The position numbers and the translations under genes are program-made. Below the pieces are notes generated by a model, which was given only the letters and a program-made list of their open reading frames with translations, was not told the origin of the DNA and did no database searches. A stretch of DNA of 64,000 bases, from contig JAFATB010000019.1 of the NCBI GenBank assembly GCA_019244185.1, positions 192,001-256,000 of the forward strand. The letters run 5' to 3'. The stretch is from Acidobacteriota bacterium. GTDB lineage: Bacteria > Acidobacteriota > Thermoanaerobaculia > Gp7-AA8. Below are positions 1 through 64,000 of the stretch, one piece after another (positions within the stretch are counted from its first letter, which is position 1; each line of letters begins with the position of its first letter).

Positions 1-2
1 TT

Positions 3-1529
3 CTCTCCCGGTACGCATTCCTCACCATCGGCGACGCGAATCCCGCCATTCGGATCGATCTCCTCCGGCGCCGGCGCCTCCCGGACGGCACCCTGGAGAG
101 CGTGCGCGACGTGACGGGGCGTGCGCTCGAGATCTTCTTCGCGAAGCTGAACGACCCGGACGCGGCACTCCGGGTCCGCTTCCGAAGGATCGCCACGGCC
201 GTCCTCGCGTGCATGGTCGCCGCCGAACGGTCCATTACAGAGGCCTATCTCGTGCTCGACGACCCGATGTACGTGTCGTTCCTCGAACGCGAGCTCGCCA
301 AGCGCAGGTTCCGGCGCTCCGACCATCGCTTCCTCATCCACCAGCTCGCGGAACTGCACCACGTGCTCGCGCTCCGACCATCGGACCCGACGAAAAGCTG
401 GCGCGCCTTCGAGGACATGACCGAGTCCACGCGAAACAGCTTCTCCGACTGCGCGCCCGGCACACTCATGGGCGAGATCCTCGGCGACGAGACCTTCCCG
501 CTCGAAGCCGTCGCGTACGGCCGCACGTCGCTCTCCGTCACGACGCGGCATGCCGACGAGACGCTGAAGAGCCAGATTTTCCAAGCCCTCCACGGCATGC
601 TCCACGCGCTCTTCCTCGCCCGCCCCGACATCGCCGGTCTGCCGCCGCTCACGTACATCGTCGACGAGCCGCGCTGGGTACGCCGCAACTTCCCGGGCGT
701 CCTCGCCGTCTCCCGGAATCTCGGCGTCTCCTACGTGATCGCGCATCAAGCCCGGAACCAATTCGAAGACCTTGGCCTCCGCACGCTTCCCGACCAACTG
801 CGCTCACTCACGAATCTCCAGATCGCGTTCCGCCCAACCTCCTTCGCCGATGCCGAGGACGAGACGCTTCATACGCACGACATCCGTCCGGACGGCCTCG
901 TGCTGCGGTTCATGACCTCCAGCTCGTCCGACGCGACCACGGATTCCTACGCCATCCATTCGGCGTGGAACGGCCTGATCCGGCCGTTCGGCAGCGACTC
1001 GACCTGGTCGAGCGGCTCCACGTACGCCACGGCCGAGCATGAGAGCGTCCATCCCGTCGGCTTTCAGGATCAAGTCCGGTATCTCGCAGCTGCCGCCCTC
1101 CGGCGTCCGCGCTTCACCGGCTCCGTCATCGCCGACGGGATCGGGACGGAGGTCGCCTTCGCAGCCGCGCCGGTGTTTCCGTCGGATATCGGAGGCGTGC
1201 CCGTCCTCGACTACTTTCGGACGTGGCACGACCGCTACTGGTGGAGCTGTCTCGTTCCGCGCGCCCCGTACGAGCCGCACGGCTCCATCGTCGTCGACGT
1301 CTCGCCGGTCGCTCCGGCGGCGCAGGAGGAGGCGCACGGCGTCACTGTCGCTCCAACAGCGCCGCCCGCCGCGGAACAGACCACCGCGTCGACCGCGGCT
1401 CCGACGCTCCCTGATGCCACGCCAGCTCCATCCACGCAGCCGGTCGCGCCGCCGTCGTATCAAGCCGCTGATCGGCGCGGCCGACGCACGCCGCGACGGC
1501 GGCAGCGACGCCGTGGAGCAGCTCAGTGA
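3..1529 (+). CDS. VirD4/TraD-like coupling ATPase (TraM-recognition type), 5' partial
   Basis: Frame is open from position 3. Walker B-like YIVDE, SRNLGVSYVIAHQARNQF motif typical of coupling proteins, Pro/Ala-rich tail. Overlaps the next gene (GTGA). Confidence 0.7.
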   Translation, partial: LSRYAFLTIGDANPAIRIDLLRRRRLPDGTLESVRDVTGRALEIFFAKLNDPDAALRVRFRRIATAVLACMVAAERSITEAYLVLDDPMYVSFLERELAKRRFRRSDHRFLIHQLAELHHVLALRPSDPTKSWRAFEDMTESTRNSFSDCAPGTLMGEILGDETFPLEAVAYGRTSLSVTTRHADETLKSQIFQALHGMLHALFLARPDIAGLPPLTYIVDEPRWVRRNFPGVLAVSRNLGVSYVIAHQARNQFEDLGLRTLPDQLRSLTNLQIAFRPTSFADAEDETLHTHDIRPDGLVLRFMTSSSSDATTDSYAIHSAWNGLIRPFGSDSTWSSGSTYATAEHESVHPVGFQDQVRYLAAAALRRPRFTGSVIADGIGTEVAFAAAPVFPSDIGGVPVLDYFRTWHDRYWWSCLVPRAPYEPHGSIVVDVSPVAPAAQEEAHGVTVAPTAPPAAEQTTASTAAPTLPDATPAPSTQPVAPPSYQAADRRGRRTPRRRQRRRGAAQ

Positions 1530-2452
1530 CTGAGCCGCGCTTCTCGCGCCTCCATCGTGATCCGGCGCTCCTCCCGCTCGTATTGCAGGACCGGGATCTC
1601 GCGGTCCTGCACGACCTCTTCTTCTTTCGATTCGCGACAACGCCGGCGCTGCTGCGAACTGCTGAGTGGGCGGGCGGTGGCGCGGGCCTCCAATACTTCG
1701 TGAAGCGCCTGACGGCGCTGTGGAAAGCAGGCTACATCGAACGCTTTGCCGGCCGGCAGAGCGCGTACCTTCGTGGTTCGGAGCCGTTCGTCTACACAAT
1801 CGGGTCGGGCAAGGCGACAGCTGCCGTGCGAACCGGGCTGCGGCCGATGGACATATCGCCGGAACGCTGGCGGCAGGTGCTCCGCGAGGCCGCACCTGCG
1901 CGGGATCGGGCGCGGTACGCGCTCGGGCTCCTTGGCATCGACGCGGCGGAGATTGAGCGCGTCCTCCACAACAACACCGAGCTCGCCCTTCGCCACTACG
2001 CGGGTGAGGGTTCCGGCGTTCGTCACCGCGTCCTCGCCGCGGACTGCCTTTCGCGCTGCTGGCTCGATGCGCGCATGCGCGGGCAGAGAATTGACGGCGT
2101 TCTGCCTGACGGCGTCGCCGATCTCACGTTTCAAGAGCCGGAACCGCGCCGATTCCGGGACCTGATTACCGCACAGGGAGTCGTGCGAATCCGTCCGGAT
2201 TGCCTCTTCACGATTGCTGGAACCCGCTACGCACTTGAAGCGGAGACCGGCACCTCGAACGCGGCGAAGTTGGGCTCGAAGCTCGCGCGCTACGCGCGAC
2301 GCCTCGCCGTCGCAGATCCTTGCCTACGTGTCGTCGTCTGCTGTGCAACAGATGCCCACTGCCGCCTCGTCCTCGACATCCTGCAGCATCTCCACGTGCC
2401 TGTGGCGTCGATCATGGTCGGACAAGCCGATTCGCTCGTGCTCACTCGATAA
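1526..2452 (+). CDS. Replication-relaxation family protein (Replic_Relax, putative relaxase)
   Basis: N-terminal wHTH pattern LQDRDLAVLHDL..RF.T...L..RL..LW.AGYIER; C-terminal PD-(D/E)xK-like RPDCLF...YALEAETGT...KLARY. Confidence 0.8.
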   Translation: MTEPRFSRLHRDPALLPLVLQDRDLAVLHDLFFFRFATTPALLRTAEWAGGGAGLQYFVKRLTALWKAGYIERFAGRQSAYLRGSEPFVYTIGSGKATAAVRTGLRPMDISPERWRQVLREAAPARDRARYALGLLGIDAAEIERVLHNNTELALRHYAGEGSGVRHRVLAADCLSRCWLDARMRGQRIDGVLPDGVADLTFQEPEPRRFRDLITAQGVVRIRPDCLFTIAGTRYALEAETGTSNAAKLGSKLARYARRLAVADPCLRVVVCCATDAHCRLVLDILQHLHVPVASIMVGQADSLVLTR

Positions 2453-2467
2453 TGCCCCACCATTGCC

Positions 2468-4000
2468 CTACGGACGGACGTCGACTTTCGCAGAGACGAC
2501 TCCTTTCAGCACCCAGCCCCACGATTCGTCCACCGGATACTGTTCCGGCACAAATCGCCGTTGCTCCTCCGTCAGCTCGTCGACGGCGATCCCGACGAAG
2601 ACCTCGTAAAGCCCGGTGGTCTTAAACTCATGCTCGACACTCATCGCGGGCCCGAACGCGATGATGTCAGCCCCAGGTCGGTTCGGCTGCTCGCCGAAAC
2701 TCACGTAGTACTTTGTGTGATTGCTCCGAAACTGCGGCGCCGGCTCGATCCGGAGGCTTACCCAACGCGGCCGACCGTTCACCTGCTTCACCGTGAACGT
2801 GGTCTGCGTTAAGGGGTCGTGCAACGTTTCGCCCGGGCGTGTCGTCCTGAAGCTGGCGTCGATGCGATCTTTTAGCTCTTGGTGACCAGGCCAAAGGTAG
2901 AGGTCCGGCCGATCGCCCGTCCATTTCGCAGGGCGCACGGCGTACGTAAAACCGAGAAAGATCCTCGTCTGCACCTTCGGTGGTAGGGCACAAAACGCGG
3001 CGCCAAGCGTGAGGAGCGAGATCGCGATGATGCCAACCTGCTTCGCTGCCTTCGTGAGCGTTTCCCACCACGTCACCGTATCGTTGACGGTCAACAGCCC
3101 TGGGTTTTCGCCGAGCAGCCGAACGATGCGGAGGGGAAGGTACCCAAGCGCTTGCCGGACGACTGCAAGCACGCGATTAATCTCCGTGCGCAGGCGCGTG
3201 TCATCGTCGGCGAGGGCCGCGTCAAGGCGGTAGTTCGGGTTCTCGATCGCGACCTCCGGGTTCGCACGAATTTCAAGCTCCCGCCCATCACGGGAGATGG
3301 ACGCCGAAATCCCCGCGCCCACTCCACGCCGCGCACCGCGGCCGCGATCATTGGGCCGAAAGAACCACACGCGTACGTCGTAGATGCCCGCGGTATCGCT
3401 CGTTCGATTGGTCTTTTTCGCATCCATCCATGCGCGGTGGGCGTCGTCCCACCGCGAGAACGTGCCCGCCGGATCGATGTTCGCCTTTCCTTTCCGTTGC
3501 GCGGACCAAAGCGCACCGATCGTCGCGTAGTCGCACGCCCCGATCGGTGCTTCCCCCCGGATGCAGCTGGCGAGCGCGCGGGTCGTGATGAAGTTGAAGA
3601 GGAAGGCTCGCGACGACGCTTCGCTGTCCGCGAGCAGACCACGCGTCTCTAGATACACGCGGATTTCCTCGAAGGCTTCGATGAGCAGCGGCACAGCAAT
3701 CGCCGCGTCAAGGGCCGCCGCAGTGTTGCCTGCCTTGGAAGGCAAGGTTGCCTCCTCGATCTTGCCCAGGCCGCATTCGCACCGCCGTGAAAATCTCTGG
3801 CGTGAACGCTTCAAGCTCCTGGCCCGGCCCGATCCTGACGACGTTGCGTGCACTTCGGGCGCACGTGCATGGTCGTCGGCTTCGGTCCTGTCGCTCCAAC
3901 AGTCCTCACTCTCGTTCTTGCGGCTCGCACGAGCAGCGCGCGGCTTTCGCGTGCCGCGAGAACGGTACGAGCGCCGCGCGCGGCATTCGTGTCCCTCCAA
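2468..4000 (-). CDS. Hypothetical single-pass membrane protein with a PKD-like C-terminal domain (true start uncertain, probably downstream of 4000)
   Basis: Long ORF; hydrophobic segment VGIIAISLLTLGAAFCAL; beta-rich tail YYVSFGE...VEHEFKTTGLYEVFV. Confidence 0.55.
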   Translation of the reverse strand: MEGHECRARRSYRSRGTRKPRAARASRKNESEDCWSDRTEADDHARAPEVHATSSGSGRARSLKRSRQRFSRRCECGLGKIEEATLPSKAGNTAAALDAAIAVPLLIEAFEEIRVYLETRGLLADSEASSRAFLFNFITTRALASCIRGEAPIGACDYATIGALWSAQRKGKANIDPAGTFSRWDDAHRAWMDAKKTNRTSDTAGIYDVRVWFFRPNDRGRGARRGVGAGISASISRDGRELEIRANPEVAIENPNYRLDAALADDDTRLRTEINRVLAVVRQALGYLPLRIVRLLGENPGLLTVNDTVTWWETLTKAAKQVGIIAISLLTLGAAFCALPPKVQTRIFLGFTYAVRPAKWTGDRPDLYLWPGHQELKDRIDASFRTTRPGETLHDPLTQTTFTVKQVNGRPRWVSLRIEPAPQFRSNHTKYYVSFGEQPNRPGADIIAFGPAMSVEHEFKTTGLYEVFVGIAVDELTEEQRRFVPEQYPVDESWGWVLKGVVSAKVDVRP

Positions 4001-4569
4001 CGCCGCAGCTTCGATTCATTCAGACTATCTTACATAAGGAGTTCCTGCGTTACATAGGGGCGATTGGAAGGTGGCATGTGGAAGTCGGCTCACCGCCCAA
4101 TGCCTCACCCGTTCAACCGCGTCGGGAGCCGGCTGACCGCCTGACTCACTACGAGAACGAGGCGGCTTGGTGTTAGAGCACCAGCACCGCCTCGGTCACG
4201 GTCGTACCACACGGGCCGACCGACCTTCTCGACGCCTGCCGAACGCGTGACGAGCGCGTCTCGGCAGCTACTCAGTACCGTGAAGGAGCACGATATGACG
4301 AGCCTTGAAGGCACTCGCAAAGTACGCGATTCACAAGATTTCGCAAGTGGTGAGCGTGATCGCACCACACCAAATCATCTTCTGTGGCGTCCAGCGGAGG
4401 AAGCCGAACGGCCTCCGCGTAACAGCTCCCACGCGCAGCGTGGCGGGTCGGCCCACGGCCCGACGGGTACCGCCTCTGTGCTCACTGCGGGGCGCCGGTC
4501 GGACGACCGGAGCTGATCGCGATCCCCGCGAATGTCCGGACCTGCTTTCCGCTCGGTCCGAACGGAGGC

Positions 4570-5019
4570 GTGCTGATATGGCGACGCGTCCCTGGAACGA
4601 AAAAGTGGGTCCAGATCGAATACTTTCCACCCGATGACGAGCGCGATCAGTATGTTCCGGTCGATCCGCTGCTGAACTGCGAGGCCGCGGCGATCACGCT
4701 CGGACTGACCCTCAAGGCGCTGTACCCACGCGCCCCCTTCATGGCGTCCTCCGAAAAGCACGGAAGCCGGTGGTTCTTCCATCGAGATACCCTCCTCGCA
4801 ATCGACGCCGCGACCGAGCGCGCGATGCCCTCACGACGCGAGGTGCTCGCCGGGCGCGAAGCACGGCGCCGCCGCGGAGAGGGCCGTCGCGGGGGATCTC
4901 ATTCAGCCGCCTGCGACCGCCGCCATGGCGGCAGATGCCATCCGGCGCCGCAGCGAATTCCCTCATCGGAGGACGGCGCGGCGGTCACGCGTTCGATCTT
5001 GGACGATCTTGGGAAATGA
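4570..5019 (+). CDS. Excisionase-like helix-turn-helix protein
   Basis: PLLNCEAAAITLGLTLKALY...KHGSRWFFHRDTL matches the HTH_17/Xis pattern; GGAGG RBS before the GTG. Confidence 0.6.
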   Translation: MLIWRRVPGTKKWVQIEYFPPDDERDQYVPVDPLLNCEAAAITLGLTLKALYPRAPFMASSEKHGSRWFFHRDTLLAIDAATERAMPSRREVLAGREARRRRGEGRRGGSHSAACDRRHGGRCHPAPQRIPSSEDGAAVTRSILDDLGK

Positions 5020-5078
5020 GTCGCGCCGGCCTGCCGTCAGGCTCGGCCGGCCGTATTCACCCATTCTTGTTGCACGAA

Positions 5079-5107
5079 GGTAGGGAAGTGCTCGGATCGG
5101 TCACTCC
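5079..5107 (+). promoter_or_regulatory. Bipartite motif GGTAGGGAA-N14-CACTCC, copy 1 (upstream of recombinase 1)
   Basis: The same 15 fixed bases with identical spacing occur at four intergenic positions. Confidence 0.75.
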
Positions 5108-5172
5108 TAGAGAGGTAGCCTCGGGCGGTCGAATCCGCTATGTCTCCGCGCATGAAGGAAATGCGAGGACAT

Positions 5173-5766
5173 ATGCAAGAGGGTGCCTACCAGGTCCGTA
5201 ACTCGGAGTTTCATCTCACGCCCGAAGAGCTTTCGACGCTCATCGCAGGCGCGCAGTCGGAGAGAGATCGTCTCATGGTGTTGGTCTTGGCGTTTACAGG
5301 AATTCGCCGCGCGGAGCTGCGCAGCCTTCGGCCCGCCGATATCGACAGCGTCACGGAACGCCTCATCGTGCGTCGCGGCAAGGGCGGCAAGCAGCGCATC
5401 GTCTTTCTGCCAAAGCGCGTCGCCTTGGATGTATGCCGGTACGCAGGAGCGCACGCGGAGGCGTTCGTGTTCCCAGGCCGAAACGGCGGCCCCATGTCGC
5501 TGCGCAACATCAACTACATCCTCACGCGTGTCGGGAAACACGCGGGCGTGGCCACGCCAAATCCGCGATATGTCGGCATCGGCCCGCATCTCCTGCGCCA
5601 CTCGTTCGCCCGAAACTGGAAGCGGAGCGGCGGCTCCATCGAGTCGCTGCAAAAAATGCTCGGTCACGCGAGCGCGAAGACAACACTGGATTGCTACGGA
5701 ACGGAGGACTTGCGCGAAGTTGAAGCAAACTACCGCGAGCGTTGCTCGCGGCTCGTTTCGAGCTAG
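5173..5766 (+). CDS. Short tyrosine recombinase (catalytic domain only), recombinase 1
   Basis: TGIRRAEL (R), GKGGKQR (K), HLLRHSFA (HxxR), LGHAS..TT.DCY (H, Y); about 197 aa. Confidence 0.92.
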   Translation: MQEGAYQVRNSEFHLTPEELSTLIAGAQSERDRLMVLVLAFTGIRRAELRSLRPADIDSVTERLIVRRGKGGKQRIVFLPKRVALDVCRYAGAHAEAFVFPGRNGGPMSLRNINYILTRVGKHAGVATPNPRYVGIGPHLLRHSFARNWKRSGGSIESLQKMLGHASAKTTLDCYGTEDLREVEANYRERCSRLVSS

Positions 5767-5794
5767 TTTGCTCACTTTCGCCAGAGTAGGAAAA
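5767..5794 (+). repeat. 28-bp putative recombination site (left), TTTGCTCACTT-TCGCCA-GAGTAGGAAAA
   Basis: Starts 1 nt after the recombinase stop codon; inverted copy at 8342-8369 with an identical 6-bp core. Confidence 0.7.
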
Positions 5795-5798
5795 GCTC

Positions 5799-7208
5799 GT
5801 GCTGACCGTCGCCATCGTTCTGTTCTTCGTCACCACCCTTCTCATCGTTCAGGTGGCTATACGAAACCGCCCGCTCAAGTTGTACCGGCCGCTCGATGAC
5901 GATGACGTACCGTTTCCAGCTGCTGGACAAGCGAGCACCGTGTTTTCCCTCGCGGCGCTCTTTGGCTGCTACCCAGGCATCTTTCTCCTGATCGGGGGAA
6001 TTGGATTCGTGGGTGTTGCCGGCGGCAGCGCGGCCGCCCTACTACTCATCCGCGCGGCGCAGGCAGGTCACGAAGGCGGCTACGAGACGTTTCTCGAGGA
6101 TTTTCGCGACCGCTTTCGGGACACAGGGACGTTTTTCTTCGCGCTCTTCATCCTTCAGATTGGCTTTGCCATCTCTGAACTCGTCTTTCTACGGGTTGTA
6201 CTCCTACTCGCATTCGGCCTCAGTCCGAGCACGGCCAGCTACGCGGCGCTCGCCGTAGCAGTCGTTGGTTACTGCTACTGCCTCACGGGTGGCTATAACA
6301 CGGTCTTTCGCACAGACATTGTCCAACTTCTGACGGTCGCCGGGATGTGCCTGCTTCTCCTCGGCGCGCTCGCGACCTCACTCAGTCTTCCTGAATTCCT
6401 GACTGCCGCCGGAGCCAAGATGGTGCATCACGGTGGGTACTGGACGGCGGGATTCTTCCGATGGTCGTGGGTTGAACGCATCCTCGACTTCTCCTCCGGT
6501 TTCCTGCTTGGCTTTGCATTCCTACTCGTGAGCCCCGACACATGGAAACGGGTCTACATCGTTAGTCGCGTCCCGTCGCGTCGTGGCATCTCCCTCCTAT
6601 TCGTGGCGGCGGCATTCCCGTTCGTTGCAATCACGCCACTCGTTCTCGCGCTGCCAAATCTTCCACACGGCGTCGTCGACCCAACGGTGTTCCTCCAGCG
6701 CCTGGCCGGCAACCGAATCCTTCTTGGCGCAACGCTTATCGGTGTCTTCGCCAGCTTCCTCTCGTCATTCGACAGCGCGCTCATCGCAGCAACGCATGTG
6801 AGTCTCCTCTCGGCGCGTCGCGCGCGGCCTGCACTCGAAGAACTTGACCGGTTCCGATATCTAGCCGCGCTTCACTTCGTGATTGTGTCGCTGGTCTTTG
6901 TCATCGGGAGTCGCTTCGGAAATCCTGGGATTATGGCTACGATCCTCATGGGAACGTATCCCGTGCTCGGAGGCCTGCTGATCGGAACCCGCGCGGGCAC
7001 CCGCAATCTCCCGTCGGGAGCGTTCGGACTAGTCTTCCTTCTCGGCTGTGTCGCGTGGATTGTCTTCACGATGAGCGACGAAATGCGGTTCGAGGTGGGC
7101 CGGACGACAGACCTGAACTTCGTGCCGGCCGCTGGCTGTGTGCTCCTGGCATCCGCGGCGATGTCATGGATTCTCTCTTGGATTCCGCAGCAGCGGGAGG
7201 ACGAATGA
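5799..7208 (+). CDS. Sodium:solute symporter-like membrane transporter
   Basis: About 13 hydrophobic segments; YCLTGGYNTVFRTDIVQ and ASFLSSFDSAL motifs of the SSS family. Confidence 0.75.
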   Translation: MLTVAIVLFFVTTLLIVQVAIRNRPLKLYRPLDDDDVPFPAAGQASTVFSLAALFGCYPGIFLLIGGIGFVGVAGGSAAALLLIRAAQAGHEGGYETFLEDFRDRFRDTGTFFFALFILQIGFAISELVFLRVVLLLAFGLSPSTASYAALAVAVVGYCYCLTGGYNTVFRTDIVQLLTVAGMCLLLLGALATSLSLPEFLTAAGAKMVHHGGYWTAGFFRWSWVERILDFSSGFLLGFAFLLVSPDTWKRVYIVSRVPSRRGISLLFVAAAFPFVAITPLVLALPNLPHGVVDPTVFLQRLAGNRILLGATLIGVFASFLSSFDSALIAATHVSLLSARRARPALEELDRFRYLAALHFVIVSLVFVIGSRFGNPGIMATILMGTYPVLGGLLIGTRAGTRNLPSGAFGLVFLLGCVAWIVFTMSDEMRFEVGRTTDLNFVPAAGCVLLASAAMSWILSWIPQQREDE

Positions 7209-7795
7209 CTGACTTCGTTCTCGGCTACGCCGAGAAGCTTTGGGATCGCACGACGCCGGAGTATCGCGCCTTAGTCGTCGCGTTCATCCTCGCCCCCACA
7301 ATGGGCGCACTTCTCATCTGGTTGGCCGGGCCAGCGCCCTCCACGCATGCAACAATTTCCCCACCGCTGAACGTCATGCCACTTCGAGCACATGCAGCCG
7401 GACCGCGAGACCCCGCCACCACGGTCGTAATCGTGCAGCCGACGGAGGCGACCTTTACGATGCCATGGACAAGGCCACTAAGCGCCCTTCCCACGTCCCT
7501 CAGCGAGGAGCAGTGGCGAGGAAACACGGCGAAGATCTCGCAATCAAACCGTACAATTTCCATTGTCGTGCCGCTCGCTGGGGTGCAGGAACCCTTTGTC
7601 TTTCTGACGCAAGACGCGCCGCCGGATGCGGTGGAAATTTCAGGGCGAAAGTATGCGATGGCAGACTTGCGACTCCGTTCGCAGCAGGCAACCGACATTC
7701 TTCTTGGGGTGCTAATCTCCGCCGCGTTCGCTCTCGGCGTCGGCGTGTCGACTGCCAGCATTCCGATCCAGGCGCAGGAGCACGGAAGCGGTTAA
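7205..7795 (+). CDS. Hypothetical two-TM membrane protein
   Basis: ATGA overlap with the symporter; N- and C-terminal hydrophobic segments. Confidence 0.65.
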   Translation: MTDFVLGYAEKLWDRTTPEYRALVVAFILAPTMGALLIWLAGPAPSTHATISPPLNVMPLRAHAAGPRDPATTVVIVQPTEATFTMPWTRPLSALPTSLSEEQWRGNTAKISQSNRTISIVVPLAGVQEPFVFLTQDAPPDAVEISGRKYAMADLRLRSQQATDILLGVLISAAFALGVGVSTASIPIQAQEHGSG

Positions 7796-8038
7796 CACCG
7801 TGCAGAGGAATACGAGAATGGGATCGTTGAGCGGAACTCCGAGATATCGCGGCCCTGGATCGTTGTGTGCCCACGCCCGCCAGTGGAGTAAGAACGGATC
7901 CCATGGAAAGAAGATGAGCGCCACGGCGATGGCCGTACGTAGCACCGCGAGGATCTCTCGCCGTGAACGCACACAACTCACGAGAGCGATGATCGCGGCG
8001 ATCCCGACGCCGAGGTTGAGGACCGAATAGCGTGTCAT
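7712..8038 (-). CDS. Lycopene cyclase domain-like small membrane protein (CrtYd-like)
   Basis: FFPWD....WRAW.H....RYLGVPLND..LVFL pattern; ATGA-coupled to the upstream paralog. Confidence 0.6.
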   Translation of the reverse strand: MTRYSVLNLGVGIAAIIALVSCVRSRREILAVLRTAIAVALIFFPWDPFLLHWRAWAHNDPGPRYLGVPLNDPILVFLCTVLTASVLLRLDRNAGSRHADAESERGGD

Positions 8039-8343
8039 GTCCGCGCTCCTCGCCGAAGTGTGTTGCGCAGAACGAGTCTCGTGATGACGGTATGACCAAA
8101 GAGCGCTAACCATTCCTCCAGGGGCAACCGCGCGACACGAATCGGCAAGGTACCTTCAGCCGGGAAGTACCAGACACCCGTCTCGAGCGCGATCTGATCG
8201 ACGATGAACCAGAGCGCGATAAGCACAACCGACGTACTCCAGAGTCGTCCCGAGCGAAGGTCTTCCAACGTAACCGCGGGCCACGCGAACGACATCACGG
8301 CCGCAAGCAACGCGAGATCGAAGTAGAGGTAGTCGATGTTCAT
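8035..8343 (-). CDS. Lycopene cyclase domain-like small membrane protein (CrtYc-like)
   Basis: WFIVDQIALETGVWYFP...LPIRVARLPLEEWLAL is the lycopene cyclase domain pattern; ATG at 8343. Confidence 0.7.
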   Translation of the reverse strand: MNIDYLYFDLALLAAVMSFAWPAVTLEDLRSGRLWSTSVVLIALWFIVDQIALETGVWYFPAEGTLPIRVARLPLEEWLALFGHTVITRLVLRNTLRRGART

Positions 8344-8369
8344 TTCCCACTTTGGCGAAAGTGTGAAAT
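8342..8369 (-). repeat. 28-bp palindromic putative recombination site (right), ATTTCACACTT-TCGCCA-AAGTGGGAAAT on the minus strand
   Basis: Arms are 10/11 palindromic; 22/26 identity to 5768-5793 in inverted orientation. Confidence 0.7.
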
Positions 8370-8520
8370 GACGCTTACCTGCGCCCCCGATAGGAGGATT
8401 TCGACCGTTTCCGCAGATCGTCCGCCGCTGACTACTACAATGGTTTCCGCGACGGGAGATTTTGCACAGCACTCGGCTACGCGCCGCACTGATCTTTCTC
8501 AAACCTCTATCCCCACACCT

Positions 8521-8952
8521 ATGGCGATCAACATTCGCATGGTCGGAATGGTCACGGACGCCGTTCGCAGCCTCACGTTCACCCGCTCGGGTCTTCCGCG
8601 GTTCCGATTCGGCGTCCGCGTCGGAACCGTTCGCCCGAAGCAGTACGCCGTGACGCTCTATGGCCCGATGGCGCGGTTCGCAGACACCGCCCTTCGTACC
8701 GGGCAACGCATCCGCGTCGAAGGCGCGTACCTCCGTCGGTCGTCGCCGTACGAAGGTCTCGTGCGCGCAGACATGATTCGCCACGTCGGCCGCGCGGTGC
8801 CTCCGTACTTCGGAACCATGGTGCGGTTCGTTCCCGGAGCGCCGCCGACGCCGGCCGCCGCGCGGCCTCTCGCCGCCGATGCAGACCATCGCTCGGCGCA
8901 TGCGGTCAAGACCGCGCGCGTCATTGCTGACGCGATCGCGGCGGCGGTCTAA
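8521..8952 (+). CDS. Divergent single-stranded DNA-binding (OB-fold)-like protein
   Basis: IRMVGMVT...TRSGLPRFRFGV...YAVTLYGPMARF....LRTGQRIRVEG resembles SSB beta-strands. Confidence 0.55.
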   Translation: MAINIRMVGMVTDAVRSLTFTRSGLPRFRFGVRVGTVRPKQYAVTLYGPMARFADTALRTGQRIRVEGAYLRRSSPYEGLVRADMIRHVGRAVPPYFGTMVRFVPGAPPTPAAARPLAADADHRSAHAVKTARVIADAIAAAV

Positions 8953-9166
8953 CCACACGCGAGAAGACGGCTTCTCGGGAGGCGGTCGTAGCGTGCAAAT
9001 CTCCGTCGCCTCTTCATCGCCGTGAATGGGACGCGACTTCGACCGAGTCGCCTGACGATGCCGTCCGCATCAGCGATGCTGCTGCTCGCGAGTCGTGAGA
9101 TTGCACCGGCTGATTCGTCAGCCGCTCACGCGGTTCTTTCTCAAGCCATCCTTTCACTCCACTCCT

Positions 9167-9544
9167 ATGCGAAGCGTGAACAAAGTGATCCTCGTCGGCC
9201 ACCTTGCCGCCGATCCGGAGCAGTCCACCACGACCGCCGGACGGGTGCGCGTGACCTTCCCGGTCGCAACGCACCGGGATACCACCTCCGAGGGCGCGAA
9301 GAAGGACGTCACCGACTATCACCGGGTGACCTCCTGGGGGAAGCTCGCCGAAATCTGCGGCAAGTACCTCGCGAAAGGCCAAGGCGTCTATGTCGAGGGC
9401 ATGATCCTGAATCGCGCCTACGAGAAGGACGGCCAGCGCCGCTACGTCACCGAGATCCGCGCGGACGAAGTGAACATGCTGACGTGGAAGAAGCGGGATG
9501 GCGTCTCGAACGCCATCCTCAGCGATCTGCCTGACGGCGTGTAA
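9167..9544 (+). CDS. ssb: Single-stranded DNA-binding protein
   Basis: MRSVNKVILVGHLAADPE...WGKLAEICGKYLAKGQGVYVEG...YVTEIRA; lacks the canonical DDIPF tail. Confidence 0.95.
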   Translation: MRSVNKVILVGHLAADPEQSTTTAGRVRVTFPVATHRDTTSEGAKKDVTDYHRVTSWGKLAEICGKYLAKGQGVYVEGMILNRAYEKDGQRRYVTEIRADEVNMLTWKKRDGVSNAILSDLPDGV

Positions 9545-9745
9545 GTCCGTCGCGTCGGGGCGAGTGGCTCTCGTGCAATCTCACACTCGCTCCCACTTCG
9601 ACCGATTCGGCGATGGATTCCGGTCCGCATGTTTTCCTTCGACTGCGGACGACTTCCACGTCGCACCGGCTTCTCCTCGCAGCTGGTCTCTTTGAAAACC
9701 CACACGCACACGGCGAGCACCGGAACTCCTTAACCCTGTAATCCT

Positions 9746-9989
9746 ATGAACGCTCCTCGCTACACGCACGTGCTCCTCGACGCCGATTCGGGTGAAGCCG
9801 TGGGGGGCGATCCGCGATATCGATCAAACACCCGATGGCTCCGTCTTCGGCGTCATTCGGCGGTTCGATCGTGACGAGCCCGAGACCTACATGTGGCTCG
9901 ACGGCCTCGAGGTCATCCGACTCGCGGACGCCGCGGCGCATGTGCGGAAGCACGTCGCCTGGGCGCTCGCGCAACCCGCACCCGCATGA
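9746..9989 (+). pseudogene. Small hypothetical protein, frameshifted in the G6 run at 9802-9807 (possible sequencing error)
   Basis: MNAPRYTHVLLDADSGEAV joins GAIRDIDQTPDG...AQPAPA if one G is removed; shares the CCTATG leader of its neighbours. Confidence 0.5.
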
Positions 9990-10315
9990 CGGCGCTCGAA
10001 AAGCAGCACGCGTGGAGAAGCACGACCACCGTCTGCCCCCGGTGCGCGGCACAGCCGGGAAGTCACGCGTGGCCGAAGTCCTGGCTCCAGGAGCTGACGA
10101 TTGTCGACGGCATCCAAGCCGTCCACGGCGTGCTGTGTCGTCGGCCCTCATGCGGCTTCGCGGAGATCATCAGCCTGCGCGCCCACACCACCCCGGCCGC
10201 CGCACCCCGGCGACGCCGATGGCTCCGTGATGCCTTCGCCAAGCGCCCGGGCACGTTCGTGCTCGCGACGCTCGTGCAGGGCATCGCGATCGGTGTGCTC
10301 CTCGCGCTCGCGTAA
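9986..10315 (+). CDS. Small Cys-rich (CxxC...CxxxxC) protein with a C-terminal TM helix
   Basis: ATGA overlap; CPRC and CRRPSC motifs; hydrophobic C-terminus. Confidence 0.6.
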   Translation: MTALEKQHAWRSTTTVCPRCAAQPGSHAWPKSWLQELTIVDGIQAVHGVLCRRPSCGFAEIISLRAHTTPAAAPRRRRWLRDAFAKRPGTFVLATLVQGIAIGVLLALA

Positions 10316-10418
10316 CTCCTCTGGTGCGGTTCCGATGTGGAAGTCGCTCCGCACCTTGGGCCTCTGTCCCCACGCTGTAAGAACCAGAGCCGCGCCGCAG
10401 CCGCAGCCCGGCTCCCGT

Positions 10419-10751
10419 TCAGGTGCGGTCGATCACGGTCGCGTCCGGAGCGTTCTCCTTCACGGACTTGATGCCGCTGTCGCGCGCCGTGGTGGAGGAG
10501 TACATCTCGCTCGTGCCGATCACCTGCCCGTTCGTCGCGGTAAGGGTGAAGTACGGGCTCCCGTTCGTCGCGGTCTTGCGGACGTAGCGGGCATCGTCCT
10601 TCGCATTCTTGCGGACGGACTCGATGCCGTTCTCCGCGCCGCTCTTCGTCTCGTACGTCTCGCTCGTGAGGATGGTCTCGTAGTTCCCTGCGCGCAGGTT
10701 GAACCGGTACTTGCCGCTGCGGCCCTTCTCGATCACGAACGATCCTGCCAT
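10419..10751 (-). CDS. YegP/DUF1508 family protein
   Basis: Tandem repeats FNLRAGNYETILTSETY...GIESVRKN and FTLTATNGQVIGTSEMY...GIKSVKEN; GGAGGAG RBS. Confidence 0.93.
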   Translation of the reverse strand: MAGSFVIEKGRSGKYRFNLRAGNYETILTSETYETKSGAENGIESVRKNAKDDARYVRKTATNGSPYFTLTATNGQVIGTSEMYSSTTARDSGIKSVKENAPDATVIDRT

Positions 10752-10892
10752 GTCCGGTCTCCTCCTGGTCCGTCACAGGAGCAGTGTTCGCGCACGCTTT
10801 CGACATGCGCGTGCCCTGTCCCTCCGAAAGACACGAAGCGTGCGGAATGGTGGCGTTCAAACCGATCCTGACTGGCGTCGACGGCCGCACGC

Positions 10893-12125
10893 TCACCGCA
10901 CGACGATCTGCACACTCGCCGTTGCCGGCCCGCACGGCGTGTCGACGGTGAGGGTCACCGTGTCCGTCCCGGCATGCGTCGCCGTGTAGGTGTGCCGCGT
11001 CTCGGGTGGCGAATGCACCGGCCCGCCGAGAGCGTTGCCGAGCGACGATGCGACGCTTCCCACTTCGCCGTGCCGCTCCTGCGTCGTGTAGGAGACGTAT
11101 GTGCTTTCGCCGACCGCAAGCGACGCCTTGCCCGCCGTGAACGATTCGATGAGCGGCTTCGCGCAGGTCCACACCGTCTCGGGTCCGCCGATCCCGGCGG
11201 AGCCGCACGCACTGTCGCCGTAGAAGGTGATGTTTGCTTCGCCGGCGCGCGCCGGCGTGTACACGACCTCGATCTCGCCGTTCGCCGAGCGCGCGCCGGC
11301 CGCGGGCGTGACCGTCCCATTATCCGTCTCCACCCACCATCGCGTGATCGAGGAACCTGCGAGGAAGAGCCAGCGTTGCTGCTGGCCGACTGCAACGCGG
11401 CCGTTCGCCTGCCCGATGTCGACGGCCGGCGCCTCGCCGATGCAGCGGGCGATCGGCAGCGTCATCGAGCTCGCGCCGCAGCGGCCGGTCACCGTGAGGA
11501 CCGGCTCGGCCGGAAGGGAAGGGAAGTAGACGCGCGCGCTGCCGCCGAACGCGCTCGACCCGGCGAGCGCGTCCCGGAAGGGCTGCGCGCCCTCGATCGA
11601 CCAGAACGAGCCGTGCTCATAGCTGAACTGGAGCGTCGTAAAGGTGAAGGGCGCGAGCGCCCCGTGTTCCGCCCCGAAGCTATTAATGATCGGCGGTGGC
11701 TCGATCGGCACTGCTGCCGTCGTCTCAGGCCCGATGTCGCAGGTGGTCGCGATCGCCGAAGCGTCATGTTCGCGCGCGCAGTGACCACCATCGCCCCCGA
11801 GGAGGGGAGGTCGCACGCCACGTCGCGGATGTGGACGCGGGCGTTCGGCTCCGAGGCTTGCCACGAGACACGGACCGGCTCCCCGTCGCAGGCGGAGCCT
11901 TCGAACGTCAGCCGCACCGTGGGCTTCGAGGTGCAGGCTGAGCCGCCGAAGCGCACGGCGCGGCGTCGCACGAGCGGCCGTGTGAGCGGGTAGCAGGCGG
12001 TGGTGTCGGCCGGCGCCGCCACCTGCTGGATCTCCTCGGGCGGCGTCTGAGCGTGGGAGGCCACCGGGGCGAAGAGAAGTGTCAGCAGGCCGATGGCTCG
12101 TGCGCGGCGGGCGATGCTTCGCCAT
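10893..12125 (-). pseudogene. Secreted Ig-like repeat protein with an RRRAV motif; frameshift near 11757 (possible sequencing error)
   Basis: Signal peptide RRARAIGLLTLLFAPVASHA and RRRAVRF lie in one frame; AIATTCDIGP...VQIVVR lies in another. One extra base near 11757 joins them. Confidence 0.6.
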
Positions 12126-12156
12126 ACTGAGACTGCTCCCGCCTTCTTCCTTCCGG

Positions 12157-12184
12157 TCTCTCGAAAATGCAGAAAAGCGTCAAA
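12157..12184 (+). repeat. Putative recombinase-2 site (left), TCTCTCGAAAA-TGCAGA-AAAGCGTCAAA, overlapping the start codon
   Basis: TGCAGAAAAGCGT (12168-12180) is the exact reverse complement of 12818-12830; the left arm is degenerate. Confidence 0.55.
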
Positions 12185-12808
12185 CTCACCGGCCTCGTGT
12201 CGGCAGAACGAAACGTCCCGACCACGCGCCCATCTGGCGTGCGCTACGTATCGAAAGAGGAGGTCGAACAGTTCTTCGCCGCGATCCCGAGGGAGAACCT
12301 TCGAGATCGGCTGCTGTTCGACCTCATCTACCGTCACGGGCTGCGACGTCGCGAAGTCGCGCTCATCAGCGTGGACGACGTCTCGCTCCGCCACAGGTCC
12401 ATCTGGATCAGCCGAGTGAAGCAAGGGATCCCAGGCATGTACCGGCTACATCCGAAGACGATCGCGCTGCTGCGCGACTACCTGCCGACGCGGCACGTCG
12501 GCAACGGCCGGTTTCTCTTTCAGAGCACGAGGCGACCGGGTGCCGCGATCTCACCCTCGATGATCTACTACCTGTTCCGGCGCTATGCGACGGCGGCCAA
12601 CCTGCCGGAGGGCCGGCGGAACGTGCACGTCTTCCGGCACAGCATCGCCGTGCATTTCATGAACGAAGGCATCGACTCGGCAGACGTGAAGGACTGGCTC
12701 GGCCATCGGAGCATCTCCTCCACGATGATCTACGCCCAAGTAACGAATAAGCGGCGAGACGCGACCTACCAGCGCGTGCGCTCGTCGAAGGAGATCGCGA
12801 GGACATGA
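12167..12808 (+). CDS. Short FimB/FimE-like tyrosine recombinase, recombinase 2
   Basis: RDRLLFDLIYRHGLRRRE, ISRVKQG, HVFRHSIA, WLGHRSISSTMIY. Confidence 0.92.
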   Translation: MQKSVKLTGLVSAERNVPTTRPSGVRYVSKEEVEQFFAAIPRENLRDRLLFDLIYRHGLRRREVALISVDDVSLRHRSIWISRVKQGIPGMYRLHPKTIALLRDYLPTRHVGNGRFLFQSTRRPGAAISPSMIYYLFRRYATAANLPEGRRNVHVFRHSIAVHFMNEGIDSADVKDWLGHRSISSTMIYAQVTNKRRDATYQRVRSSKEIART

Positions 12809-12813
12809 CGGCC

Positions 12814-12841
12814 ATTCACGCTTTTCTGCAAAAGCGTCAAT
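12814..12841 (+). repeat. 28-bp palindromic putative recombinase-2 site (right), ATTCACGCTTT-TCTGCA-AAAGCGTCAAT
   Basis: 11-6-11 structure with arms 10/11 palindromic; begins 6 nt after the recombinase stop. Confidence 0.7.
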
Positions 12842-13273
12842 GCTGCCCTTCGGCAGACAGCTCATTTCGCGTTCATTTCAGACGATGGAACGCCGCTTAC
12901 GTTACCAAGCCGACCCAGTCCGTTGGTCGTCCCAGAACAACCAACACGAGGGAACTCGATGTCCATCTTTAAAGTGGACAGCATGCGTTCGGTCTAGCGT
13001 GATCTGCTAACGCCGCGTGCGGCTTCGGGGAATCCTGAGTTGCCGGCGACTTGTCACCCGTCCGCGTCCGTCCGGTCACGACTATCCCCGTTTCGCCAAG
13101 CGGCGCGGGGGCTACCCTCGCACGCTCGCGATTGCAGCCTTGGTGCGCGGCATCGTGCTCGGGCTCATCGGCGTTAGGAATACGGCAGAATGCGAGGACA
13201 CGGCGAGTCATCAGAACTCGCCGACGCGGCTATCCGCTGGGGAACCTTGAATCTTGCCGTTTTTCAGTCGAGG

Positions 13274-13302
13274 GGTAGGGAATTTTCTCTCCAGGTCACT
13301 CC
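13274..13302 (+). promoter_or_regulatory. GGTAGGGAA-N14-CACTCC motif, copy 2 (upstream of the ABC/sulfotransferase operon)
   Basis: Exact motif and spacing. Confidence 0.75.
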
Positions 13303-13393
13303 CCTTAGTGGCTCGAGCTACCACAAATGATGATATCCCTCACTCGACAGGCAGAGAGCTGGCGAGGAGGGTGCTGCCGTGAAGGAGTACCTG

Positions 13394-14392
13394 ATGAATC
13401 ATCCTCGGCGTCCAAGTGCGTTGTTCACCATAATGTTACTGCTCCTCGCTAGCTGCGCGAAAGATGAGGGACGCACAACTTCAGCGGCCCCCGCAGCGCG
13501 CGCATCTCTTCGGGTTGCTGTGAATCCGGTGCCGCAGTCCGCGCTTGTGATCATCGCCGCAGAGCGCGGCTACTTTGCACGCGAAAACCTCGACGTCACC
13601 GTCAGCCGTTTCCCTACGGGCAAGCTCGCCTTTGACGCGGTGCTCGGAGGGGCGGCCGATGTTGCGACGGTCGCCGACGTCCCAATCATGTACGCGCTCA
13701 TGTCCGGGCAGGCGCCAGCAGTACTCGCGACAATCGAACGATCTGGGAAAAGCGTCAAACTGCTCGCCCGCAAGGACGCCGCAATCGCGTCTCCTGCGGA
13801 CCTTCGCGGCAAGAAGGTCGGTACGTTCAAGGGTAGCAGCGGGGAATTCTTTCTCGACGCGCTGTTGGCCAAGCACCACGTACCATCCGCCGAAGTGGCG
13901 ATCGTACATTTACAGCCACCGGACCTAGTGACGGCGATCACCAGAAAGGACGTCGCGGCTATTAGTATCTTCGAACCCCATATCCACAACGCGGCTACAG
14001 TTCTCGGATCGAACGCGTTGGTGGTCGAGGACCCGTCGGTCTACACCGAAATCTTCAATGTCGCGACGACAGAAAAGGCCCTCGCCGCTCGGCAAGACGC
14101 CTTTGTCTCGTTCCTACGCGCTCTGCAGCGAGCCGCGGACGACATCAGGCGGGATCCGAATGGCGCGCAGGCGAGCGTCGCTCGATTCACCCAGCTTGAC
14201 CCAAATGTGCTGCGTGAAATTTGGCCGATGTTTCAGTTCACCATCACGACCGATCGTGTGCTCCCCGATCTACTACGACGCGAAGCGGATTTCGCCGTGC
14301 GTTCTGGGTCGCTGCCAGCGCCGAGCTCGGAACCACAGTTCGAACGTGTGCTCAAACCTGAAGTTCTTAGTAAGGCAACCGCTACGCCATGA
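13394..14392 (+). CDS. ABC transporter substrate-binding lipoprotein, NrtA/SsuA/TauA family (alternative start 13379)
   Basis: Lipobox LLASC; AAERGYFARENLDV; ADLRGKKVG; AAGGAG RBS. Confidence 0.9.
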   Translation: MNHPRRPSALFTIMLLLLASCAKDEGRTTSAAPAARASLRVAVNPVPQSALVIIAAERGYFARENLDVTVSRFPTGKLAFDAVLGGAADVATVADVPIMYALMSGQAPAVLATIERSGKSVKLLARKDAAIASPADLRGKKVGTFKGSSGEFFLDALLAKHHVPSAEVAIVHLQPPDLVTAITRKDVAAISIFEPHIHNAATVLGSNALVVEDPSVYTEIFNVATTEKALAARQDAFVSFLRALQRAADDIRRDPNGAQASVARFTQLDPNVLREIWPMFQFTITTDRVLPDLLRREADFAVRSGSLPAPSSEPQFERVLKPEVLSKATATP

Positions 14393-14427
14393 CCGCCGAC
14401 CCCATTACGCGATAGAAAGTTCACGCA

Positions 14428-16812
14428 ATGGCAAACAACGGCACCGAAGGCGTTCTGAGAGATCTTCTACAAGATCTTCAGCAACGGCGCGACGGCAGTT
14501 TTTCAGAGAACCTCCAACGCCTCTTTACGCATGACGTCTTGTCTCAGCTTGCACCGCAAACCGACTTGAAAGCCGTTCTGAAATCCGCGTCGCCAGCCGA
14601 GGTGTCCGCTCGCGAACTCCAGGCCACCCGTGCCGATGACGGGAACCGATCGAATGATGCTGCCACCCTTCTCGCCCGAAATGCTTCGCCGGGCGCGTCA
14701 TCCACACCGGCTCGCGGCAAAAAGAGGCGTGGCAACGAGGGCACTCATGGCGTGTCTCAACCCGCTGTTTCGCCTTCAGCCATGAAGGCGCAGGTTCCGA
14801 AGGATGAAGAGGTGCTTCGTGACCCAGCTGCTCCATCGCCCACAATCATCGTCTCGGCATTTCATTACGTGAGCCAAACACTTGGAAAGTGGTTTCGGGT
14901 CATCCTTGAGCCCGAGCTTTTGAACGAGAGCGGCATACAGCCCCTAGAGCTGTCCCAGCACGAATACGCGTACGACGAAGCACCACAACGATTGAACATT
15001 CCTGTCTGGAAAACGGTGCGCGAGCCGCTCTGGATCCAATTCGGCGGCGAAGAGCAATCGCCATTCCCCGACTCTGATCGATACCTATACGTCTCCGCTG
15101 AGGAAAAGAGACTTCTAAACGAACTGCTTGAGAACTACGTTGAGGGCCGTCGCTTCTACCGGTTTATCCTCGGCCTCGGGAAGCTTGAGAATCTTGCAAC
15201 GGCGTCCGTTGACCGCATGGCTGGCGTTCTTGAGAAGCTTTACAAGCTCATGCCACCCGAACGACCGATCGCAGCCCCGGACATTTTTGACAGAGATGAA
15301 AAGAACGCCGTATGGCGCGCCTTCGTCTTTTCCTTTTTCCTATCGATTCGTGCACGGTCCCCGGAGGTTCATGTCCTTGTCGTTCCGTGCTGTTTCGATG
15401 GTTCCAGCATGCTTGAACGTGATCTACCCCAGCTCGGCACATTTGTCGGAGCGTATGTCGGCAAGCCGTCACAACAAACCATCGACTCGATTAGCAGAGT
15501 CTTCTCGCCAATTGTTCGCGCTCTTGCGCTTCGCGAACTAAACGCTCTTCAAGTGGCGAATGGTCGCGACATCGTAGGGATTGAGGATGTCATTCGAAGC
15601 TGCGCATACCTCGATAAGCGCGTACAAGAGGACGTCAACCAATATCGCGGCTGGCTGAAGAAAAATCTGCAGCCACTATTATATGGCAGGGGTGAGGACG
15701 AGTGGCCGGACTTGGATGTATTCCGGATGACGGGCGGGGATGAACGCATGCTTCAGCTCTTTGACCGCATCGCCTCGGCCGCCCGCGACGGCGTCGGCAA
15801 AGACGGACTGACCAAGGGAAGAACCTTTTTCTTTAGTTCTGAGCCAGGCTGCGGCAAAGAAAACATCGCGACCCTTTGCCATCTCCTTAGCCCCCGAGTA
15901 CTAAACGGAGATGGCGGCGAAAACACCCAGCATTTCACGGCGGCGTCAGCCATCGCGGGAGGTGAGAAATATGGACCGGCAATGCTAGCGACTGAAGTGC
16001 AGGCCAAGATCCACTTAGCCGCAATACAGGATCCTGAATGGCTCCGTCTCCGGTCATCGGCCTCCGCGGAGCTTCTCAATGCGGTTAAAATTTCGAAGGG
16101 CGATGCCCCCACGGCGAAAGCGGTCCTTGAGCTCCTCAGAAGCGCGCCGCTGTTTAATTACGATGCCTTCAATACGAGCCTGCTCAATCAGCGGAACTTC
16201 GCAGAGCTGATGTTCGGCTCAAGCGAGAAGCCGGGCGTCCTTTTTCGGATACATGAATTGTCGGGCACTGTTTTCCTGGATGAAATCAACACAACAGAAC
16301 CCGGAATAGCAAACAATCTGTTGCGTGTGCTTGATAAGCCGCATCAGATCCCGGTAAAAAAAGGCGATATCTACCGCGACGAGACGATCAACATTCAGAT
16401 CGTTTTCGGCTCGAATCGCACGGCGGAGGAATTGCTCGCAGATGGCTTCAATTCCGCCGTGGTGTTCCGTCTGGCGGCGCGGCCCTTCCGTATTCCGCCA
16501 CTCCGCGAGCGCAAGAATGACATCGCGATCTTTGTTAATCACCACCTGTTGAAGCGGCGGGATGACAATCGGGAAAAGCTTGGAAACCTGAGTCGTATCT
16601 CACTGAATGGCCTTCGTCTGATCTGCGAGCTTCCGTGGGCTGATAACTACCGAGGATTGCGAGCGTTCCTGGACGACTTGATCGAAGAGCGGCTGCGGCG
16701 CGAGGTGCGCGACGCGGAGATCACCTTCGACGACGTAATTCGGGCGATTTCCAGACGTGAGGCAATGCGCGTCACGCCAACCCCAGTGAAGGCCGTTCGA
16801 CTGTCAGCGTGA
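14428..16812 (+). CDS. Atypical sigma-54-activator-like AAA+ protein with a long N-terminal region
   Basis: Walker A SEPGCGKE, GTVFLDEI, LLRVL, FRIPPLRERKNDI, LPWADNYRGL; GAFTGA and the C-terminal HTH are absent. Confidence 0.75.
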   Translation: MANNGTEGVLRDLLQDLQQRRDGSFSENLQRLFTHDVLSQLAPQTDLKAVLKSASPAEVSARELQATRADDGNRSNDAATLLARNASPGASSTPARGKKRRGNEGTHGVSQPAVSPSAMKAQVPKDEEVLRDPAAPSPTIIVSAFHYVSQTLGKWFRVILEPELLNESGIQPLELSQHEYAYDEAPQRLNIPVWKTVREPLWIQFGGEEQSPFPDSDRYLYVSAEEKRLLNELLENYVEGRRFYRFILGLGKLENLATASVDRMAGVLEKLYKLMPPERPIAAPDIFDRDEKNAVWRAFVFSFFLSIRARSPEVHVLVVPCCFDGSSMLERDLPQLGTFVGAYVGKPSQQTIDSISRVFSPIVRALALRELNALQVANGRDIVGIEDVIRSCAYLDKRVQEDVNQYRGWLKKNLQPLLYGRGEDEWPDLDVFRMTGGDERMLQLFDRIASAARDGVGKDGLTKGRTFFFSSEPGCGKENIATLCHLLSPRVLNGDGGENTQHFTAASAIAGGEKYGPAMLATEVQAKIHLAAIQDPEWLRLRSSASAELLNAVKISKGDAPTAKAVLELLRSAPLFNYDAFNTSLLNQRNFAELMFGSSEKPGVLFRIHELSGTVFLDEINTTEPGIANNLLRVLDKPHQIPVKKGDIYRDETINIQIVFGSNRTAEELLADGFNSAVVFRLAARPFRIPPLRERKNDIAIFVNHHLLKRRDDNREKLGNLSRISLNGLRLICELPWADNYRGLRAFLDDLIEERLRREVRDAEITFDDVIRAISRREAMRVTPTPVKAVRLSA

Positions 16813-16828
16813 GTGGCGCGCTGGTACC

Positions 16829-17794
16829 GTGTCTCGCGAACCACTAACATTTGCCATGCGATCAACCGAGACCACGACCATCTCCGCACCATGGCCCCCT
16901 GACGATCGTCCGGTGGCCGTCACGCGTTTCAACGGCCTCGACATCGAGTCCGATGGTCCGAGCTGTGTGGCTCAAGACCGGGTGTTCCCGCTGTTCGACG
17001 ATGAGTCGCTGCTCCTGGCAGCTGCCCTGGACCCGGCGCCTGATACGTCCGTTCTCGACGTCGGAACTGGATCGGGCATCTTGGCGCTCGCCGCAGCGCA
17101 GCGCGGCGCGACTGTCCTCGCGACGGATGTGAACCCACGGGCGATCGCCTGCGCCCGCCACAACACCGACGCGAATGGCTTTGCCAACTCCATTAAGATC
17201 CTTCACGCTGATGTCTACACGGGTTTGGACCGTGGCAAGCTCGACCTCATCGTGGCAAACCCTCCTTTTCTGCCTACACCGCCTGAGCTCGAGCTTCTGC
17301 TGACCAGCGGCGGTGGTCCATACGGCACACGGATCGTATCGCCGCTGATCGCCGACGCGCGCGCGATGTTACGGGACGGCGGCCGCTTCGTCTGCCTTGC
17401 CGTCAGCTTCGGGTCACCGGGCAGTTCGGTTGCGCAGCAGCTCGTCGAGAGCGCCTTCTCCGATGGGGATGACGTGCGTGTGCGGGACATCTACGGCTCT
17501 TCGATCTCCGTCGATCGCCTACTGGACCTCTACGCGCGGTGGCATTCAATAACCTCTTGGCGTCGAATGTTGGCCGACCATGGCCTCACGGAGTTGCACT
17601 ATGTCCTCATCGAGGCCAGCAAGGCCACGCCGCTGCCGGCTCCGCGGGCGGTGCAACTTCCCCCCGAGTCGACGTTTGCAGGTTCATGGGATGCGCGATT
17701 TCGCCGCTATGAGGCGTGGTTTAGCGCACTCGATTGCACGGTGTGGGTTCCGCGATCGCGCGGAGAGGCAGACGCTCTTCCGCATTACTTATGA
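16829..17794 (+). CDS. SAM-dependent methyltransferase, HemK/PrmC-like
   Basis: VLDVGTGSG, TDVNPRA, IVANPPF. Confidence 0.9.
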   Translation: MSREPLTFAMRSTETTTISAPWPPDDRPVAVTRFNGLDIESDGPSCVAQDRVFPLFDDESLLLAAALDPAPDTSVLDVGTGSGILALAAAQRGATVLATDVNPRAIACARHNTDANGFANSIKILHADVYTGLDRGKLDLIVANPPFLPTPPELELLLTSGGGPYGTRIVSPLIADARAMLRDGGRFVCLAVSFGSPGSSVAQQLVESAFSDGDDVRVRDIYGSSISVDRLLDLYARWHSITSWRRMLADHGLTELHYVLIEASKATPLPAPRAVQLPPESTFAGSWDARFRRYEAWFSALDCTVWVPRSRGEADALPHYL

Positions 17795-18561
17795 ACAATT
17801 TGCGAGGCCGTCTCGGCGGCATGCTGACGTGGATCGCCGTCGTGCTCGTCTGGCACTTCGTGGCGGTCCATAGCAATGCCGGCCCGCTCTTCCCGCCGCC
17901 TGCGACTGTGCTCAAGGCATTCATCCTGTGGCTGCGTAGCGGTGATTTGGTTCAGGACGTTGCCGCAAGCTGCGGTCGGGTCACGCTCGGATGGCTGATT
18001 GGAACCGGAGTTGGACTTCTTGTTGGGCTCATTACAGGTGTGTGGTCGGTCGGCGATCGGACCATCGGCTCCGTACTCAACACGCTTCGTGCATTGCCGC
18101 CTGTCGCGCTCGTTCCGCTTGCGATTCTCTGGTTCGGTATTTCCGAAGTGTCCAAGATCGCGATCGTAGGATGGGGCGCCTTCTTCCCCGTCTGGTTAAA
18201 CACGCATATCGGAATCCGGGACATTGACCGAACCGTCGTGTGGGCTGCGCGGAGCCTCGGCGCGCGCGGTTCTTCGCTGCTCTTTCGCGTGATCTTGCCG
18301 GCGGCCCTGCCGCAAGTCGTAGCGGGAGTACGGCTGGCGATTGGCATCGCGTATGTCTGTGTCTTTGTGGCGGAACTGGCCGGAGCATCGCGCGGGCTCG
18401 GCTTCCGGATTGCGACGGCGCACCTGACGTTCCGTGCGGATCTGATGCTAGCTGGCTTAGCCGTCCTCGGATTCTTTGGCTACGCATCGGATCGCGTGTT
18501 CGTTCTAGGCACGGGATACCTGATGCCGTGGACACGAAGCAGCGTGGCTGGCAATGGGTGA
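17791..18561 (+). CDS. ABC transporter permease (SsuC/TauC-like)
   Basis: LPPVALVPLAILWFG; AARSLGARG EAA-like loop. Confidence 0.93.
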   Translation: MNNLRGRLGGMLTWIAVVLVWHFVAVHSNAGPLFPPPATVLKAFILWLRSGDLVQDVAASCGRVTLGWLIGTGVGLLVGLITGVWSVGDRTIGSVLNTLRALPPVALVPLAILWFGISEVSKIAIVGWGAFFPVWLNTHIGIRDIDRTVVWAARSLGARGSSLLFRVILPAALPQVVAGVRLAIGIAYVCVFVAELAGASRGLGFRIATAHLTFRADLMLAGLAVLGFFGYASDRVFVLGTGYLMPWTRSSVAGNG

Positions 18562-20179
18562 AATCCCCCTGAATGCCTCACCACAAGCGCCGTTTGTTGT
18601 CCTCGATCGGCTGACGGTGGAGTATCGAAGGCACGGCGATAACCACGCGACCGCCGCCGTCCAGGACCTGAGCCTCTCCGTTCAGGAAAAGGAGTTCGTG
18701 GCCGTGGTCGGCCCAAGTGGATGTGGGAAATCGACCCTTATCCACACGCTCGCCGGCTTCGTTCCGCCGACGCGTGGGACTGTCACCGTTGGGGGAGCCG
18801 TGATTCAGGGTCCCTCCCCGGACCGGGGTGTTCTTTTCCAGCGTTTGGGGTTGTTCCCATGGGCAACGGTGGCGGCCAACGTTCGGTTCGGTCTCGATTT
18901 TGGCGGGACGGTTGGCGACGGACGTGCGTCGGTTGCCGAACTGCTGCAGCGAGTTGGTCTGGAGTCGTTTGCAGACTTCTATCCTGCGCAACTCTCGGGT
19001 GGTATGGCGCAACGCGTGGCCATCGCTCGCGTGCTTGCGCCAGCACCACAGGTGCTCTTGCTGGACGAGCCGTTTGTTGCGCTCGACGCACAGACGCGGG
19101 ATGAAATGCATCAACTCCTCTTGCGCCTCCACGAGCGGAAACCCATGACGGTCATTCTCGTGACGCACGACGTCGAAGAAGCCGTTCTCCTCGCCGACCG
19201 TGTCATCGTTCTGAGCGCGCGCCCGGCTCACGTCGTGCAGGACGTCCCCGTCGACCTGGGGCGGCCCCGCGAGCGCGATATGGCGATGGATGAGCGCTTC
19301 ATCGCGAGCCGCATTGAGATTTCCGATGCACTCCGGGAGGAGGTCTTGAGAGCGCGCCTCCAAGCCCGCACGCGAACGCTCCGCGCAAAGGGACGCAGGG
19401 TCATCCGAGTAGGCGCAGTGCCCACGGCTGAATCAGCACCATTGACACAAATCCGTGCGACTGCACCGACGGACGACGTTCTCTACGAATTCTTTGAGTA
19501 CGATTCTGGCGCCGCCATTGTGCGAACGCTTCTCAGCGGTGAGTGTGACGTGGCCGTCTTGGGCGCTTGCCCAGTTCTTGCGGCGCTCCACGAAGAGGCT
19601 GCGCTCGTTGTGGTGCGCGATGGCGGCCATGTCAAGAGTGGCTTGGCCGCGGCTTTGGTCGCGACGCCGACGGTTGCTGGTCTCACGCCCGAAGAGCTTG
19701 CGGAACTGCCGATTGGCATCAACGGACGCGGATCAAACGCGGAGTACCTAACACGCGCTTTTTTCCGAGACATCCAGCGCGAGGTGTCGATGGTCGTGAA
19801 ACCGTTCGACCAGCTTCTGCGGGAACTTGAGAAGCGGCGATTGCAGCTCGCCGGCCTGCCTGCACCCTATCTCCAACGGGCCGTCACCGATCTAGGTTGC
19901 GCGGTTGTCTGCAACTTTGCCGAGCTGGTCAACCCATTGCAGATCGCTGTGGTCGTCTGCAGGCGAGAACTGGATGGGTTCCTCCTGCATCCATTCGTAC
20001 GACAGTGGGACATCGCGGTACGTGAGATGGCCGCGAAGCTCAATTATGACGGCGATGCTTCCGCAACGAGGTGGTCGAATGAGCAGCTCGCCGACCGGCT
20101 CGCGGTGCTTGACCATTTAGTCGTCGCACCTGCGTACGGGAACACACTGCGGGTGAGTGACTACGTGCGCCTCGAATAG
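18554..20179 (+). CDS. ABC ATP-binding protein fused to a C-terminal NMT1/SsuA-like binding domain
   Basis: GPSGCGKS, LSGGMAQR, LLLDEPF, followed by about 260 aa of periplasmic-binding-like sequence. Confidence 0.88.
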   Translation: MGEIPLNASPQAPFVVLDRLTVEYRRHGDNHATAAVQDLSLSVQEKEFVAVVGPSGCGKSTLIHTLAGFVPPTRGTVTVGGAVIQGPSPDRGVLFQRLGLFPWATVAANVRFGLDFGGTVGDGRASVAELLQRVGLESFADFYPAQLSGGMAQRVAIARVLAPAPQVLLLDEPFVALDAQTRDEMHQLLLRLHERKPMTVILVTHDVEEAVLLADRVIVLSARPAHVVQDVPVDLGRPRERDMAMDERFIASRIEISDALREEVLRARLQARTRTLRAKGRRVIRVGAVPTAESAPLTQIRATAPTDDVLYEFFEYDSGAAIVRTLLSGECDVAVLGACPVLAALHEEAALVVVRDGGHVKSGLAAALVATPTVAGLTPEELAELPIGINGRGSNAEYLTRAFFRDIQREVSMVVKPFDQLLRELEKRRLQLAGLPAPYLQRAVTDLGCAVVCNFAELVNPLQIAVVVCRRELDGFLLHPFVRQWDIAVREMAAKLNYDGDASATRWSNEQLADRLAVLDHLVVAPAYGNTLRVSDYVRLE

Positions 20180-20201
20180 ACGATGGACGTGGGGACTCAC
20201 G

Positions 20202-21638
20202 TTGACAACAGCGAGCGATCAGTCAGGCTTTAGGCGTCTACGGGACGCCATAGAAGCCGTGGTGCGTCTCCGCCAGCAGGCTTGGCACGCCATCGTCGAG
20301 CATCTGTCACGACTGCGACCCGCCGGCGACGGCGGCGAAACAACGCGAGCCTCAAGGGTGCGGCGCGTATGCGTTCTCGTCTCAAGCTCGCGTGGCGGCG
20401 GTAGCGTAACGGCCGAGATGCTCCAGTGGCAAGGCGCCGAGTGTGACGTTTGGGGCCGCAGGATTCTCAGCCTTCCTGGCGAAGAGAAGCCGCATCTGAT
20501 TCTGGCCGGTTTGGCATATCCGGCACGGTCTGAGCGCTACGACGATCTCGAAGCCCCAGACGCATGCGCATCCGCTGTTGAGGGGCTGCTGAACGAGGTG
20601 TCGTCCGAAATAGGCTATCCGGCTGCCCAGACCAGCGATTGGCACCTCTACGCCTCCCAGCTTTACCGGCGTCTGTTGCTGCAGTGGCCCTTCGAGATGA
20701 TTCGGCTGCACCCGGAAGCCGTGACTTGTTCGATCGCCGACACGCTCCTGCGCGCGTTCCCTGAAGGATACCGCGACACGCCCGACAATAGGCGCCGCGT
20801 GCTGGACTGCTGCGTGTCTTGCTTCCCGTTTATTCGGTCCTCCTTCTACGACTGCGGCATCCTACGCAATACAAGCGACGCTCGCCTGCTCGCGCACGGG
20901 GCTTGGTCCTATGAGGAGCCACCATTCGTGCTTCCACCACCTTGGCACCATGCAAGCGCCGCAGAAGTTGAATGCGGAACACTCCTTCTTCGCGACCCCT
21001 CGAACGCTTGGCGGCTGCCATTCTGGCGGGTCACCTTTCCGACACAAGACATACGACTCCTGCATCTCGTTCGGGACGTAGCGGAGTCCGTCCAAGGTCT
21101 TTGTGACGGCTGGAATTACGTCTTTGGCTTCCAGACGCTTCCGAGCGATTTGCCTCTCCGCATTTCTGGGTATTCGAATCACGTCACGAGTGTCGAGACA
21201 GCCTGGAAGCGCTTTCGACTCAACTTCTCCGTCGATCGCCAGCTCAGCGAGCTGCTGCTTACGGACCGGCGTCCTATGGAGCTTGCGCATGTGTGCTCGA
21301 TGCAGTGGCGATTCGCACACGAACGGATACTCGCCGATGCCTCCATCCTCAGTCTACCGCGGCTGCAGCTGCAGTTTTCGGACGTCCGATCCCAACCGCT
21401 CCAGGCGTTGGAGAACGCATGTGTAGCACTGAACCTCGGAGTATCGAAGTCTGGCGCTGACTATGGCCGATCGTTTTCCTCGCGGCGAGTCATGGCAACC
21501 GACACGAACGATCGCGGAGTTTCATTTGAGCGTTGGAGGCAGTCGCCCTACGCATCGGTGATAACGCGATTAGCCAAAAGCGAGGATGTTGCTAACGTAG
21601 CCCGCTGCCTCGGATTGACTCGGGTTCGGGACGACTAA
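20202..21638 (+). CDS. Sulfotransferase-like P-loop protein (alternative start 20157)
   Basis: VLVSSSRGGGS (5'-PSB-like), LLLRDPSNAWRLPFW, LLHLVRD (3'-PB-like). Confidence 0.65.
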   Translation: MTTASDQSGFRRLRDAIEAVVRLRQQAWHAIVEHLSRLRPAGDGGETTRASRVRRVCVLVSSSRGGGSVTAEMLQWQGAECDVWGRRILSLPGEEKPHLILAGLAYPARSERYDDLEAPDACASAVEGLLNEVSSEIGYPAAQTSDWHLYASQLYRRLLLQWPFEMIRLHPEAVTCSIADTLLRAFPEGYRDTPDNRRRVLDCCVSCFPFIRSSFYDCGILRNTSDARLLAHGAWSYEEPPFVLPPPWHHASAAEVECGTLLLRDPSNAWRLPFWRVTFPTQDIRLLHLVRDVAESVQGLCDGWNYVFGFQTLPSDLPLRISGYSNHVTSVETAWKRFRLNFSVDRQLSELLLTDRRPMELAHVCSMQWRFAHERILADASILSLPRLQLQFSDVRSQPLQALENACVALNLGVSKSGADYGRSFSSRRVMATDTNDRGVSFERWRQSPYASVITRLAKSEDVANVARCLGLTRVRDD

Positions 21639-21691
21639 CATGGCCGCTACCGCGCGATTGAATTGTGGTCGAGCGTTTGGGAGGTTACTGT

Positions 21692-22495
21692 ATGCAAACG
21701 TGTTTAGCGCCGTTTTTCATCGGTCGCGCTGAATTGAATCTGGACATGCACGGCACCTTTGATGTCGTGTTGCCATCTGACTTGGTGGGCGATGAGCCTG
21801 GTTCGATGGAAGCTATCGTTCGCATCAATAGCGCAATACGAGATGTGGTCGCTGATTGTGCGGCGCGCGGCGAAGTGGCGCTCGTCTTGTGTGGGGATTG
21901 TTTGAGTGCCATTGGGTGTCTAGCCGGCCTCGAGCGACGTGATGTTTACCCCTTCCTGCTGTGGTTCGATGCTCACGGCGACTTCCACACGACAGAGACG
22001 ACGCTGAGCGGTCACCTCGGAGGAATGCCGCTAGCAATGATTACTGGCAGGGGCGATACCTCCTTGCTGTCAGGCGTGGGCCTTTCCCCGTTAGCCGACA
22101 CCCGTGTTTGCCTTATCGGCGCCCGAGATGTGGAGCCAGGCGAAAGAGAGCTACTTGCGGCTTCCGACGTGCTTCAGGGTCGATGTCTCGCTGACGTGTT
22201 GGAAAGATTGCCTAAGGGATGTCCGGTGTGGGTACACTTCGATACGGACTACATAAGCTCTCGCGACGCGCCAGCGATGCGCTATCCCGCGAGCGGAGGC
22301 CCTTCAGCGCTCGACGTTAGGGCAGAGTTCGAGATGATCGCACGAAGGTTCTCTGTCTTGGGAGTGTCAATATCAGCGTGGGCCCCTCACTTGGACGAAG
22401 GGAGCCGCACGGCGTCAGCATGCTGGGGGGCGATAGCCGGCATCCTGCCCCATGGAGATCGCGCGAATGAAAGCGGAGATCGGCGCGGCGACTAA
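21692..22495 (+). CDS. Arginase-family ureohydrolase
   Basis: GDC, WFDAHGDFHT.ETT.SG.LGGMPLA, VHFDTD; GGAGG RBS. Confidence 0.9.
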   Translation: MQTCLAPFFIGRAELNLDMHGTFDVVLPSDLVGDEPGSMEAIVRINSAIRDVVADCAARGEVALVLCGDCLSAIGCLAGLERRDVYPFLLWFDAHGDFHTTETTLSGHLGGMPLAMITGRGDTSLLSGVGLSPLADTRVCLIGARDVEPGERELLAASDVLQGRCLADVLERLPKGCPVWVHFDTDYISSRDAPAMRYPASGGPSALDVRAEFEMIARRFSVLGVSISAWAPHLDEGSRTASACWGAIAGILPHGDRANESGDRRGD

Positions 22496-22832
22496 GAGTA
22501 CGGATGCAGGTGCGTATGGACAAAATAACAGCGATTCAAGATCTCGCACGTGCCGCCTTTGGTGGCCCGCCGCAACTGGCCTACGGCGACTATCTCTGCG
22601 GAATCGCGACCAACCACCTCGGTCGGCATGCTCTTCGCGCCGAAAAATGGCAAAGAGTTGCGCGAGGACGTATGCGACGTGACGACCGCGGACATGAGCA
22701 TCGACGTTCTAAACGAGGCACAGGCGGATCGCCGTCGACCCCAAAACGCTCTCCACGGGCGAGGAGGAGTGGCGCACCCGTTCCTATGTCCGCGTCTTCA
22801 CCGCGTCACAACGCCGCCCGTCACGAGTGTTT

Positions 22833-23486
22833 TTATGAGATGTGCTCAGATGCCCTGCTCGCCGTCATCACTTGAAACTGCCGTGCATAGTCGTCAATGA
22901 GCATTTCTAGCGCCGCGACAGTTGTGCTCTTCCAGCGATCCAAATACGCAAATGTTTCGCGCTCCATCGCATGAAAACTGTGGGAAGTTGCCGCTCGATA
23001 TACAACGGCCGCCGCGAGTCCTATCGCGCCGATGACGAGCGGGACCTGAACTGCCGCGAGAGCCGTGCGGGCAATGGCCATCCGTACGCCGCCGCCCGCC
23101 AAGAGTCCCGCGGCCGCAGAATAGACGACCCGGCGGTCTGGAGCGAATGACACCGCCTGCACTGGTGGCAGTGTCGTCGCCTCTCTTGTATGCGCTGTCC
23201 ACGCGCTGTTGAACTCGTGGAAGCGCTTACGAAGCGAGACGTCGGCTCCCGCCAGCGACTCCAGCGCGTCTTTGGCCACGTGGTTGAGGAGCGAGTCGAG
23301 CAGCAGCCGCTCCTTCCGTCCCAATACTGCTTCGAAGTAGCCAGCGATGCGCTCTCTTGCTTGCGCCGCGTCGGACGAGCCGGGCTCCAGGTAATGCGAG
23401 CGTACGTACTCGATCAACTCAGCGCTGATCTCGTCCGCATCACGCCGCGTTCTCTGTCGGGTCGAAAGAAATTCGGTCGATTGCAT
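22833..23486 (-). CDS. Helical protein with a two-TM hairpin, co-transcribed with the dynamin
   Basis: ATG at 23486 with a GGGAGGGA RBS; hydrophobic pair YSAAAGLLAGGG and VPLVIGAIGLAAAVVY. Confidence 0.7.
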   Translation of the reverse strand: MQSTEFLSTRQRTRRDADEISAELIEYVRSHYLEPGSSDAAQARERIAGYFEAVLGRKERLLLDSLLNHVAKDALESLAGADVSLRKRFHEFNSAWTAHTREATTLPPVQAVSFAPDRRVVYSAAAGLLAGGGVRMAIARTALAAVQVPLVIGAIGLAAAVVYRAATSHSFHAMERETFAYLDRWKSTTVAALEMLIDDYARQFQVMTASRASEHIS

Positions 23487-23514
23487 GGTGTCCCTCCCGT
23501 ATCGCACGCGATGT

Positions 23515-25710
23515 TTAGAGGACTGCGGTGAGTTCGTCGATCGTTCCGCGCTCTTTCGCGGTCGTCTGTTCCTGTCCTTCGAGAAATCGAATCTCCTCCC
23601 GGAGAACCTCCGCTTCCTGGCGCTCGTTGAGCAGGCGGTCGTAGGCTGAGGAGCGCTCGGCGACCACCAACGCCATCCGGCTGTTGAAATCAGCCCGATA
23701 CCCACTAGCCGTAAGGCTGACCGCCTCGGTCATATCGTCGCTCAACTTCTGGACTGCCAGTTGAGACAGTTGGCGAAACTCCTCGAAATGTTTGCGCTCA
23801 TTGCGAATTTTCTGCTGGCGGTCAGGAGCACCATCGAAAAACTCCTTGGCCGCCTGCGCTCCCCCCAGCAGCGCGGCCCCCAGAACAGCACCGGGAGGTC
23901 CTCCGACCAGGAAGCCTCCGATGCCTCCGAGGAGTGCACCGATAATTCCGCCCACAGCCGCGCGCGGCTTCCGATCGCCTTTCACCTTGATGTACTCGTA
24001 CGCGCGGTCCTCCGCGTCACGTGTGATCGCTTCCATGCTAATTGTTGGAAGATGAACTGAGTACTTCGACTCGAACGTCTGTCCGAGCTCTCTCATCTTT
24101 CGCTCGTACGCCTCTCGGAGAGCCGCCACTCGTTGTTTAAGCAACCCATCGGATTCGTTGCTGAAATCGACGAGAAGTTTCTTCATCTCATCGATGGAAG
24201 CTGCGTCTGAGAGAGCTTTGTCGTATCGCTTCGCAAGCGCAGAAAACGCAACCTGCGTTTCGCCGAGGCCGGTGAAGGCGTCGAGGTCCTGCGTTCCAAA
24301 TGAGGCAAGCGCGTCCTGGTAGCGCTTTAAGATCTCCTTGAGCTGTTCAATCTCCTCCTCGAAATCTTCAGGGGGACGCGTCACCTGGCTCCTGCGCAAA
24401 TGGATGCGCTCACCGTAGATGCGGCGATGCTCGTGATAAGCATCTGCGATGTGGGTCAAGATCGAGCCTACGAAGCTCGCAAATGCCTTACTGGAAAACT
24501 CGCGCAGCAGAGCTTCCGCCGCATCGAAGTTGGAGTCGCGTGCCAGCGCTTGCCGGATCGTGGTGGCGGTGTCTGGCGATCGCCCTTTCTCCCGCTGCTC
24601 CGCTTCCTCCTGAATGTAGTAGGCCAGCAACCGCTTGATCTCTTCGTCGCGGCGCAGCGCCTCAACCTTCTCGCCCGCGTCGATGCGGTTCGCTATGATC
24701 TTGAGGAGGCTGTCGATGGCCAGAATACGCCCCCGCCTGATTTCAGACTCGGGGTAGAGCGAGTGCGTCTCGTGGACTAGCGTCGTGCGTTGAGCGGCTG
24801 TTAGCGACCAGGCGTGCGTCAGAAAGAGGAACGCGTTCTGCTTGGGCTTCTGCGGCACCTTATGCTTGAAGAAATGCTCCAGCGACCTGCTGGCGATGTT
24901 GTCGGCCCGGTGTAGCAGGACCACCGCGTCGGCATCGACGATGTACTTGATCGTCGCCTCGTCTAGTCCGCCACGCGCGTTGACCCCCGGCGTGTCGACG
25001 ATGTGGAGATCGGAGTACCCAAAGCGAAGTGGATATCCTACCGTCACCTGAACGGGGATTCGCTGCAAATCGCGGTACTCGTCGAGGTAGTGCCGGACGA
25101 GCGCGACGAACTTCGCCTTGGGAAGGCGATGTGGGCTTTCCAGGAGAGCCTCGCCATTCTCGTCGCGTCTCTCCAACAGTTCGGCCACGATCTCGTCGGT
25201 GATCGCCTCAGGCTGTTCGGTGAGCAGGTATTCGTTCAGCTGGAAGATCGGGAGATCACGATACTCCTCGCGCACCGCTGCGATGGCCTCTAGGCGGTCG
25301 CGCATCGGGCCGAGGTCTTCCGCCCTTCCGCTTTCAAATTCCAGCCGGGCTTCGGGCATCGTCCCGTACCGCACGCTGAGAAACACGGGGGGGCGTCCCG
25401 GCTGATACGCGGTGTCAACGATCTCAATGACGCCGCTCGTGCACTGAAGAATGTCGGAGGGAAGGACTCTCTGCCGAAGTAATGCGTTGAGGAACGTCGA
25501 CTTACCGGCCTTGGCCTCCCCAACGACTACCAGCAGGTACCTTCCTTCCGCGAGCTTTCTGATGTCGTTCGCGAGAAACTTTAGGTCGTTTTCCGACAGC
25601 GGATCGCTGACGTTAGTATTCTTCACCAGTTCCGATCGCGCCCGCATGTATCGGTGAAAGATGTCTAACGTCGCGGCGCGAATCTGTTCCTGTTGCTGCT
25701 GAGCGAACAC
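23515..25710 (-). CDS. Bacterial dynamin-like GTPase
   Basis: G1 VVGEAKAGKSTFLNALL, G2 CT, G3 IVDTPG, coiled coils and a Gly-zipper membrane paddle. Confidence 0.88.
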   Translation of the reverse strand: MFAQQQQEQIRAATLDIFHRYMRARSELVKNTNVSDPLSENDLKFLANDIRKLAEGRYLLVVVGEAKAGKSTFLNALLRQRVLPSDILQCTSGVIEIVDTAYQPGRPPVFLSVRYGTMPEARLEFESGRAEDLGPMRDRLEAIAAVREEYRDLPIFQLNEYLLTEQPEAITDEIVAELLERRDENGEALLESPHRLPKAKFVALVRHYLDEYRDLQRIPVQVTVGYPLRFGYSDLHIVDTPGVNARGGLDEATIKYIVDADAVVLLHRADNIASRSLEHFFKHKVPQKPKQNAFLFLTHAWSLTAAQRTTLVHETHSLYPESEIRRGRILAIDSLLKIIANRIDAGEKVEALRRDEEIKRLLAYYIQEEAEQREKGRSPDTATTIRQALARDSNFDAAEALLREFSSKAFASFVGSILTHIADAYHEHRRIYGERIHLRRSQVTRPPEDFEEEIEQLKEILKRYQDALASFGTQDLDAFTGLGETQVAFSALAKRYDKALSDAASIDEMKKLLVDFSNESDGLLKQRVAALREAYERKMRELGQTFESKYSVHLPTISMEAITRDAEDRAYEYIKVKGDRKPRAAVGGIIGALLGGIGGFLVGGPPGAVLGAALLGGAQAAKEFFDGAPDRQQKIRNERKHFEEFRQLSQLAVQKLSDDMTEAVSLTASGYRADFNSRMALVVAERSSAYDRLLNERQEAEVLREEIRFLEGQEQTTAKERGTIDELTAVL

Positions 25711-25744
25711 TCGTCACCTCTCCGCAAGGATGTTGTGTATGAAG

Positions 25745-25773
25745 GGAGTGACCGGAAAAAGCATTTCCCTACC
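25745..25773 (-). promoter_or_regulatory. GGTAGGGAA-N14-CACTCC motif, copy 3 (upstream of the dynamin operon), abutting a G9 run
   Basis: Exact motif and spacing on the minus strand. Confidence 0.75.
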
Positions 25774-25792
25774 CCCCCCCACGCGCCACCGA

Positions 25793-25884
25793 CCGCACGG
25801 TGATTTGCAGGATCGCGTCACGGGGCGTAGCGCTTTCGCACGGTTACCGTCACCGTGTCGGTGCCGGCGTGTGTCGCGGTGTAG
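25793..25884 (-). pseudogene. Remnant of the 3' end of a paralog of the 10893-12125 secreted protein
   Basis: Translates YTATHAGTDTVTVTV...LQITVR, versus YTATHAGTDTVTLTV...VQIVVR in the full gene. Confidence 0.7.
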
Positions 25885-26007
25885 GCGGGACGGTTCTCGG
25901 TGTTCCGCAGTTACACCGCGGCCGCCGGGCTACCGCCGGATCGGCGCCACTCGTACGTTTTGCCGTACCCGATACTGTCGGCCAACCCATCTGCTGTCAT
26001 CGTCCGG

Positions 26008-29000
26008 CTAGGCGCTTGCTATCACGGCGAACGGCAGTTGATACGTTTCCATAAGGTGATTCTCCGTTACGCTTAGCAGTTCCAGCTGGCTCTGGGATGC
26101 CCTGGAGGTGGAGAGGCCCGGCTGAACAACAAAGACCTTCACGCGCAGAGCGCGCTCGCGACTGATCTCGCGGATGCGGATCAACTCCTCGGACGTGCCA
26201 CGCTCGATTCGTGAACCGCCCTGCTCTTGGGCTGCCGCCTCGCGCCGGAGCAGATGCGTCAGCATGTCCGTCTGCCGCTCTGTTGAGGCCATCCACGAAA
26301 TGCACTTCTGCGCCTGGCCGCACACCTCGTACAAATCGCCGACGCGGGCTCCCGGCGCGTCACCCTTCGCATACTTGCAGTGGTACAGCTCCAGGATGAC
26401 CTCCGTCGGAATGTCGCCCTCGCCGACCAGCCGTATCGCCACAACATCCGCGAGTTCGCCCTTCCCATCATCGTCGAAGATGACCGCATACGCAGGATCT
26501 TTTAGCAATTCCTGAATTACGCGTGCCTGAACGGAATCCGCGTCCTTCGTGAACCCCTGTGACTCCTTCCGGATATTCGTCCCGGCCCAATCCCATGTTC
26601 GGATCTTCTGTGGGTCATACGGCGGCTGATGCACCTTTAGCTCAACGTGCTCGTTTCCTTCGAGCGAGGAGCCGTCAACGAACCAGATCAGCGGAGGCTC
26701 TTCGTAAAAGAACTCCGTGAGGTCGCAAGGTTCGGCCCGATCTCCGCGGCGGATAGTCACCGTCGTGTCTCCGACGATGCGAAACGCGTAGTTGGGCGCG
26801 TCGTCGTCCTCAAACAGCTCCAGCTCAACGACTACCGAAACCGTCTCGGACGGGATGCTTATTTGGAGAGCGCCATCGCTCGTTGGCTCAACTAAGTCGA
26901 TACTCAACCCGCTAAGAGGAACATCAACTCCATCAATCGTGATCGTCCATTGGGCTTCATTCGCTTTATAGATCTCCTCCGGCCAGTCAGCGTAAATCGG
27001 CATGACTGTCGGCCGCGTCGATACGTCTGAGCGTTCAATGTTCCCTTGAGAACCTCATCTGGATCGATTGTCGTATCCAGCAGTTTTTGGCCAACTTCGT
27101 CGCACCACGTAATGAATCTCGCAACATTCTCCCGTTGATGCGACCACACGCGGCCGCGACGCGACGCGCCGATCGTCGCGCGATGTCCGTTCTCAAACCC
27201 GCCGCCGGCGAGTACGCTCTTTCGGCCCTTTCGCTTGATGACATCGGTGAGTGCCGATGCCACATCTGCACCCATGCGGCCGGTATAGCGAACATTTCGG
27301 CCGAGCTGCTCCGACAGCCCGACATTCTGCAGCTTCAGACGTGTAATGCCGGAAAAGGTGCGAAATACGTCCTGCCCTTTGATGAGCGTCACATCTTCAC
27401 CGGCGACGGCGCGCGCCAAGGATCTGTATTCGCCGGCATTCGCCGAGCAGTTGATGAACAGGAGCTTCTGCGTCGCCGACCAATGCAAGACGTACAGCTC
27501 CCATTGCCAGTCGTAGATCGTTTCGACATCGCTCCACGAAAGCGCGAGTCGCTTCGCTGTCACGACTACCAAAACAGTCTTATCCGCGTTCAAGGCAGGG
27601 TACACTTGCTCGCAGTTTGCGATGCCGGGTATCCCTTCCCGAAAGTTTTCCGGTGCCCAGTTCTCACAAGCGGTCTTGAACACGACGGCGCTGCACGCTG
27701 GCCTTAGTGTCTTCAGGGGGATTTCTTCCGGAAAGTCCGTAAAGCCGGCGAGGAATGTCTGGAGATTGATCTGCTCGCCGATGAGCGTGTCGCTCAGTTC
27801 CGGCAACAGTACATTCCAATCCGGGTCACGGTTGTAGAGCTTTCGCAGCTCTGCGCGGACGTTCACATCGGCGACGTTCGCGATGAATGTAGCGTCGCCA
27901 AGATCCTGTCGTGCACGCGTGAACCGCCCTGCGAGTTGCAGCGTTACCGCGAGCGTCTTGCGGATGTCGTGGAATGCGGCGATTTTTAGCTCGGGAAGAT
28001 CGAAGCCTTCGCCGAGCATGTCAACACACACCACAATCTTCGATTTGCCCGAAAGGATCGCATCTCGCGCCGCTTCGCGCGCTTTAGTCGATTTGACACC
28101 TGTGTGGAGCTGCACAGGATTGAATTCTCGATACCGCTTGTAGATGTCAAACACCCGCTGCGCATCACGCAGGGTTTCAACGCGTGCCATGAGAATATGG
28201 CCCTTGGTGGCGTCTGCGCGTAGCTGTTCGATCGCTGCGTTCGCGATGGCCTGATCCACGCGTGAGGGATTGAACTCGTACACTGACCGAAATTGGATCG
28301 GTCGGAAGTACCCGTCTTCTTGAGCTTTCTTGAGCGAATATTTGTAGATGATCTTGCCATCGAGCGTTCGGCCGTCTTCACGGAAAGGCGTCGCTGTGAA
28401 CTGCAACACTCGTTTCGCCGAGAAACGCTCCATGAACGCACGCCACGTGGGTGACTCCGCGTGATGCGCCTCGTCGATGAACAAATATGGACAATGATGG
28501 GCCATCCGATCCTGAACGTCGTCGTCGCATTGGCTCGCGATTGCGCTCGTCATGACGATGACGTGGCATTGCTCAAAGAATGCGTCGACCTCGGCGACGC
28601 TCGTCGGTACGTGTGTGAGCATGCCGACAACAGGGCAGCGCGCCGATGCGGCGAGAACGGCGCTGCCTGGCATCTTCAGCACGCCAAGCGACAGAAACTT
28701 CTCGGCGAGCTGCGTTCGCAGCGCGTCGGTCGGCACCACCACAAGCAACCGCTCACAAGCTGCCGACGTCAGGACCGACAGCATGACTTCGGTCTTTCCC
28801 GTGCCCGTTGGCATCACGATCGTTCCCACGTCTGAGGACAACGACCAGTGCGAATGGACTGCGTGGACTGCACCGATCTGCGGGCGCCGGAGTCCGATGA
28901 TGCTCCGGCTCGCATCTTCTTCCACGTAGCGAAACGCGTGCGCCCATGATTCGCGCGTGTTGCCTATCTCTCTTCGCACGTCGGGATTCGTAATTCTCTT

Positions 29001-29282
29001 CGGGTGCTTGATCCATCTGCCGCGCCGTAGATCCGCGCCGACGGCAGCCGTCTTGGGAAGCAGAACGGCGTATGTATCGGCCGACTCAACAAACTTCGGA
29101 TCGGTCGCGACGATGACTTCTGTGCCGTCTCCGTCCGGTTTGAACAGGAAGCCCTTCCGCTTGTTCCGGGTGAGAGGGATAAGTGCTCCCTCCGCCGCAA
29201 CATCGCGATCAACTACCTGACGAATCGGGCTGCCGAGGACCCACTCGTCGTTAGCGAGGACGTCGGGGAAATCTACTCGCAT
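26008..29282 (-). CDS. SF2 (DEAH, type III Res-like) helicase with a C-terminal PD-(D/E)xK-like nuclease, about 1090 aa, split by one frameshift near 27024
   Basis: MPTGTGKT, IDEAHH, FTATPFR, MLGEGFDLP, QLAGRF. C-terminal part has DDDGKGELADVV...YHCKY...LYEVCGQAQK. One added base joins NAQT to VSTRPTVMPIY. Confidence 0.85.
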
Positions 29283-29786
29283 GTTGTTAGACCGCGCTAA
29301 GCGCTACGTGAAGAATTTCAACAAATCCCACGCGTTGGCGCAATGTGCGACGCGCGGCGGTGAGCGGGGCGGCCTTCACTCGGAACTCAAGCACAGGACG
29401 TTAGACACGGTCCGGCCGGATTCGTGGCGTCCTCGAGGATGCAGGGCTCGGCTATCGGACTTGCGCCGACGGCGCAGGACTGGTAGCAATCTTCTGTTCC
29501 TTCACCGACCGCAGTTCCCGAATCTGCTTCCTCAACCAACCGTCTCATGTCGCGTGCTTCGTCGCTTCCTGAAGCGTCAATCCGCAGCTTGACGGTTCGG
29601 TGGTTGATGGTAAGGATGAGGTCACCAGTTCGATCCTGGTCGTGGGCTCGCAGCGCATCCAGACGCCGGAACTCCAGCGCGCTGCCCGAAGACTGCATCG
29701 AGCGGCCGACCACATTCCGAACGTCAGAATCGTGGTCACCTTCGGTCGAGGAAGGGAGCACTCCTACCTCCTTCCTCCATTCTTCT

Positions 29787-30821
29787 ATGGGTTCGCTCCT
29801 CTCCGGTGCGTGGCCGACACCACCGCCCGCTCCTCGTCTCGACGCGTTCCAACGCCTCGCGGTCGGTGCGCCCGCATCCGCTGAACTCCCGCCTCCGGCG
29901 ACGCTCGCCGAGCTTGATCAAGTCTTCCGGCGGTTCTTCGAGGCCGCCACCGCCGTGGCGGGCCTGAGCCGCTGCACCGCACACAACTTTCAGGTGGCGT
30001 ACCGCTCGTTCCGCGCCTACCTCGTGACGCAGGTGCCGGACGACGGGGCTCCGCTCGGCGCGACCCTGCACGACATCGACGGCTGGATCGCCGTGCTCCG
30101 GACGCGTCCGCGGCCTGCCGCGGCGAACAGCATCCACCGCTACTGGCGGAGTGTCCGGGGCTTCTTCGGTTACGTTGAGCACCTGACCGGGCTCCCGTCG
30201 CCGTTCGCGGGGCTTCGGCCGCCGCGCCTGCCGGACCGAATCCCGAAGGCCCGTACACCGGCCGAGTGCGCCCGCATCCTCGCCGCCGTCGCGAACTACC
30301 CTGGCTGGTCGGCGTTCGAACGCGGCCGGAACCGCGCGCTCATCGGCATGGCGCTCTACGCTGGACTTCGCCGCGGTGACCTCGTGCGGCTCCAGTACGC
30401 AAACGTCGACGTCCAGGAGCGCACGATTCGCGTCGAAGGCGGCAAAGGTCGCGGCGGTGGAAAGGATCGGGTCGTGATGATGGCGCCGGACCTCCTCGAC
30501 ATCGTGCTCGCTTACCTCCGCGAGCGGCATCGGCGCCGGCTGGTCCTGCCCGAGTTCTTCGCGAGTACCGCAGGTCAGCGACCGATCGCTGACGTGACCA
30601 TTAACCGGCTCGTCCGACGCCTCCGAATCGCCTCCGGTGTGCCGTTCACGCTCCATAGCCTGCGGCACTCCTTTGTGACGCAGCTCCTACGTGCAGGCGT
30701 CCCGCTGCACACGGTGAGCGCGCTCGCGGGTCACACGCAGATCACGACAACCGCCGGATACCTCCGAGTGTGGGACGAGGACAAGGTTGCCGCGGTTCAG
30801 CGGCTGTCCTTCGACGGCTGA
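29787..30821 (+). CDS. XerC/D-like tyrosine recombinase (recombinase 3)
   Basis: YAGLRRGD, GKGRGGGKDR, HSLRHSF, LAGHTQITTTAGY; N-terminal core-binding region present. Confidence 0.92.
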   Translation: MGSLLSGAWPTPPPAPRLDAFQRLAVGAPASAELPPPATLAELDQVFRRFFEAATAVAGLSRCTAHNFQVAYRSFRAYLVTQVPDDGAPLGATLHDIDGWIAVLRTRPRPAAANSIHRYWRSVRGFFGYVEHLTGLPSPFAGLRPPRLPDRIPKARTPAECARILAAVANYPGWSAFERGRNRALIGMALYAGLRRGDLVRLQYANVDVQERTIRVEGGKGRGGGKDRVVMMAPDLLDIVLAYLRERHRRRLVLPEFFASTAGQRPIADVTINRLVRRLRIASGVPFTLHSLRHSFVTQLLRAGVPLHTVSALAGHTQITTTAGYLRVWDEDKVAAVQRLSFDG

Positions 30822-30832
30822 TGGTGCGCGTG

Positions 30833-31855
30833 TCACCCGGCGTCGCGTTCGATGCCTCCGAGCGGCAGGTGAAGGCGCGCCGCGTACGTCGCGTGTTCGC
30901 CCTCGAAGACGTGCGAGTACCGCTGGAGCATCGCCAGGCTTCGGTGCCCGAGCAGATCCATGCTCACGCGATCCGGCACCCCTGCCTGCCGCAGGAAAGT
31001 GGCGTAGCTGTGCCGGAGCATGTGGGGCGTCACTAAAAACCCTGCCGACGCGCTGATGCGCCGGAACAGCCGTGTCACCGCGACGAGCGGCATTGGCTGG
31101 TCGCGCCAGGTGGAAACGAAGAGCGCCGGAGTCAGTACCCGACGCTGCCCGCGAAGGGTCAGGTACGCGCGCAAGAACGCCGTCAGCTGCGGGGTCACGT
31201 ACGCGGTGCGATCGCGTCCGCCATGCCGGCCCTTGCCGCGCCGGATGAGCAGGCGTCCGCGTTCGAGGTCGAGGTCGGCGAGTTCCAACCGGAGCGCCTC
31301 GCCGCGGCGAAGCCCCGCGCAAACGTACGTCGCGATCAGCGCCACGTTTCGAGCACGTTCGAACCGATCGGCTACGAGACTGCGGGCAGAGGCGAAGACG
31401 CGATCCACTTCGGACGGGGTGAGGCAGCGCGGCTGCGGAAGCGGTGCGCGGGGACGATCGAGCAACTCGAACGGGTTCAGCGTACCGTCCAATCGTTCAA
31501 ACCGCCGGAAGATCGAGACCATCGCTTCGAAGTACGCGGCGACCGACGTGCGCTCGCAGTGCTCCATGCGGAGCGTTGCGATCCAACCTTCGATCACTTG
31601 TGTCTGCGCTGGCATATCGCCGCGCGCAAACGCGTCTGTCCGCGTCCCCCGCAGGTAGCGGGCAAATCTTCGAGCTGCGACCCGCCATCGCCGCGTCGTC
31701 GCTGGTGAGAGCCCTTCGATTCGCTCGGCCGCCAGGCAGGTTTCTTCGACACGCGTGAGGAAGGTCTCGACCGAAGCGACCGCAAACGGGCGCGATCGCG
31801 CCTGGCGGTGCCGACGATTCGGAAACCGCTCGTGAGGATAGGGAGGGGAGTGCAT
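30833..31855 (-). CDS. XerC/D-like tyrosine recombinase (recombinase 4)
   Basis: AGLRRGE, GKGRHGGRDR, HMLRHSYA, LLGHRSLAMLQRY. Confidence 0.92.
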   Translation of the reverse strand: MHSPPYPHERFPNRRHRQARSRPFAVASVETFLTRVEETCLAAERIEGLSPATTRRWRVAARRFARYLRGTRTDAFARGDMPAQTQVIEGWIATLRMEHCERTSVAAYFEAMVSIFRRFERLDGTLNPFELLDRPRAPLPQPRCLTPSEVDRVFASARSLVADRFERARNVALIATYVCAGLRRGEALRLELADLDLERGRLLIRRGKGRHGGRDRTAYVTPQLTAFLRAYLTLRGQRRVLTPALFVSTWRDQPMPLVAVTRLFRRISASAGFLVTPHMLRHSYATFLRQAGVPDRVSMDLLGHRSLAMLQRYSHVFEGEHATYAARLHLPLGGIERDAG

Positions 31856-31871
31856 GTTCTCGGATTCATGG

Positions 31872-33224
31872 TCAGGGACGGCGGACCTGCACCCGCCGCG
31901 CTTTGAACCGGCGACCCTTCAGGAGCCAGTAGCACGCGCCTACCGGCAGGTTCGCAAGCTCGCGTGTGCGCGCCGAGATCTCCTCCGCAGGCGTGAGGAG
32001 CGGGTCATCGAGCGGGTCGTACGGACGCACGGGCTCGCGGCGGATCGTTCCGAGCGGCTCGAAGAGTTCGGGCGCGAGGCTATTCGCTTCGACGTACGGC
32101 ATCTGTAAGAAGAACTGCCGCGCTGTATTGCCAAGGAGGTGCGGCCGCATCCGCGCCGGGAAGAGGGACAGACTCTGCGCGGCGAGCGTCAGATGCACGC
32201 GGTACTTCCGCGCGGCGACCAGCAGGTCTTCAAGACCGCTCTCCGGCCCGGCAAGGTTGTGCGCTTCGTCGAGGATGATCGAGAAGGGCTCGCGCTTCTC
32301 GACCGGCATCCGCTCGCGTCGGAGCGCCGCAAGCTGCAGGGCGTTCACGAGGAAGCGGCCGAGCACGTCCGCGGTCGGCCCGAGGTGGCCGCGAGCGAGG
32401 TTCACGAGCACTGTCATACGCCCGTCCACGGCAGCGAGGAGGTCGAAGGTGGACTCGGGCCGGCCGAAGAACCGTTGCACGGCGAATGACCCGAGGAAGG
32501 GATCGAGCTTGTTCAAGACGGCCGCAACGTACATCTCCTCGCGCGCGCCGAAGCGGTGCGTGAAGTAGTGCTGGGATTCTGGGCTCGCGGTGACGAGGAT
32601 GTCGCGGCGGACGGTGGCGATCAGGAGAAACGCGCGGACATCAATCAGCGTCGCAGGGACACGGCTCTCGATGAGCGCGCGCAGCGTCGCGCGGGTGATC
32701 TCCTCGACCTTCACGCCCCACGCCCACGAAGCCGCGTCTTCGGCGGCATATAGGCGCTTCAGGACCCCGACGAGGAGATCGACGTGGCGAGAGACATCCA
32801 CGCCCTCAATCGGCGCGAGGGGGTTCCACGCGGGAAGCGTCTCCGGCCGCGTGAAGTCGAGGAGCGCAAGGCGCGGGACGCCGCGCTCCTCCGCGAAGGC
32901 CCGCGTTCGCGTGAACAGGTCGCCGTGCAGATCGAGGAGCGCGACGCCTTGGCCGAGCTGGAAGTGCGCTCGTGCGATCTGCTCGAGGAGCGACGACTTG
33001 CCCGAGCCGGTCGCGCCGAGGACGAGCGTGTGCTGCCGAAGATCGTCCGGCGTGAGCCAGCAGACGACCTCCGCACCATCGGGGCCTGCGTACGTCGCGA
33101 ACGGCAGGCCGAGGCCGTGCCGTCGCAGTTGCTCATGCAGGAAGCGATCGCGGGCGAGGTAGAAATCGCGGAGGCCGCGAAGCGTTCGCGTGCGCGTGGT
33201 CTGGTGGCGGAGCGCGAGCCTCAT
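31872..33224 (-). CDS. VirD4/TraD/HerA-like ATPase (coupling-protein type)
   Basis: HTLVLGATGSGKS, LLDLHGDL, IILDEAHN, ARKYRVHLTLAAQSL. Confidence 0.85.
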   Translation of the reverse strand: MRLALRHQTTRTRTLRGLRDFYLARDRFLHEQLRRHGLGLPFATYAGPDGAEVVCWLTPDDLRQHTLVLGATGSGKSSLLEQIARAHFQLGQGVALLDLHGDLFTRTRAFAEERGVPRLALLDFTRPETLPAWNPLAPIEGVDVSRHVDLLVGVLKRLYAAEDAASWAWGVKVEEITRATLRALIESRVPATLIDVRAFLLIATVRRDILVTASPESQHYFTHRFGAREEMYVAAVLNKLDPFLGSFAVQRFFGRPESTFDLLAAVDGRMTVLVNLARGHLGPTADVLGRFLVNALQLAALRRERMPVEKREPFSIILDEAHNLAGPESGLEDLLVAARKYRVHLTLAAQSLSLFPARMRPHLLGNTARQFFLQMPYVEANSLAPELFEPLGTIRREPVRPYDPLDDPLLTPAEEISARTRELANLPVGACYWLLKGRRFKARRVQVRRP

Positions 33225-33982
33225 CGTTGACGCGCGGCAGAGATCGCGAGAAGCGCTACGACTATCAGGGCCGCCAGCGCGGCCACGGCAACCCACGTCC
33301 ACGCAGTGAGCCAGCGACCGAACTTGCGCCGCCGCCGGAGTACCCGTCGTTCGGACGCGGTGAGCGGCGGCGGGTCGGTCACGATGAGTGCCGCGTGCGC
33401 TGCGTCCCGGGCGATCAGCCGTGCGCGGCGAAGCTGCCGGAGCCGCCATCGTGCCGACACGCTCGTACGGAACCGCAGCTCGCGCGCGAGCGCCGCCATC
33501 TCCAGCGTCGCGGGCGCGCTCGTGCCGTCACGATGCAGGAGGTACAGGTAGGCGGCGAACGCGCTGCGCCCGATCCGCGGGAGTACGTGGATGAACCAGT
33601 GCGTGGGGAGGTCGTGCCGGATGGAGAGTCCCGGCGGATGCACGTCCGTCCAGGCGGGTGGCGCGGTCTCCGGCAGCTCCACGTCGAGCGTGCCGTTGGT
33701 TGCGTCGAACACGAGCATGCCCGCCGTCGAGAGCTGCTCCAGCCAACCGCGAATGCGCCGCCGTGATGCACCGAGGATCCACACGAGATCGTCCATGAAC
33801 ACGCGCCCGCCGGATCGCTGGCGGAGCGCGCGGATCGTGAGAAGCAGGAGGGCGGGCTCGCGGCCGACGTACGCGATGTCTTCGATGAACGCACCGAGAT
33901 CGGTGCGAAGCATCGTCACGCCATCGGGCGGCGTGCCGCGCTGCTGAAGGATGCGGACGGATTCGCGATCACGCTGCTGCAT
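33221..33982 (-). CDS. Hypothetical tandem wHTH-like protein with a C-terminal TM helix
   Basis: Two HTH-like segments (DLVWILGASRRRIRGWLEQL; LARELRFRT...WRLRQL); hydrophobic C-terminus; overlaps both neighbours. Confidence 0.65.
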   Translation of the reverse strand: MQQRDRESVRILQQRGTPPDGVTMLRTDLGAFIEDIAYVGREPALLLLTIRALRQRSGGRVFMDDLVWILGASRRRIRGWLEQLSTAGMLVFDATNGTLDVELPETAPPAWTDVHPPGLSIRHDLPTHWFIHVLPRIGRSAFAAYLYLLHRDGTSAPATLEMAALARELRFRTSVSARWRLRQLRRARLIARDAAHAALIVTDPPPLTASERRVLRRRRKFGRWLTAWTWVAVAALAALIVVALLAISAARQR

Positions 33983-34670
33983 GCACGTTCGGTGAAGGGA
34001 TGACGAGAAGGGAGAGATCGCCGCGAAGCGGTGTATCGGGTGCTGCGCACGCGGTCACCATCACCGGCTTTCGCACCGCGGCACGCGTGGCGAGGAGCGC
34101 CCGCACATCATCGGATGCGAAGTCCGCCCGCTCCACGAGGACGAGCGGCGCGGCGGCGGCCGCATCCCGAAGCGATGCGCTCATCGTGGCGTTTCCGGGG
34201 ACCGCGATGACGCCGACGCCTTGCGCGTCGAGCGCGGTCCGCACGTACGCGGTGATCCGCCGGAGCATCGCTGCGTCTGCGATGACGGCGAGTCCGCGCC
34301 CGGTCGTGAGACTTCGCCGGAGGAACTGTGCGACGAACGTTCGCACGGCGCGGTGCGCCGCGTCTGGCAGGTCCGCGAGGTCGTCGAGGGTCGTCCGCGC
34401 CGGCCGCGGCGCGGTATCGAGGCGTCCGACGTGCGCAAGCGGCAACTCGTGTTCGAGGAAGTGGAGCACGAGCTCGCGCACGCGGGGTTGCTCGCCGAAG
34501 GCGCGCAGGATCGCGCCGAGCACGTCCCTCGACGGCGCGTGCGTTCCGGCGCGCAGCCGGTTCAGCATCGACAGGCTCACGCCGAGCGCTTCAGCGAGAT
34601 CGCACGCGCGCCACTTGGCCCGGCGCGCGAGCTGGTCCACTTCGCGAATGACGAGGGCTGGTCGGGGCAC
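33969..34670 (-). CDS. XRE-type HTH fused to a degenerate DnaC/IstB-like domain
   Basis: DLAEALGVSLSMLNRLRAGTHAPS; then TTLDDL...GRGLAVI...PLVLVERAD...RKPVMVT with no GKT. Confidence 0.65.
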   Translation of the reverse strand: MPRPALVIREVDQLARRAKWRACDLAEALGVSLSMLNRLRAGTHAPSRDVLGAILRAFGEQPRVRELVLHFLEHELPLAHVGRLDTAPRPARTTLDDLADLPDAAHRAVRTFVAQFLRRSLTTGRGLAVIADAAMLRRITAYVRTALDAQGVGVIAVPGNATMSASLRDAAAAAPLVLVERADFASDDVRALLATRAAVRKPVMVTACAAPDTPLRGDLSLLVIPSPNVHAAA

Positions 34671-34962
34671 GGAATGCGGGGGAAAGCGCGGTCAATGGTG
34701 CCGAAGTCGCGCCCTCGCGAACGACTGCATCGAGTGTCGACGTGCACGGCGTGCGCATCGTCGAGCTGATCCCGAAGCCGTCGAGCGCGCGCGGCGGATG
34801 CGCGGTCGCACGTCGTTGCACGGAAAGACCGTAGGTCGTGTCCCTAGCATGTGCCGGTCGATGTTTGTTTCCTCCACGCTATGCCGGAGCCTCAGCGCCT
34901 CATCCGAGCATGTCACCGCACGCGCCGAGCAGGAGCGGACGCGTGATCGAACCCGGAACGAT

Positions 34963-36684
34963 GTGCCCGAATCGCTTGCCGAAGCCACAGATAGGCAATC
35001 CGCGCTTTCGTCTACAGCTCCGCCACCGCGAAAGGCGGAACGTCGTCAATCGCGACGACATCCTTCGACGCTTTCCGCCGCGGACCGCGCGGTGCTCCTC
35101 GCGCTCGCGCGTTGCCGCATCCTCTCCTTCGATCAAATCCGCCGGCTCGTCTTCCAGCAGCTCTCGCCGCAACGGGTCGGGCAGCGCGTCCGCGCGCTCG
35201 CCGAGCAAGGATGGCTTCGCACCTGGGAGGACGTCTCACGCGTCGGCGGTCGGCCGCGGTATGCCGTTCCGAGCCGCCGCGCACTTGCCGTCGCACGGCA
35301 AATGCTCGCGGCCGATGCGGCGGCGTCTACAGCGACGCACATTGCATCCGTCGTCCTCCGTCACGCCGATCGCCGGCCGCTCGTCCTCGCACCGCGTGTG
35401 ACTCCCGGGTTCCTTTCGCACCAGCGCGAGGTGAACGACCTCCTCATCGCGTACGGCTCAATCCAGGACGTGCGTCTGCATTGGGCGACGAGCTTCGATC
35501 GTCCGCTTCCGCTGCACGCTCGGGGTCTTGCGCTGCCGCAGCCGGATTACGTGCTCGTCCTCGACGATGCGCTGATCTTCGGCGAGCACGATCGCGGGCA
35601 CGAGTCCCTCGCGCACTTCCGCAGAGCGAAGGCGGAACGCTACGCCGCGCTCGCTGCCCAGCCGGACCTTGTGCGCGAGTTCTTCGGCTTCGATCGTTTC
35701 GTGGTGTGGGTGACCGTCCTCGATGCGCGCGCGGGCGCGCCGCTCCGGCGTCTCTCGTCACTCGTGGAGGTCGCGCGCGATGCGGCCGCATCCGACGTCA
35801 TGGCGTTCACGCTCGCCGGCTGGGCCGTGTCCACGCCCGCAGCTCCGATTTGGTTCTGCGATGGCGCGATGCCGGAGGAGCATTACATCGGCGAGGCGAA
35901 GGCGTCGCCGGCACTCCGCTCGATGCCTGCGCATCCGCCTGCTCGCGGCGTATGGCATCAGCTCCACATCCGGCATGCGCACGCCGTGCGCGACCTCATC
36001 GCCGACGTGCGAGGCGGACGAGGTGCGCGTGGTTCACTGACGACCTCCCGGCCTGCTCCTTCACATCCCGGTCCTCTCCCGCCATTCGCGAGAACGCTCT
36101 CGCGCGGCCGATCCGGCCCTCGGCACGACGTCGCATCACTCGCTCGCTTCCATGCGGAGCATCGATCGATCGTGCAGTGCTTCCGAGATGCGCCCGTGTC
36201 GGCCGCCCGAGGGTGCGCTCGCGCGTGGTCGCGGAGAGGAGGACGTGCGCTCCCTGAAATCACAAGTCGAGGTGTGTCATGTCCGAAGTGGTTGCATTCA
36301 AGAGTGGGAAGGATCTCGCCCCGGAAGGAGATCTCGTCGACGAGGACTCGGTGGTCTGTGCCGATTGCGAGGTGCGCGCAAGCGACGAGCGCGCGTACAT
36401 CGATGGGTGGCAGCTCGATCCGCCGGTTTGCCCGAAGTGCCTGCGGTGGGTTGCGACCGATGCGTGCTGTCAGGTCGCGGAGGTGCGCGATGCTCAACAT
36501 TGAACGGTATCGCGGCACGCGCTTCTGGGGTCTGTACGAGGCGGGGCAACTGCTCTGCGTCACGGTCTACAAGAAGGGTGCGGAAGCGGTGAAAACGCGC
36601 ATCGAGCGCGGCACGCCTGCGCCGGCCCCTTCACCGCCGGTAATCGCGCCTGAGCCGCCGCGGCGCACCCGCCGCCCGGCCTGA
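34963..36684 (+). CDS. Replication-relaxation family protein; the real 3' end is probably near 35950-36050 and the ORF reads on to 36684
   Basis: DRAVLLALARCRILSFDQIRRL, LSHQREVND, PQPDYVL...FGEHDRGHE...KAERY. Downstream, the frame crosses a long hairpin and small genes with their own RBS. Confidence 0.75.
   Translation: MPESLAEATDRQSALSSTAPPPRKAERRQSRRHPSTLSAADRAVLLALARCRILSFDQIRRLVFQQLSPQRVGQRVRALAEQGWLRTWEDVSRVGGRPRYAVPSRRALAVARQMLAADAAASTATHIASVVLRHADRRPLVLAPRVTPGFLSHQREVNDLLIAYGSIQDVRLHWATSFDRPLPLHARGLALPQPDYVLVLDDALIFGEHDRGHESLAHFRRAKAERYAALAAQPDLVREFFGFDRFVVWVTVLDARAGAPLRRLSSLVEVARDAAASDVMAFTLAGWAVSTPAAPIWFCDGAMPEEHYIGEAKASPALRSMPAHPPARGVWHQLHIRHAHAVRDLIADVRGGRGARGSLTTSRPAPSHPGPLPPFARTLSRGRSGPRHDVASLARFHAEHRSIVQCFRDAPVSAARGCARAWSRRGGRALPEITSRGVSCPKWLHSRVGRISPRKEISSTRTRWSVPIARCAQATSARTSMGGSSIRRFARSACGGLRPMRAVRSRRCAMLNIERYRGTRFWGLYEAGQLLCVTVYKKGAEAVKTRIERGTPAPAPSPPVIAPEPPRRTRRPA
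36072..36240. other. About 170-nt imperfect hairpin (sso/ssDNA-promoter-like)
   Basis: Nested pairings TCCTCTCC/GGAGAGGA, CGCGAG/CTCGCG, GCGGCCGA/TCGGCCGC, CTCGG/CCGAG, GCACGA/TCGTGC. Confidence 0.6.
36279..36503 (+). CDS. Small zinc-finger-like protein
   Basis: GAGGTG RBS; CADC...CPKC. Confidence 0.65.
   Translation: MSEVVAFKSGKDLAPEGDLVDEDSVVCADCEVRASDERAYIDGWQLDPPVCPKCLRWVATDACCQVAEVRDAQH
36490..36684 (+). CDS. Small hypothetical protein of mobile-element type
   Basis: GGAGGTG RBS; MLNIERYRGTRFWGLYEAGQLLCVTVYKKGAEAV. Confidence 0.65.
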   Translation: MLNIERYRGTRFWGLYEAGQLLCVTVYKKGAEAVKTRIERGTPAPAPSPPVIAPEPPRRTRRPA

Positions 36685-36805
36685 CCGGCCCGCGCGCCTG
36701 GTGCGAGCGTTCCGCACCCATGCGGCGCCCAAACGGCGTTACAATGCGCGCCTTGAAAGGACCGAACGAGGAGGTAACCCTAGATGGCTCAACGGTTTCG
36801 AGCGC

Positions 36806-36850
36806 ATGGGGTTCAGGTGGTCGGGGGTTCAAATCCCCCCTGCCCGACCA
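36806..36850 (+). repeat. att site: duplicated 3' half of tRNA-Pro(GGG)
   Basis: ATGGGGTTCAGGTGGTCGGGGGTTCAAATCCCCCCTGCCCGACCA covers the anticodon loop, T arm, acceptor 3' strand and CCA; no D arm or 5' strand upstream. Confidence 0.9.
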
Positions 36851-36875
36851 AACAACCCCCAATCCCACCAAGAAT

Positions 36876-38042
36876 TTACGCCGCCCGTCTCACGAGCGCG
36901 AGCAATCCTCCGACGGATCCTGCGGCGGCAACACTGACCCAATACGCGCTCGCGTTGCTTTGAAGGAGCAGCGTGCCGAGCGTCGGTCCGGCGAGAAGGC
37001 CGGCGGACCAGGTGAGCGTGTACAGGCCTTGATAGCGGCCGCGAAATTGTTCCGGGGCGAGGGTCGATGCGTAGGCACCGCCGACCGGGGCGAAGATCAT
37101 CTCGCCGCTGGTCCAGGCCACGACGCACAGCACGAGTGCGGGGATCGAGTGCGCGAGGCCGATGAGCGCGAAGCCGGCGCCGAACAGCGTGTAGCCGAGG
37201 GCCAGGATGCGTTGCGGAGGATGACGTTGCGTCCATGACGTGAGTGCGAGCTCGAACAGGACGACGAGCGCGCCATTGAGCGAGATCAGAAACCCATAGG
37301 TCTTCGGCGAGAAGCCGGACTGCTGCAGATAGAGCGGGAACGTCGACGTCACCTGCGGCTCGATCCAGGTGATGCACAGCGTCGCGAGCAGGAAGATGAC
37401 GAACGGCTCGTTGCGCAGCGCGTGGCGAAATCCGCCGCTGACGTGCGCTGCATTCGGCTGCGTTCGCGCGCCGTGCGGAAGCGCGGTGAGCGCGATCGAG
37501 CCGAAGAGCAGCGACGTCGCCGCGTCCGCGATGAAGAGTGCGAAGAATGAGTGGCCGGCGAGGAGACCCGCCGTCGCGGGGCCGGTGGCAAAGCCGAGGT
37601 TGTTGGCCAGGCGGAACATGGCGAAGGCGGTGACGCGCTGCTCCCGCGGAACGAGATCGCCGATAAGCGCGCCCGCGGCGGGCCGGTACATCTCCGACGC
37701 CGCGCCGACGATCAGCACGATCGCGACGATCGCCGGGTACGCGCGCGCCTGCGACAACGCGAGCATCGCCGCGCACGACACGAACATGGAGAACGCGATC
37801 GTGTTTCTGCGTCCGATGCTGTCGGCGAGATGACCGCCTAGCATCGCCGCGATCAGATGTCCACCGCCGTACGCGCTCACGGCGAGTCCCGCCTGCGCGG
37901 CGCTGTAGCCGTGCCGCGTCAGATAGAGGATGAGGAACGGCATCACGAACGTGCCGAAGCGGTTGATGAACGCGCCGGCGAAGAGCGTCCACGCCGCGCG
38001 TGGCAACGCGTGCAGATTTGCACGCAGCGAGTATTGAGGCAT
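36876..38042 (-). CDS. MFS transporter
   Basis: Motif A GGHLADSIGRR; 12 TM segments. Confidence 0.93.
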   Translation of the reverse strand: MPQYSLRANLHALPRAAWTLFAGAFINRFGTFVMPFLILYLTRHGYSAAQAGLAVSAYGGGHLIAAMLGGHLADSIGRRNTIAFSMFVSCAAMLALSQARAYPAIVAIVLIVGAASEMYRPAAGALIGDLVPREQRVTAFAMFRLANNLGFATGPATAGLLAGHSFFALFIADAATSLLFGSIALTALPHGARTQPNAAHVSGGFRHALRNEPFVIFLLATLCITWIEPQVTSTFPLYLQQSGFSPKTYGFLISLNGALVVLFELALTSWTQRHPPQRILALGYTLFGAGFALIGLAHSIPALVLCVVAWTSGEMIFAPVGGAYASTLAPEQFRGRYQGLYTLTWSAGLLAGPTLGTLLLQSNASAYWVSVAAAGSVGGLLALVRRAA

Positions 38043-38076
38043 GTCCGCAATCTAGCGGCCGCGCGAATCGCGTGCG

Positions 38077-38093
38077 ATTACCTGGCAGGTAAT
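38077..38093. promoter_or_regulatory. Palindromic operator ATTACCTGGCAGGTAAT
   Basis: Perfect 8-1-8 palindrome between divergent genes; related copy at 40297-40313. Confidence 0.7.
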
Positions 38094-38128
38094 TGAACGC
38101 ACGCGCACGGCGACGCATCGTTGGGCGC

Positions 38129-38770
38129 ATGAGCAACGATTCGTATGCACGCATCTCATTCCTGCGTCCGCACGACGGCGACACCGTCGACTTCGAAGCG
38201 GGCTACATCCGCCATCTCGAATGGCATCGACAAGCGAACGATCCGTGGACGTGGTTCGGATGGACGGTGTGGGCCGGCGAGCGTCAGCGCTGGTTCGTCT
38301 ACGCGACGTTCAATCGCACGCCCGCCGAACTCGACAGCGCCGTCGATCCTGCCGGCGATGAACGCGACAACATCGTCAACGTCACGCCGCACGGCGCGTT
38401 CCTCGGCAGCGCGCTCTTTCGCTACCTGCCCGACGCCTCGCGCGGGAGCGGCGAGCCGTCGGCATCGACGCGCGTCGAACTGACCACGGTCGACCTGCAA
38501 CCGGGCGGTGAAGGGTCGTTCGAACGCGCGCTGAACGAACGGCAGCCGTCGCTGCAGGGCGAGACGCTCTGGTTCCGCATGATCGCCGGCGGACCCGCGC
38601 CGCGCTATCTGAGACTTCGCCCGCGCGCGAACTTCTCGGCGCTGCTCGACTCGATCGAAGAACAAGCGCTGCCGCTGCCAATCGCAACATCAACGACCGT
38701 GAAGTCGACGATCGAGATCCTCAGTCTGCGTCCGGCGATGTGCTACGGCCTGAAGGAGAAACGCTCATGA
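38129..38770 (+). CDS. Hypothetical protein (NIPSNAP/dimeric alpha-beta barrel-like), cytoplasmic paralog
   Basis: Shares EAGY.RHLEWHRQA.DP, YATF, DERDN and LQGETLW with the next gene. Confidence 0.75.
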   Translation: MSNDSYARISFLRPHDGDTVDFEAGYIRHLEWHRQANDPWTWFGWTVWAGERQRWFVYATFNRTPAELDSAVDPAGDERDNIVNVTPHGAFLGSALFRYLPDASRGSGEPSASTRVELTTVDLQPGGEGSFERALNERQPSLQGETLWFRMIAGGPAPRYLRLRPRANFSALLDSIEEQALPLPIATSTTVKSTIEILSLRPAMCYGLKEKRS

Positions 38771-39465
38771 AGCGTTGGCTGCTCGCGGTCCTCGTCCTCG
38801 TCCCCGCGATTCTCCCGGCGCAGGAAGCGGCAGTCGGTCCGTTCGCGCGCATCGCCATCCTTCGCGCGAACGACGGCCAGAGCGTCGATCTCGAAGCGGG
38901 GTACCTGCGCCATCTCGAATGGCATCGGCAGGCGAAGGATCCGTTCAAGTGGTACAGCTACACCGTCTGGGCGTCGACGGAGCGACAGCGCTGGCTGATC
39001 TACGCGACGTTCGGGCATACCGCCGAGAGTCTCAGCAATCCGGTCAATCCCGCCGACGACGAGCGCGACAACGTCATCAACGTTCTGCCGCACGCCCAGT
39101 TCCTGGGCAATGGCGTGTATGAGTTTCTGCCGGCGCTCTCGCGCGGCAACGGCGTGCCGACGCCGACGTTGCGCGCGGAGCTCATGACCGTCGAGCTGAA
39201 TCAGGGCGCGGGCAAAGCGTTCGAGGCAGCCATCGCCGCCGAGCAGTCGAAGCTGCAGGGCGAGACGCTTTGGTATCGAATGATCGCGGGCGGCAACCTG
39301 CCGTGCTACGTGCGGCTGCGTCCGCGCGCCAGTCTCGCCGCGATTCTCAACGAGCGCGCGGATCAGGCCTTGCCGGACAAAGTGAGTCCGCTGATCGCAA
39401 AGGTGACCGTCGAAACGCTCAACCTTCGACCGAACATGCTCGTCAACGTCACGGCCGTGCAATGA
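38767..39465 (+). CDS. Paralog of the previous gene, with a signal peptide
   Basis: MKRWLLAVLVLVPAILPAQ; ATGA overlap; AAGGAG RBS. Confidence 0.8.
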   Translation: MKRWLLAVLVLVPAILPAQEAAVGPFARIAILRANDGQSVDLEAGYLRHLEWHRQAKDPFKWYSYTVWASTERQRWLIYATFGHTAESLSNPVNPADDERDNVINVLPHAQFLGNGVYEFLPALSRGNGVPTPTLRAELMTVELNQGAGKAFEAAIAAEQSKLQGETLWYRMIAGGNLPCYVRLRPRASLAAILNERADQALPDKVSPLIAKVTVETLNLRPNMLVNVTAVQ

Positions 39466-40261
39466 GGCGCTGCGAGGCTTCTTCCGTCGCCGCGTCGGCG
39501 GGGAAGAACGCCTCGACGCGCAGCTCCTGCAGCGTGATGTCGTGCGGCGTGCCGAGGCTCGTGAGGGTGGAGAAGTAGCGAAGACCGAGATCGTCTTTCT
39601 GAAATTCGATCGCGAGGAACGGCGCCGTCGACGCGTCGAGATCGAGCGTCCGCCATCGCGGCGGAACTCCGGGATACGTCAACAAGTCCGCGAGCAGGCG
39701 CCGCGTGTCCGCGCCTCCGAGTCCGCTGAGAACGTCGCGATGCAGCCACTGAATCAGGGCGGCAGCCATCGCTTCCCAGTTGACGATGTGCTGCCGCAGT
39801 CCGCGCGGATGAAACATCAACCGCATGGCGTTGCCGGCCCACTCGTTCGCGGCGTCGGGATCGGCAAATGCCTCGACGAGCTTCACCGCGCCGTGGTTCG
39901 CCTTCAGCAGATTCCAGGAGCGATCGACGACGATGGCCGGATACGGCTCCTGCTGCCTGAGCATGAAGTCGACCGCGCGCCGCGCCTGTTCGAGCGCGGG
40001 CGCGTCGAGATCGGTGGCGCGGTAGATCGCCGCGTAGCCCGCGGACACGAGCAGATCGTTGCGATCGCGCAGCGGTACGTCGAGCACGCGCGCGAGCACG
40101 AGGATCATCTCGCGGCTCGGTTGCGCGCGTCCCGTCTCGATGAAGCTCACGTGACGCGACGACACGCCCGCTTCGAGCGCGAGGTCGAGCTGACTGACGC
40201 GACGTCGCGAGCGCCACTCGCGGAGCAGGCGTCCGAATGGGCGTTCCAGTTCTGCGGCCAT
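39449..40261 (-). CDS. XRE-family transcriptional regulator with an MmyB-like ligand-binding domain
   Basis: LLREWRSRRRVSQLDLALEAGVSSRHVSFIETGRAQPSRE; ELRVEAFFPAD. Confidence 0.93.
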   Translation of the reverse strand: MAAELERPFGRLLREWRSRRRVSQLDLALEAGVSSRHVSFIETGRAQPSREMILVLARVLDVPLRDRNDLLVSAGYAAIYRATDLDAPALEQARRAVDFMLRQQEPYPAIVVDRSWNLLKANHGAVKLVEAFADPDAANEWAGNAMRLMFHPRGLRQHIVNWEAMAAALIQWLHRDVLSGLGGADTRRLLADLLTYPGVPPRWRTLDLDASTAPFLAIEFQKDDLGLRYFSTLTSLGTPHDITLQELRVEAFFPADAATEEASQRLIARP

Positions 40262-40296
40262 GCCGCGCAATCTACACTCCGCGCGAACGGCGAGCC

Positions 40297-40313
40297 ATTA
40301 CCTGCGAAGTAAT
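40297..40313. promoter_or_regulatory. Operator copy ATTACCTGCGAAGTAAT upstream of the XRE regulator
   Basis: Lies in a roughly 54-bp block homologous to 38046-38099. Confidence 0.65.
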
Positions 40314-40336
40314 GGAACGGCTGCGCCGCTCGTCAA

Positions 40337-41347
40337 TCAGCGAAACGGCGACGCTGCCGGCGCCTGGCTATGCTCCGCAAGCGGTGGACGGCGGGACGTT
40401 TGCCGCGAATGCTGAACGCGTGCGTGGGCTCCCGCGAGCGCGGCCACCATCGCAACGCCGATGATCGCGTACAGCACGCGATAGCGCGTCTGCAGGCGGG
40501 AGACGCTCGCGTAGGTGAGACCGTCGGTGAGCGCTTCGTACGACCAGTAGAGTTGCAGCGGGTAGACAGCGACGAGCACCGCGAGCACGCTCGGGAGAAT
40601 GCCCGTCAGCGCGAGCAGGAGCAGGATCGCGTGCGCGAACGTGAAGAGGGCCAGGCTTGCGGCGAACGTTCCCCGTGGGCCGAAGATCACGGCGTTGGTG
40701 CGGATCGCGTTGAGCGCATCGCCGTGGTGGTCGCGGATCTCCTGCGTGAGGTGTCCCGCGACGAAGATCAGCGCGAAGAACGTTGCGATGGCGAGGCCGC
40801 GGCGGTCGAGCGCGCTGCCGATCGAATAGCCGAGGAGGAAGTGCAGGACTCCGCCGGCGAGATGCGTGAGGGAATTGAGAAGCGGCTTGCCTTTCCAGTT
40901 GAAGCGCGGCAGCGAATAGAGAGCGCTCAGCGTGGCGATCGCGAGCGACAGCGCGAGCGGGGTGGTGCCGAGGCGGCGGAAGAGAAGGATGCTGAGGACG
41001 AGCAGCGTCGCCGTGAGTGCGGCCATCTCGCCGCGGCCGACGCCCCGCACGATGAACACGCCCGCGGCTTTGTTCGGATCGGCGAGGTCGGCGTGCACGC
41101 CCGACCAGTCGTTGAGCAGGAAGATGTGCGCCACGAGGAGGACGTTCGCTACGACGAGCGTCACCAGCGGCGCGACGTGATGCGGCGCGACGTGATGCAG
41201 CGTGAGATGCCGCATCGCGAACGCCGCGCCGAGAAGCGGCGGACCCTGAAGCACGAGAATGTCCTGCGGGCGAAGGCAGGAGAGGTACCGAAACGCGGGA
41301 CCTTTAGCCGTCGTTTCGGCGATCGTGGAGACGTTCGTATCGGTCAT
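40337..41347 (-). CDS. UbiA-family prenyltransferase
   Basis: LLNDWSGVHADLADPNK, YSLPRFNWKGKP, QEIRDHHGDALNAIRTNAV; multiple TM segments. Confidence 0.85.
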   Translation of the reverse strand: MTDTNVSTIAETTAKGPAFRYLSCLRPQDILVLQGPPLLGAAFAMRHLTLHHVAPHHVAPLVTLVVANVLLVAHIFLLNDWSGVHADLADPNKAAGVFIVRGVGRGEMAALTATLLVLSILLFRRLGTTPLALSLAIATLSALYSLPRFNWKGKPLLNSLTHLAGGVLHFLLGYSIGSALDRRGLAIATFFALIFVAGHLTQEIRDHHGDALNAIRTNAVIFGPRGTFAASLALFTFAHAILLLLALTGILPSVLAVLVAVYPLQLYWSYEALTDGLTYASVSRLQTRYRVLYAIIGVAMVAALAGAHARVQHSRQTSRRPPLAEHSQAPAASPFR

Positions 41348-44000
41348 AGAGTCTTAGCCAAAGTGCATAGCCGACGTCCTCGGACCAGTAATACCGAGGA
41401 ACGGTCGCGGTGAGATCGTTGTGGTAGAAGAGCGGCGGATCGAGTCGGATCGCGGCGAAGTCATTCCGTGCGAGCTTGCGCAACAGCGCATCGAGCTCCG
41501 CGCCGGACGGCGCGCTTCCGAGCAGCCGCGCGGCAGACAGCCAGACCTGCTGCCCCGGAATCTCGGTGTGCATGCGCGTCTCGGGCAGTTCGAGATCGCA
41601 GCCGGCACGGTGAAGATCGGGAAGCCGCAGGACCGGAACGAGCGGCGCCTTTCGATAGTAGACCCAGACGCGGTCTTCGTCGATGACCGGCCGCAGCGCT
41701 TCGCACAGCGCGTGGCCGGCAGCGGGCCGGACTTGCGACAAGAGCAACAGCAAATGCATCTGAATCGCGACGTCCGTCGGATTCGGATCGCTGCCCGGAT
41801 CGAGACACTGATACGCGCTTTGCGGCGCGAGCCACGAGCGGTAGAGACCTTCGGGCGTGCGATAGCGTGCGATCGTTTCGAGCGCGGCGTCGAGCTGGCT
41901 GCGATCCGCGCCGGGAGCAACGCGCCAGACGAGTGACGTGTCGTCGGTGTCGGGCGTGATGACGCAGCCGAGCGTGCCGATGCCCGGGCCATCCGGCCGT
42001 CCGTGGTAGCGCACCAAGCCGCCGCGCTCGATCTGCTTCGTCAGATGCTGCCTCGCGTGCTGCACGCTTTCCGCGAGACCGTTCTTCGCCGCGATCGGAT
42101 CCAGCAGATCGACGAGGAGCGCCGTGAGAAACGTGTTCATCTCCGGATGCGGATCCTCGAAGCGCGGCGCGCTCGTGAACCGCGTGAGCCAGTAACCGCC
42201 CGGCTGCTGGTGCTCGCGCAGACGCGCTGCAGCAGTCGCCGGATCGCCGGCCGCGCTGACGTCAGCGATCGGCATGCGCGGCAGCACGCGGAACGTATGC
42301 TCGTCGAGGTAACACCCGTCCCCCCTCGCATCCGCCCACGCGAACGCCGTCACGCGGTGCTCGCCGATGGTGAGGCTCGTGGTGTCGAACGGAATGCGCC
42401 AGCCCGCGCGACTGGTCTCGTGCAGCGCCGCGCGGACGTCCGGGCGATCGACGAACGTCGCGGTCGAGAATGTCTGCCGTCCGTCGACGGTGATCGCCAC
42501 CTGCGGCGGCGTGCGGTGGCCCGCAAGCGCCCAGCCGGTGGCGGCGGCCTGGTCTCCGGCGAAGATCGTCGACGTCGCGCGTCCGCCGCTGACGACTCCA
42601 TCGAAACTGCCACGCACGTTGACGAACAGCTCCGCCGGCGCGAGGCCTTCGCGCACCGCGGCGACGAACGGTGCGTTCCGCAGCGTCCACTCCGGATGCT
42701 TGACGGCGGCGGTCACGGTGAAGAGCGGCAGGTCCATCCAGCCGGAGTATGCGAACGCGCCGACGGTCTCGATGAGAATCGCGACACCCACCGCGGCGAC
42801 GAAGCACGCGCGTCCGACACGACGCAACGACGCAACGACCGGCACCAGCATCCACATCAGCAGCGGCACGAGGTCCGTCATGTAGCGCGGTCCCCACGAG
42901 AAGCCGGCGCGCCAATCCACCTTCGCGTAGAGCAGCAGCTGGATCACGATGCCCACGCTCATCGCGAGCGTGAGCCACCGCTCGTCACGGCTGCGCGGCA
43001 GATGACGGAACGCGACGAGGACGAACAGCAGAAACGGTGAAAAGACGAAGAGCCCGCGGGCGGGACTGAACAGCAGCCCCGCGACGCCGGGGAGGAGATG
43101 GAAGCTGAAGAACTGGGCGGTCCCGATCACGCCATAGCCGCCGCCGACGTTGCCGCCGGCGAAGATGTTGTAGAGCAGCACGAGGCCCAGCGGCAGTGCG
43201 GCCGCCGCAACGAACAACCACGCGCGCCGGCGTCCCGCCCAAACGAGCGCGTACACGCCGAGGACGCCGGCGAGGACGACGTCGGGCGGACGATTGCCCG
43301 CGACGAGTCCGCAGAGCACGCCCGCCGCGAGCGCGCGCGTCGTCGTACACGGCGCGGTCAGCTGCAGCAGCAGTCCGACGATCAGCAGCTGTGCGACGCC
43401 GTGCTGCCACAACGCCTGACTGCAGATCACCCACGCCGTCGTGCCGAAGCCGTACGCGACGGCGAGCAGCAGCGCGGTGCGCGCGTTCGTCCGCCGGCGC
43501 AGCAGCAGATAGAGCAGCGCCACGGTGAGCGCGGCCAGCAGCGACGCGGTGAGCTTCTCCATCACGCGTGCGACGTGATCGAGTCGCGCGTCGGTCCAGC
43601 CGCGCGCGTCGAGGTACGCGACGGCGGGCAGATAGAGCGGCGCGACGAGCACCGGCACCACGACCGGATAGAGCGAGATGATGTGGCCGTTCGGCCGGCG
43701 CACGAGCCAGAACGCGTCCGTCCCGCGACCCTGCGCCGCGAGCTTCTCGATCGGCTCGAGAAACAGAGTGTGATGTTTCCAGATCACGAACGGGAGATAG
43801 CGCGCCGGATAGGTGTCGCCCGCGGTGATGGCGCGGCGGTTCGCGTTGTAGATCAGCAGGCAGAAGATGCCGAGGAGGAGGGCGGCGCGGAAGCGTTTCG
43901 GATCGCGCGCGGTGACGTCCGGACGCACGTCCATCGCCAACGTTCCGGCGGGTGGCGGTGTCGCGGATTGGCGCTCATCTTCATGGTTCTCCTGCTGCAT
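41304..44000 (-). CDS. GT-C-like membrane glycosyltransferase + Ig-like domain + terpene-cyclase/prenyltransferase-like alpha-barrel fusion
   Basis: N-terminal multi-TM region with QALWQHG, SPARGLFVFSP and WGPRY. C-terminal QQPGGYW, PDTDDTS (DxDD) and RTPEGLYRSW. Confidence 0.7.
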   Translation of the reverse strand: MQQENHEDERQSATPPPAGTLAMDVRPDVTARDPKRFRAALLLGIFCLLIYNANRRAITAGDTYPARYLPFVIWKHHTLFLEPIEKLAAQGRGTDAFWLVRRPNGHIISLYPVVVPVLVAPLYLPAVAYLDARGWTDARLDHVARVMEKLTASLLAALTVALLYLLLRRRTNARTALLLAVAYGFGTTAWVICSQALWQHGVAQLLIVGLLLQLTAPCTTTRALAAGVLCGLVAGNRPPDVVLAGVLGVYALVWAGRRRAWLFVAAAALPLGLVLLYNIFAGGNVGGGYGVIGTAQFFSFHLLPGVAGLLFSPARGLFVFSPFLLFVLVAFRHLPRSRDERWLTLAMSVGIVIQLLLYAKVDWRAGFSWGPRYMTDLVPLLMWMLVPVVASLRRVGRACFVAAVGVAILIETVGAFAYSGWMDLPLFTVTAAVKHPEWTLRNAPFVAAVREGLAPAELFVNVRGSFDGVVSGGRATSTIFAGDQAAATGWALAGHRTPPQVAITVDGRQTFSTATFVDRPDVRAALHETSRAGWRIPFDTTSLTIGEHRVTAFAWADARGDGCYLDEHTFRVLPRMPIADVSAAGDPATAAARLREHQQPGGYWLTRFTSAPRFEDPHPEMNTFLTALLVDLLDPIAAKNGLAESVQHARQHLTKQIERGGLVRYHGRPDGPGIGTLGCVITPDTDDTSLVWRVAPGADRSQLDAALETIARYRTPEGLYRSWLAPQSAYQCLDPGSDPNPTDVAIQMHLLLLLSQVRPAAGHALCEALRPVIDEDRVWVYYRKAPLVPVLRLPDLHRAGCDLELPETRMHTEIPGQQVWLSAARLLGSAPSGAELDALLRKLARNDFAAIRLDPPLFYHNDLTATVPRYYWSEDVGYALWLRLYDRYERLHDRRNDG

Positions 44001-44116
44001 CCTTCGCCTTCGCAGAGTAGCGGGCGGAGGTCGCGTCCACAAGGCGTAACGGGCGCATCTTCACGACAGACTTTTCTGAATGCCGGCGGCGACGCGCTGG
44101 GCTATCGTGCGCACCG

Positions 44117-47100
44117 ATGACGCCTCCCCGCCGCCTCATCGTCACCGGCATGCACCGGTCGGGCACGTCGTTCGTCGCGTCGCTCGTCGCCGCGTGGAAC
44201 GTGCGCATGGGCGAGCGGTTCCTGGCGCCCGATCGCCACAACCCAAGCGGTTACTTCGAGGACCTCGACTTCGAGGAGCTCGACGCGCAGATGCTCGTCG
44301 ACGCCACGCCGGACGAGGCGGGACATCGCGACTGGGGCTGGACAGAGAGCGAGACGTTCGATGCCGCGCCGCTGCCGGCGCATCGCGATGCCGCCGCCGC
44401 GCTCGTGGCGACGCGCGACCGCGCCGGCGGCGCGTGGGGCTGGAAGGATCCGCGGACGTCGCTGCTCCTCGACTTCTGGGACGACGTCCTCGAACGCGAC
44501 GCGCGCTATCTGCTGATCTATCGGAATCCGTGGGAGGTCGCCGACTCGATGCTGCGCACCGGCGCCGCCGTGTGGCTCACGCATCCCGAGTACGCGGCGA
44601 AGATCTGGGCGCACTACAACCGGCGCATCCTCGAGTTTCACCGGCGCAACCGCGAGCGCACGCTGCTCGTGAGCATTCATCGTCTGTTGCGCGAACCCGG
44701 CGCGTTTGCGTCGATCGTTCAACAGAAGTTCGGCATCGACGCGGACACCGACACGATCGCGGCGCTGCGCAACGACGCGTTGTTCGTAACGAGGCCGGAC
44801 GACGATCCGCTGCCGCGCCTGTGGCGGCATGCGCATCCCGGCACGCTGGACCTCCTCGGCGCGCTCGACGACGCCGCGGACCTCGGCAACGAGCGTAGTT
44901 GGGAAGCGGCCTCGCGCAGAGGCGCCCCGCAACGCGCGGAGCGGCCGCGACTCTCGGTCATCGTGCCGTGCCACGACGACGGCGAGTATCTGCTCGACTC
45001 CGTCGCGAGCGTCGAGCGCACCGCGCCGGCGGCGGAGCTCATCATCGTCGACGACGGCTCGACGCAGCCGCGCACGCGCGAGGTGCTGGATGCGCTGCGC
45101 GAGGCGGGACATCGCGTCATCGAGCAGCCGCACAGCGGGCTCTCCGCGGCGCGCAACCGCGGCATCTCCGCGTCGACGGCCGACTACGTTCTGCCGCTCG
45201 ATGCCGACAATCGAGTGCTGCCCGGTTTCGTCGACGACGCGATTGCGTTGCTCGATGCCGATCCCGCCGCGGGCGTCGTGTACGGCGACCGGCGCGAGTT
45301 CGGCACGCGCAGCGGCGACGTCACCGTGCCGGAGCTCGCGCTGCCGCGCATGCTCTGGAGCAACTACATCGATGCGTGCGCGGTCATCCGCCGTACCGTC
45401 TGGAATGACGCCGGCGGATACGACGTCGCGCTGCGCGAATGGGAAGACTGGGATTTCTGGCTGCGCGCGGCGCAGCGCGGCTGGCGTTTCGCGCGCATTC
45501 CGCGGCCGGTGTTCGAGTACCGCGTGCGTCCCGGCTCACTGCACGACCGCTTCCTGCAGCGCACCGACTATCCGGAGTTGCTGCGCTACATCTACGGCAA
45601 GCATCGCGACGTCGTCTCCGAGCACGCCGCCGAGATTCTGATCGCCGCGCACGACGAGCGCTGGCAGCTCTTCCGCGACATTGAACTGCTGCGCGCGTCG
45701 CGCGATGCGATCCAGTACGAAATCGATCGTCTCGCAAACGCACAGCGCGCGGAAGCGCCAACAAACACGCCGCTGACGAACGCGACGCGCGTCTTCACGA
45801 TCATCGCCCGCAACTACCTCGCACACGCGCGGGTGCTCGCGGCGAGTCTCGCGCGTCACAATCCGCGGGCTCGTCTGCAGGTCGTGGTGTTCGACGATCC
45901 GCAACGCAGCATCACGGACGAAACGTTCGACGTGGTGCACGCGGACGAGCTGCCGTTCGATCCGCCGTCGGAGCTCTTTACGATGGCGGCCATCTACGAC
46001 GTCATGGAGCTCGCCACCGCGATCAAGCCGTGGGCGTTCGCGCATTTCTTCGCGCGCGGCGCGTCGGTCGTCATCTATCTCGATCCCGACATCGAAGTCT
46101 TCGACTCCCTCGGGCCGCTCGAGACGCTGACGCGCGCGCACGGAATGCTGCTCACACCGCACATCACCGCGCCGCTGCCGCGCGACGGCAAGCGTCCCGA
46201 CGAGCGCGATCTCCTCCTCTCCGGCGTCTACAACCTCGGCTTTCTCGCGCTCTCCGCGGAAGCGGCGAACGCGTTTCTGCCGTGGTGGCGCGCGCAGCTG
46301 CGGCGCGACTGCCTCAACGACGCGGCGGAAGGACTGTTCGTCGATCAGCGCTGGGTCGATTTCGCCCCGGCGTTCTTCACGCCGTTCGTCCTCAAGGATC
46401 CCGGCTACAACGTCGCGTACTGGAACCTGCCGCATCGCGTGCTCGCGCGCGACGGCGAGCGCATCGTCGTCAACGAACAACCGCTGCGCTTCCTCCACTA
46501 CAGCGGCTTTTCTCCGCGCGCGCCGCACCTGCTCTCGAAGCATCAGTACGACGATCCGCGCGTGCGCCTCAGCGAGCAGCCGCTGCTCGCCGAGCTCTGC
46601 GCGCGTTACGCGGCGGCGCTGAACGACGCGGGCTACACGGAAAGCGTCTCGCTGCCGTACGGCTTTGCGTCGACGGCCGCGGGGCTGCGGCTCGACGCGC
46701 GGATGCGCAGAGTGTTGCGCCGCACGTATCTCGCGGACGAGGCCAACGCCGGCGCACGCGCGTTTCCGAATCCGTTCTCGCGCGAAGGCGCGGATGACGT
46801 CGTGCTGCGACTGCTGCGGCCCGCGCCGCACGCGCCCGATGTCCCCGCGTATCTCGCGGAGCTCTGGAGCGAGCGCGCGGACCTGCGCGTGGCCTTTCCG
46901 CGCCTCGACTCCACCGACGCGCAACGCTTCCTCGACTGGGTGCGAACGCAGGGCGCGCGCGAGCACGACGTCCCGGCGGAGCTCATCCCTCCCCGCGCGC
47001 CGCGCGCCGCGGAGATCGTCGTGGCGCGACGCGAGCAACTCGCTCCCGGCGTCAACGTCTACGGCTACGCGTTCGCGGAGAGCGGCACCGGACAGATCGT

Positions 47101-48499
47101 GCGATCGGTCGTGGCCGCGCTCGCGGCGGAAGGGATTCAGTACGCGGTCGTGCCGTTCACGCGCGCCGTCACGCGGCAGCAGCAAGCCTTTCGCGACCTC
47201 GGCAGCGCGACTCCGGCGTTCGACACGAACCTCATCTGCGTCAACGCCGACCAGGTTCCGCTGTTCTTCGAGAGCATGCGCGCGCAACTGCCGCGCGGCG
47301 CGCGAAACATCGGCCTCTGGGCGTGGGAAGTCGAAGAGCTCCCGGCCGCGATGGCGCGCAGCGAACGCTATTTCGACGAGGTGTGGGGCATCAGCAGCTT
47401 CACCGCCGAGTCGCTCGCGCGCCGCCTCACGAAACCCGTGCGCGCGTTCCCGCTGCCGGTCGTCGTGCCGCCGGTGCGCCGCCGCACGCGCGCAGAGCTC
47501 GGGATGCCGGACGGCTTTCTCTTTCTCTTCTGCTTCGACTACGACAGCGTGTTCCGCCGCAAGAATCCGCTCGCCGTCGTCGCGGCGTTTCGTGACGCAT
47601 TCGGCGATCGCGCCGACGTCGCGCTTTTCATCAAAACGACGAACGCCGGACGCCACGCCGCGGAACACGAAGAGCTCCGCGCCGCCGCCGCGGGCCGCGC
47701 GAGCATCATCATCCGCGACGCGTACGTCACGAGCGACGACTACTTTTCGATGCTCGACGCGTGCGACTGCTACGTCTCGCTGCATCGCTCCGAAGGGTTC
47801 GGGCTCACGGTCGCGGAAGCGATGGCGCTCGGCAAGCCGGTGATCAGCACCGCGTATTCGTCGACGCTGGAGTTCGCGAACGAGTCGAACAGCTTTCCGG
47901 TGCCGGCGCGGCTCGTCGACGTCGGCGAGCGCGCGGGCCCGTATCCGCCGCGCACGCGCTGGGCCGAGCCCGACGTCGCCATCGCCGCGCAACAGATGGC
48001 GCGCGTCGTCGACGATCGCAACGTCGCCGCGGCCACCGGCGCACGCGCGCGCGCCGACATCGAGACGCTGCACAGCCCCGCCGCGCGCGGGCCGCTGTTG
48101 CGACGCCTGCTGGACGAGAGCCGCGCCGCGCGCGCGATGACGATCACGAACGAGACCGACATGAACGCATTCGATCCGCTCCCGACCTCGCCCGACCCAC
48201 CCGGCGCCTTCGAACACGACGCCATGGCCGTCGAGTCGCTCCTCGGCACGCCGCGTCCCGATCTCCCCTCGCGCATGCAGCGCGTGGCGACGCCGCTGCG
48301 CCGGCTCGTGCTGCGCTTCATGCGCGTCTACTGGGTTCAGCAGCTCGGCGTCGACCGCGCGCTGCTCGCCGCGATGCGCACGCTGCGCCGCGAGTCGCGC
48401 GACGAAGCCGCGCACCTGCGCGAGGAGCTGGCGCGACTGACCGCGGAGGTGCACGCGTTGCGCGAGCACATCAGCGGGTCCGACGAGCGAAAGGACTGA
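44117..48499 (+). CDS. Multidomain sulfotransferase-GT2-GT-A-GT4 protein
   Basis: GMHRSGTS/WKDPRT; IVDDGS/LDADN/EDWDFW; YLDPDI/FVDQRW; SLHRSEGFGLTVAEAMALGKPVI. Confidence 0.92.
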   Translation: MTPPRRLIVTGMHRSGTSFVASLVAAWNVRMGERFLAPDRHNPSGYFEDLDFEELDAQMLVDATPDEAGHRDWGWTESETFDAAPLPAHRDAAAALVATRDRAGGAWGWKDPRTSLLLDFWDDVLERDARYLLIYRNPWEVADSMLRTGAAVWLTHPEYAAKIWAHYNRRILEFHRRNRERTLLVSIHRLLREPGAFASIVQQKFGIDADTDTIAALRNDALFVTRPDDDPLPRLWRHAHPGTLDLLGALDDAADLGNERSWEAASRRGAPQRAERPRLSVIVPCHDDGEYLLDSVASVERTAPAAELIIVDDGSTQPRTREVLDALREAGHRVIEQPHSGLSAARNRGISASTADYVLPLDADNRVLPGFVDDAIALLDADPAAGVVYGDRREFGTRSGDVTVPELALPRMLWSNYIDACAVIRRTVWNDAGGYDVALREWEDWDFWLRAAQRGWRFARIPRPVFEYRVRPGSLHDRFLQRTDYPELLRYIYGKHRDVVSEHAAEILIAAHDERWQLFRDIELLRASRDAIQYEIDRLANAQRAEAPTNTPLTNATRVFTIIARNYLAHARVLAASLARHNPRARLQVVVFDDPQRSITDETFDVVHADELPFDPPSELFTMAAIYDVMELATAIKPWAFAHFFARGASVVIYLDPDIEVFDSLGPLETLTRAHGMLLTPHITAPLPRDGKRPDERDLLLSGVYNLGFLALSAEAANAFLPWWRAQLRRDCLNDAAEGLFVDQRWVDFAPAFFTPFVLKDPGYNVAYWNLPHRVLARDGERIVVNEQPLRFLHYSGFSPRAPHLLSKHQYDDPRVRLSEQPLLAELCARYAAALNDAGYTESVSLPYGFASTAAGLRLDARMRRVLRRTYLADEANAGARAFPNPFSREGADDVVLRLLRPAPHAPDVPAYLAELWSERADLRVAFPRLDSTDAQRFLDWVRTQGAREHDVPAELIPPRAPRAAEIVVARREQLAPGVNVYGYAFAESGTGQIVRSVVAALAAEGIQYAVVPFTRAVTRQQQAFRDLGSATPAFDTNLICVNADQVPLFFESMRAQLPRGARNIGLWAWEVEELPAAMARSERYFDEVWGISSFTAESLARRLTKPVRAFPLPVVVPPVRRRTRAELGMPDGFLFLFCFDYDSVFRRKNPLAVVAAFRDAFGDRADVALFIKTTNAGRHAAEHEELRAAAAGRASIIIRDAYVTSDDYFSMLDACDCYVSLHRSEGFGLTVAEAMALGKPVISTAYSSTLEFANESNSFPVPARLVDVGERAGPYPPRTRWAEPDVAIAAQQMARVVDDRNVAAATGARARADIETLHSPAARGPLLRRLLDESRAARAMTITNETDMNAFDPLPTSPDPPGAFEHDAMAVESLLGTPRPDLPSRMQRVATPLRRLVLRFMRVYWVQQLGVDRALLAAMRTLRRESRDEAAHLREELARLTAEVHALREHISGSDERKD

Positions 48500-48538
48500 C
48501 GGAATATTGGACCGACGCGCGCTTCTTCCCTTTGCACC

Positions 48539-49381
48539 ATGACGCAGCCCGACACGCACGGAGTCATCGCCGCCGGCGACGCGCAGCGCCTCGCGCGCGA
48601 GGCGGGCGTCGATCCGCGCGGCCTCATGTCGCTGCTGTTGCCGCGCGCCGCGGAGTTCGCGCGGCCACCCGTCTCGAACTTTCACGTCGGCGCGGTCTGC
48701 CGCGGCGCCACGACCGGCAATCTCTACTTCGGCTCGAACATCGAGTTCGCGGGCACCGCGCTCTCGACGACCGTCCACGCCGAACAGTCGGCCGTCACGA
48801 ACGCGTGGATGAGCGGCGAGGAAGGCATCGCCGCGATCGCCGTGACGGCGCCGCCGTGCGGCTACTGCCGGCAGTTCCTCAACGAGCTTGCTACCGCCGA
48901 TCGCCTCGAGATTACAATCGCCGGCGAAACGCATCCGCTTTCGTTTTATCTGCCGGGCTCCTTCGGCCCGCGCGACCTCGGCATCGAGGGCGGTCTGATG
49001 CAGCGCGACGATCACGGCTTCACGCTCGATGCTACCGACGATGACGAGCTGCTGCGTGTCGCGCTCGACGCGGCGAACCGCAGCTACGCGCCGTACTCGC
49101 ACGCATACGGCGGCGTCGCGTTGCGCGCGGCCGACGGCACGATCGTCAGCGGCGCGTACGCGGAGAACGCCGCGTTCAATCCGAGCATGTCGCCGCTGCA
49201 GGTCGCGCTCTCGCGCCTCAATCTGCGCGGCATCGCCTTCGACGCGATCGTCGCGGCGGCACTGGTGCAGAGCGGGCCGGGCATCCACGAGGCGGCCACG
49301 CGCGAGGTGCTCGCGGCGGTCAGCGATGCGCCGCTGCGCGTCGCCAACGCGCGGAATGCCGGTGCTCCGCCGCGCCGTTGA
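48539..49381 (+). CDS. cdd: Cytidine deaminase (two-domain type)
   Basis: PVSNFHVGA, GSNIEF, VHAEQ, PCGYCRQF, SYAPYS, YAENAAFNPS. Confidence 0.95.
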   Translation: MTQPDTHGVIAAGDAQRLAREAGVDPRGLMSLLLPRAAEFARPPVSNFHVGAVCRGATTGNLYFGSNIEFAGTALSTTVHAEQSAVTNAWMSGEEGIAAIAVTAPPCGYCRQFLNELATADRLEITIAGETHPLSFYLPGSFGPRDLGIEGGLMQRDDHGFTLDATDDDELLRVALDAANRSYAPYSHAYGGVALRAADGTIVSGAYAENAAFNPSMSPLQVALSRLNLRGIAFDAIVAAALVQSGPGIHEAATREVLAAVSDAPLRVANARNAGAPPRR

Positions 49382-49388
49382 CGGGGCG

Positions 49389-49694
49389 ATGGACAATCAG
49401 CAGCAGCAACCGCAGAACACGATCCGCATCACGCTCGACGACGACGTCGCGCAGGGGCAGTACGTCAACTTCGCGAACATCATCCATTCGACGAGCGAGT
49501 TCGTGATCGACTTCGGCCGCGTCGTGCCCGGCCGGCCCGACGTGAAGATCTATAGCCGCGTCATCCTCACGCCGCTGCACACCAAGCAGCTGCTCGAAGC
49601 GCTCGGCCACAACGTCGCGCTCTTCGAACAGAAATTCGGCGAGATCCGCGGCGACGTCGACGCGCCGTTCTCGCAGAGCGAGCCGTCGAACTAA
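49389..49694 (+). CDS. DUF3467 family protein
   Basis: LDDDVAQGQYVNFANIIHSTSEFVIDF...SRVILTPLHTKQL...FGEI. Confidence 0.9.
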   Translation: MDNQQQQPQNTIRITLDDDVAQGQYVNFANIIHSTSEFVIDFGRVVPGRPDVKIYSRVILTPLHTKQLLEALGHNVALFEQKFGEIRGDVDAPFSQSEPSN

Positions 49695-49703
49695 CGACGC
49701 ACC

Positions 49704-51005
49704 GTGGCCACGATCAAGATCATCGGCGCCGGACTCGCCGGCAGCGAATGCGCGTACGCGCTCGCGCGCCGCGGACATCGCGTCGTGCTGCACGAGATGC
49801 GTCCCGTGAAGTCGACGCAGGCGCATCACACCAGCAACCTCGCGGAGCTCGTCTGCTCGAACTCCTTCCGCTCGTCCGCGGCGACGAATGCCGTCGGCCT
49901 GCTCAAGCAGGAAATGGCGCGCGTCGGCTCGCTCGTCATCCGCTGCGGCGAAGACGCGCGCGTGCCTGCCGGCGACGCGTTCGCCGTCGATCGCGACCGC
50001 TTCTCCGCCGCCGTCACCGACGCCATCGCGAACGAGCCGAATATCTCGCTGCAGCGCGGCGAAGTGACGACGCTCGATCGCGGCGACGCCGACTTTCTCG
50101 TCGTCGCCACCGGTCCGCTGACGAGCGATCCGCTCTTTCACGCCATCGACGAATTTCTCGGCCGCGACGGCTTGTATTTCTACGACGCCATCGCGCCGAT
50201 CGTCGCCGCCGACTCGCTCGATTTCTCGAAGCTCTACTGGAAATCGCGCTACGGCAAAGGCAACGCAACCGACTACCTCAACGCGGCGATGAACCGCGAA
50301 GAGTACGAAGCGTTCGTCGCGGCGCTCCTTTCCGCCGAGCTCTTCGCGCCGCACGACTTCGAGAAAGCGGTGCACTTCGAAGGCTGCCTGCCGGTCGAGG
50401 AGATCGCCTCGCGCGGCATCGACACGCTGCGCTTCGGCCCGATGAAACCGGTCGGCCTCGAACATCCGGAGACCAACGAGCGGCCGCACGCGGTCGTGCA
50501 GCTGCGCAAGGAAGATCTCTCCGACGAATACTTCAACCTCGTCGGCTTCCAGACCAAGATGCGTATCCCCGAACAGCAGCGCGTCATCCGCATGATTCCG
50601 GGACTCGCGAACGCCACCTTCGCGCGCTTCGGCTCGATGCATCGCAACACGTTCATCAACGGCCCGCGCCATCTGCGCGCGACGTTTCAAACGAAACGCG
50701 ACGAGCGCGTCTTCTTCGCCGGACAGATCACCGGCGTCGAAGGCTACGTCGAGTCGTCCGCCGTCGGCCTCCTCGTCGCGCGCTACATCGACGAGCTCGC
50801 GCGCACCGGCACCGCGACGCCGCTCCCGTATCACACCGCCCTCGGCGCGCTCGGGCGCCACGTCGCGGAGTCGTCGCCCGATCGCTACCAGCCGTCGAAC
50901 GTGACGTGGGCGCTGATCGAAGATGTCGTCGGCCGCGCGAAGAAAATCGAGAAGCGCGAGCGGCAGGCCGCGGCGGCGCTGTCGACGATCGAAAAAATCG
51001 CGTGA
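49704..51005 (+). CDS. trmFO: tRNA (uracil-5-)-methyltransferase TrmFO
   Basis: IIGAGLAGSEC, AELVCSNSF, FYDAIAPIV, FEGCLPVE, LRFGPMKPVGL, GQITGVEGY. Confidence 0.97.
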   Translation: MATIKIIGAGLAGSECAYALARRGHRVVLHEMRPVKSTQAHHTSNLAELVCSNSFRSSAATNAVGLLKQEMARVGSLVIRCGEDARVPAGDAFAVDRDRFSAAVTDAIANEPNISLQRGEVTTLDRGDADFLVVATGPLTSDPLFHAIDEFLGRDGLYFYDAIAPIVAADSLDFSKLYWKSRYGKGNATDYLNAAMNREEYEAFVAALLSAELFAPHDFEKAVHFEGCLPVEEIASRGIDTLRFGPMKPVGLEHPETNERPHAVVQLRKEDLSDEYFNLVGFQTKMRIPEQQRVIRMIPGLANATFARFGSMHRNTFINGPRHLRATFQTKRDERVFFAGQITGVEGYVESSAVGLLVARYIDELARTGTATPLPYHTALGALGRHVAESSPDRYQPSNVTWALIEDVVGRAKKIEKRERQAAAALSTIEKIA

Positions 51006-51008
51006 CCC

Positions 51009-51037
51009 GGTAGGGAAACACGCGCGGCGCGCACTCC
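51009..51037 (+). promoter_or_regulatory. GGTAGGGAA-N14-CACTCC motif, copy 4 (host gene, near-leaderless)
   Basis: Exact motif; the ATG follows 6 nt after CACTCC. Confidence 0.75.
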
Positions 51038-51043
51038 TTGGAC

Positions 51044-52630
51044 ATGCCGCTATCGCAGATCGAGCACATCGTCGTCGTAATGCTGGAGAACCGGTCGTTC
51101 GACAACGTTCTCGGCTGGCTCTACGACGCGCGCAACGCGCCGCCATTCCAGACGCCGCCGAACGATGCGACCTTCGACGGACTCTCCGGCGCGAACGCCT
51201 CGAATCCGTACAACGGCAGGAACGTCCCCGCCGCGTACGGCAGCGCGAACACGACGCCGAATCCCGATCCGAACGAGGAGTATCAGTACGTCTACGCGCA
51301 GCTGAACGGCGGCGCCGGCATCCTGCCGTTCCCGCCTCCGCCGTTGCCGTCGTGCACGGATACGCCGCCGCCCGACATGCAGGGCTTCATCAATGACTAC
51401 GCGGAAGCGCTGCAGACGGAGGCGCCGCACCAAGACCCGACGGCGATCATGGACTGCTTCACGCCGGCGCAGTTGCCGGTGATCTCGACGCTCGCGAACG
51501 CGTACGCTACGTGCGACGCGTGGTTCTGTTCCGTGCCGTCGCAGACGTACACGAACCGCTCGTTCGTCCACGCCGGCACCGCGTCGGGTTACGTCAACAA
51601 CTCGTGGAAGAACCCCGGCTTTCCGCCGCTCGAGTTCTTCGTCAACGACACGCCGACGATCTACAACCTGCTCGAGAACGCCGGCGTCTCGTGGCGCATC
51701 TACTACGGCACCGCGCTCTTTCTCTGCCAGGCGTTTCTCAATCAGCACCAGCTGCGGCCGTTCGCCCTCGACTCCTCGCAGCGCCGCTTCTTCCCGTTCG
51801 CGCAGTTCGCCGCCGACGCCGCGGATGCATCGACCTTCCCGAGCTACGTCTTCATCGAGCCGAACTTCATCGGCAACCCGTGGACGGGACCGGAGAACGA
51901 CGAGCATCCGCAGGCGACGCCGACCGAGGAGGGAGGCGCGTCGAATGTCGAATACGGAGAGGAGTTGCTGTCGAACATCTATTGGACGCTGCGCGGCAAC
52001 GAGGAGCTGTGGAACTCGACGCTGCTGGTGATCCTGTTCGACGAGCACGGCGGGACGTTCGACCACGTGCCTCCGCCGTGCACGATCTCACCCGATGGCG
52101 TGACGGTCGCGAACGCCGGCGGCTACAGCTTCAACTTCGATCGACTCGGCGTGCGCGTGCCCGCGGTGCTCGTCTCGCCGCTCATCGATCAGCAGGTGGT
52201 GCACACGCAGTTCGATCACACCTCCGTGCTGCGCACGGCCATCGAACGCTTTCTGCCGAACGGCACGACGCTCGGCCAGCGCGAGACCGCGGCGTCGTCG
52301 CTCGATGCGATCATCAATCGCACGACGCCGCGCACCGACGATCCCGGCGTGCCGAAGATCACCATCGGCTGGACGCCCGACGACTTCACGATCGAGGATC
52401 CGAAGCTCTCCAAGTTTCAGCGCGAGCTCCTCGCACACGCGATCATCGCGGCCGGCGACGCCGCAAAAGACCTCGGCATCGCCGGCCCCATTCTCGATTT
52501 CCTCGCGCATCTCGCCGGCGACGTCGCGGGCCTCTTCGCGTGGCTCGACCGCCGGTCGGATGCGATCGGCATCGTTCGCCACCTGCTCACGCTCGAGGAA
52601 CATCTCTTCGGCGATCAACGGATCGTGTAG
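51044..52630 (+). CDS. Phospholipase C / phosphoesterase family protein
   Basis: IEHIVVVMLENRSFD, DAWFCSVP, FDEHGGTFDHVPPP, LGVRVPAVLVSP. Confidence 0.93.
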   Translation: MPLSQIEHIVVVMLENRSFDNVLGWLYDARNAPPFQTPPNDATFDGLSGANASNPYNGRNVPAAYGSANTTPNPDPNEEYQYVYAQLNGGAGILPFPPPPLPSCTDTPPPDMQGFINDYAEALQTEAPHQDPTAIMDCFTPAQLPVISTLANAYATCDAWFCSVPSQTYTNRSFVHAGTASGYVNNSWKNPGFPPLEFFVNDTPTIYNLLENAGVSWRIYYGTALFLCQAFLNQHQLRPFALDSSQRRFFPFAQFAADAADASTFPSYVFIEPNFIGNPWTGPENDEHPQATPTEEGGASNVEYGEELLSNIYWTLRGNEELWNSTLLVILFDEHGGTFDHVPPPCTISPDGVTVANAGGYSFNFDRLGVRVPAVLVSPLIDQQVVHTQFDHTSVLRTAIERFLPNGTTLGQRETAASSLDAIINRTTPRTDDPGVPKITIGWTPDDFTIEDPKLSKFQRELLAHAIIAAGDAAKDLGIAGPILDFLAHLAGDVAGLFAWLDRRSDAIGIVRHLLTLEEHLFGDQRIV

Positions 52631-54453
52631 CGCAGCCCCGCGACGGCACGCCGCCCCGGCGACGCGTAGCCGAACACTTCCTGATAGCGCGTGTTCGTGA
52701 GGTTCTCCAGCTTCACGTACGGCGCGAGAGCGCCGACGTGCGTGCGCACGGTGACGTCCGCGGTGGTGAACGCTTCCGCGTTGACGGTGCCGAACGGGAA
52801 GAGATCGGTGACGTCGGCGCGCGCGCCCTGATGCGTCACGACGAGCTCCGCGTCATAGTTGCCGGCGTTGTAGCCGAACGACAGCGACCCGCTGTGCTTC
52901 GGACGGCGCAGCAGTTCCTCACCCGTCGCCTGATCTTCCGTCTTCAGAAACGTGTAGCTGAGCGCGACGTCGAACGGTCCCGCGTGATGCGAAGCCGCGA
53001 GCTCGACGCCGTTCGCGTTCGCGCGCTGCACGTTCTCGAACGAGCCGCTGCTGCCGAACGCGATGAGGCCGCGGTACTGCGAGCGGAACAGCGTCGCGGA
53101 GAGCGTCGCAACGTTCGTGAAGCGGTCATAGCCGATCTCGACGTTGCGGCTGCGCTCGGGGCCGAGGTTCAGATTGCCGCCGAACGGGAAATAGAGCTCG
53201 CCGATCGACGGCGCGCGGAAGCCTTCGCCGTACGCCGCGCGGATCTTGTGTCCGCCGCGCAGCCACGCCGCGGCGAGGCGCGGTGTGGTCTCGCTGCCGA
53301 AGGTGTCGTAGTGGTCGTAGCGGATACCCGCTGTGAGTTCAACGCGTCCGCTGCCGGCGCCGAATCCGAGCTGGTCTTCCGCGAACACCGAGTCGCTCTT
53401 GCGGCGGCGCGTGTCGAACTGCGCGAAGTTGTCGCGATGATCGACGGCGTCGCGACCGAGCTCGCCGCCGATCGTGATCATGCCGAGCGCGCTCTTACCG
53501 CTCGCGGTCGCGCGCGCCGTGCGGACGCGCGCGTGCGTCGTCGCCTCCTCGGGACCGAACGCGCCGAGGGGATCGGCGAAGTGATCGTCGCGACGGTTCT
53601 CCGCGTAATGCAGCTCGTACGCGATGCGGCCGCCGTCGAAACGCACCGGCACGGCGAACTGCGACTCGGTGCCGTCTTCGCCGCGCGCGGGCGACGGCTC
53701 GAACGCGTCCGCCGCAGCGTTGACGTTGAACGGAATGCCGAGATCGTACGTGCTGCGCCGTCCGAGCACGCCGATCGACAGATGATCGATCGGACGGAAC
53801 GTGAGTCCGCCCAGGAACGTGGTCGAGCGGAAGTCGTCGTTGGCGGCGAAGCCGTCGTCCTGACGATGTTCCGCGCTCGCGTTCGCGCTCCAGCGATCGG
53901 ACGCGTACGCGCCGCTCGCCAGCGCGTTGACCAGACCGTGGCCGCCGCCCGCGACTTCCACGACCGCGCCGCTGCGGCTCGGAGTCGTCAACACGTTGAC
54001 CACTCCGCTGACGGCCTCGGAACCGTACAGCGCCGAGAACGGACCGCGCACGACTTCCACGCGCTCGACGCCCGCTGTCGACATCTGCCCGAAGTTGTAG
54101 CCGGAGAAGTACGGGTTGTTGAGCGGGATGCCGTTCCACAGCACGAGCGCCTGCTTCGAGCTGCCGCCGCGAATGAAGAGCGACGTCGCCTTGCCGTTGC
54201 TGCCGGTGCGCGAGACGGCGACGCCCGGCACTTCGCGCAGAACGTCGGAGACGTCGCGCGCCTCGCGGCGTTCGATGTCCTCGCGATGAATGACCGTCAC
54301 GGAAGCCGGCGTCTCCTCGACGGAGTCCGGCACCGCGGAGGCCGTGACGACGATCTCCTGCGCGACGGGTTGCGTGGTTGTTGTGGTGGTGGTGGTTTGT
54401 GCGGCGAGTGGTGAGACGAGCAGAAAAACGAAAACGAAATGCAGTAGCTTCAC
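52615..54453 (-). CDS. btuB: TonB-dependent receptor, BtuB-like (vitamin B12)
   Basis: Signal peptide, EIVVTAS, VERVEVVRGPFSALYGSEA, ENLTNTRY; lies under a cobalamin riboswitch. Confidence 0.88.
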   Translation of the reverse strand: MKLLHFVFVFLLVSPLAAQTTTTTTTTQPVAQEIVVTASAVPDSVEETPASVTVIHREDIERREARDVSDVLREVPGVAVSRTGSNGKATSLFIRGGSSKQALVLWNGIPLNNPYFSGYNFGQMSTAGVERVEVVRGPFSALYGSEAVSGVVNVLTTPSRSGAVVEVAGGGHGLVNALASGAYASDRWSANASAEHRQDDGFAANDDFRSTTFLGGLTFRPIDHLSIGVLGRRSTYDLGIPFNVNAAADAFEPSPARGEDGTESQFAVPVRFDGGRIAYELHYAENRRDDHFADPLGAFGPEEATTHARVRTARATASGKSALGMITIGGELGRDAVDHRDNFAQFDTRRRKSDSVFAEDQLGFGAGSGRVELTAGIRYDHYDTFGSETTPRLAAAWLRGGHKIRAAYGEGFRAPSIGELYFPFGGNLNLGPERSRNVEIGYDRFTNVATLSATLFRSQYRGLIAFGSSGSFENVQRANANGVELAASHHAGPFDVALSYTFLKTEDQATGEELLRRPKHSGSLSFGYNAGNYDAELVVTHQGARADVTDLFPFGTVNAEAFTTADVTVRTHVGALAPYVKLENLTNTRYQEVFGYASPGRRAVAGLRYTIR

Positions 54454-54492
54454 GACGACTCCTCCCTCCGAAGAGGCCGATGCGATTCGAAT

Positions 54493-54651
54493 GTTCGAGC
54501 GGTCGGTCTCCTGGCTTCCGGGTCGTCCTTCCCACGTCCCCTTCCCGCTGTCGCAGTGGGGGCCCGCGAGGGCCAAGGCGTGGGTCGTCTCCGGTTACAG
54601 TGGCGGGGGCCGCGCCGGTTTCACACCGGCTTCCCGTTCACCGTCTCGAAC
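54493..54651 (-). ncRNA. Cobalamin riboswitch
   Basis: AACGGGAAGCCGGTGTGAAACCGGC...GCCCCCGCCACTGTAAC...CCACTG..CGGGAAGG...AGCCAGGAGACC; closing stem GTTCGAG/CTCGAAC. Confidence 0.95.
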
Positions 54652-54681
54652 GCAAATTGGAAAAGAACAGGGGCCGCGATT

Positions 54682-55998
54682 CTACTGCGTTCGCGGCCGA
54701 TTCCTGAATTTGTCGTAGAGCAGCGTGTGCCGCGACTGCATCGAAATGTCTTCGCCGTTGATGAAGACGCGTTTTACGTTTGTGCGCAGCTCGAGCGGAT
54801 CACCGTCGGTGATGATGACGTTCGCGATCTTCCCGACTTCGAGCGAGCCGAGACGATCGGCGACGCCGAAGATGCGCGCGGGATAGATCGTGATCGCCTT
54901 GAGCGCCTCATCTTTTGGCAGCCCGAACGCCGCGCACGCGGCCGCGTGATACGGCAGGTTGCGCGTGTTGTGCGCCTCGTCGGTCTTGATCGCGAAGAGG
55001 ATGCCGTTGTCGAGCAGCGTCTTCGCGTTCGTGAAGAGCAGATCGTACGGATCGTCTTCGCGCTGCGGCAGCGCGAGCGTCGGCCCGAGGAGCACCGGGA
55101 TGTTGCGCTGCTTGAGGTCGGGGATCACTTCGGCCACGTCCTGCGCGCCGGAGAGAATCACCTTCAAGTTGAATTCGTCCGCGAACGCCAGCGCCGCGCG
55201 GATGTCGCGCGCGAGGTTCGCATGCATCACGACCGGCTCGCGTCCTTCCACGACCGGGACGAGCGCCTCCAGAATGAGGTCGCGGTCGAAGCGATGCACG
55301 TCCTTGTTCGACGCGCGCGCTGACGCCGCGCGCGCGTACGCCTGCGCGTCGCGGAAGACGTCGCGCAGCTTGTCGATCTCCGCCGCGTACGTCTTGCGCC
55401 GGTTCTTCTCCGCTTCCTCGTCCTGCGGCACGTCGCCGAAGTCGCCGCTGCGCAGGCGCGGGAACCGAATGTTCATCGCCGCGGGCGACTTGATCACCAT
55501 CTCCTGCGGCGTCCAGCCCGCGAGCTGAATGAGCGCGCTCTGGCCGGAGATGATGCCGCCTTCGGGAACGGTGACGATGTTCGTGACGCCGTTCACGCGC
55601 GTCACCGGAATGAGCTCGCTGTGCGGATTGATGGCGACCGCAGCGCTCGCGTTCGCGTTGAAGTCGCCGAGCTCCGTCGTGTCGACCGTGCCGGGCACCG
55701 AGTCGATCTCCGTGAGCCCGACGCTCGACGACGCGTCGATCATCCCCGGATAGACGAAGAGCCCCGTGCCGTCGATGACCGTCGCATTCGCCGGAACCGC
55801 GACGTTCGCGCCGACGGCCGTGATGACACCGTTGCCGAAGACGATCGTGCCGTTCGGAATCGGCGCCGACGTAACGGGAACGATCGTCGCGTTGCGGATC
55901 GCGACGAGCGGTTTCACGCCCGGATCGTTCGGAATGACGGACTGCCCGAACGCCGCCGAGCCGGCAAGCAGCAGCGCGGCAAAGAAGACCTTCCTCAT
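54682..55998 (-). CDS. Secreted amidohydrolase-family protein
   Basis: Signal peptide; VYPGMIDA; [10 protein letters not shown]. Confidence 0.9.
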
Positions 55999-57314
55999 TT
56001 CGATTTCTCCTTCTTCGCGGCGTCGTCTTCCGCTTTGAGGCGCTGCTGCTTCTCGCGCTTCATCGCCTCGCGCTGCTGCAGGTCGCGCTGGCGATCGAAG
56101 ACGATCTCGCCGTCGACGAACGTCGTGTCGACGCGCGCGTACGACGATAGCGGATGCGCGGTCCAGATCGCGAGATCGGCGTCCTTGCCCACTTCGATCG
56201 AGCCCATGCGATGGTCGAGGCGCAGCTGCTTGGCCGGATTGATGGTGCAGAGCCGCAACGCCTCGTCTTCACTCAGGCCGCCGTACTTCATCGACTTCGC
56301 CGCGTCCTGATTGAGGTGCCGCGCGAGCTCGTCGGAGTCGGAGTTCACCGAGACGATCACGTTGTTCCGCGTCATGAGCGCGACGTTGTACGGGATCGCG
56401 TCATACGCCTCGGCTTTGTAGCCCCACCAGTCGATGAACGTGCCGCCGGTGACGCCGTGCGCGGCGATTTCCGGCGCGACCTTATAGCCCTCGAGCACGT
56501 GCTGCAGCTCGCGCACTTTGAACCCGAGCTCGTCGGAGAGATTGAGCAGCATCAGGATCTCATCCGCGCGATAGCAGTGCGAGTGGATGTCGACCTTGCC
56601 GCGCAGGATGTCCGCCATCTCTTCCATGAGCAGATCGCGGCGCGGCGGGATCGCATCTTCGCCGCGCTTCTTCTTCGCGTCGTACTCGTCCCACGCCGCG
56701 AGGTAATCGCGCGCGTCGACGAACGACTTGCGGATCACTTCCTCGACGCCCATGCGCGTGGCCGGATACTGGCGCGGCTGGCCTTCGGGCGGCCGGAAGT
56801 TCGCGGATTTCGGGTTCTCGCCGAGCGCGAACTTGATCGTGCGCGGCGCATCGGGGATCGGCCACTCGGAGATCGGATGGCCCCACTTCCACTTCACGAT
56901 CTGGCTCTGGCCGCCAATCGAGTTCGCGGAGCCGTGCAGCACGAGCGCGGCGGTCGTGCCGCCGGCGAGCTGGCGATACACGTTGATGTCCGTCGCCGTG
57001 AGTACGTCGGCGATGCGCACGTTGCCGCTGTTCGGCAGCGAGATCTCGTTGACGCTGCCTTCGATCGCGGTGTGGCTGTGCGTGTCGATGATGCCGGGCA
57101 GCACGAACTTGCCGCTCGCGTCGATGACCTGCGCGCCCGCCGGCGCGGCGAGGTCGCGGCCGACCGCGGCGATCTTCGTGCCGCGAATGAGCACCGAGCC
57201 GTTCTCGATCGTGCCGTTGGTGATCGTGAGGATGGTCGCGTTGCGGATGAGCGTGACGCGCTCCTGCGCGAACGCGCTGCAGGCGAACAGCAGAACTGCG
57301 ACGAGCTTTCTCAT
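55995..57314 (-). CDS. Secreted amidohydrolase (metal ligands present)
   Basis: [42 protein letters not shown]. Confidence 0.93.
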
Positions 57315-58906
57315 TTCGAACGGCTCCCGCTGAATTCGAAATTGCCGAGGGTCGTGCTGACGGTGCCGGAGATCGCATCGCCATCGAGCTTGCCGCGGAA
57401 CGCCCAGTCGGTCGCTTCCGCTCCGTTCTGCGCGTTCGCGGAGATGGTGAAGTCGAACGTCGTGCCGTCGAACGAGCCGCCGCGGATGTCGCCCGAGCCG
57501 CGATCTCCCGCGAACGTGCCGCTGAGATGTCCATCCTCGGAATGCAGCGTCACCGTGATGGCGACGCCGCCCTGCGGCGCGCGCACGGTGAGATTCCACG
57601 TGCCGTCGATCGGCGACGCCGCGCTCGGACCTTCTTTCTTGTCGTCCTTCGGCAGGCGGAGCTCGCGGCCGTCGACGAAGACGTGCGTGAGCTTCGCGTT
57701 CTTGTCGAAGAGCGGCCGGTCGCTGACGATGACGTTCGCGATCTTGCCGCGTTCGAGCGTGCCGAGCTGGCGGTCGACGCCGAAGATGCGCGCCGGCGCG
57801 ATCGTCGTCGCGCGCAATGCGTCGTCGGCGCTGAGGCCGTTCTCGATCGCCTTGCGGATGCCGGGCAGAAAGTCTCCCGCTTTGCCGGAGCCGCTGACGA
57901 GTGCGAACGCGGCGCCGCTCTTCGCCAGCGCGGCGGGCGAAGTCGGCGCGAGCTGGCGGTCGCGGATGATGCGCAGCGGCTGCTCGGCGCGATCGTCCTT
58001 GTCCGCCGGCGCGACCGGCCACTTCACGGAGACGAGCGTCGGAATGCTCTTCAGATCGTTCGCGATCGCATACGCCTGCCGCGCGCCGGAGAGCACGTAG
58101 CGCAGGTTGAACTCGCGCGCGATCGCCTGCGCGCGGCGCATCATCTCTTCGGAGTCGGCGACGAAGACGACCGGCACTTCGCCGCGCAGCACCGGCTGCA
58201 ACGCGTCGAGCGCGGCGTTCTCCGGCGGACGCTGCAGGCCCGCGGGATGACGCTCGTACGTCGCGCGCGCGGCGCCGTGCTGCTGCGCGTCGAGGAAGGT
58301 TTGCCGGATGTACGAGATGACGCCCATCAGGCTGTCCGGATACGTCCACGTCGGCCGCGTGTTGAACGCGATCTGCAGCGCCGCGGGACTCTTCACGACG
58401 CGCGAGTCCGCCGCGCCGCCGAGGTTGAGGACGACCGACTGGCCCTGAAAGATGCCGACGGACGGCGCGGTGACGATGGTCGTGACGCCGGTGGCGCGGC
58501 GCGCGTCGAGCTCGTCGTCGGAGAGCTTGACGTTGCGCATCGCGAGCGAGTCGGGCGACGGCTCCTGCGTGTCGTCGGACGTCTGCGCCGGACGGCGGCG
58601 TCCTTCGCTGCGCGCTGGCGCGGTGAAGCCGGCGGACGTCTGCGCGTCGATCAGGCCGGGATAGACGTGCGCGCCGCGCGCGTCGATCGACGTCGCATCC
58701 GGCGGCACGGCTACGTTCGCGCCGACGGCTTCGATGAGGCCGTTGCGGATGACGATGGTGCCGTTCGGGATGTCAGGACCGGCGACGGGATGGATGGTCG
58801 CGCCGGTGAGCGCGTACACGCCCGGCGCGTCGGCGCGGTCGTGCGGTGCTGCGAGAAGGGTTGCGATGAGAAGAAGCAGGACGGCGACGGTTCGCCGAGT
58901 CGGCAT
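57311..58906 (-). CDS. Secreted amidohydrolase-family protein with a C-terminal beta domain
   Basis: [27 protein letters not shown]. Confidence 0.9.
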
Positions 58907-58941
58907 GCTCACCTCCGGGTCGCGGATTCTATCCGCAACGT

Positions 58942-60657
58942 TCACGGATGCGCGACGCTGCGCCGCTTGACCGAGCCGACCGCGATCAGATGTCCCGCGT
59001 TCTGCGTGTAGATCCGCCCGCGCGCGTCGATCGAAAGCGGCGTGTACGCCGCGCCGAGGGCGACGTCGAGGAAGATGCTCGCGCGCTGGTGCCCGTTCGC
59101 GTCGATCGCGTAGAGCACGCCATCTTCACCATTGACGTAGGTGGTGCCGCTCGCATCGACCGCGGGCGCGTTGATGCACCACTCGAAGCCGTCGGGATGA
59201 TCGTCGACGCACGCGATGGTGCCGTCCGGCTGGCGCTCGCAGGTCCGCGTGTTCGTGCTCTTGAACTGCCACTCGACATGCAGCGACGGCGAGAGTCGCG
59301 TGATGAAGTACTGCTCGGGATCGTCGAGCGTGCGTCCGGCGGGACAGAAGCGCGGGTCGCCGCAGTACGAGCCGGTTTCGCCGTAGTGATTTTCTTTCGT
59401 GATCAGCGAGTAGCTCTGATCGTGCGACCAGATGGCGGGCATCGTGTCCCAGCCGAACGGATACGCGCCGAGGTATTCGCCGGTCGCGCTGAAATGCATC
59501 AGGTGCCCCTGCGAATAGTTGTAGCGCGTGTAGGCGCCGTAAAAGACGGAGCCGTCCGGCGCGACGATCGGACACGACGTCGAGCTGTCGTTGACGGTTC
59601 CCGCGCCCGGCGTGTTGTCGGTCGGATCGACGCCGGTGTGCGCGCCCTGGCGGCAGCCGCCGGGCGCGCCGTTCGGCGGCAGCAGGACGTTGCAGCCGTC
59701 GTTGAAACGGTCGCGCATCGACGTCGTCCACTTCCACGCGAGGTTGGCGCTCAACGCGGTGATGTACGCGTAGCGGCTGTTGAACTGCGCGCGCGACACG
59801 ACGTAGACCGTGCCGTCGCTCCCGAACGCCGGCGCCGTATTCACGCCGGGCCGCTGCGTGCCGCACGGCGCGGAGGGCGGAACCGCGTCGGGCGACGGCG
59901 GCCACGGAAGCGAGGTGGTGAACGCGGTCACGCAAGGAGCGGTCGCCGCGGGCGCACCGACGGCGAGACTGCTGTACGCAACGCGCGCGGTCGCGCCGGA
60001 TTGCGCCACCCGCACGAGCCACGATTGCGGCATGTCGCTCGTCCACGGATGGATGGTGTTGGGCTGCATCGCGTTGTAGTAGATGTCGCCCGCGGGACTG
60101 ATGACGAGCGGCCCCGAAACGTAGATGGTCGGATCGAACGACGGAAACGGATTGATGCGCTCCGCCGCCCCCGTCGCGCGATCGACGCGCAGAATCGTGC
60201 CCCCGGCCGCGGGCAGATAGACGGATTGCGCGGTGAGCGCCGGATGAAACACCGGCTCGAAGAACGGACCGGCACCGCCTTCCGCGGCCGGCACCGGCTT
60301 CCAGTCCGCCGGCGCGATCCACTGCTGCACGAGGTGGCCGTTGATCCAGCGCCGGTCGACGACGTTCCACGACTGCGTCTGCCAGTCGTCCGACGTGTAC
60401 TGGCCGCTCTTCATGACCATGTAGACGTCGTCGCCATCCGTGAGCGGCGCCTGAAAATGCGCGAGCAACGCGCCGCCGCTGTCCTGCAGCTCCGCGTCGA
60501 GGAACGGATCGTAGACGTAGTCGGCGAGGATCGCCGTGAGCGCCTGCCCGACCACGGGAGAGGAGCCGGTATGCTGCGGATCGCGACCCCACTGCGGCCA
60601 CTGCGCGTGCGCGGCGAGCGCGGTGTACACGACGAGGGCGAGCAGGGTTCGTCTCAT
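58942..60657 (-). CDS. Secreted PQQ-like beta-propeller protein with a KRRSVAHP tail
   Basis: Signal peptide, WPQWGRDPQHTG, repeated PA...DGT.Y blades. Confidence 0.85.
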   Translation of the reverse strand: MRRTLLALVVYTALAAHAQWPQWGRDPQHTGSSPVVGQALTAILADYVYDPFLDAELQDSGGALLAHFQAPLTDGDDVYMVMKSGQYTSDDWQTQSWNVVDRRWINGHLVQQWIAPADWKPVPAAEGGAGPFFEPVFHPALTAQSVYLPAAGGTILRVDRATGAAERINPFPSFDPTIYVSGPLVISPAGDIYYNAMQPNTIHPWTSDMPQSWLVRVAQSGATARVAYSSLAVGAPAATAPCVTAFTTSLPWPPSPDAVPPSAPCGTQRPGVNTAPAFGSDGTVYVVSRAQFNSRYAYITALSANLAWKWTTSMRDRFNDGCNVLLPPNGAPGGCRQGAHTGVDPTDNTPGAGTVNDSSTSCPIVAPDGSVFYGAYTRYNYSQGHLMHFSATGEYLGAYPFGWDTMPAIWSHDQSYSLITKENHYGETGSYCGDPRFCPAGRTLDDPEQYFITRLSPSLHVEWQFKSTNTRTCERQPDGTIACVDDHPDGFEWCINAPAVDASGTTYVNGEDGVLYAIDANGHQRASIFLDVALGAAYTPLSIDARGRIYTQNAGHLIAVGSVKRRSVAHP

Positions 60658-60732
60658 GGCCACGGAATCATACCCTTCGAAAATTGACTCGCCTCCGGCC
60701 CTTCGCTACCCTCATCCTCTCTCGGAGCCACC

Positions 60733-61965
60733 ATGGTCCTCTTCAACTACGCCACTAAAGAGATCACGGCCAAGATCGTCTATTACGGCCCCGGTCTCTG
60801 CGGCAAGACGACGAACCTGCAGTTCGTGTACGACTCGCTGCCGTCGAACAACAAGAGCAAGATGCTCTCGCTGGCGACGAAGACGGACCGCACGCTCTTC
60901 TTCGACTTCCTCCCTCTCGACCTCGGCAAGATCCGCGGCATGCGCACCAAGCTTCAGCTCTACACGGTGCCCGGCCAGGTCTACTACAACTCGACGCGCC
61001 AGCTCGTGCTCAAGGGCGCGGACGGAATCGTATTCGTCGCCGACAGCCAGGATTTTGCGCTCGATGCAAACCTCGAATCGATGCAGAACCTCGAGGACAA
61101 CCTCAAGCGCCAGGGCGTGCGCCTCCGCGAGATGCCGCTCGTCGTGCAGTACAACAAACGCGATCTCCCGAACGCGCTGCCGGTCGCCGAGATCGAGCGC
61201 GAGCTGAACAAGCAGAAGGTGCCGTCGTTCGAGTCGGTGGCGACGTCGGGACTCGGCGTCGAGGAAACGCTCAAAGGCATCACGCAGCTCGTGCTCGCCC
61301 ACCTCGTGAAAAAGTACGGACTCGAAGGCGCCGAGCCGCTCGAGCGCGAGATCCAGATCCTCAACGCACCCACCGCCGCACCCGCAACGTCGGAGTCGCT
61401 GTGGGACGACGACGACGAGCCGTTCGGCGCGCCCGCGACGCCGCCGCCCGCCCCGCGCGCACCCGCGGTATCCGCTGCATCCACCGCACCGGCTGCTGCC
61501 TCGCGACCTGCACCGCCGCCACCACCACCGCCCGCGCCGACGCTCTCGCCGTTCGCTCCCGTGAACGAGCCGGAGTTCGATCTCGACGACGCCGATCACG
61601 CGGCGAACGAGCACATCCCGCTCGTGGCCACGGAGCTCGTCGGCGGCGGCAGCGCGCTTCCCGAGCTTCCGCCGCTCGAGCCGTTCGGCCGCGACGCCGT
61701 CTCGGATTACTTCAACGCGGATCCGGTCGAGGTGCCGACGACGTCCATCGAGATCCCGCTGCCGCAGGGTCTTCTCGACTCGCTGCCGATCCTCGGCGAG
61801 CAACCCGCCGCGACGACCGTCGCCGCGCGTCCGCCGCAGGAACGCCGCGCGAACGACGGCCTCGTGAAGGAAGTAAGCATCCCGCTCAACCTGACGATGG
61901 ACGAGATCCGCCAGCATCGCCGCCTGCGCCTCAAGATCACGCTCGACGTGAATCTTTTGCCGTAG
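60733..61965 (+). CDS. MglA-like small GTPase with a Pro/Ala/acidic C-terminal extension
   Basis: KIVYYGPGLCGKTTNL, DRTLFFDFLPL, YTVPGQVYY, YNKRDLP. Confidence 0.92.
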   Translation: MVLFNYATKEITAKIVYYGPGLCGKTTNLQFVYDSLPSNNKSKMLSLATKTDRTLFFDFLPLDLGKIRGMRTKLQLYTVPGQVYYNSTRQLVLKGADGIVFVADSQDFALDANLESMQNLEDNLKRQGVRLREMPLVVQYNKRDLPNALPVAEIERELNKQKVPSFESVATSGLGVEETLKGITQLVLAHLVKKYGLEGAEPLEREIQILNAPTAAPATSESLWDDDDEPFGAPATPPPAPRAPAVSAASTAPAAASRPAPPPPPPPAPTLSPFAPVNEPEFDLDDADHAANEHIPLVATELVGGGSALPELPPLEPFGRDAVSDYFNADPVEVPTTSIEIPLPQGLLDSLPILGEQPAATTVAARPPQERRANDGLVKEVSIPLNLTMDEIRQHRRLRLKITLDVNLLP

Positions 61966-62947
61966 CCTGTTGTTCGTCTGCGATCACGGAGGAGTGGTCG
62001 AGTGGTTTAAGGCAGCGGTCTTGAAAACCGCCGTACGGGCAACCGTACCGTGGGTTCGAATCCCACCTCCTCCGCCAATCGCCGGTTTCCGCTGCTTGCT
62101 TGATGAGGTGGAAGGGCGAACGCATTCCAAAGTCGAGACTTCCGTCTCGCACGGTGCAGTTCGAAACGAGCAGTCGCAGCAACTTCGCTCGCTCGGGTGG
62201 TGATTGCGTAAGGTACTCATCACGTGCGGCTTGCAGGAGTTCGAACTGCTCGCGAGCTCGGTCAACCAACTCGTCCGTCGTCACGCACGGCACTTCGATG
62301 GCGAGCTGCGATCGTAGCCTCCGTTCTTCCTTCCGCCAGGCGTCGGAGCGCTCGCGCCAGAAACTCTCTGTGATGCGGCCGGTGAGCTTGTCCTCGTACG
62401 CCTGCGCCTGCAGACATGAAAGCTCCGTCAGGCGCGCCTGGGCGCGCGTGGCGCTTGCTGCTGCGGCGCTCCTCGTCTCGTCGTAGGAGGCCGCGAGGTC
62501 ATCGAGGAGCCAACTGCTCACCGCCTCGTCTACGGTGAGCGTCGTGAGGAGCGCGATGGTTTGCTCCTCGAAGGTGCGCTCCGGGTAGTACGTGCGCCGC
62601 TCGCACCCGGTGCAGAAGTAGTACGTGTACTTCCCCTTCTTCAGATCACCGCTGAGAAGACCGTTGCACGCGGCGCAGCGCAGGAGTCCGGCGAAGGTGA
62701 ACTCGTGCGCTCGCGTCTTGGGCTTGCTCCTGAAGCCGAGCGCGTACTGGACTTGGTCGAAGAGGTCGCGCGTGATGAGCGGCTCGTACTTACCCAGGTA
62801 CGTCGTGCCACCCCACGTGAACTCGCCCACGTACGCGGTGTGCTGGAGGATGCGCGCAAGCGCGCTCTTTTGGATGGGCGCGCCGTAGCGTCCGCGCAGG
62901 CCAAGGTCACGACCGATCTTCGCGTGCCATCGCGCAAGGTTGACCAC
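61937..62947 (-). pseudogene. Large serine recombinase, C-terminal part only; reads through the tRNA antisense
   Basis: ILQHTAYVG, GKYEPLITRDLFDQVQ, FAGLLRCAAC..YYFC zinc ribbon, coiled coil. No resolvase catalytic domain upstream. Confidence 0.8.
61988..62077 (+). tRNA. tRNA-Ser(TGA)
   Basis: GGAGGAG acceptor stem, anticodon stem GCGGT-CTTGAAA-ACCGC, long variable arm, GGTTCGAATCC, CCA end. Confidence 0.97.
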
Positions 62948-63183
62948 AGGTGCACCTCAAGGTCAGTGGCCTTGCGGAACTGCTGTGGTGCCGCCTCGTG
63001 AAAGTACTCCTCGAACGTCTCGGGAAGTTCTGTCGCGTCCGCGAGTGCTTCATCCAGGAGGCGCGGATTGAGCGCGTAGAGCTCGCGACGTCGCAGGTGG
63101 CGACGAACGACTTCTGCCTGCTCGTGCCGGGTGGCGATGGCCGCTTTCAGGCGCTCCTGTTTGGTGAGGTGAAACCATGACAT
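62641..63183 (-). CDS. Hypothetical protein; 3' part runs out of frame into the integrase remnant
   Basis: GAGGT RBS, MSWFHLTKQERLKAA...; sequence looks nonsensical after about 62920. Confidence 0.55.
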   Translation of the reverse strand: MSWFHLTKQERLKAAIATRHEQAEVVRRHLRRRELYALNPRLLDEALADATELPETFEEYFHEAAPQQFRKATDLEVHLWSTLRDGTRRSVVTLACADATARPSKRARLRASSSTPRTWASSRGVARRTWVSTSRSSRATSSTKSSTRSASGASPRRERTSSPSPDSCAAPRATVFSAVI

Positions 63184-63288
63184 GACCTCACTATCGCGTG
63201 GGTGCAGGTATATATCCACCACCTGACACACTGGTTACATCCCTCGTCGGGTGCTTTATAAGAACCTGAAGCGTCCCAATCGTGATGA

Positions 63289-64000
63289 ATGATGGGACAC
63301 AAGCACCTGCTGCAATTTCTCGGCATTCTCTACGACTCGCCCAAGGCGATGGGTATCGAGGAGTTTGCACGAACAAATCGGAGGTTCACGGCACGCTCCC
63401 TCTACCGCTGGCAAGCAGAGCTCAGCGACGATCTGCTCTTCTTCCCAAGCGTCGCGTTCCACTCTCTTGGGCTTTCGACCGTTCATCTCTTCATTGATGA
63501 TCCAGGTTCGGCGTGGCTGGAGTTTCCGTATGCGATCCGAGGCGAGTGGGTCGTCTCGCGGCCCGGCCAGCGCACGCTCTACCTGCACTGCCTCGTTCCC
63601 TGCGGCCACGAGCTGGAACTCGCTGGCGTCCTGCGCGACGCAGAAGGCATCACGGCAGCGAAGATCACCAGCATCGAGTCACGTGATGGCTGGCAGGTGC
63701 TGCGCGACTTCGGAAGCAATCCGCTCAGCCGCGCTCCAGCGGTCACTCGTGATCAGCACGTGTGGGACGTCGTAGAACGTCTCCCGCTCCTCATCGCCGT
63801 CATCTTCGAAAGTGTAGAGCACGGCCAGAGTCTGCCGGCGATCTGGGAATCGATCTACCAGCGTCTCGGCAAGCGAACGTGGGAGTACCTGCCACGCTTC
63901 GCCCGTCGGCTTCCGACGAACGGCAAGGCCTACGTGAAGGAATGCTTTGCACTGCTCAACCACACCGGCCTCTTTCGGCAGAACATCATCCGGTATCGGC
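63289..64000 (+). CDS. Hypothetical protein (possible tandem HTH/Lrp-like), 3' partial; not in the ORF track
   Basis: Open frame MMGHKHLLQFLGILYDSPK...RSLYRWQAEL...FPSVAFHSLGLSTVHLFI...LYLHCLVP... continuing to the window end. Confidence 0.75.
   Translation, partial: MMGHKHLLQFLGILYDSPKAMGIEEFARTNRRFTARSLYRWQAELSDDLLFFPSVAFHSLGLSTVHLFIDDPGSAWLEFPYAIRGEWVVSRPGQRTLYLHCLVPCGHELELAGVLRDAEGITAAKITSIESRDGWQVLRDFGSNPLSRAPAVTRDQHVWDVVERLPLLIAVIFESVEHGQSLPAIWESIYQRLGKRTWEYLPRFARRLPTNGKAYVKECFALLNHTGLFRQNIIRYR

Follow-up and report, generated by a model that had tools for sequence, protein, structure and literature searches.

A 2.6-kb cassette of convergent membrane-protein genes that inverts between two 28-bp sites beside a mini tyrosine recombinase gene in an Acidobacteriota bacterium

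In three sequenced samples, about a third of the cells of a soil Acidobacteriota bacterium carry a 2.6-kb gene cassette in flipped orientation, and the inversion of this cassette between two short sites is real. The cassette lies within a 64,000-nucleotide stretch of DNA (the window; assembly GCA_019244185.1, contig JAFATB010000019.1, positions 192,001 to 256,000), next to the gene for a mini tyrosine recombinase (Table 1). We judge it likely, with a probability of roughly 0.8, that the locus is an active site-specific inversion switch, in which the mini recombinase would flip convergent, promoterless gene pairs and so select a membrane-protein state. Much is known of programmed inversions in gut bacteria and pathogens. 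In the present locus a known kind of switch takes a new form: the DNA flipped is neither a promoter nor a piece of a gene but a set of complete promoterless operons.

Table 1. Features of the invertible locus (window coordinates)
Feature	Position	Strand	Details or basis
Promoter-like bipartite motif, GGTAGGGAA-N12-GTCACTC	5079..5106	+	35 nt upstream of recombinase start codon
Mini tyrosine recombinase, 208 aa, catalytic domain only	5140..5766	+	Pfam Phage_integrase, conserved catalytic residues
Left recombination site	5767-5794		outer arm 5767-5777, core TCGCCA 5778-5783, inner arm 5784-5794
Invertible segment (all between the two cores)	5784..8352		separate contig, two junction forms
469-aa polytopic membrane protein, distant sodium:solute symporter relative	5799..7208	+	Atlas and structural leads
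g3, 196 aa, one hydrophobic segment near each end	7205..7795	+	sequence; family not found
cycB, 108-aa membrane protein	7712..8038	-	weak lycopene-cyclase-domain match TIGR03462
cycA, 102-aa membrane protein	8035..8343	-	lycopene-cyclase-domain match TIGR03462, Pfam Lycopene_cyc
Right recombination site	8342-8369		inner arm 8342-8352, core 8353-8358, outer arm 8359-8369

The evidence for inversion comes from the contigs of metagenome runs X1, X2 and X3. In each of them the cassette forms a contig of its own (2591 nt, 5773-8363), lying between a left flank contig that runs up to 5783 and a right flank contig that begins at 8353. The stretch shared by the left flank and cassette contigs places strand exchange within 5773-5783 in all three runs. 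Each junction is present as two contigs of 49 nt, one in the reference form and one in an alternative form that carries two differences and a 9-nt tail (TGAACATCG after 5793 and GCACGAGCT before 8343), and a computational flip of the window sequence reproduces both alternative forms exactly. An earlier note, made from the sequence of the window alone, had proposed site-specific inversion of the 2.6-kb cassette and a search of sequencing data for the inverted junction; both predicted flipped junctions were indeed found in the contigs of the three runs, at 32-41% of depth. The flipped share, which rests on contig k-mer depth and not on read pairs, is 0.41, 0.33 and 0.41 at the left junction and 0.32, 0.32 and 0.35 at the right junction. 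The depths of the reference and flipped forms sum to the flank depth in five of six cases, the exception being the left junction in X1 (22.6 versus a flank depth of 34.3). Both orientations with reciprocal junctions therefore occur in one population, as expected of an invertase system, with the proviso that X1-X3 may be the samples from which the genome itself was assembled and may share one campaign, and so do not count as independent populations. A further run, X4, reaches a depth of 2-4 over some parts of the stretch only and is uninformative on orientation.

The two sites have the make-up of core-type recombination sites, namely two inverted arms and a central region of 6-8 bp that is identical in the partner sites. 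Both are 28 bp long with an 11-6-11 layout, are inverted relative to each other and have the 6-bp core TCGCCA in common (the right core is TGGCGA on the plus strand and TCGCCA when read on the minus strand), which bears out the layout and the core identity put forward earlier. Re-reading the coordinates from the sequence likewise places the start of the left site 1 nt past the recombinase stop codon (TAG, 5764-5766). The identity between the left and right sites, given previously as 22/26, was recounted as 22 of 28 positions. The core had also been called asymmetric; its identity stands, and its asymmetry consists, within the window, of one mismatched pair only, being clear in homologs such as L021 (TCGTCA) and L022 (TTGATA). 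Each site is near-palindromic when counted by eye, with 12 of 14 pairs matched in the right site and 9 of 14 in the left. A scan of the window with a site motif defined by the palindrome centre with a 4-nt gap, allowing at most three mismatches, matched these two places only, and none of 100 shuffles gave any match. Across the whole genome (5,304,552 bp) the motif again matched just these two places and a reversed control matched none. The site pair is not a chance match.

The sites were also compared across homologous loci, a set of 23 whose recombinase shares 51% identity or more with that of the window. Recombinase gene and site co-occur in 21 of the 23, and the site directly 3' of the recombinase stop codon, whose presence in homologs the earlier note had proposed to check, is found in 21 of the 23. 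Eight loci have sequence that extends far enough downstream, and in every one of them an inverted partner lies at a distance of 2575-2628 bp. The absence of a partner in L113 is ascribed to the end of its contig, which we take to be sequencing adapter. The other expectation of the earlier note, sites of the same kind around different cargo, held in one case: in L023 the site pair lies upstream of the recombinase gene and encloses an SHMT-family gene and a STAND-like ATPase gene. In nine complete site pairs the cores agree at all 54 positions, with six different core sequences represented among the loci, and the arms of the eight downstream pairs are mismatched at 35 of 176 positions (20%). Among 14 loci in which orientation can be scored, the transporter (symporter) comes first in nine and the cyclase-domain genes in five. 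The window (transporter-first) and L020 (cyclase-first) contain the same cassette type, their cyclase-domain proteins being 77% and 73% identical. Co-variation of the cores and the occurrence of both orientations among homologs are thus direct observations. In addition, 7 of 21 contigs break off in the site or at most 111 nt past it, as is expected where assembly meets mixed orientations.

The natural orthologs supply at least six different cores, and the obligatory match of the 6-bp core suggests that these could serve as non-cross-reacting site sets, which would make a compact and useful means of inverting DNA or exchanging cassettes. The family is rare, being present in one of 60 relatives and in none of 400 other genomes sampled from the phylum. 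The DNA search of the 60 relatives matched G026 only (69% identity over 808 nt), six further matches (29-44 nt, E 2.8e-4 to 9.1e-4) being taken as chance, and the protein search of the 400 other genomes found no ortholog at E<=1e-40. In L116-L118, where the recombinase is 39-40% identical, the site was not found.

The recombinase belongs to the tyrosine recombinase superfamily by both its domain score (Pfam Phage_integrase, PF00589; E 3.2e-27, 95.8 bits versus a cut-off of 27.1, residues 26-186) and its catalytic residues, R57, K81, H150, R153, H176 and Y186, which are invariant across seven homologs. Its RHR and GH motifs align with the XerA structure 5hxy in an alignment that covers residues 137-315 only (E 1.6e-17). 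The open frame of 215 aa leaves no room for an N-terminal domain, and the protein thus has the C-terminal domain only of the two-domain Xer architecture. Its best sequence relatives are nevertheless Xer recombinases (NCBIfam XerA_Arch, E 2.3e-33), with scores below the family cut-offs (XerA_Arch 115.9 versus 220 bits, XerC 93.1 versus 335, XerD 71.1 versus 330). Scores are also below cut-off for NF007370 (36.6 versus 221 bits) and NF007371 (35.3 versus 222), the NCBIfam entries for Fim-like invertases, and for the integron integrase TIGR02249 (62.8 versus 265). The genome encodes at least nine other tyrosine recombinase matches; the adjacent gene, judged by its co-occurrence with the site in 21 of 23 loci, probably encodes the catalyst of inversion. 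At 208 aa the protein is among the smallest tyrosine recombinases, and it would work with 28-bp sites.

The 469-aa product of the first cargo gene has no match in Pfam, NCBIfam or PADLOC. Against clusters of the SSF family it scores 0.97 for Atlas features and 0.77 for structure (TM-score), which together constitute a lead and stop short of membership in the family (PF00474), as there is no Pfam match above cut-off. Only 20 relatives were found at E<=1e-5 among 5.8 billion proteins. The ATG of g3 overlaps the symporter stop codon (ATGA). This second protein is present in homologous cassettes at 24-28% identity; it has no family in Pfam, NCBIfam or PADLOC, and its best Atlas score, 0.78, gave no lead. 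PADLOC returned nothing for any of the four cargo proteins. On the opposite strand, the matches to TIGR03462 fall below the curated cut-off of 39.4 bits for both cycA (E 5.5e-9, 36.4 bits) and cycB (E 1.4e-4, 22.3 bits), and cycA is the sole match to Pfam Lycopene_cyc in the genome (E 1.7e-5). The idea that cycA and cycB form a true heterodimeric lycopene cyclase of the CrtYc/CrtYd type was rejected, given these sub-cut-off domain scores and the lack of a lycopene supply: the genome has one SQS_PSY gene, no CrtY-type cyclase and no CrtI above cut-off (51 bits versus 238). The cargo thus combines a rare symporter-like family with proteins of the lycopene-cyclase domain, and no carotenoid pathway is detectable in the genome. 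The convergent genes run into each other, with the 3' end of cycB overlapping g3 by 84 nt, and such a 3' overlap of 30-147 nt occurs in all six loci examined.

The arrangement of start codons bears on how the cargo may be expressed. The symporter GTG at 5799 lies 4 nt past the left site and the ATG of the cyclase-domain gene (8343-8341, minus strand) falls partly inside the end of the right site, both as described before, and with start codons 0-10 nt from the sites, in homologs as well, there is indeed no room for an internal promoter at either gene. The bipartite motif upstream of the recombinase gene is a putative promoter. It is found at that position in 6 of 22 loci (the window, L019, L020, L101, L102 and L103), and it occurs 10 times in the genome versus once for a reversed control, with all 10 occurrences at most 80 nt upstream of an ORF on the same strand. 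Elsewhere in the loci the motif is absent, including the right flanks, which are neither homologous nor conserved. Over 4400-9200, a scan for consensus sigma-70 promoters gave one promoter-like site versus a shuffle mean of 0.9, no excess even upstream of the recombinase gene, and a terminator consensus scan gave four terminator-like sites, no more than in shuffles.

Start codons close to the sites, a promoter-like motif before the recombinase gene and the convergent 3' overlap make it likely that the two gene pairs are expressed alternately, depending on orientation. The proposal of the earlier note that the flip selects the gene pair read from the recombinase transcript is consistent with the promoter-like motif and with the non-conserved right flanks. 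In the mechanism that we propose, the 208-aa recombinase, which lacks an N-terminal core-binding domain, would recombine the two inverted 28-bp sites, with strand exchange in or beside the shared 6-bp core. This would flip a 2.6-kb cassette of two convergent, promoterless gene pairs with overlapping 3' ends, one consisting of the SSF-like transporter and the small bitopic protein g3 and the other of the two small lycopene-cyclase-domain proteins. Whichever pair faces the recombinase gene would be read from the recombinase promoter as one operon, with the inner arm of the site (GGAA/GGGAA) in the position of a ribosome-binding site, and the pair facing away would be transcribed in antisense only. 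A clonal population would then be a mixture of two membrane-protein states. The 150 bp that separate the right site from a divergent SSB-like gene could hold an inward promoter, in which case both pairs could be expressed.

Expression of both pairs is also part of a different account of the locus, in which the inversion is real and the sites serve to mark a replaceable cassette, as in integrons or recombinase-mediated cassette exchange, flipping being a by-product and flank promoters serving both pairs. Replacement is suggested by an abrupt border 10-11 nt past the core: related loci are highly identical in DNA up to there and show little or no similarity inside the cassette. The identity up to this border is 95% for the window and L107, 86% for L022 and L108, and 82% for L019 and L020. 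Consistent with replacement, recombinase and cargo identities are uncorrelated (Spearman 0.24, 0.23 and -0.02), recombinases that are 97% identical accompany cargo that is 33-42% identical, and L023 holds its different cargo between sites of the same kind. However, two inverted sites cannot excise a circle, and neither a free cassette nor an empty site was found among the loci, L106 being a decayed locus and not an empty one. The right flanks, as noted, lack both conservation and the promoter-like motif, and the stable flipped share in three runs fits a maintained mixture. As a substitute for the switch this account is improbable; it does not conflict with the switch, and replacement may be a further property of the switch. 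We tentatively entertain a broader version, in which the recombinase would both flip a promoterless two-operon cassette, with phase variation between two membrane-protein states as the result, and allow whole-cassette replacement at the same sites, as nature's equivalent of recombinase-mediated cassette exchange, producing a hypervariable locus bordered by 28-bp sites. Such a platform would be general to the family, as suggested by the use of the same site type in L023 around SHMT-family and STAND-like ATPase genes. A cargo that is hypervariable and sharply delimited by the sites speaks for strong diversifying pressure on the inner membrane, which might, speculatively, come from phages or toxins.

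The contigs cannot separate ongoing switching from a mixture of two co-existing sub-strains with fixed opposite orientations, the product of a single past inversion, and the possible origin of the three runs in one campaign would suit such a mixture. Against it, the run contigs show no other sequence difference over the 4.4 kb compared, the flank contigs are single pieces of 4-28 kb, and the flipped shares are similar across the runs. Moreover, an intact recombinase and its sites are kept across loci that are 51-97% identical, both orientations are scattered among these loci, and many assemblies break at the site, so that we consider fixed sub-strains quite unlikely. The near-palindromic sites might also be read as operators or RNA hairpins and the alternative junctions as assembly or library artefacts. 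Compared with shuffles, RNA of the right site folds better (z -2.8; 5 of 200 shuffles do as well), but that of the left site does not (z -0.65). The alternative junction contigs are reciprocal and continue for 9 nt past the site with sequence from the opposite end of the cassette, their depths together with those of the reference forms sum to the flank depth, and homologous genomes carry the cassette in either orientation. This reading is barely credible, and an operator or hairpin as the sole explanation was rejected as contradicted by the junction contigs and by the orientations in homologs; a second, regulatory role for the palindromes is possible.

The inversion switch has several relatives among known systems. 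The Mu G segment, inverted by Gin, is a segment of about 3 kb between short inverted sites that holds two convergent alternative gene sets, with the promoter outside. In Gin-type systems the recombinase gene adjoins the segment and the flip chooses the gene set that is read; these systems rely on serine invertases together with an enhancer and Fis, and exchange the 3' portions of a single tail-fibre gene. The present locus resembles Mu G/Gin, Cin, Pin and PinQ in its inverted-site segment, convergent gene sets, outside promoter (here a putative one) and adjoining recombinase gene. It differs in its recombinase, of the tyrosine type, in exchanging entire genes that each have a start codon, in placing the sites in 5' leaders, and in a cargo of chromosomal membrane proteins instead of phage tail fibres. 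FimB and FimE of E. coli, and Fim-like invertases, are small tyrosine recombinases (about 200 aa) that lack an N-terminal core-binding domain, are encoded beside the element that they invert and give mixed populations. The present system matches them in size, domain content, gene position and mixed population. It departs from fimS, a promoter element of 314 bp with 9-bp repeats, in that 2.6 kb of genes are flipped between 28-bp sites, and the score to the Fim family is sub-cut-off. The Xer recombinases (XerA, XerC, XerD) are the closest relatives in sequence and act at 28-bp dif-type sites, whose layout, two arms around a 6-bp central region, is likewise 11-6-11. Where Xer systems have one site per chromosome and resolve dimers, the present locus has an inverted pair of sites separated by 2.6 kb and undergoes inversion, and its recombinase lacks the N-terminal domain.

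The PinQ segment (PMC12529663) is related to that of Mu. The inversions of coding DNA described in two other papers (PMC9881135, PMC7672463) share with the present locus a neighbouring recombinase, inverted repeats and alternative products in one population; they lie inside coding sequences and reshuffle one gene, whereas here the sites are outside and complete alternative operons are exchanged. The terms 'lycopene' and 'Acidobacteri' are absent from the main text of PMC9881135, whose supplements might list such loci. A literature search, with the main text of PMC9881135 included, found no published description of the system and nothing for soil Acidobacteriota or for this gene set.

A second mini recombinase gene, at 12167-12808, is followed past its stop codon by a single full palindromic site, for which only half-sites and no clear inverted partner were found.

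Inversion of the cassette, a segment of about 2.6 kb lying between two inverted sites just right of a small tyrosine recombinase gene, was demonstrated both by comparative genomics and at the contig level in three possibly related samples. Three metagenome runs (X1-X3) contain the whole stretch, and their contigs were compared over 4600-9000; the runs are possibly source samples of the window genome and possibly come from one campaign. In all three, the left contig runs up to and includes the final core base (5783), the right contig begins with the opening base of the right core (8353), and the cassette forms a contig of its own (2591 nt, 5773-8363). Two alternative contigs of 49 nt span each junction in 3/3 runs, and one of them is the reference form. 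The alternative left-junction contig has two inner-arm differences followed by TGAACATCG, and the alternative right-junction contig has two inner-arm differences with GCACGAGCT in front; a computed flip of the window segment between the cores gives exactly these features. No further sequence differences were reported over 4.4 kb among the contigs of the three runs. The flipped form makes up 0.41, 0.33 and 0.41 of the left-junction depth and 0.32, 0.32 and 0.35 of the right-junction depth, and the depths of the two forms add up to the flank depth at five of the six junctions, the exception being the left junction in X1 (22.6 in total vs 34.3 in the flank). Outer-arm differences remain with the flank and inner-arm differences move with the cassette, and therefore exchange takes place within 5773-5783, which includes the core. 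Inversion between the sites, as the earlier note had proposed, is thus borne out by both flipped junctions in three runs and by both cassette orientations among homologous loci.

Features of the cassette and its surroundings (window positions)
Feature	Position	Strand	Description
Bipartite motif	5079-5106		GGTAGGGAA-N12-GTCACTC; upstream of recombinase gene; conserved in 6/22 loci checked
Mini tyrosine recombinase	5140-5766		208 aa, TAG stop; Pfam PF00589, E 3.2e-27, residues 26-186
Left site	5767-5794		28 bp; 11-nt arm, 6-nt core TCGCCA, 11-nt arm
Symporter-like polytopic membrane protein	5799-7208	+	469 aa
g3	7205-7795	+	196 aa, membrane protein, hydrophobic segment near either end
cycB	7712-8038	-	~100 aa, membrane; lycopene-cyclase domain TIGR03462 sub-threshold, E 1.4e-4
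cycA	8035-8343	-	~100 aa, membrane; TIGR03462 sub-threshold, E 5.5e-9
Right site	8342-8369	-	layout and core as left site in minus-strand reading
SSB-type gene	8521-8952		weak, E 0.0028
SSB-type gene	9167-9544		strong, E 1e-29
Second mini tyrosine recombinase	12167-12808		213 aa; Pfam PF00589, E 9.2e-28
Half-site	12173-12183		across start of second recombinase gene
Near-perfect palindrome	12815-12840		26 bp; 7 nt past second recombinase's stop
Half-site	13748-13758		
Tyrosine recombinase match	~30324-30761	+	
Tyrosine recombinase match	~30935-31423	-	

The site architecture described in the earlier note (an 11-6-11 layout with the same core, in an inverted pair after the recombinase stop) was confirmed in the window sequence, where the left site begins 1 nt past the stop codon. 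With up to 3 mismatches permitted, a motif derived from the arms matches only the two sites in the window (0 matches in 100 shuffles) and only these two across the 5.3-Mb genome (0 for the reversed control). The two sites match at 22/28 positions, which replaces an earlier count of 22/26. Both are near-palindromes, so that core polarity in the window hangs on one mismatched pair. The start codons claimed to follow each site are also in place: the symporter GTG lies 4 nt past the left site, and cycA, the first cyclase-domain gene, begins with an ATG that overlaps the right site's end.

The open frame of the recombinase is just 215 aa, and the protein aligns with the solved XerA structure 5hxy over XerA residues 137-315 alone; it therefore lacks the usual N-terminal core-binding domain. 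Residues R57, K81, H150, R153, H176 and Y186 are invariant across seven homologs. Its nearest relatives by sequence are the Xer and integron integrases, with a score still below the cut-offs of those families. FimB and FimE are the comparison enzymes for size and domain make-up; the recombinase is like them in both respects and scores far under the Fim family cut-offs.

The family of recombinase and cassette is rare. Just one of 60 relatives, a member of the same genus (G026), has the same locus; five additional close homologs turned up in genome contigs, and metagenome contigs added sixteen at 52-97% identity and three at 39-40%. The homologs come from Acidobacteriota, Thermoanaerobaculia among them, and 400 other sampled genomes of the phylum contained no ortholog at E <= 1e-40. 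A search of homologs for the same site after the stop and for different cargo had been suggested, and both were found. The site lies directly behind the stop codon or overlaps it in 21 of the 23 loci whose recombinase is at least 51% identical, the exceptions being loci L106, which is decayed, and L023, which carries the other cargo. An inverted partner lies 2575-2628 bp away in 8/8 loci with enough downstream sequence. Strand exchange by tyrosine recombinases needs matching cores in the partner sites. Six cores occur among the loci (TCGCCA, TAGCCA, TCGTCA, TTGATA, TTGCCA and TGCGGA), and the two partners have identical cores in 9/9 pairs (0 mismatches over 54 positions); in the eight downstream pairs, 35 of 176 arm positions are mismatched. 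The core thus varies among loci yet matches within every pair, as strand exchange would demand. Seven of 21 contigs stop inside the site or at most 111 nt beyond it, as would be expected of assemblers that encounter mixed orientations. The end of the L113 metagenome contig (3775-3805) looks like sequencing adapter and is therefore not biological. In L106 (3514-4045), half a left site is joined to a minus-strand symporter gene truncated to residues 9-156. A full site comes next, and neither g3 nor the cyclase-domain genes remain.

Divergence of the cargo is uncoupled from that of the recombinase. The recombinases of the window and locus L107 are 97% identical and their cargo 33-42%; the corresponding values for L022 and L108 are 95% and 40-43%. 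For L019 and L020 the recombinases are 90% and the cyclase-domain proteins 37-39% identical, and for the window and L020 the values are 71% and 73-77%. Spearman coefficients between recombinase and cargo identity are 0.24, 0.23 and -0.02, none of them significant. In three locus pairs, DNA identity (95%, 86% and 82%) spans the recombinase gene and ends 10-11 nt beyond the core; the sites are therefore also the borders of a hypervariable block, which appears to have been replaced. Locus L023 (2169-5823) has a recombinase 51% identical to that of the window, with a site pair (25/26 positions identical) upstream of the recombinase gene and around a 3.6-kb cassette. This cassette holds two convergent genes, one of the SHMT family (E 4.3e-79) and one encoding a 796-aa AAA_16/TPR STAND-like ATPase; a recombinase and sites of this kind can thus also be found around different cargo.

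Apart from L023, the homologous loci carry the same four gene families. The 469-aa protein is unmatched in Pfam, NCBIfam and PADLOC and resembles sodium:solute symporters (Atlas features 0.97, predicted-structure TM-score 0.77); 5.8 billion proteins yielded just 20 relatives of its family at E <= 1e-5. The g3 ATG overlaps the symporter stop codon. The cyclase-domain pair is unlikely to cyclise lycopene in the window genome, because that genome has no CrtY-type cyclase, no CrtI above cut-off and a single SQS_PSY gene, and its sole Lycopene_cyc match is the cassette gene. A PLEE motif, typical of the lycopene-cyclase domain, is retained in cycA, and one may speculate that the pair acts on another isoprenoid. 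Among 14 scorable loci, nine are transporter-first and five cyclase-first, and the window and L020 have the same cassette type (cyclase-domain proteins 77% and 73% identical) in opposite orientations.

In every locus examined, the start codons are found 0-10 nt inward of a site, and this includes L023 provided that internal Met codons are its true starts. Within the cassette, neither gene pair thus has space in front of it for a promoter, as had been claimed for the window. In the form GTAGGG[AT]-N12-14-GTCAC, the bipartite motif has 10 copies in the genome vs 1 for the reversed control, all at most 80 nt upstream of a same-strand ORF; three are in the window, at 5080 (+), 13275 (+) and 25746 (-), and seven elsewhere. 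The motif is probably the promoter of a possibly alternative sigma factor. A standard sigma-70 scan found promoter-like sites no commoner than in shuffles. The 150-bp stretch right of the window cassette could hide an inward-facing promoter; right flanks are non-homologous among loci, window and L107 excepted, and the bipartite motif is absent from all right flanks of the loci checked. In 6/6 loci the convergent gene pairs share 30-147 nt at their 3' ends, leaving no terminator between them. In the most economical model, the recombinase gene would make up a single operon with whichever gene pair faces it, the site's inner arm (GGAA/GGGAA) would act as ribosome-binding region, and read-through transcription would run antisense across the other pair. 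We infer alternate expression of the gene pairs, and likewise the biological role.

Functionally, the closest known system is the phage Mu G segment, in which inverted sites enclose convergent alternative genes, the promoter lies outside and the invertase gene adjoins. In Mu a serine invertase exchanges parts of a single gene, whereas the window system probably uses a tyrosine recombinase to flip whole operons. It is rated as a known kind of switch, the new elements being a probable tyrosine-recombinase mechanism that flips whole operons and hypervariable cargo bounded by the sites. No description of such a system was found in the literature searched. In the main text of PMC9881135, the gene-altering inversions catalogued occur within coding sequences, and neither lycopene nor Acidobacteria is mentioned.

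The palindrome that follows the second mini recombinase gene is unique in the window, and a clear inverted partner for it was not detected; the two may be a further switch of like design. Tandem SSB-type genes lie just right of the cassette, and more tyrosine recombinase matches occur further along. The region around the cassette may belong to a mobile island.

Follow-up and report, generated by a model that had tools for sequence, protein, structure and literature searches.

Inversion of a four-gene cassette beside a short tyrosine recombinase, and a second recombinase gene bracketed by its own site pair, in an uncultured soil acidobacterium

Two recombinases consisting of a catalytic domain only

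The window analysed here, a 64,000-nt stretch of DNA, comes from an uncultured soil acidobacterium (according to the record titles) and carries two genes for short tyrosine recombinases, R1 (5140..5766, + strand; 208 aa) and R2 (12167..12808, + strand; 213 aa). PF00589 is the sole Pfam match of both proteins, above the cut-off in each case (R1, residues 26-186, E-value 3e-27; R2, residues 27-195, E-value 9e-28), and they share 28% identity across 194 aa. Their alignments with the solved Xer chains (XerA, XerC-like, and XerD) begin at residue ~100-137 and cover only the catalytic halves; hence, R1 and R2 are recombinases without a core-binding domain, as the first-pass annotation of this DNA had described them. 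The family alignments (28 members for R1 and 25 for R2) have invariant R, K, HxxR, H, and Y columns, which would correspond to the catalytic residues of tyrosine recombinases. Most of the 294 homologues found for R1 are ~197 aa long, and the true R1 start is therefore probably located a few codons later.

Models of named recombinase types do not accept either protein at their cut-offs. The FimB/E-type models PRK09870 and PRK09871 give 36.6 and 35.3 bits for R1 and 69.0 and 45.8 bits for R2 (cut-offs 221 and 222), where the match of R2 to PRK09870 is full-length though sub-threshold. With the integron-integrase models, R1 and R2 reach 62.8 and 53 bits (TIGR02249, cut-off 265) and 52.9 and 31.4 bits (PRK15417, cut-off 435), and both are far under the cut-offs of the XerC, XerD, and XerA models.

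The R1 sites and the cassette between them

The proximal R1 site, IR-L (5768..5793; TTGCTCACTT-TCGCCA-GAGTAGGAAA), begins 2 nt past the R1 TAG stop codon, and the distal site, IR-R (8343..8368; TTTCCCACTT-TGGCGA-AAGTGTGAAA), is inverted relative to it. The two form a 26-nt inverted pair that is 85% complementary, has a common TCGCCA centre, and is spaced 2.55 kb apart. A palindrome directly after each stop codon had been claimed in the first-pass annotation; the position holds for both recombinases (the site of R2 follows its stop by 6 nt), but IR-L is itself a weak palindrome, with 6/10 matching arm positions by hand count, and IR-R is the better one (10/11). The accompanying claim, that each site has an inverted partner with the same core (TCGCCA for R1; TGCAGA/TCTGCA for R2), is borne out, and these are the sole copies: no further copy of the R1 or R2 site was found in the whole 5.3-Mb genome at up to 5 mismatches. 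Counted simply as matches in a single window, the repeats stand out only slightly. With up to 3 mismatches allowed, the R1 site has 3 matches in the window versus 1.0 expected (6/100 shuffles reached 3), and the R2 site has 3 versus 0.7 expected (3/100 shuffles reached 3). Their significance comes from their position, their conservation in homologues, and the contig evidence. Homologues had been expected to carry a post-stop palindrome as well, and in the R1 homologues the site is indeed kept after or across the stop codon (overlapping it in L002-L004). Moreover, an R1-type inverted pair with a locus-specific centre is present in 8/8 R1-family loci with enough flank; the spacing is 2.6 kb in five of these, 3.65 kb in one, and 155 nt and 138 nt in one each, the last two (L005 and L009) being fimS-sized elements.

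The 2.6-kb segment between IR-L and IR-R holds two convergent gene sets. Their starts lie 0-6 nt inside the repeats, too close to fit separate promoters. The first set begins with memA (5799..7208, + strand), which starts 5 nt after IR-L and encodes a 469-aa multi-pass, sodium:solute-symporter-like membrane protein. It has no Pfam match (PF00474 included) and no NCBIfam match, and the lead to symporters is an Atlas feature score of 0.97 and a predicted-structure TM of 0.77 to SSF clusters; memA is kept in L002, L003, L006, and L008. The start of the next gene, orfA2 (7205..7795, + strand), was read from the sequence and overlaps the memA stop (ATGA). Its ~196-aa product has hydrophobic N- and C-terminal stretches, gave no match in a Pfam search, and has a homologue in L002 (E 6e-14). 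The opposite set consists of lycB1 (8035..8343, − strand; 102 aa), the ATG of which shares one base with IR-R, and lycB2 (7712..8113, − strand; 133 aa). Both encode membrane proteins with a lycopene-cyclase (CarR) domain match, a weak one for lycB2. All scores are under the cut-offs: lycB1 has E 5.5e-9 and 36.4 bits with TIGR03462 (cut-off 39.4) and E 1.7e-5 and 25.8 bits with PF18916 (cut-off 27), and lycB2 has E 2e-4 and 21.6 bits with TIGR03462. The likeness to lycopene cyclase (CarR/CrtYc-d) proteins is thus a putative resemblance only. The gene that adjoins the recombinase in L004 is 77% identical to lycB1, and lycB2 is kept in L002-L004, L006, and L008. With respect to the "compositionally distinct cargo" of the first-pass annotation, GC3 is lower in the R1 cassette than in its neighbours (0.65-0.69 vs 0.74-0.81), but the contrast is modest.

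Inversion of the R1 segment

The same four cassette genes are present in 6/9 R1-family loci with enough downstream sequence; the other three are inversion elements too, with different content. The cassette lies one way in four of the six genomes and the other way in two: the symporter-like gene adjoins the recombinase in the window locus, L002, L003, and L006, and the lycopene-cyclase genes adjoin it in L004 and L008.

Both orientations are also present in three metagenome runs (X1, X2, and X3), which may be source samples of this assembly and hence are not independent of it. Their contigs cover 4500-5783, then 5773-8363, and then 8353 onward; that is, they break at the R1 sites. Among the 49-nt unitigs of X1, depth is 13.4 and 23.3 for the reference junctions and 9.2 and 11.1 for the inverted ones, values that do not translate into the share of cells carrying either orientation. 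Reverse-complementing 8334-8342 and 5794-5802 gives exactly the loose letters at the inverted junctions. Two other letters are present at each of these junctions, as expected for an exchange within the centre. X2 and X3 show the same loose ends, so that both junction types occur in all three runs. Hence, the 2.6-kb R1 segment inverts, and for R1 the fimS-like site-specific switch that had been proposed from the sequence is seen directly, in the junctions of the three runs and in the two orientations among relatives. The adjacency of the gene and the co-variation of the sites point to R1 as the catalyst. Promoter scans at the R1 unit were uninformative.

The R2 sites and their co-variation

The right R2 site (12814..12841; ATTCACGCTTT-TCTGCA-AAAGCGTCAAT) begins 6 nt past the R2 TGA, and its arms match at 10/11 positions. 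The left site (12157..12184) is composed of a degenerate outer arm, TCTCTCGAAAA, the centre TGCAGA, and the inner arm AAAGCGTCAAA, and the R2 ATG and codons 2-6 overlap with it. Its stretch TGCAGAAAAGCGTCAA at 12168-12183 matches the post-stop site in inverted orientation at all 16 nt. No other full copy of the right site exists in the genome, and with its left partner it makes up the only two copies in 5.3 Mb. Because the left partner overlaps the start codon, a feature absent from the first-pass annotation, the sites bracket exactly the reading frame of R2 itself.

In 31/34 R2-family loci, at least 13 of 17 positions are shared by the start site and the post-stop site of the same locus; the median is 15 of 17 within a locus versus 12 for cross-locus pairs. 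This layout is kept in the 31/34 loci over protein identities of 43-90% and is limited to relatives with at least 46% identity. The centre varies among close homologues and is matched within each locus (TGCAGA, TGCTGA, TGAAGA, TGTGGA, TGATGA, TGGGTA, and others). Several subfamilies have a start site with a site-like outer arm as well, e.g., GTTCACG versus GTTGACG. Tandem R2 paralogues look like separate units, since each has its own pair of start and post-stop sites.

A flipped R2 was found in none of the 35 loci examined, i.e., five metagenome loci and 30 from genomes, the latter being those fetched out of 45 matches. In X1 and X2, a single unbroken contig from 8353 to 13500 spans both R2 sites, and no R2 inversion junction was present among the rows listed, with 64 loose ends and 75 pieces beyond these. 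The X3 contigs break at 12813-12842, on the right R2 site. No promoter-like site was found around R2.

The flanks of R2

The R2 unit is located in a mobile island with relaxase-like, coupling-protein-like, and integrase genes. Its left neighbour is divergent (10893..12140, − strand), a homologue of exported proteins of ~417-433 aa, and is frameshifted near 11756: in tblastn with the intact homologues (L082, L084-L086), the match splits into two frames in this genome. The neighbour is syntenic with R2 in six same-genus loci. Among 30 loci, the left flanks yield 30 homologous pairs, all on the opposite strand, and in 18/30 an ORF of at least 229 aa starts no more than 142 nt from the R2 start. 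The conserved left neighbour is often an exported-protein gene.

By contrast, the right flanks yield no homologous pair among the 30 loci. Homology to the same-genus relatives ends at 12841-12849, the outer edge of the right site, and for the right flanks of five relatives this genome contains no matching sequence. Variable downstream genes had been named as a check on the first-pass proposal; the R2 unit agrees with it, but the R1 cassette is constant. A search of the window, the whole genome, and 12 loci covered up to 20 kb (16 R2 copies) detected no third or bounding R2 site. A 15-nt copy of the R2 site arm, with a different centre, is located ~900 nt downstream at 13745-13759.

A model for the two units and its alternatives

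In our view, R1 and R2 are likely each part of a switch that works by site-specific DNA inversion; functionally, both recombinases would be of the FimB/FimE type, and each has its private inverted 11-6-11 pair. In the R1 unit, R1 transcription would read through the R1 stop and IR-L into whichever end of the segment adjoins. Strand exchange in the TCGCCA centre would flip the segment and swap the expressed set, the alternatives being the symporter-like protein together with the small membrane protein, or the two membrane proteins with lycopene-cyclase domains. This arrangement suggests alternate expression of the R1 gene sets from a promoter on the R1 side.

In the R2 unit, the recombinase would flip its own gene, with the left centre overlapping codons 1-2 and the other site following the stop. 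The protein of the flipped gene would be unchanged, with the right flank providing TTG in place of ATG. The flip would also swap the sequence just upstream of the divergent neighbour, and the R2 stop and site would come to lie directly upstream of this conserved gene, as in the R1 layout. The predicted self-inversion of R2, for which the anatomy and the co-variation of the sites argue, appears to be the more novel part; otherwise, the units appear to be tyrosine-invertase switches. Since even close relatives have unrelated right flanks, no conserved promoter is possible there for a flipped R2, and this makes a reversible R2 switch harder to explain. The frameshift in the presumed target gene in this genome also counts against such a switch.

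A broader proposal, which we put forward tentatively and with some doubt, is that R2-type units represent an undescribed switch in which the recombinase ORF itself is invertible, and that together with the R1 family they constitute a clade-specific Thermoanaerobaculia toolkit of private-site mini-invertases. The crossover would fall within codons 1-2, and a start codon would be supplied from both flanks, giving the same protein either way. Inversion would re-aim the R2 transcription unit at either the divergent exported-protein gene or the hypervariable island stretch, and the R2 sites may in addition mark the boundary of island cargo exchange. R2 is present in 27/401 genomes of the class.

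Single-recombinase Xer modules with the site beside the gene exist, e.g., XerS/difSL. By this parallel, R2 might serve the multimer resolution or maintenance of the island at a lox/dif-like post-stop palindrome, and the start site would be an operator repressing R2 and the divergent gene. The island genes around the unit, the good 11-6-11 palindrome after the stop, and the fact that a flipped R2 was never seen agree with such a role. However, the arms would suffice for an operator, yet the freely varying 6-bp centre is identical between both sites of each locus. This counts against an operator because strand exchange requires matching centres, and the site-like outer arm of the start site in several subfamilies points the same way; we regard this explanation as unlikely. 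The first-pass annotation had also drawn an analogy to integron attI, where the post-stop palindromes would be capture sites and the downstream genes acquired cargo. The 30 left-flank versus zero right-flank pairs are in favour of capture, as are the stop of same-genus homology at the outer edge of the palindrome, the unmatched right flanks of the five relatives, the X3 break exactly at 12813-12842, and the 15-nt arm copy at 13745-13759. Nevertheless, neither the window nor the genome nor the 12 loci contain a second full site that would bound the variable DNA, the sole R2 partner is inverted and local, and the tandem paralogues, each with its own pair, resemble separate units. In addition, what would be "cargo" for R1 is a single, conserved and inverting cassette of four genes, and the integron-integrase scores are 63 and 53 bits against 265. 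The capture analogy is not supported, and we rate it as rather improbable.

The R2 site pair could also be a relic or by-product that is functionless now, e.g., the ends of a once-mobile recombinase unit, given that a flipped R2 was never seen and that the target gene is frameshifted here. Against this stands a layout maintained in 31/34 loci at 43-90% identity. Its centres are matched per locus yet different between loci, and such a pattern requires continued selection; we regard a relic as very improbable.

Relation to known systems

The inversion switches preferred here resemble the FimB/FimE invertases of E. coli (fimS, hyxS, and ipuS), which like R1 and R2 are ~200 aa long, have a catalytic domain only, and are encoded beside short inverted repeats. 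Inversion of a repeat-bounded segment beside the gene, as in these systems, was found for R1; R2 has the repeats, and no inversion was seen in the loci and runs examined. The 155- and 138-nt elements of the R1 relatives L005 and L009 match fimS in size. The ipuS report places the distal repeat inside the 3′ end of the ipuA invertase gene (PMC6083910), comparable to the stop-overlapping sites in L002-L004. The differences are the scores of R1 and R2 (37 and 69 bits against the NCBIfam cut-off of 221), the host, a soil acidobacterium instead of E. coli, and the nature of the segments: 2.6 kb of whole genes instead of a promoter for R1, and the recombinase gene itself for R2.

The phage Mu G segment (Gin) and Salmonella Hin are likewise invertible segments, with hin inside its own segment. 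Gin and Hin are serine recombinases that use an enhancer and Fis, and their alternatives are variants of one protein. The R1 unit would share with them the principle that promoterless alternatives at the two segment ends are served by a fixed promoter outside, and Hin shows that a recombinase gene can lie within its own invertible segment, the arrangement proposed for R2. R1 and R2, however, are tyrosine recombinases, the R1 alternatives are unrelated membrane proteins, and the Hin repeats are not at the ends of the reading frame, unlike those of R2.

Most of the programmed inversions known to date come from host-associated bacteria, and promoters or specificity genes are their usual targets. 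In the present case, it is an entire cassette of four membrane-protein genes that inverts, in a soil acidobacterium that has not been cultured, and natural samples contain both states side by side. The R1 cassette extends phase variation to a little-studied phylum, with a choice between transporter and cyclase-like proteins. If R2 truly inverts, it would be about the smallest self-contained genetic toggle, consisting of one gene and two 28-bp sites, and would explain the variation of exported-protein genes on a mobile island. The short recombinases of both families, with their distinct private sites, are candidate orthogonal inversion tools.

Integrons share with R2 a tyrosine recombinase gene beside its own site and variable DNA beyond it. 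R1 and R2 differ from them in that the site follows the 3′ end of the gene, the partner is inverted and local, and no repeated cassette-bounding sites were detected in the window, the genome, or the 12 loci. With Xer/dif, the R1 and R2 sites have in common two ~11-bp arms around a 6-bp centre, and the catalytic domains of XerA, the XerC-like protein, and XerD are the closest solved relatives of the two recombinases. The differences lie in the missing core-binding domain, in two inverted sites per recombinase as opposed to one per replicon, and, for R1, in inversion as the outcome.

Two short recombinases with adjoining sites

The two short tyrosine recombinases in the window, R1 (208 aa; 5140-5766, + strand) and R2 (213 aa; 12167-12808, + strand), are 28% identical to each other, and PF00589 is the sole domain match in both. 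Neither reaches the NCBIfam cut-offs for invertase, Xer, or integron proteins. Their alignment to the XerA, XerC-like, and XerD structures is confined to the catalytic halves and hence the core-binding domain is absent, which confirms what the first-pass annotation had noted. Site 1 (5768-5793), the proximal R1 site or IR-L, begins 2 nt past the R1 stop and has an inverted 26-nt partner (IR-R; 8343-8368), 85% complementary and with a TCGCCA centre. Site 2 (12814-12841; arm match 10/11) begins 6 nt past the R2 stop, and its centre and arm are repeated exactly, in inverted orientation, at 12168-12183, overlapping the R2 start codon (12167-12169). No further copies of either site were detected in the window or in the whole genome.

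R1 inverts a four-gene cassette

R1 is a working invertase, and both orientations of its 2.6-kb segment exist. In the three metagenome runs that contain the whole region (X1-X3, which may be source samples of the assembled genome), the contigs break exactly at the R1 repeats and the 2591-nt interior forms a separate contig. Among the 49-nt unitigs of X1, the reference junctions have depths of 13.4 and 23.3, compared with 9.2 and 11.1 for the alternative ones; contig depth does not equal share of cells, and these values do not give the abundance of each orientation. At the alternative X1 junctions, the nine loose letters correspond to 8334-8342 and 5794-5802 in reverse complement, and each of these junctions carries two differing letters within the repeat, as predicted for exchange within the centre. 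Loose ends identical to those of X1 are present at the R1 repeats in X2 and X3.

The segment has the same gene content in six genomes. The memA product (469 aa) has no Pfam match and resembles sodium:solute symporter clusters (Atlas feature score 0.97, TM 0.77), while orfA2 encodes a small protein with hydrophobic stretches at its N- and C-termini that is likely membrane-anchored. On the opposite strand, lycB1 and lycB2 encode two small proteins with sub-threshold matches to the lycopene-cyclase domain; the genome holds one phytoene/squalene-synthase-family gene and no cyclase-domain matches beyond those of the cassette. The recombinase gene is adjoined by memA in the window and in three R1-family loci (L002, L003, and L006), and by the cyclase-like genes in L004 and L008.

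The genes at both segment ends start 0-6 nt inside the repeats, and the R1 stop codon lies against the proximal repeat or runs into it. Beyond IR-R no conservation was detected, the ORFs in the distal flank being nonhomologous between loci. The simplest reading of this arrangement is that R1 and the proximal gene set would form a single transcription unit, and that inversion would swap which gene set is expressed. Promoter and terminator scans around the R2 and R1 units were uninformative, with 0 and 1 promoter-like sites, respectively, no more than in shuffled sequences.

Other members of the R1 family

The protein collection holds 294 R1 homologues, mostly of ~197 aa. The distribution is sporadic: R1 occurs in six of the 401 genomes sampled from the class, one of them the window genome, and is absent from the other 24 sampled from the genus of the window genome. 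Twenty-five genome loci with R1 relatives of at least 42% identity were compared. In the ten closest (L001-L009 and L021; 53-84% identity), a related site lies directly past or across the stop codon, and an inverted partner is present in 7/7 of those with enough flank. The repeats are spaced by 2587 (L002), 2623 (L003), 2594 (L006), and 2626 nt (L008), by 3652 nt in L007, by 155 nt in L005, and by 138 nt in L009. The centres are specific to each locus (TTTCGCCA, TTTAGCCA, TTTCGTCA, TTTCTCCA, TTGATAG, TTTTGTTG, and CTGACAAA).

Other family members flip different content. In another Thermoanaerobaculia genome (L007:6598-10277), the 3.65-kb segment, judged invertible, sets a convergent AAA/TPR protein (796 aa) against a serine hydroxymethyltransferase (422 aa); the presence of such a housekeeping-type gene in a switch is unexpected. 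The gene immediately downstream of the 155-nt, fimS-sized element at L005:6576-10812, likewise judged invertible, is an MmeI-like restriction-modification gene (1346 aa), and a further R1 relative has a fimS-sized element of this kind of 138 nt (L009:6571-6758). Among the distant relatives from other phyla (L010-L025; 42-51% identity), an ungapped scan gave no convincing post-stop partner. Two loci of this distant group, both from one uncultured genome (L025:219-4498 and L012:2384-3586), carry multiple recombinase copies whose 3′ ends are repeated directly 1-4 kb apart, which suggests multi-recombinase arrays.

R2 is bracketed by its own sites

Relatives of R2 are present in 27 of the 401 class genomes, often in multiple copies. 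We examined 30 of the 45 genome matches together with five metagenome loci. With the locus of an unpublished genome (G175) left out, a genome on which none of the conclusions depends, the start-codon site matches the post-stop site of the same locus at no fewer than 13 of 17 positions in 31/34 loci (median 15/17, versus 12 for cross-locus pairs). The arms are common to the whole family and the two sites are always inverted. The 6-bp centre, which doubles as codon 2, differs even between proteins that are 79-90% identical and is matched within each locus; strand exchange requires matched centres, an operator does not. In sixty more-distant relatives, the site match was no better than in controls. 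Within an NMT1-type binding-protein gene, positions 13745-13759 repeat the start-site arm and the following codons without mismatch over 15 nt (GAAAAGCGTCAAACT). The encoded residues (K-S-V-K-L) and the rare AAA codons are those of R2, but the preceding 6 nt are unlike the R2 centre; the copy may be a relic or serve as a secondary half-site.

Inversion between the two sites would keep the R2 reading frame, whose start codon would then come from the right outer arm (TTG, in some subfamilies ATG); the divergent left neighbour would gain the R2 stop and post-stop site immediately in front of it. No flipped R2 was present among the 30 genome and five metagenome loci, and a tblastx comparison of right and left flanks for a flipped state among relatives gave no match. 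In both X1 and X2 a single contig crosses the two sites, which counts against self-inversion; a loose end in X1 at 12177 is not the junction expected from it, and X4 contributed low-depth fragments only. Moreover, even close relatives have unlike right flanks, so that nothing conserved is available to drive a flipped R2. Given the lack of a flipped locus, the unbroken contigs, and the unconserved right flank, we consider it an evenly balanced question whether R2 inverts itself; if it does, the event is rare or conditional.

R2 flanks and the question of gene capture

Comparison of the R2 loci identified the left neighbour as the conserved partner: homology was detected for 30 pairs of left flanks, in every case on the opposite strand, and for no pair of right flanks. 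An ORF of at least 229 aa begins no more than 142 nt from the R2 start in 18 of 30 loci; many of these ORFs have, by eye, signal-peptide-like or lipoprotein-like N-termini, and five of ten tested gave weak reprolysin-like or PKD-like matches. The window counterpart (10893-12140, - strand), a conserved exported-protein gene that is a single 417-433-aa ORF in four relatives, is split over two frames by a frameshift near 11756; since no indels were reported in three runs, it is apparently not an assembly-private error.

Movement of R2 as a small insertion sequence was rejected because in six species synteny of the left flank extends over several kb, and a 675-bp unit is thus not what moves. That R2 is the integrase at an element end, next to a conserved target, was likewise rejected: none of the right flanks from five same-genus relatives matches the window genome, and coupling-protein and integrase genes are located further right in the window and L116, so that the variable DNA is internal to the island. 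In L111 and L113, an integrase homologue is present 6-7 kb beyond R2. The first-pass annotation had drawn an analogy to integrons and gene capture. Integron-like capture was rejected too, as a search of the window, the genome, and 12 loci (20 kb at most) gave no extra site copies, including any bounding the far side of the variable DNA. On contigs such as those of L118-L122 (e.g., G123:C346 and G059:C62), R2 paralogues are often separated by 4-7 kb (~15 kb in L122), with both relative orientations represented, and since each has its own start-site/post-stop pair, with differing centres, each looks like a separate unit. The variability expected of downstream genes holds for the R2 right flank and fails for R1, whose cassette is constant. 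Homology to relatives stops at the outer edge of the R2 post-stop palindrome, and X3 contigs break exactly at this palindrome (8353-12842; 12813 onward), X1 and X2 being continuous; another DNA context in X3 presumably shares the 30-mer 12813-12842. Because of this homology edge and the X3 break, the R2 site may have a role in cargo turnover.

Relation to known switches

The analogy to fimS, also proposed initially, is supported: the R1 unit is, and the R2 unit would be, alike in function to the FimB/FimE switches. Their protein sequences fall below the invertase cut-offs. The cassette-swapping layout of R1 is similar to that of the Mu G segment, from which it differs in using a tyrosine enzyme, and R1 is a new member with this layout. 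In the full-text literature, a scope that leaves out subscription journals and supplements, we found no recombinase gene bracketed by its own repeats, as in R2, and no description of invertons in Thermoanaerobaculia; the papers retrieved dealt with invertons in general. A repeat within the 3′ end of the invertase gene, a precedent for the R1-type layout, is described for ipuA/ipuS (PMC6083910).

Both recombinases lie in a mobile island

The source genome comprises 5.3 Mb in 26 contigs. GC3 is lower in the initial ~36 kb of the window than in the remainder, and this region carries two relaxase-like (Replic_Relax) genes (1472-2452; 33889-36684), one coupling-protein-like gene (31872-33527), two convergent full-size integrases (29487-30821, +; 30833-31918, -), and an intact SSB gene (9095-9544), which places R1 and R2 inside a mobile island. 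A dynamin-like GTPase (23515-25713, -) and a ResIII/SNF2 helicase (26904-29303, -) are also present, and positions 1-36700 may represent two tandem elements. In same-genus relatives, the island order is relaxase, variable DNA, SSB, a DUF1508 gene, the exported-protein gene, R2, and variable DNA. Judged against L111 and L113, R1 and its cassette look like an insertion into this backbone. A degenerate SSB-like ORF (8368-8952; E 0.005) lies immediately outside IR-R, followed by the intact SSB gene, and in L111 the corresponding stretch is inverted.

Follow-up and report, generated by a model that had tools for sequence, protein, structure and literature searches.

Inversion switches are known mostly from host-associated bacteria, and usually consist of a promoter flanked by repeats and turned by an enzyme that is encoded outside the invertible segment. 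In E. coli, the fim-type switches (fimS, hyxS and ipuS) are worked by FimB/FimE recombinases which, like the enzyme described here, measure about 200 aa, comprise a catalytic domain only and have short inverted repeats beside their own gene. The ipuS report (PMC6083910) places one of the repeats inside the ipuA coding sequence and describes inversion as altering the end of the protein. Fim-type switches are, however, promoter elements of roughly 260-314 bp with the recombinase genes outside them, whereas at the present locus the recombinase gene is itself the segment, both sites lie in sequence that ribosomes would read, and the enzyme scores far below the FimB/FimE cut-offs.

Hin belongs to the serine recombinases and depends on an enhancer and on Fis; its H segment in Salmonella (compare Gin, Cin and Pin) carries a promoter and switches a neighbouring surface-protein gene. 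One account of Hin (PMC5903667) places the recombinase gene inside its own invertible segment. The enzyme studied here differs from Hin in being a tyrosine recombinase, and the cargo that we propose for it is a ribosome-binding site with a start codon.

Flp, the tyrosine recombinase of the yeast 2-micron plasmid, flips its own gene, which is enclosed by inverted copies of its target, FRT; there the targets sit in 599-bp plasmid repeats, the purpose is copy-number amplification and the start codon lies outside the site. The present cassette resembles Flp/FRT in that a tyrosine recombinase gene stands between inverted targets, but here the start codon is in the site. Tyrosine recombinases also drive the Rci shufflon of IncI plasmids and the vsa, vsp and vpma systems of mycoplasmas, in which the sites lie within coding sequence, so that an inversion changes which of the alternative gene bodies follows the expressed 5' part. 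In Rci sites one arm is conserved and the other variable, and in both the Rci and the mycoplasma systems several gene bodies compete and the recombinase genes lie outside the shuffled segments; here, in contrast, one cassette holds enzyme and start signal together. By sequence and fold, the closest systems are Xer/dif (XerA, XerC/D, XerH and XerS), with which our locus has the 11-6-11 site layout in common; in some Xer systems the site also adjoins the recombinase gene. Unlike Xer, the present enzyme has no N-terminal core-binding domain, its sites are two and inverted instead of one per replicon, and the outcome, as seen in relatives, is inversion and not resolution.

The locus lies in a 64-kb stretch of Acidobacteriota DNA (the window). 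Our favoured reading, which we hold to be likely, is that the 0.66-kb segment between two 6-nt cores is an invertible element made up of a recombinase gene alone, and that its flip may donate a translation start to a divergent neighbouring gene, X. A full-text literature search, with most subscription journals outside its scope, returned no description of a tyrosine recombinase gene that is the sole invertible segment and has its start codon in the site.

The recombinase gene and its paired sites

The gene (12167-12808, forward strand) encodes a tyrosine recombinase of 213 aa with a catalytic domain only, and is the entire content of the segment between the two sites. PF00589 is its single Pfam match (residues 27-195, E 9e-28, 97.6 bits against a gathering score of 27.1), the serine-invertase catalytic domain of Hin and Gin being absent. 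Residues R60, K85, H154, R157, H180 and Y189 are invariant in 23 aligned relatives and align with the active-site motifs of XerD (1a0p; R, K, H-x-x-R, H/W and the tyrosine nucleophile), by whose numbering we take their roles to be assigned. Since the frame stays open for just 12 codons further upstream before a stop (an open frame of 225 aa), a hidden N-terminal domain is excluded.

The AF2 model consists of one folded domain (mean pLDDT 81.2), with residues 1-22 and 209-213 disordered, and its top fold matches are XerA chains (5hxy) at TMq values of 0.72-0.74. Archaeal XerA is likewise the best NCBIfam match, at 116 bits against a cut-off of 220; XerC (88.7 against 335) and XerD (83 against 330) also stay below their cut-offs, and these Xer matches, whether to models or to solved chains, are confined to the C-terminal domain. 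The first-pass annotation had called the enzyme FimB-like. The single catalytic domain of about 200 aa speaks for that name, but the FimB and FimE models (NF007370, 69.0 against 221 bits; NF007371, 45.8 against 222) fall far short of their cut-offs, even though the match nonetheless runs the full length (12-196 of 200). Because of these fold, NCBIfam and domain results, the recombinase is best regarded as Xer-like by sequence, and as FimB-like solely in being a bare catalytic domain.

Both sites measure 28 bp. The upstream site (12157-12184), recognised from its sequence, its repeats and the same layout in relatives, is made up of the outer arm TCTCTCGAAAA (12157-12167), the core TGCAGA (12168-12173) and the inner arm AAAGCGTCAAA (12174-12184). 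The recombinase ATG (12167-12169) stands inside this site, with its A in the arm and its TG in the core. In the near-palindromic downstream site (12814-12841), likewise recognised from sequence and repeats and likewise of 11-6-11 layout, the arm ATTCACGCTTT (12814-12824) precedes the core TCTGCA (12825-12830), the reverse complement of the upstream core, and the arm AAAGCGTCAAT (12831-12841). A repeat search recovered inverted arms at 12168-12183 and 12815-12830 (16 nt, 94% complementary) and a hairpin-type repeat at 12813-12825 and 12830-12842; the 11-mer AAAAGCGTCAA occurs in direct orientation at 12173 and 12830. Inverted sites bracketing the gene, an exact 13-bp match between them and an ATG straddling arm and core had all been claimed from a first look at the letters, and all three are found as described. 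The exact 13-mer TGCAGAAAAGCGT occurs at both sites and nowhere else in the window or in the 5.30-Mb assembly, and when up to one mismatch is allowed there are 8 matches genome-wide, against 3 for a reversed-pattern control.

An exact inverted match of 13 nt arose in none of 5000 shuffles of the two 100-nt regions and in 3 of 2127 pairs of genomic 100-nt intervals lying 642 nt apart. The inverted pair alone is unusual, and it is the comparison with homologs that makes the case decisive. The downstream site can form an 8-bp hairpin, as would be expected of a terminator following the gene or of a chance inverted repeat; yet its fold is no more stable than those of shuffled sequences (z -0.45), a terminator scan found neither a call nor a T-run there, and the repeat is conserved and covaries across the family, which leaves this explanation with next to no credibility. 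No sigma-70-like promoter was predicted in 11900-13450.

Within the window, the downstream site is the sole zero-mismatch match to the arm pattern TTSACG-N14-CGTSAA. The upstream outer arm, by comparison, fits the arm hexamer at only 4 of 6 positions; the degeneracy of this arm, remarked on in the first-pass annotation, is real, and comparable degeneracy is seen beside copies that have demonstrably inverted. Searches of genome and window with the 13-mer, the right arm and two degenerate patterns found no third site with an A/T-rich centre. Integron-like capture at the site is not supported here, because the pair has no further partner site.

Core identity and natural inversions among relatives

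At E 1e-20 or better, relatives of the recombinase were found in 11 of the 24 other genomes from the genus, a single genome yielding as many as 6 matches, and in none of 16 from other genera. Species genomes, when scanned, contributed 51 further family loci, in records labelled Thermoanaerobaculia, Acidobacteriota, Holophagales and Aminicenantes and in one Polyangiaceae contig, and a metagenome scan added 79 more. Taken at E 1e-10 or better, the wider protein family numbers at least 345 clusters, none with more than a generic name. Including the window, this gave 131 loci, of which 15 were without a complete gene or flank and 17 without an anchor motif, so that 99 could be scored. On the reverse strand, we skipped four bases beyond TTGACG and took the next six as the downstream core; the upstream core was taken as the six bases preceding the inner-arm motif, the anchors being independent of the core. 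Three loci of an unpublished genome were also inspected, but nothing claimed here depends on them.

The first-pass annotation had pointed to homologs as the place where paired sites should recur, and there they were found: an identical 6-nt core stands at both ends in 89 of the 99 scorable loci. Once duplicate site pairs are removed, this holds for 63 of 72, and 19 distinct cores are represented. Random re-pairing of the cores gave a mean of 5.6 and a maximum of 13 matches in 2000 shuffles. At least one of the 10 mismatches, that of L086, reflects a misplaced anchor (CCCGGA in fact stands at both ends), while L148 looks like a genuine 2-base core mismatch. Because the loci are related, the counts overstate independent support, and the number of distinct matched cores is the telling figure. 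Three cores are in use in the window's own clade (at least 72% identity), namely that of the window itself (TGCAGA), one common to eight loci (TGCTGA) and one in L110 (TGATAG), and for each of them the two sites agree. Core identity bears on the nature of the sites because a recombination partner requires a matching core and a mere operator does not. The arm consensus, read toward the core, is (A/G)TT(G/C)ACG followed by four A/T-rich bases, and the arms vary between recombinase subfamilies. In some relatives (L088/L067 and L059/L072), two cassettes stand in tandem on one contig, 4-5 kb apart and each with its own core.

Two natural inversions were found in relatives of the window locus. In the first, the gene of L091 runs collinear with those of L086, L088 and L093 (76-81% identity) while both flanks are reverse-complemented, with the junctions at the core CCCGGA/CTCGGA, so that the outer arms travel with the flanks and the inner arms with the gene. 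The second involves L164 and L166, from two metagenome samples, in which the gene is collinear and 95.5% identical and a 427-nt flank (95.8% identity) has changed sides and is reverse-complemented. At the other flank, only the outer arm and about 25 nt outside it are homologous; the core, TGCGTA, again marks the junction. When the neighbours of family loci were compared at the protein level, no further flips came to light. Inversion at the cores is real in these relatives, yet with only 2 flips among 131 loci it is either rare or strongly biased in favour of one state.

The catalytic-domain-only recombinase would, we propose, bind the arms, exchange strands across the core and so flip its own gene. 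That it is the adjacent recombinase which catalyses the inversion is suggested by the linkage of gene and sites, by arms that differ with recombinase subfamily and by the lack of any other partner site. The earlier proposal of a self-inverting recombinase gains from two natural inversions whose breakpoints lie in the core; the part of it that concerns the window locus does not gain in the same way, since a flip there was unseen in contigs.

Inverted terminal sites around a single recombinase gene, several copies per genome and one variable flank could also describe an IS-like transposable unit, with the recombinase as transposase. The intragenomic copies are, however, only about 43-60% identical to the query and none is near-identical; one flank is conserved across many genomes, 29 loci having the same neighbour; and the outer arms have remained attached to the flanks in each of the two flipped pairs, which fits crossover at the core and not re-insertion. 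On account of the diverged copies, the conserved flank and the outer arms left with the flanks, we rejected this reading, which we regard as very improbable.

All comparable assemblies of the window clade have one orientation, with the X flank upstream in 8 loci besides the window. At the window locus itself, Logan contigs of three runs have the window orientation, two runs spanning the locus unbroken, and contigs of four runs contain no strand-changing joint, contigs being a form of data from which rare variants drop out. The single orientation of the window and its 8 relatives and the failure to find a flipped contig would suit a second possibility, namely that the family flips while the window copy is a locked relic whose outer arm has decayed and which has no meaningful rate of inversion; so would the degeneracy of the upstream outer arm throughout the clade and a frameshift in X (see below). 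Against decay, the core has changed at both sites relative to the closest relatives (TGCAGA versus TGCTGA), and the match between the two changes argues for selection or recombinational homogenisation in the window lineage. The recombinase ORF and all catalytic residues are intact, moreover, and the arms of the inverted L086/L091 and L164/L166 copies are about as degenerate as those of the window. We judge a locked relic unlikely, and prefer to think that the window copy would itself be able to flip, as its sites and gene suggest.

Two irregularities in assemblies of the family deserve record. Contigs of run X3 break exactly at the downstream site, with a 30-nt overlap (12813-12842), and immediately after 12842 a minor contig (312 nt; depth 3.4, compared with about 90) leads into other DNA. 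The 30-letter loose end of this continuation was not found in the window's own assembly at up to 3 mismatches; the continuation could stem from a co-occurring strain whose flank differs, or from recombination at the site. The last 55 nt of the 2198-nt contig of L079 repeat, exactly and in inverted orientation, its own upstream flank and site, and L083, an allele of 91.7% identity in the same bin, has an ordinary second flank. Either mixed orientation, leaving its trace in the assembly graph, or a genuine longer repeat could account for the inverted end, and we draw no evidence from this contig.

Flanking DNA and the dif-like alternative

Synteny with five orthologous loci extends over roughly 8400-12841 of the window, including an SSB and a DUF1508 protein, and ends at the downstream site. 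Beyond the outer edge of that site the flank is variable, and none of the five orthologs (0/5) shares it. Across the family, clustering of neighbouring ORFs gave 43 clusters among 102 on the start side, 76 of the 102 being divergent, and 57 clusters among 72 on the stop side, gene calls for such neighbours in GC-rich DNA being heuristic. The largest start-side cluster (29 members) is a divergent protein of about 228 aa, excisionase-like by eye and with no Pfam match; another, of 7, is a secreted repeat protein with weak Ig-like matches. The 11 kb downstream of each of the five orthologs had no strong match in the window's own genome, and compared with the rest of the window this DNA matched only integrase-like genes at 47% identity. 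Excision of an island was accordingly set aside, the ortholog flanks being without a strong counterpart.

Each ortholog has different DNA in place of 12842-34000, an accessory region of lower GC (55-62%) with genes for an ABC transporter, a methyltransferase, a dynamin-like GTPase and a helicase, two integrases (29547-30821 and 30833-31855) and a coupling-protein-like gene (31872-33449). On the conserved side, a Replic_Relax-family protein (1526-2452) and an SSB (9095-9544) make that side, too, resemble a mobile-element backbone. A second catalytic-domain-only tyrosine recombinase (208 aa, 5140-5766) is 28% identical to the first, and inspection of its flanks by eye revealed no comparable paired sites. 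With the Replic_Relax protein, the second small integrase, the two integrases and the coupling-protein-like gene, both sides of the window look like mobile-element DNA.

Such surroundings, which also include the SSB, would suit a quite different function, in which the downstream palindrome is a dif-, res- or att-like site serving dimer resolution or the integration of mobile elements, the upstream copy is mainly an operator for self-repression, and inversions are rare by-products. Several of the observations above point the same way: the best sequence and fold matches of the enzyme are to Xer, the 11-6-11 layout is that of dif, the stop-side flank is hypervariable right from the site's outer edge (57 clusters for 72 ORFs, compared with 43 for 102 on the start side) and is shared by no ortholog, an alternative continuation begins right after 12842 in run X3, and orientation is nearly fixed in assemblies. 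An operator, however, needs no identical asymmetric core, and yet identity between the two cores has been kept through 19 core variants; no third partner site was found in genome or window; and two inversions run precisely from core to core. We consider a dif- or att-like role quite unlikely, and continue with the reading in which the cassette inverts.

A possible exchange of translation starts with gene X

If the cassette inverts, its crossover points have consequences for translation at both ends. As assembled, the recombinase would take its ATG from the X-side arm, and when flipped it would begin at a TTG supplied by the Y-side arm; because the crossover adjoins the start codon, a flip would exchange not only this codon but also the upstream control region of the recombinase. 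The change from ATG to TTG foreseen in the first-pass annotation follows from the sequence, and both variants occur at either outer arm in relatives. In the naturally flipped L091, the recombinase begins at the TTG of its TTGACG arm. Among close relatives (L090 versus L098, L064 versus L067), the four bases between the outer-arm TTGACG and the core swap blockwise between T-runs and A-runs, which also switches the start codon between TTG and ATG.

Gene X (10893-12125, reverse strand), the divergent neighbour, recognised from its ORF and orthologs, encodes a secreted repeat-module protein that belongs to no Pfam family. Its conserved frame includes a signal-peptide-like stretch, ahead of which there is no start codon as assembled; some orthologs have possible internal starts within the hydrophobic stretch. 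The frame stays open through the 41-nt gap to the recombinase start (12126-12166, reverse strand) and on through the upstream site, and the spacing of 14 codons from the core to a conserved V-W-R motif is constant across 9 orthologs. We read the gap, from this open frame, as probably coding.

The 3' end of the recombinase gene holds a candidate outward translation start (12788-12807, forward strand), consisting of AAGGAG (12788-12793), GAGGA (12799-12803) and an ATG (12805-12807) that overlaps the recombinase TGA stop (12806-12808) within ACATGA. An outward ATG of this kind was found in 54 of 89 loci at a distance of up to 45 nt inward of the downstream core, in 22 of them as an ATGA overlap, and together with the ribosome-binding motifs it may function as a start of translation. 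The AAGGAG and GAGGA motifs fall in the codons of the C-terminal tail of the recombinase (residues 207-213, 12788-12808; ending E-I-A-R-T), which is nearly invariant in the family. Because this tail is modelled as disordered and is yet so nearly invariant, it suggests a constraint on the 3' end at the level of DNA. As assembled, the outward ATG opens a 55-aa ORF (12805-12972, forward strand) that runs across the downstream site, continues into the variable flank and probably has no function. Outward ORFs into the stop-side flank, taken as found, reach 120 aa in only 5 of the 54 loci with an outward ATG, and a general second target on that side was therefore rejected.

In-silico flipping gave a different picture on the X side. 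In the window clade, an ATG- or GTG-started ORF of 188-454 aa reading into X appeared in 10 of 10 loci after the flip, against 2 of 10 as found, and L086 and L093 likewise gained a start in the X frame. The naturally flipped L091 has a GTG at exactly this position, and from it the frame runs into X with its signal peptide. Of the 84 loci put to this test, 26 had an ORF of at least 120 aa when flipped and 12 as found. Since the flipped-state fusion is absent from the largest group, that with the excisionase-like neighbour, start donation is a property of some clades and not of the whole family.

In the flipped state, then, the ribosome-binding site and the stop-overlapping ATG would be joined in frame to the start-less X, which would be switched on and translationally coupled to the recombinase, and the orientation as assembled would be the one in which X is off. 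Whether X is in fact switched on by the donated start is, in our estimation, a matter of about even chances. In this genome the target may be dead, because X is frameshifted near 11756: a tblastn comparison with an ortholog places residues 1-154 in frame -2 and residues 155-443 in frame -1. In orthologs such as L049, X is unbroken. Contigs of three runs agree with the window sequence at this position, and the frameshift is either a real pseudogene mutation or a shared assembly error.

A broader interpretation, which we put forward tentatively and think somewhat less probable than the alternative that it fails, is that self-flipping recombinase genes are minimal, movable translation-start modules, mutually orthogonal through at least 19 natural cores, which bring about a coupled, self-resetting X-ON state. 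Both recombination sites would then be translated, and the cassette would borrow its start codon from whichever flank it happens to face. A nearly uniform orientation in assemblies would follow, because a coupled ON state would tend to reset itself.

A whole family from soil and sediment Acidobacteriota packs an enzyme, its sites and apparently a translation start into about 0.7 kb, with the crossover inside codons. If borne out, that would be a new layout for phase variation, working by the exchange of start codons instead of promoters. It would also provide a natural set of potential genetic tools, namely compact recombinases of about 200 aa whose sites measure 28 bp and whose many cores are heterospecific, and would give a handle on population heterogeneity in the poorly studied phylum Acidobacteriota.
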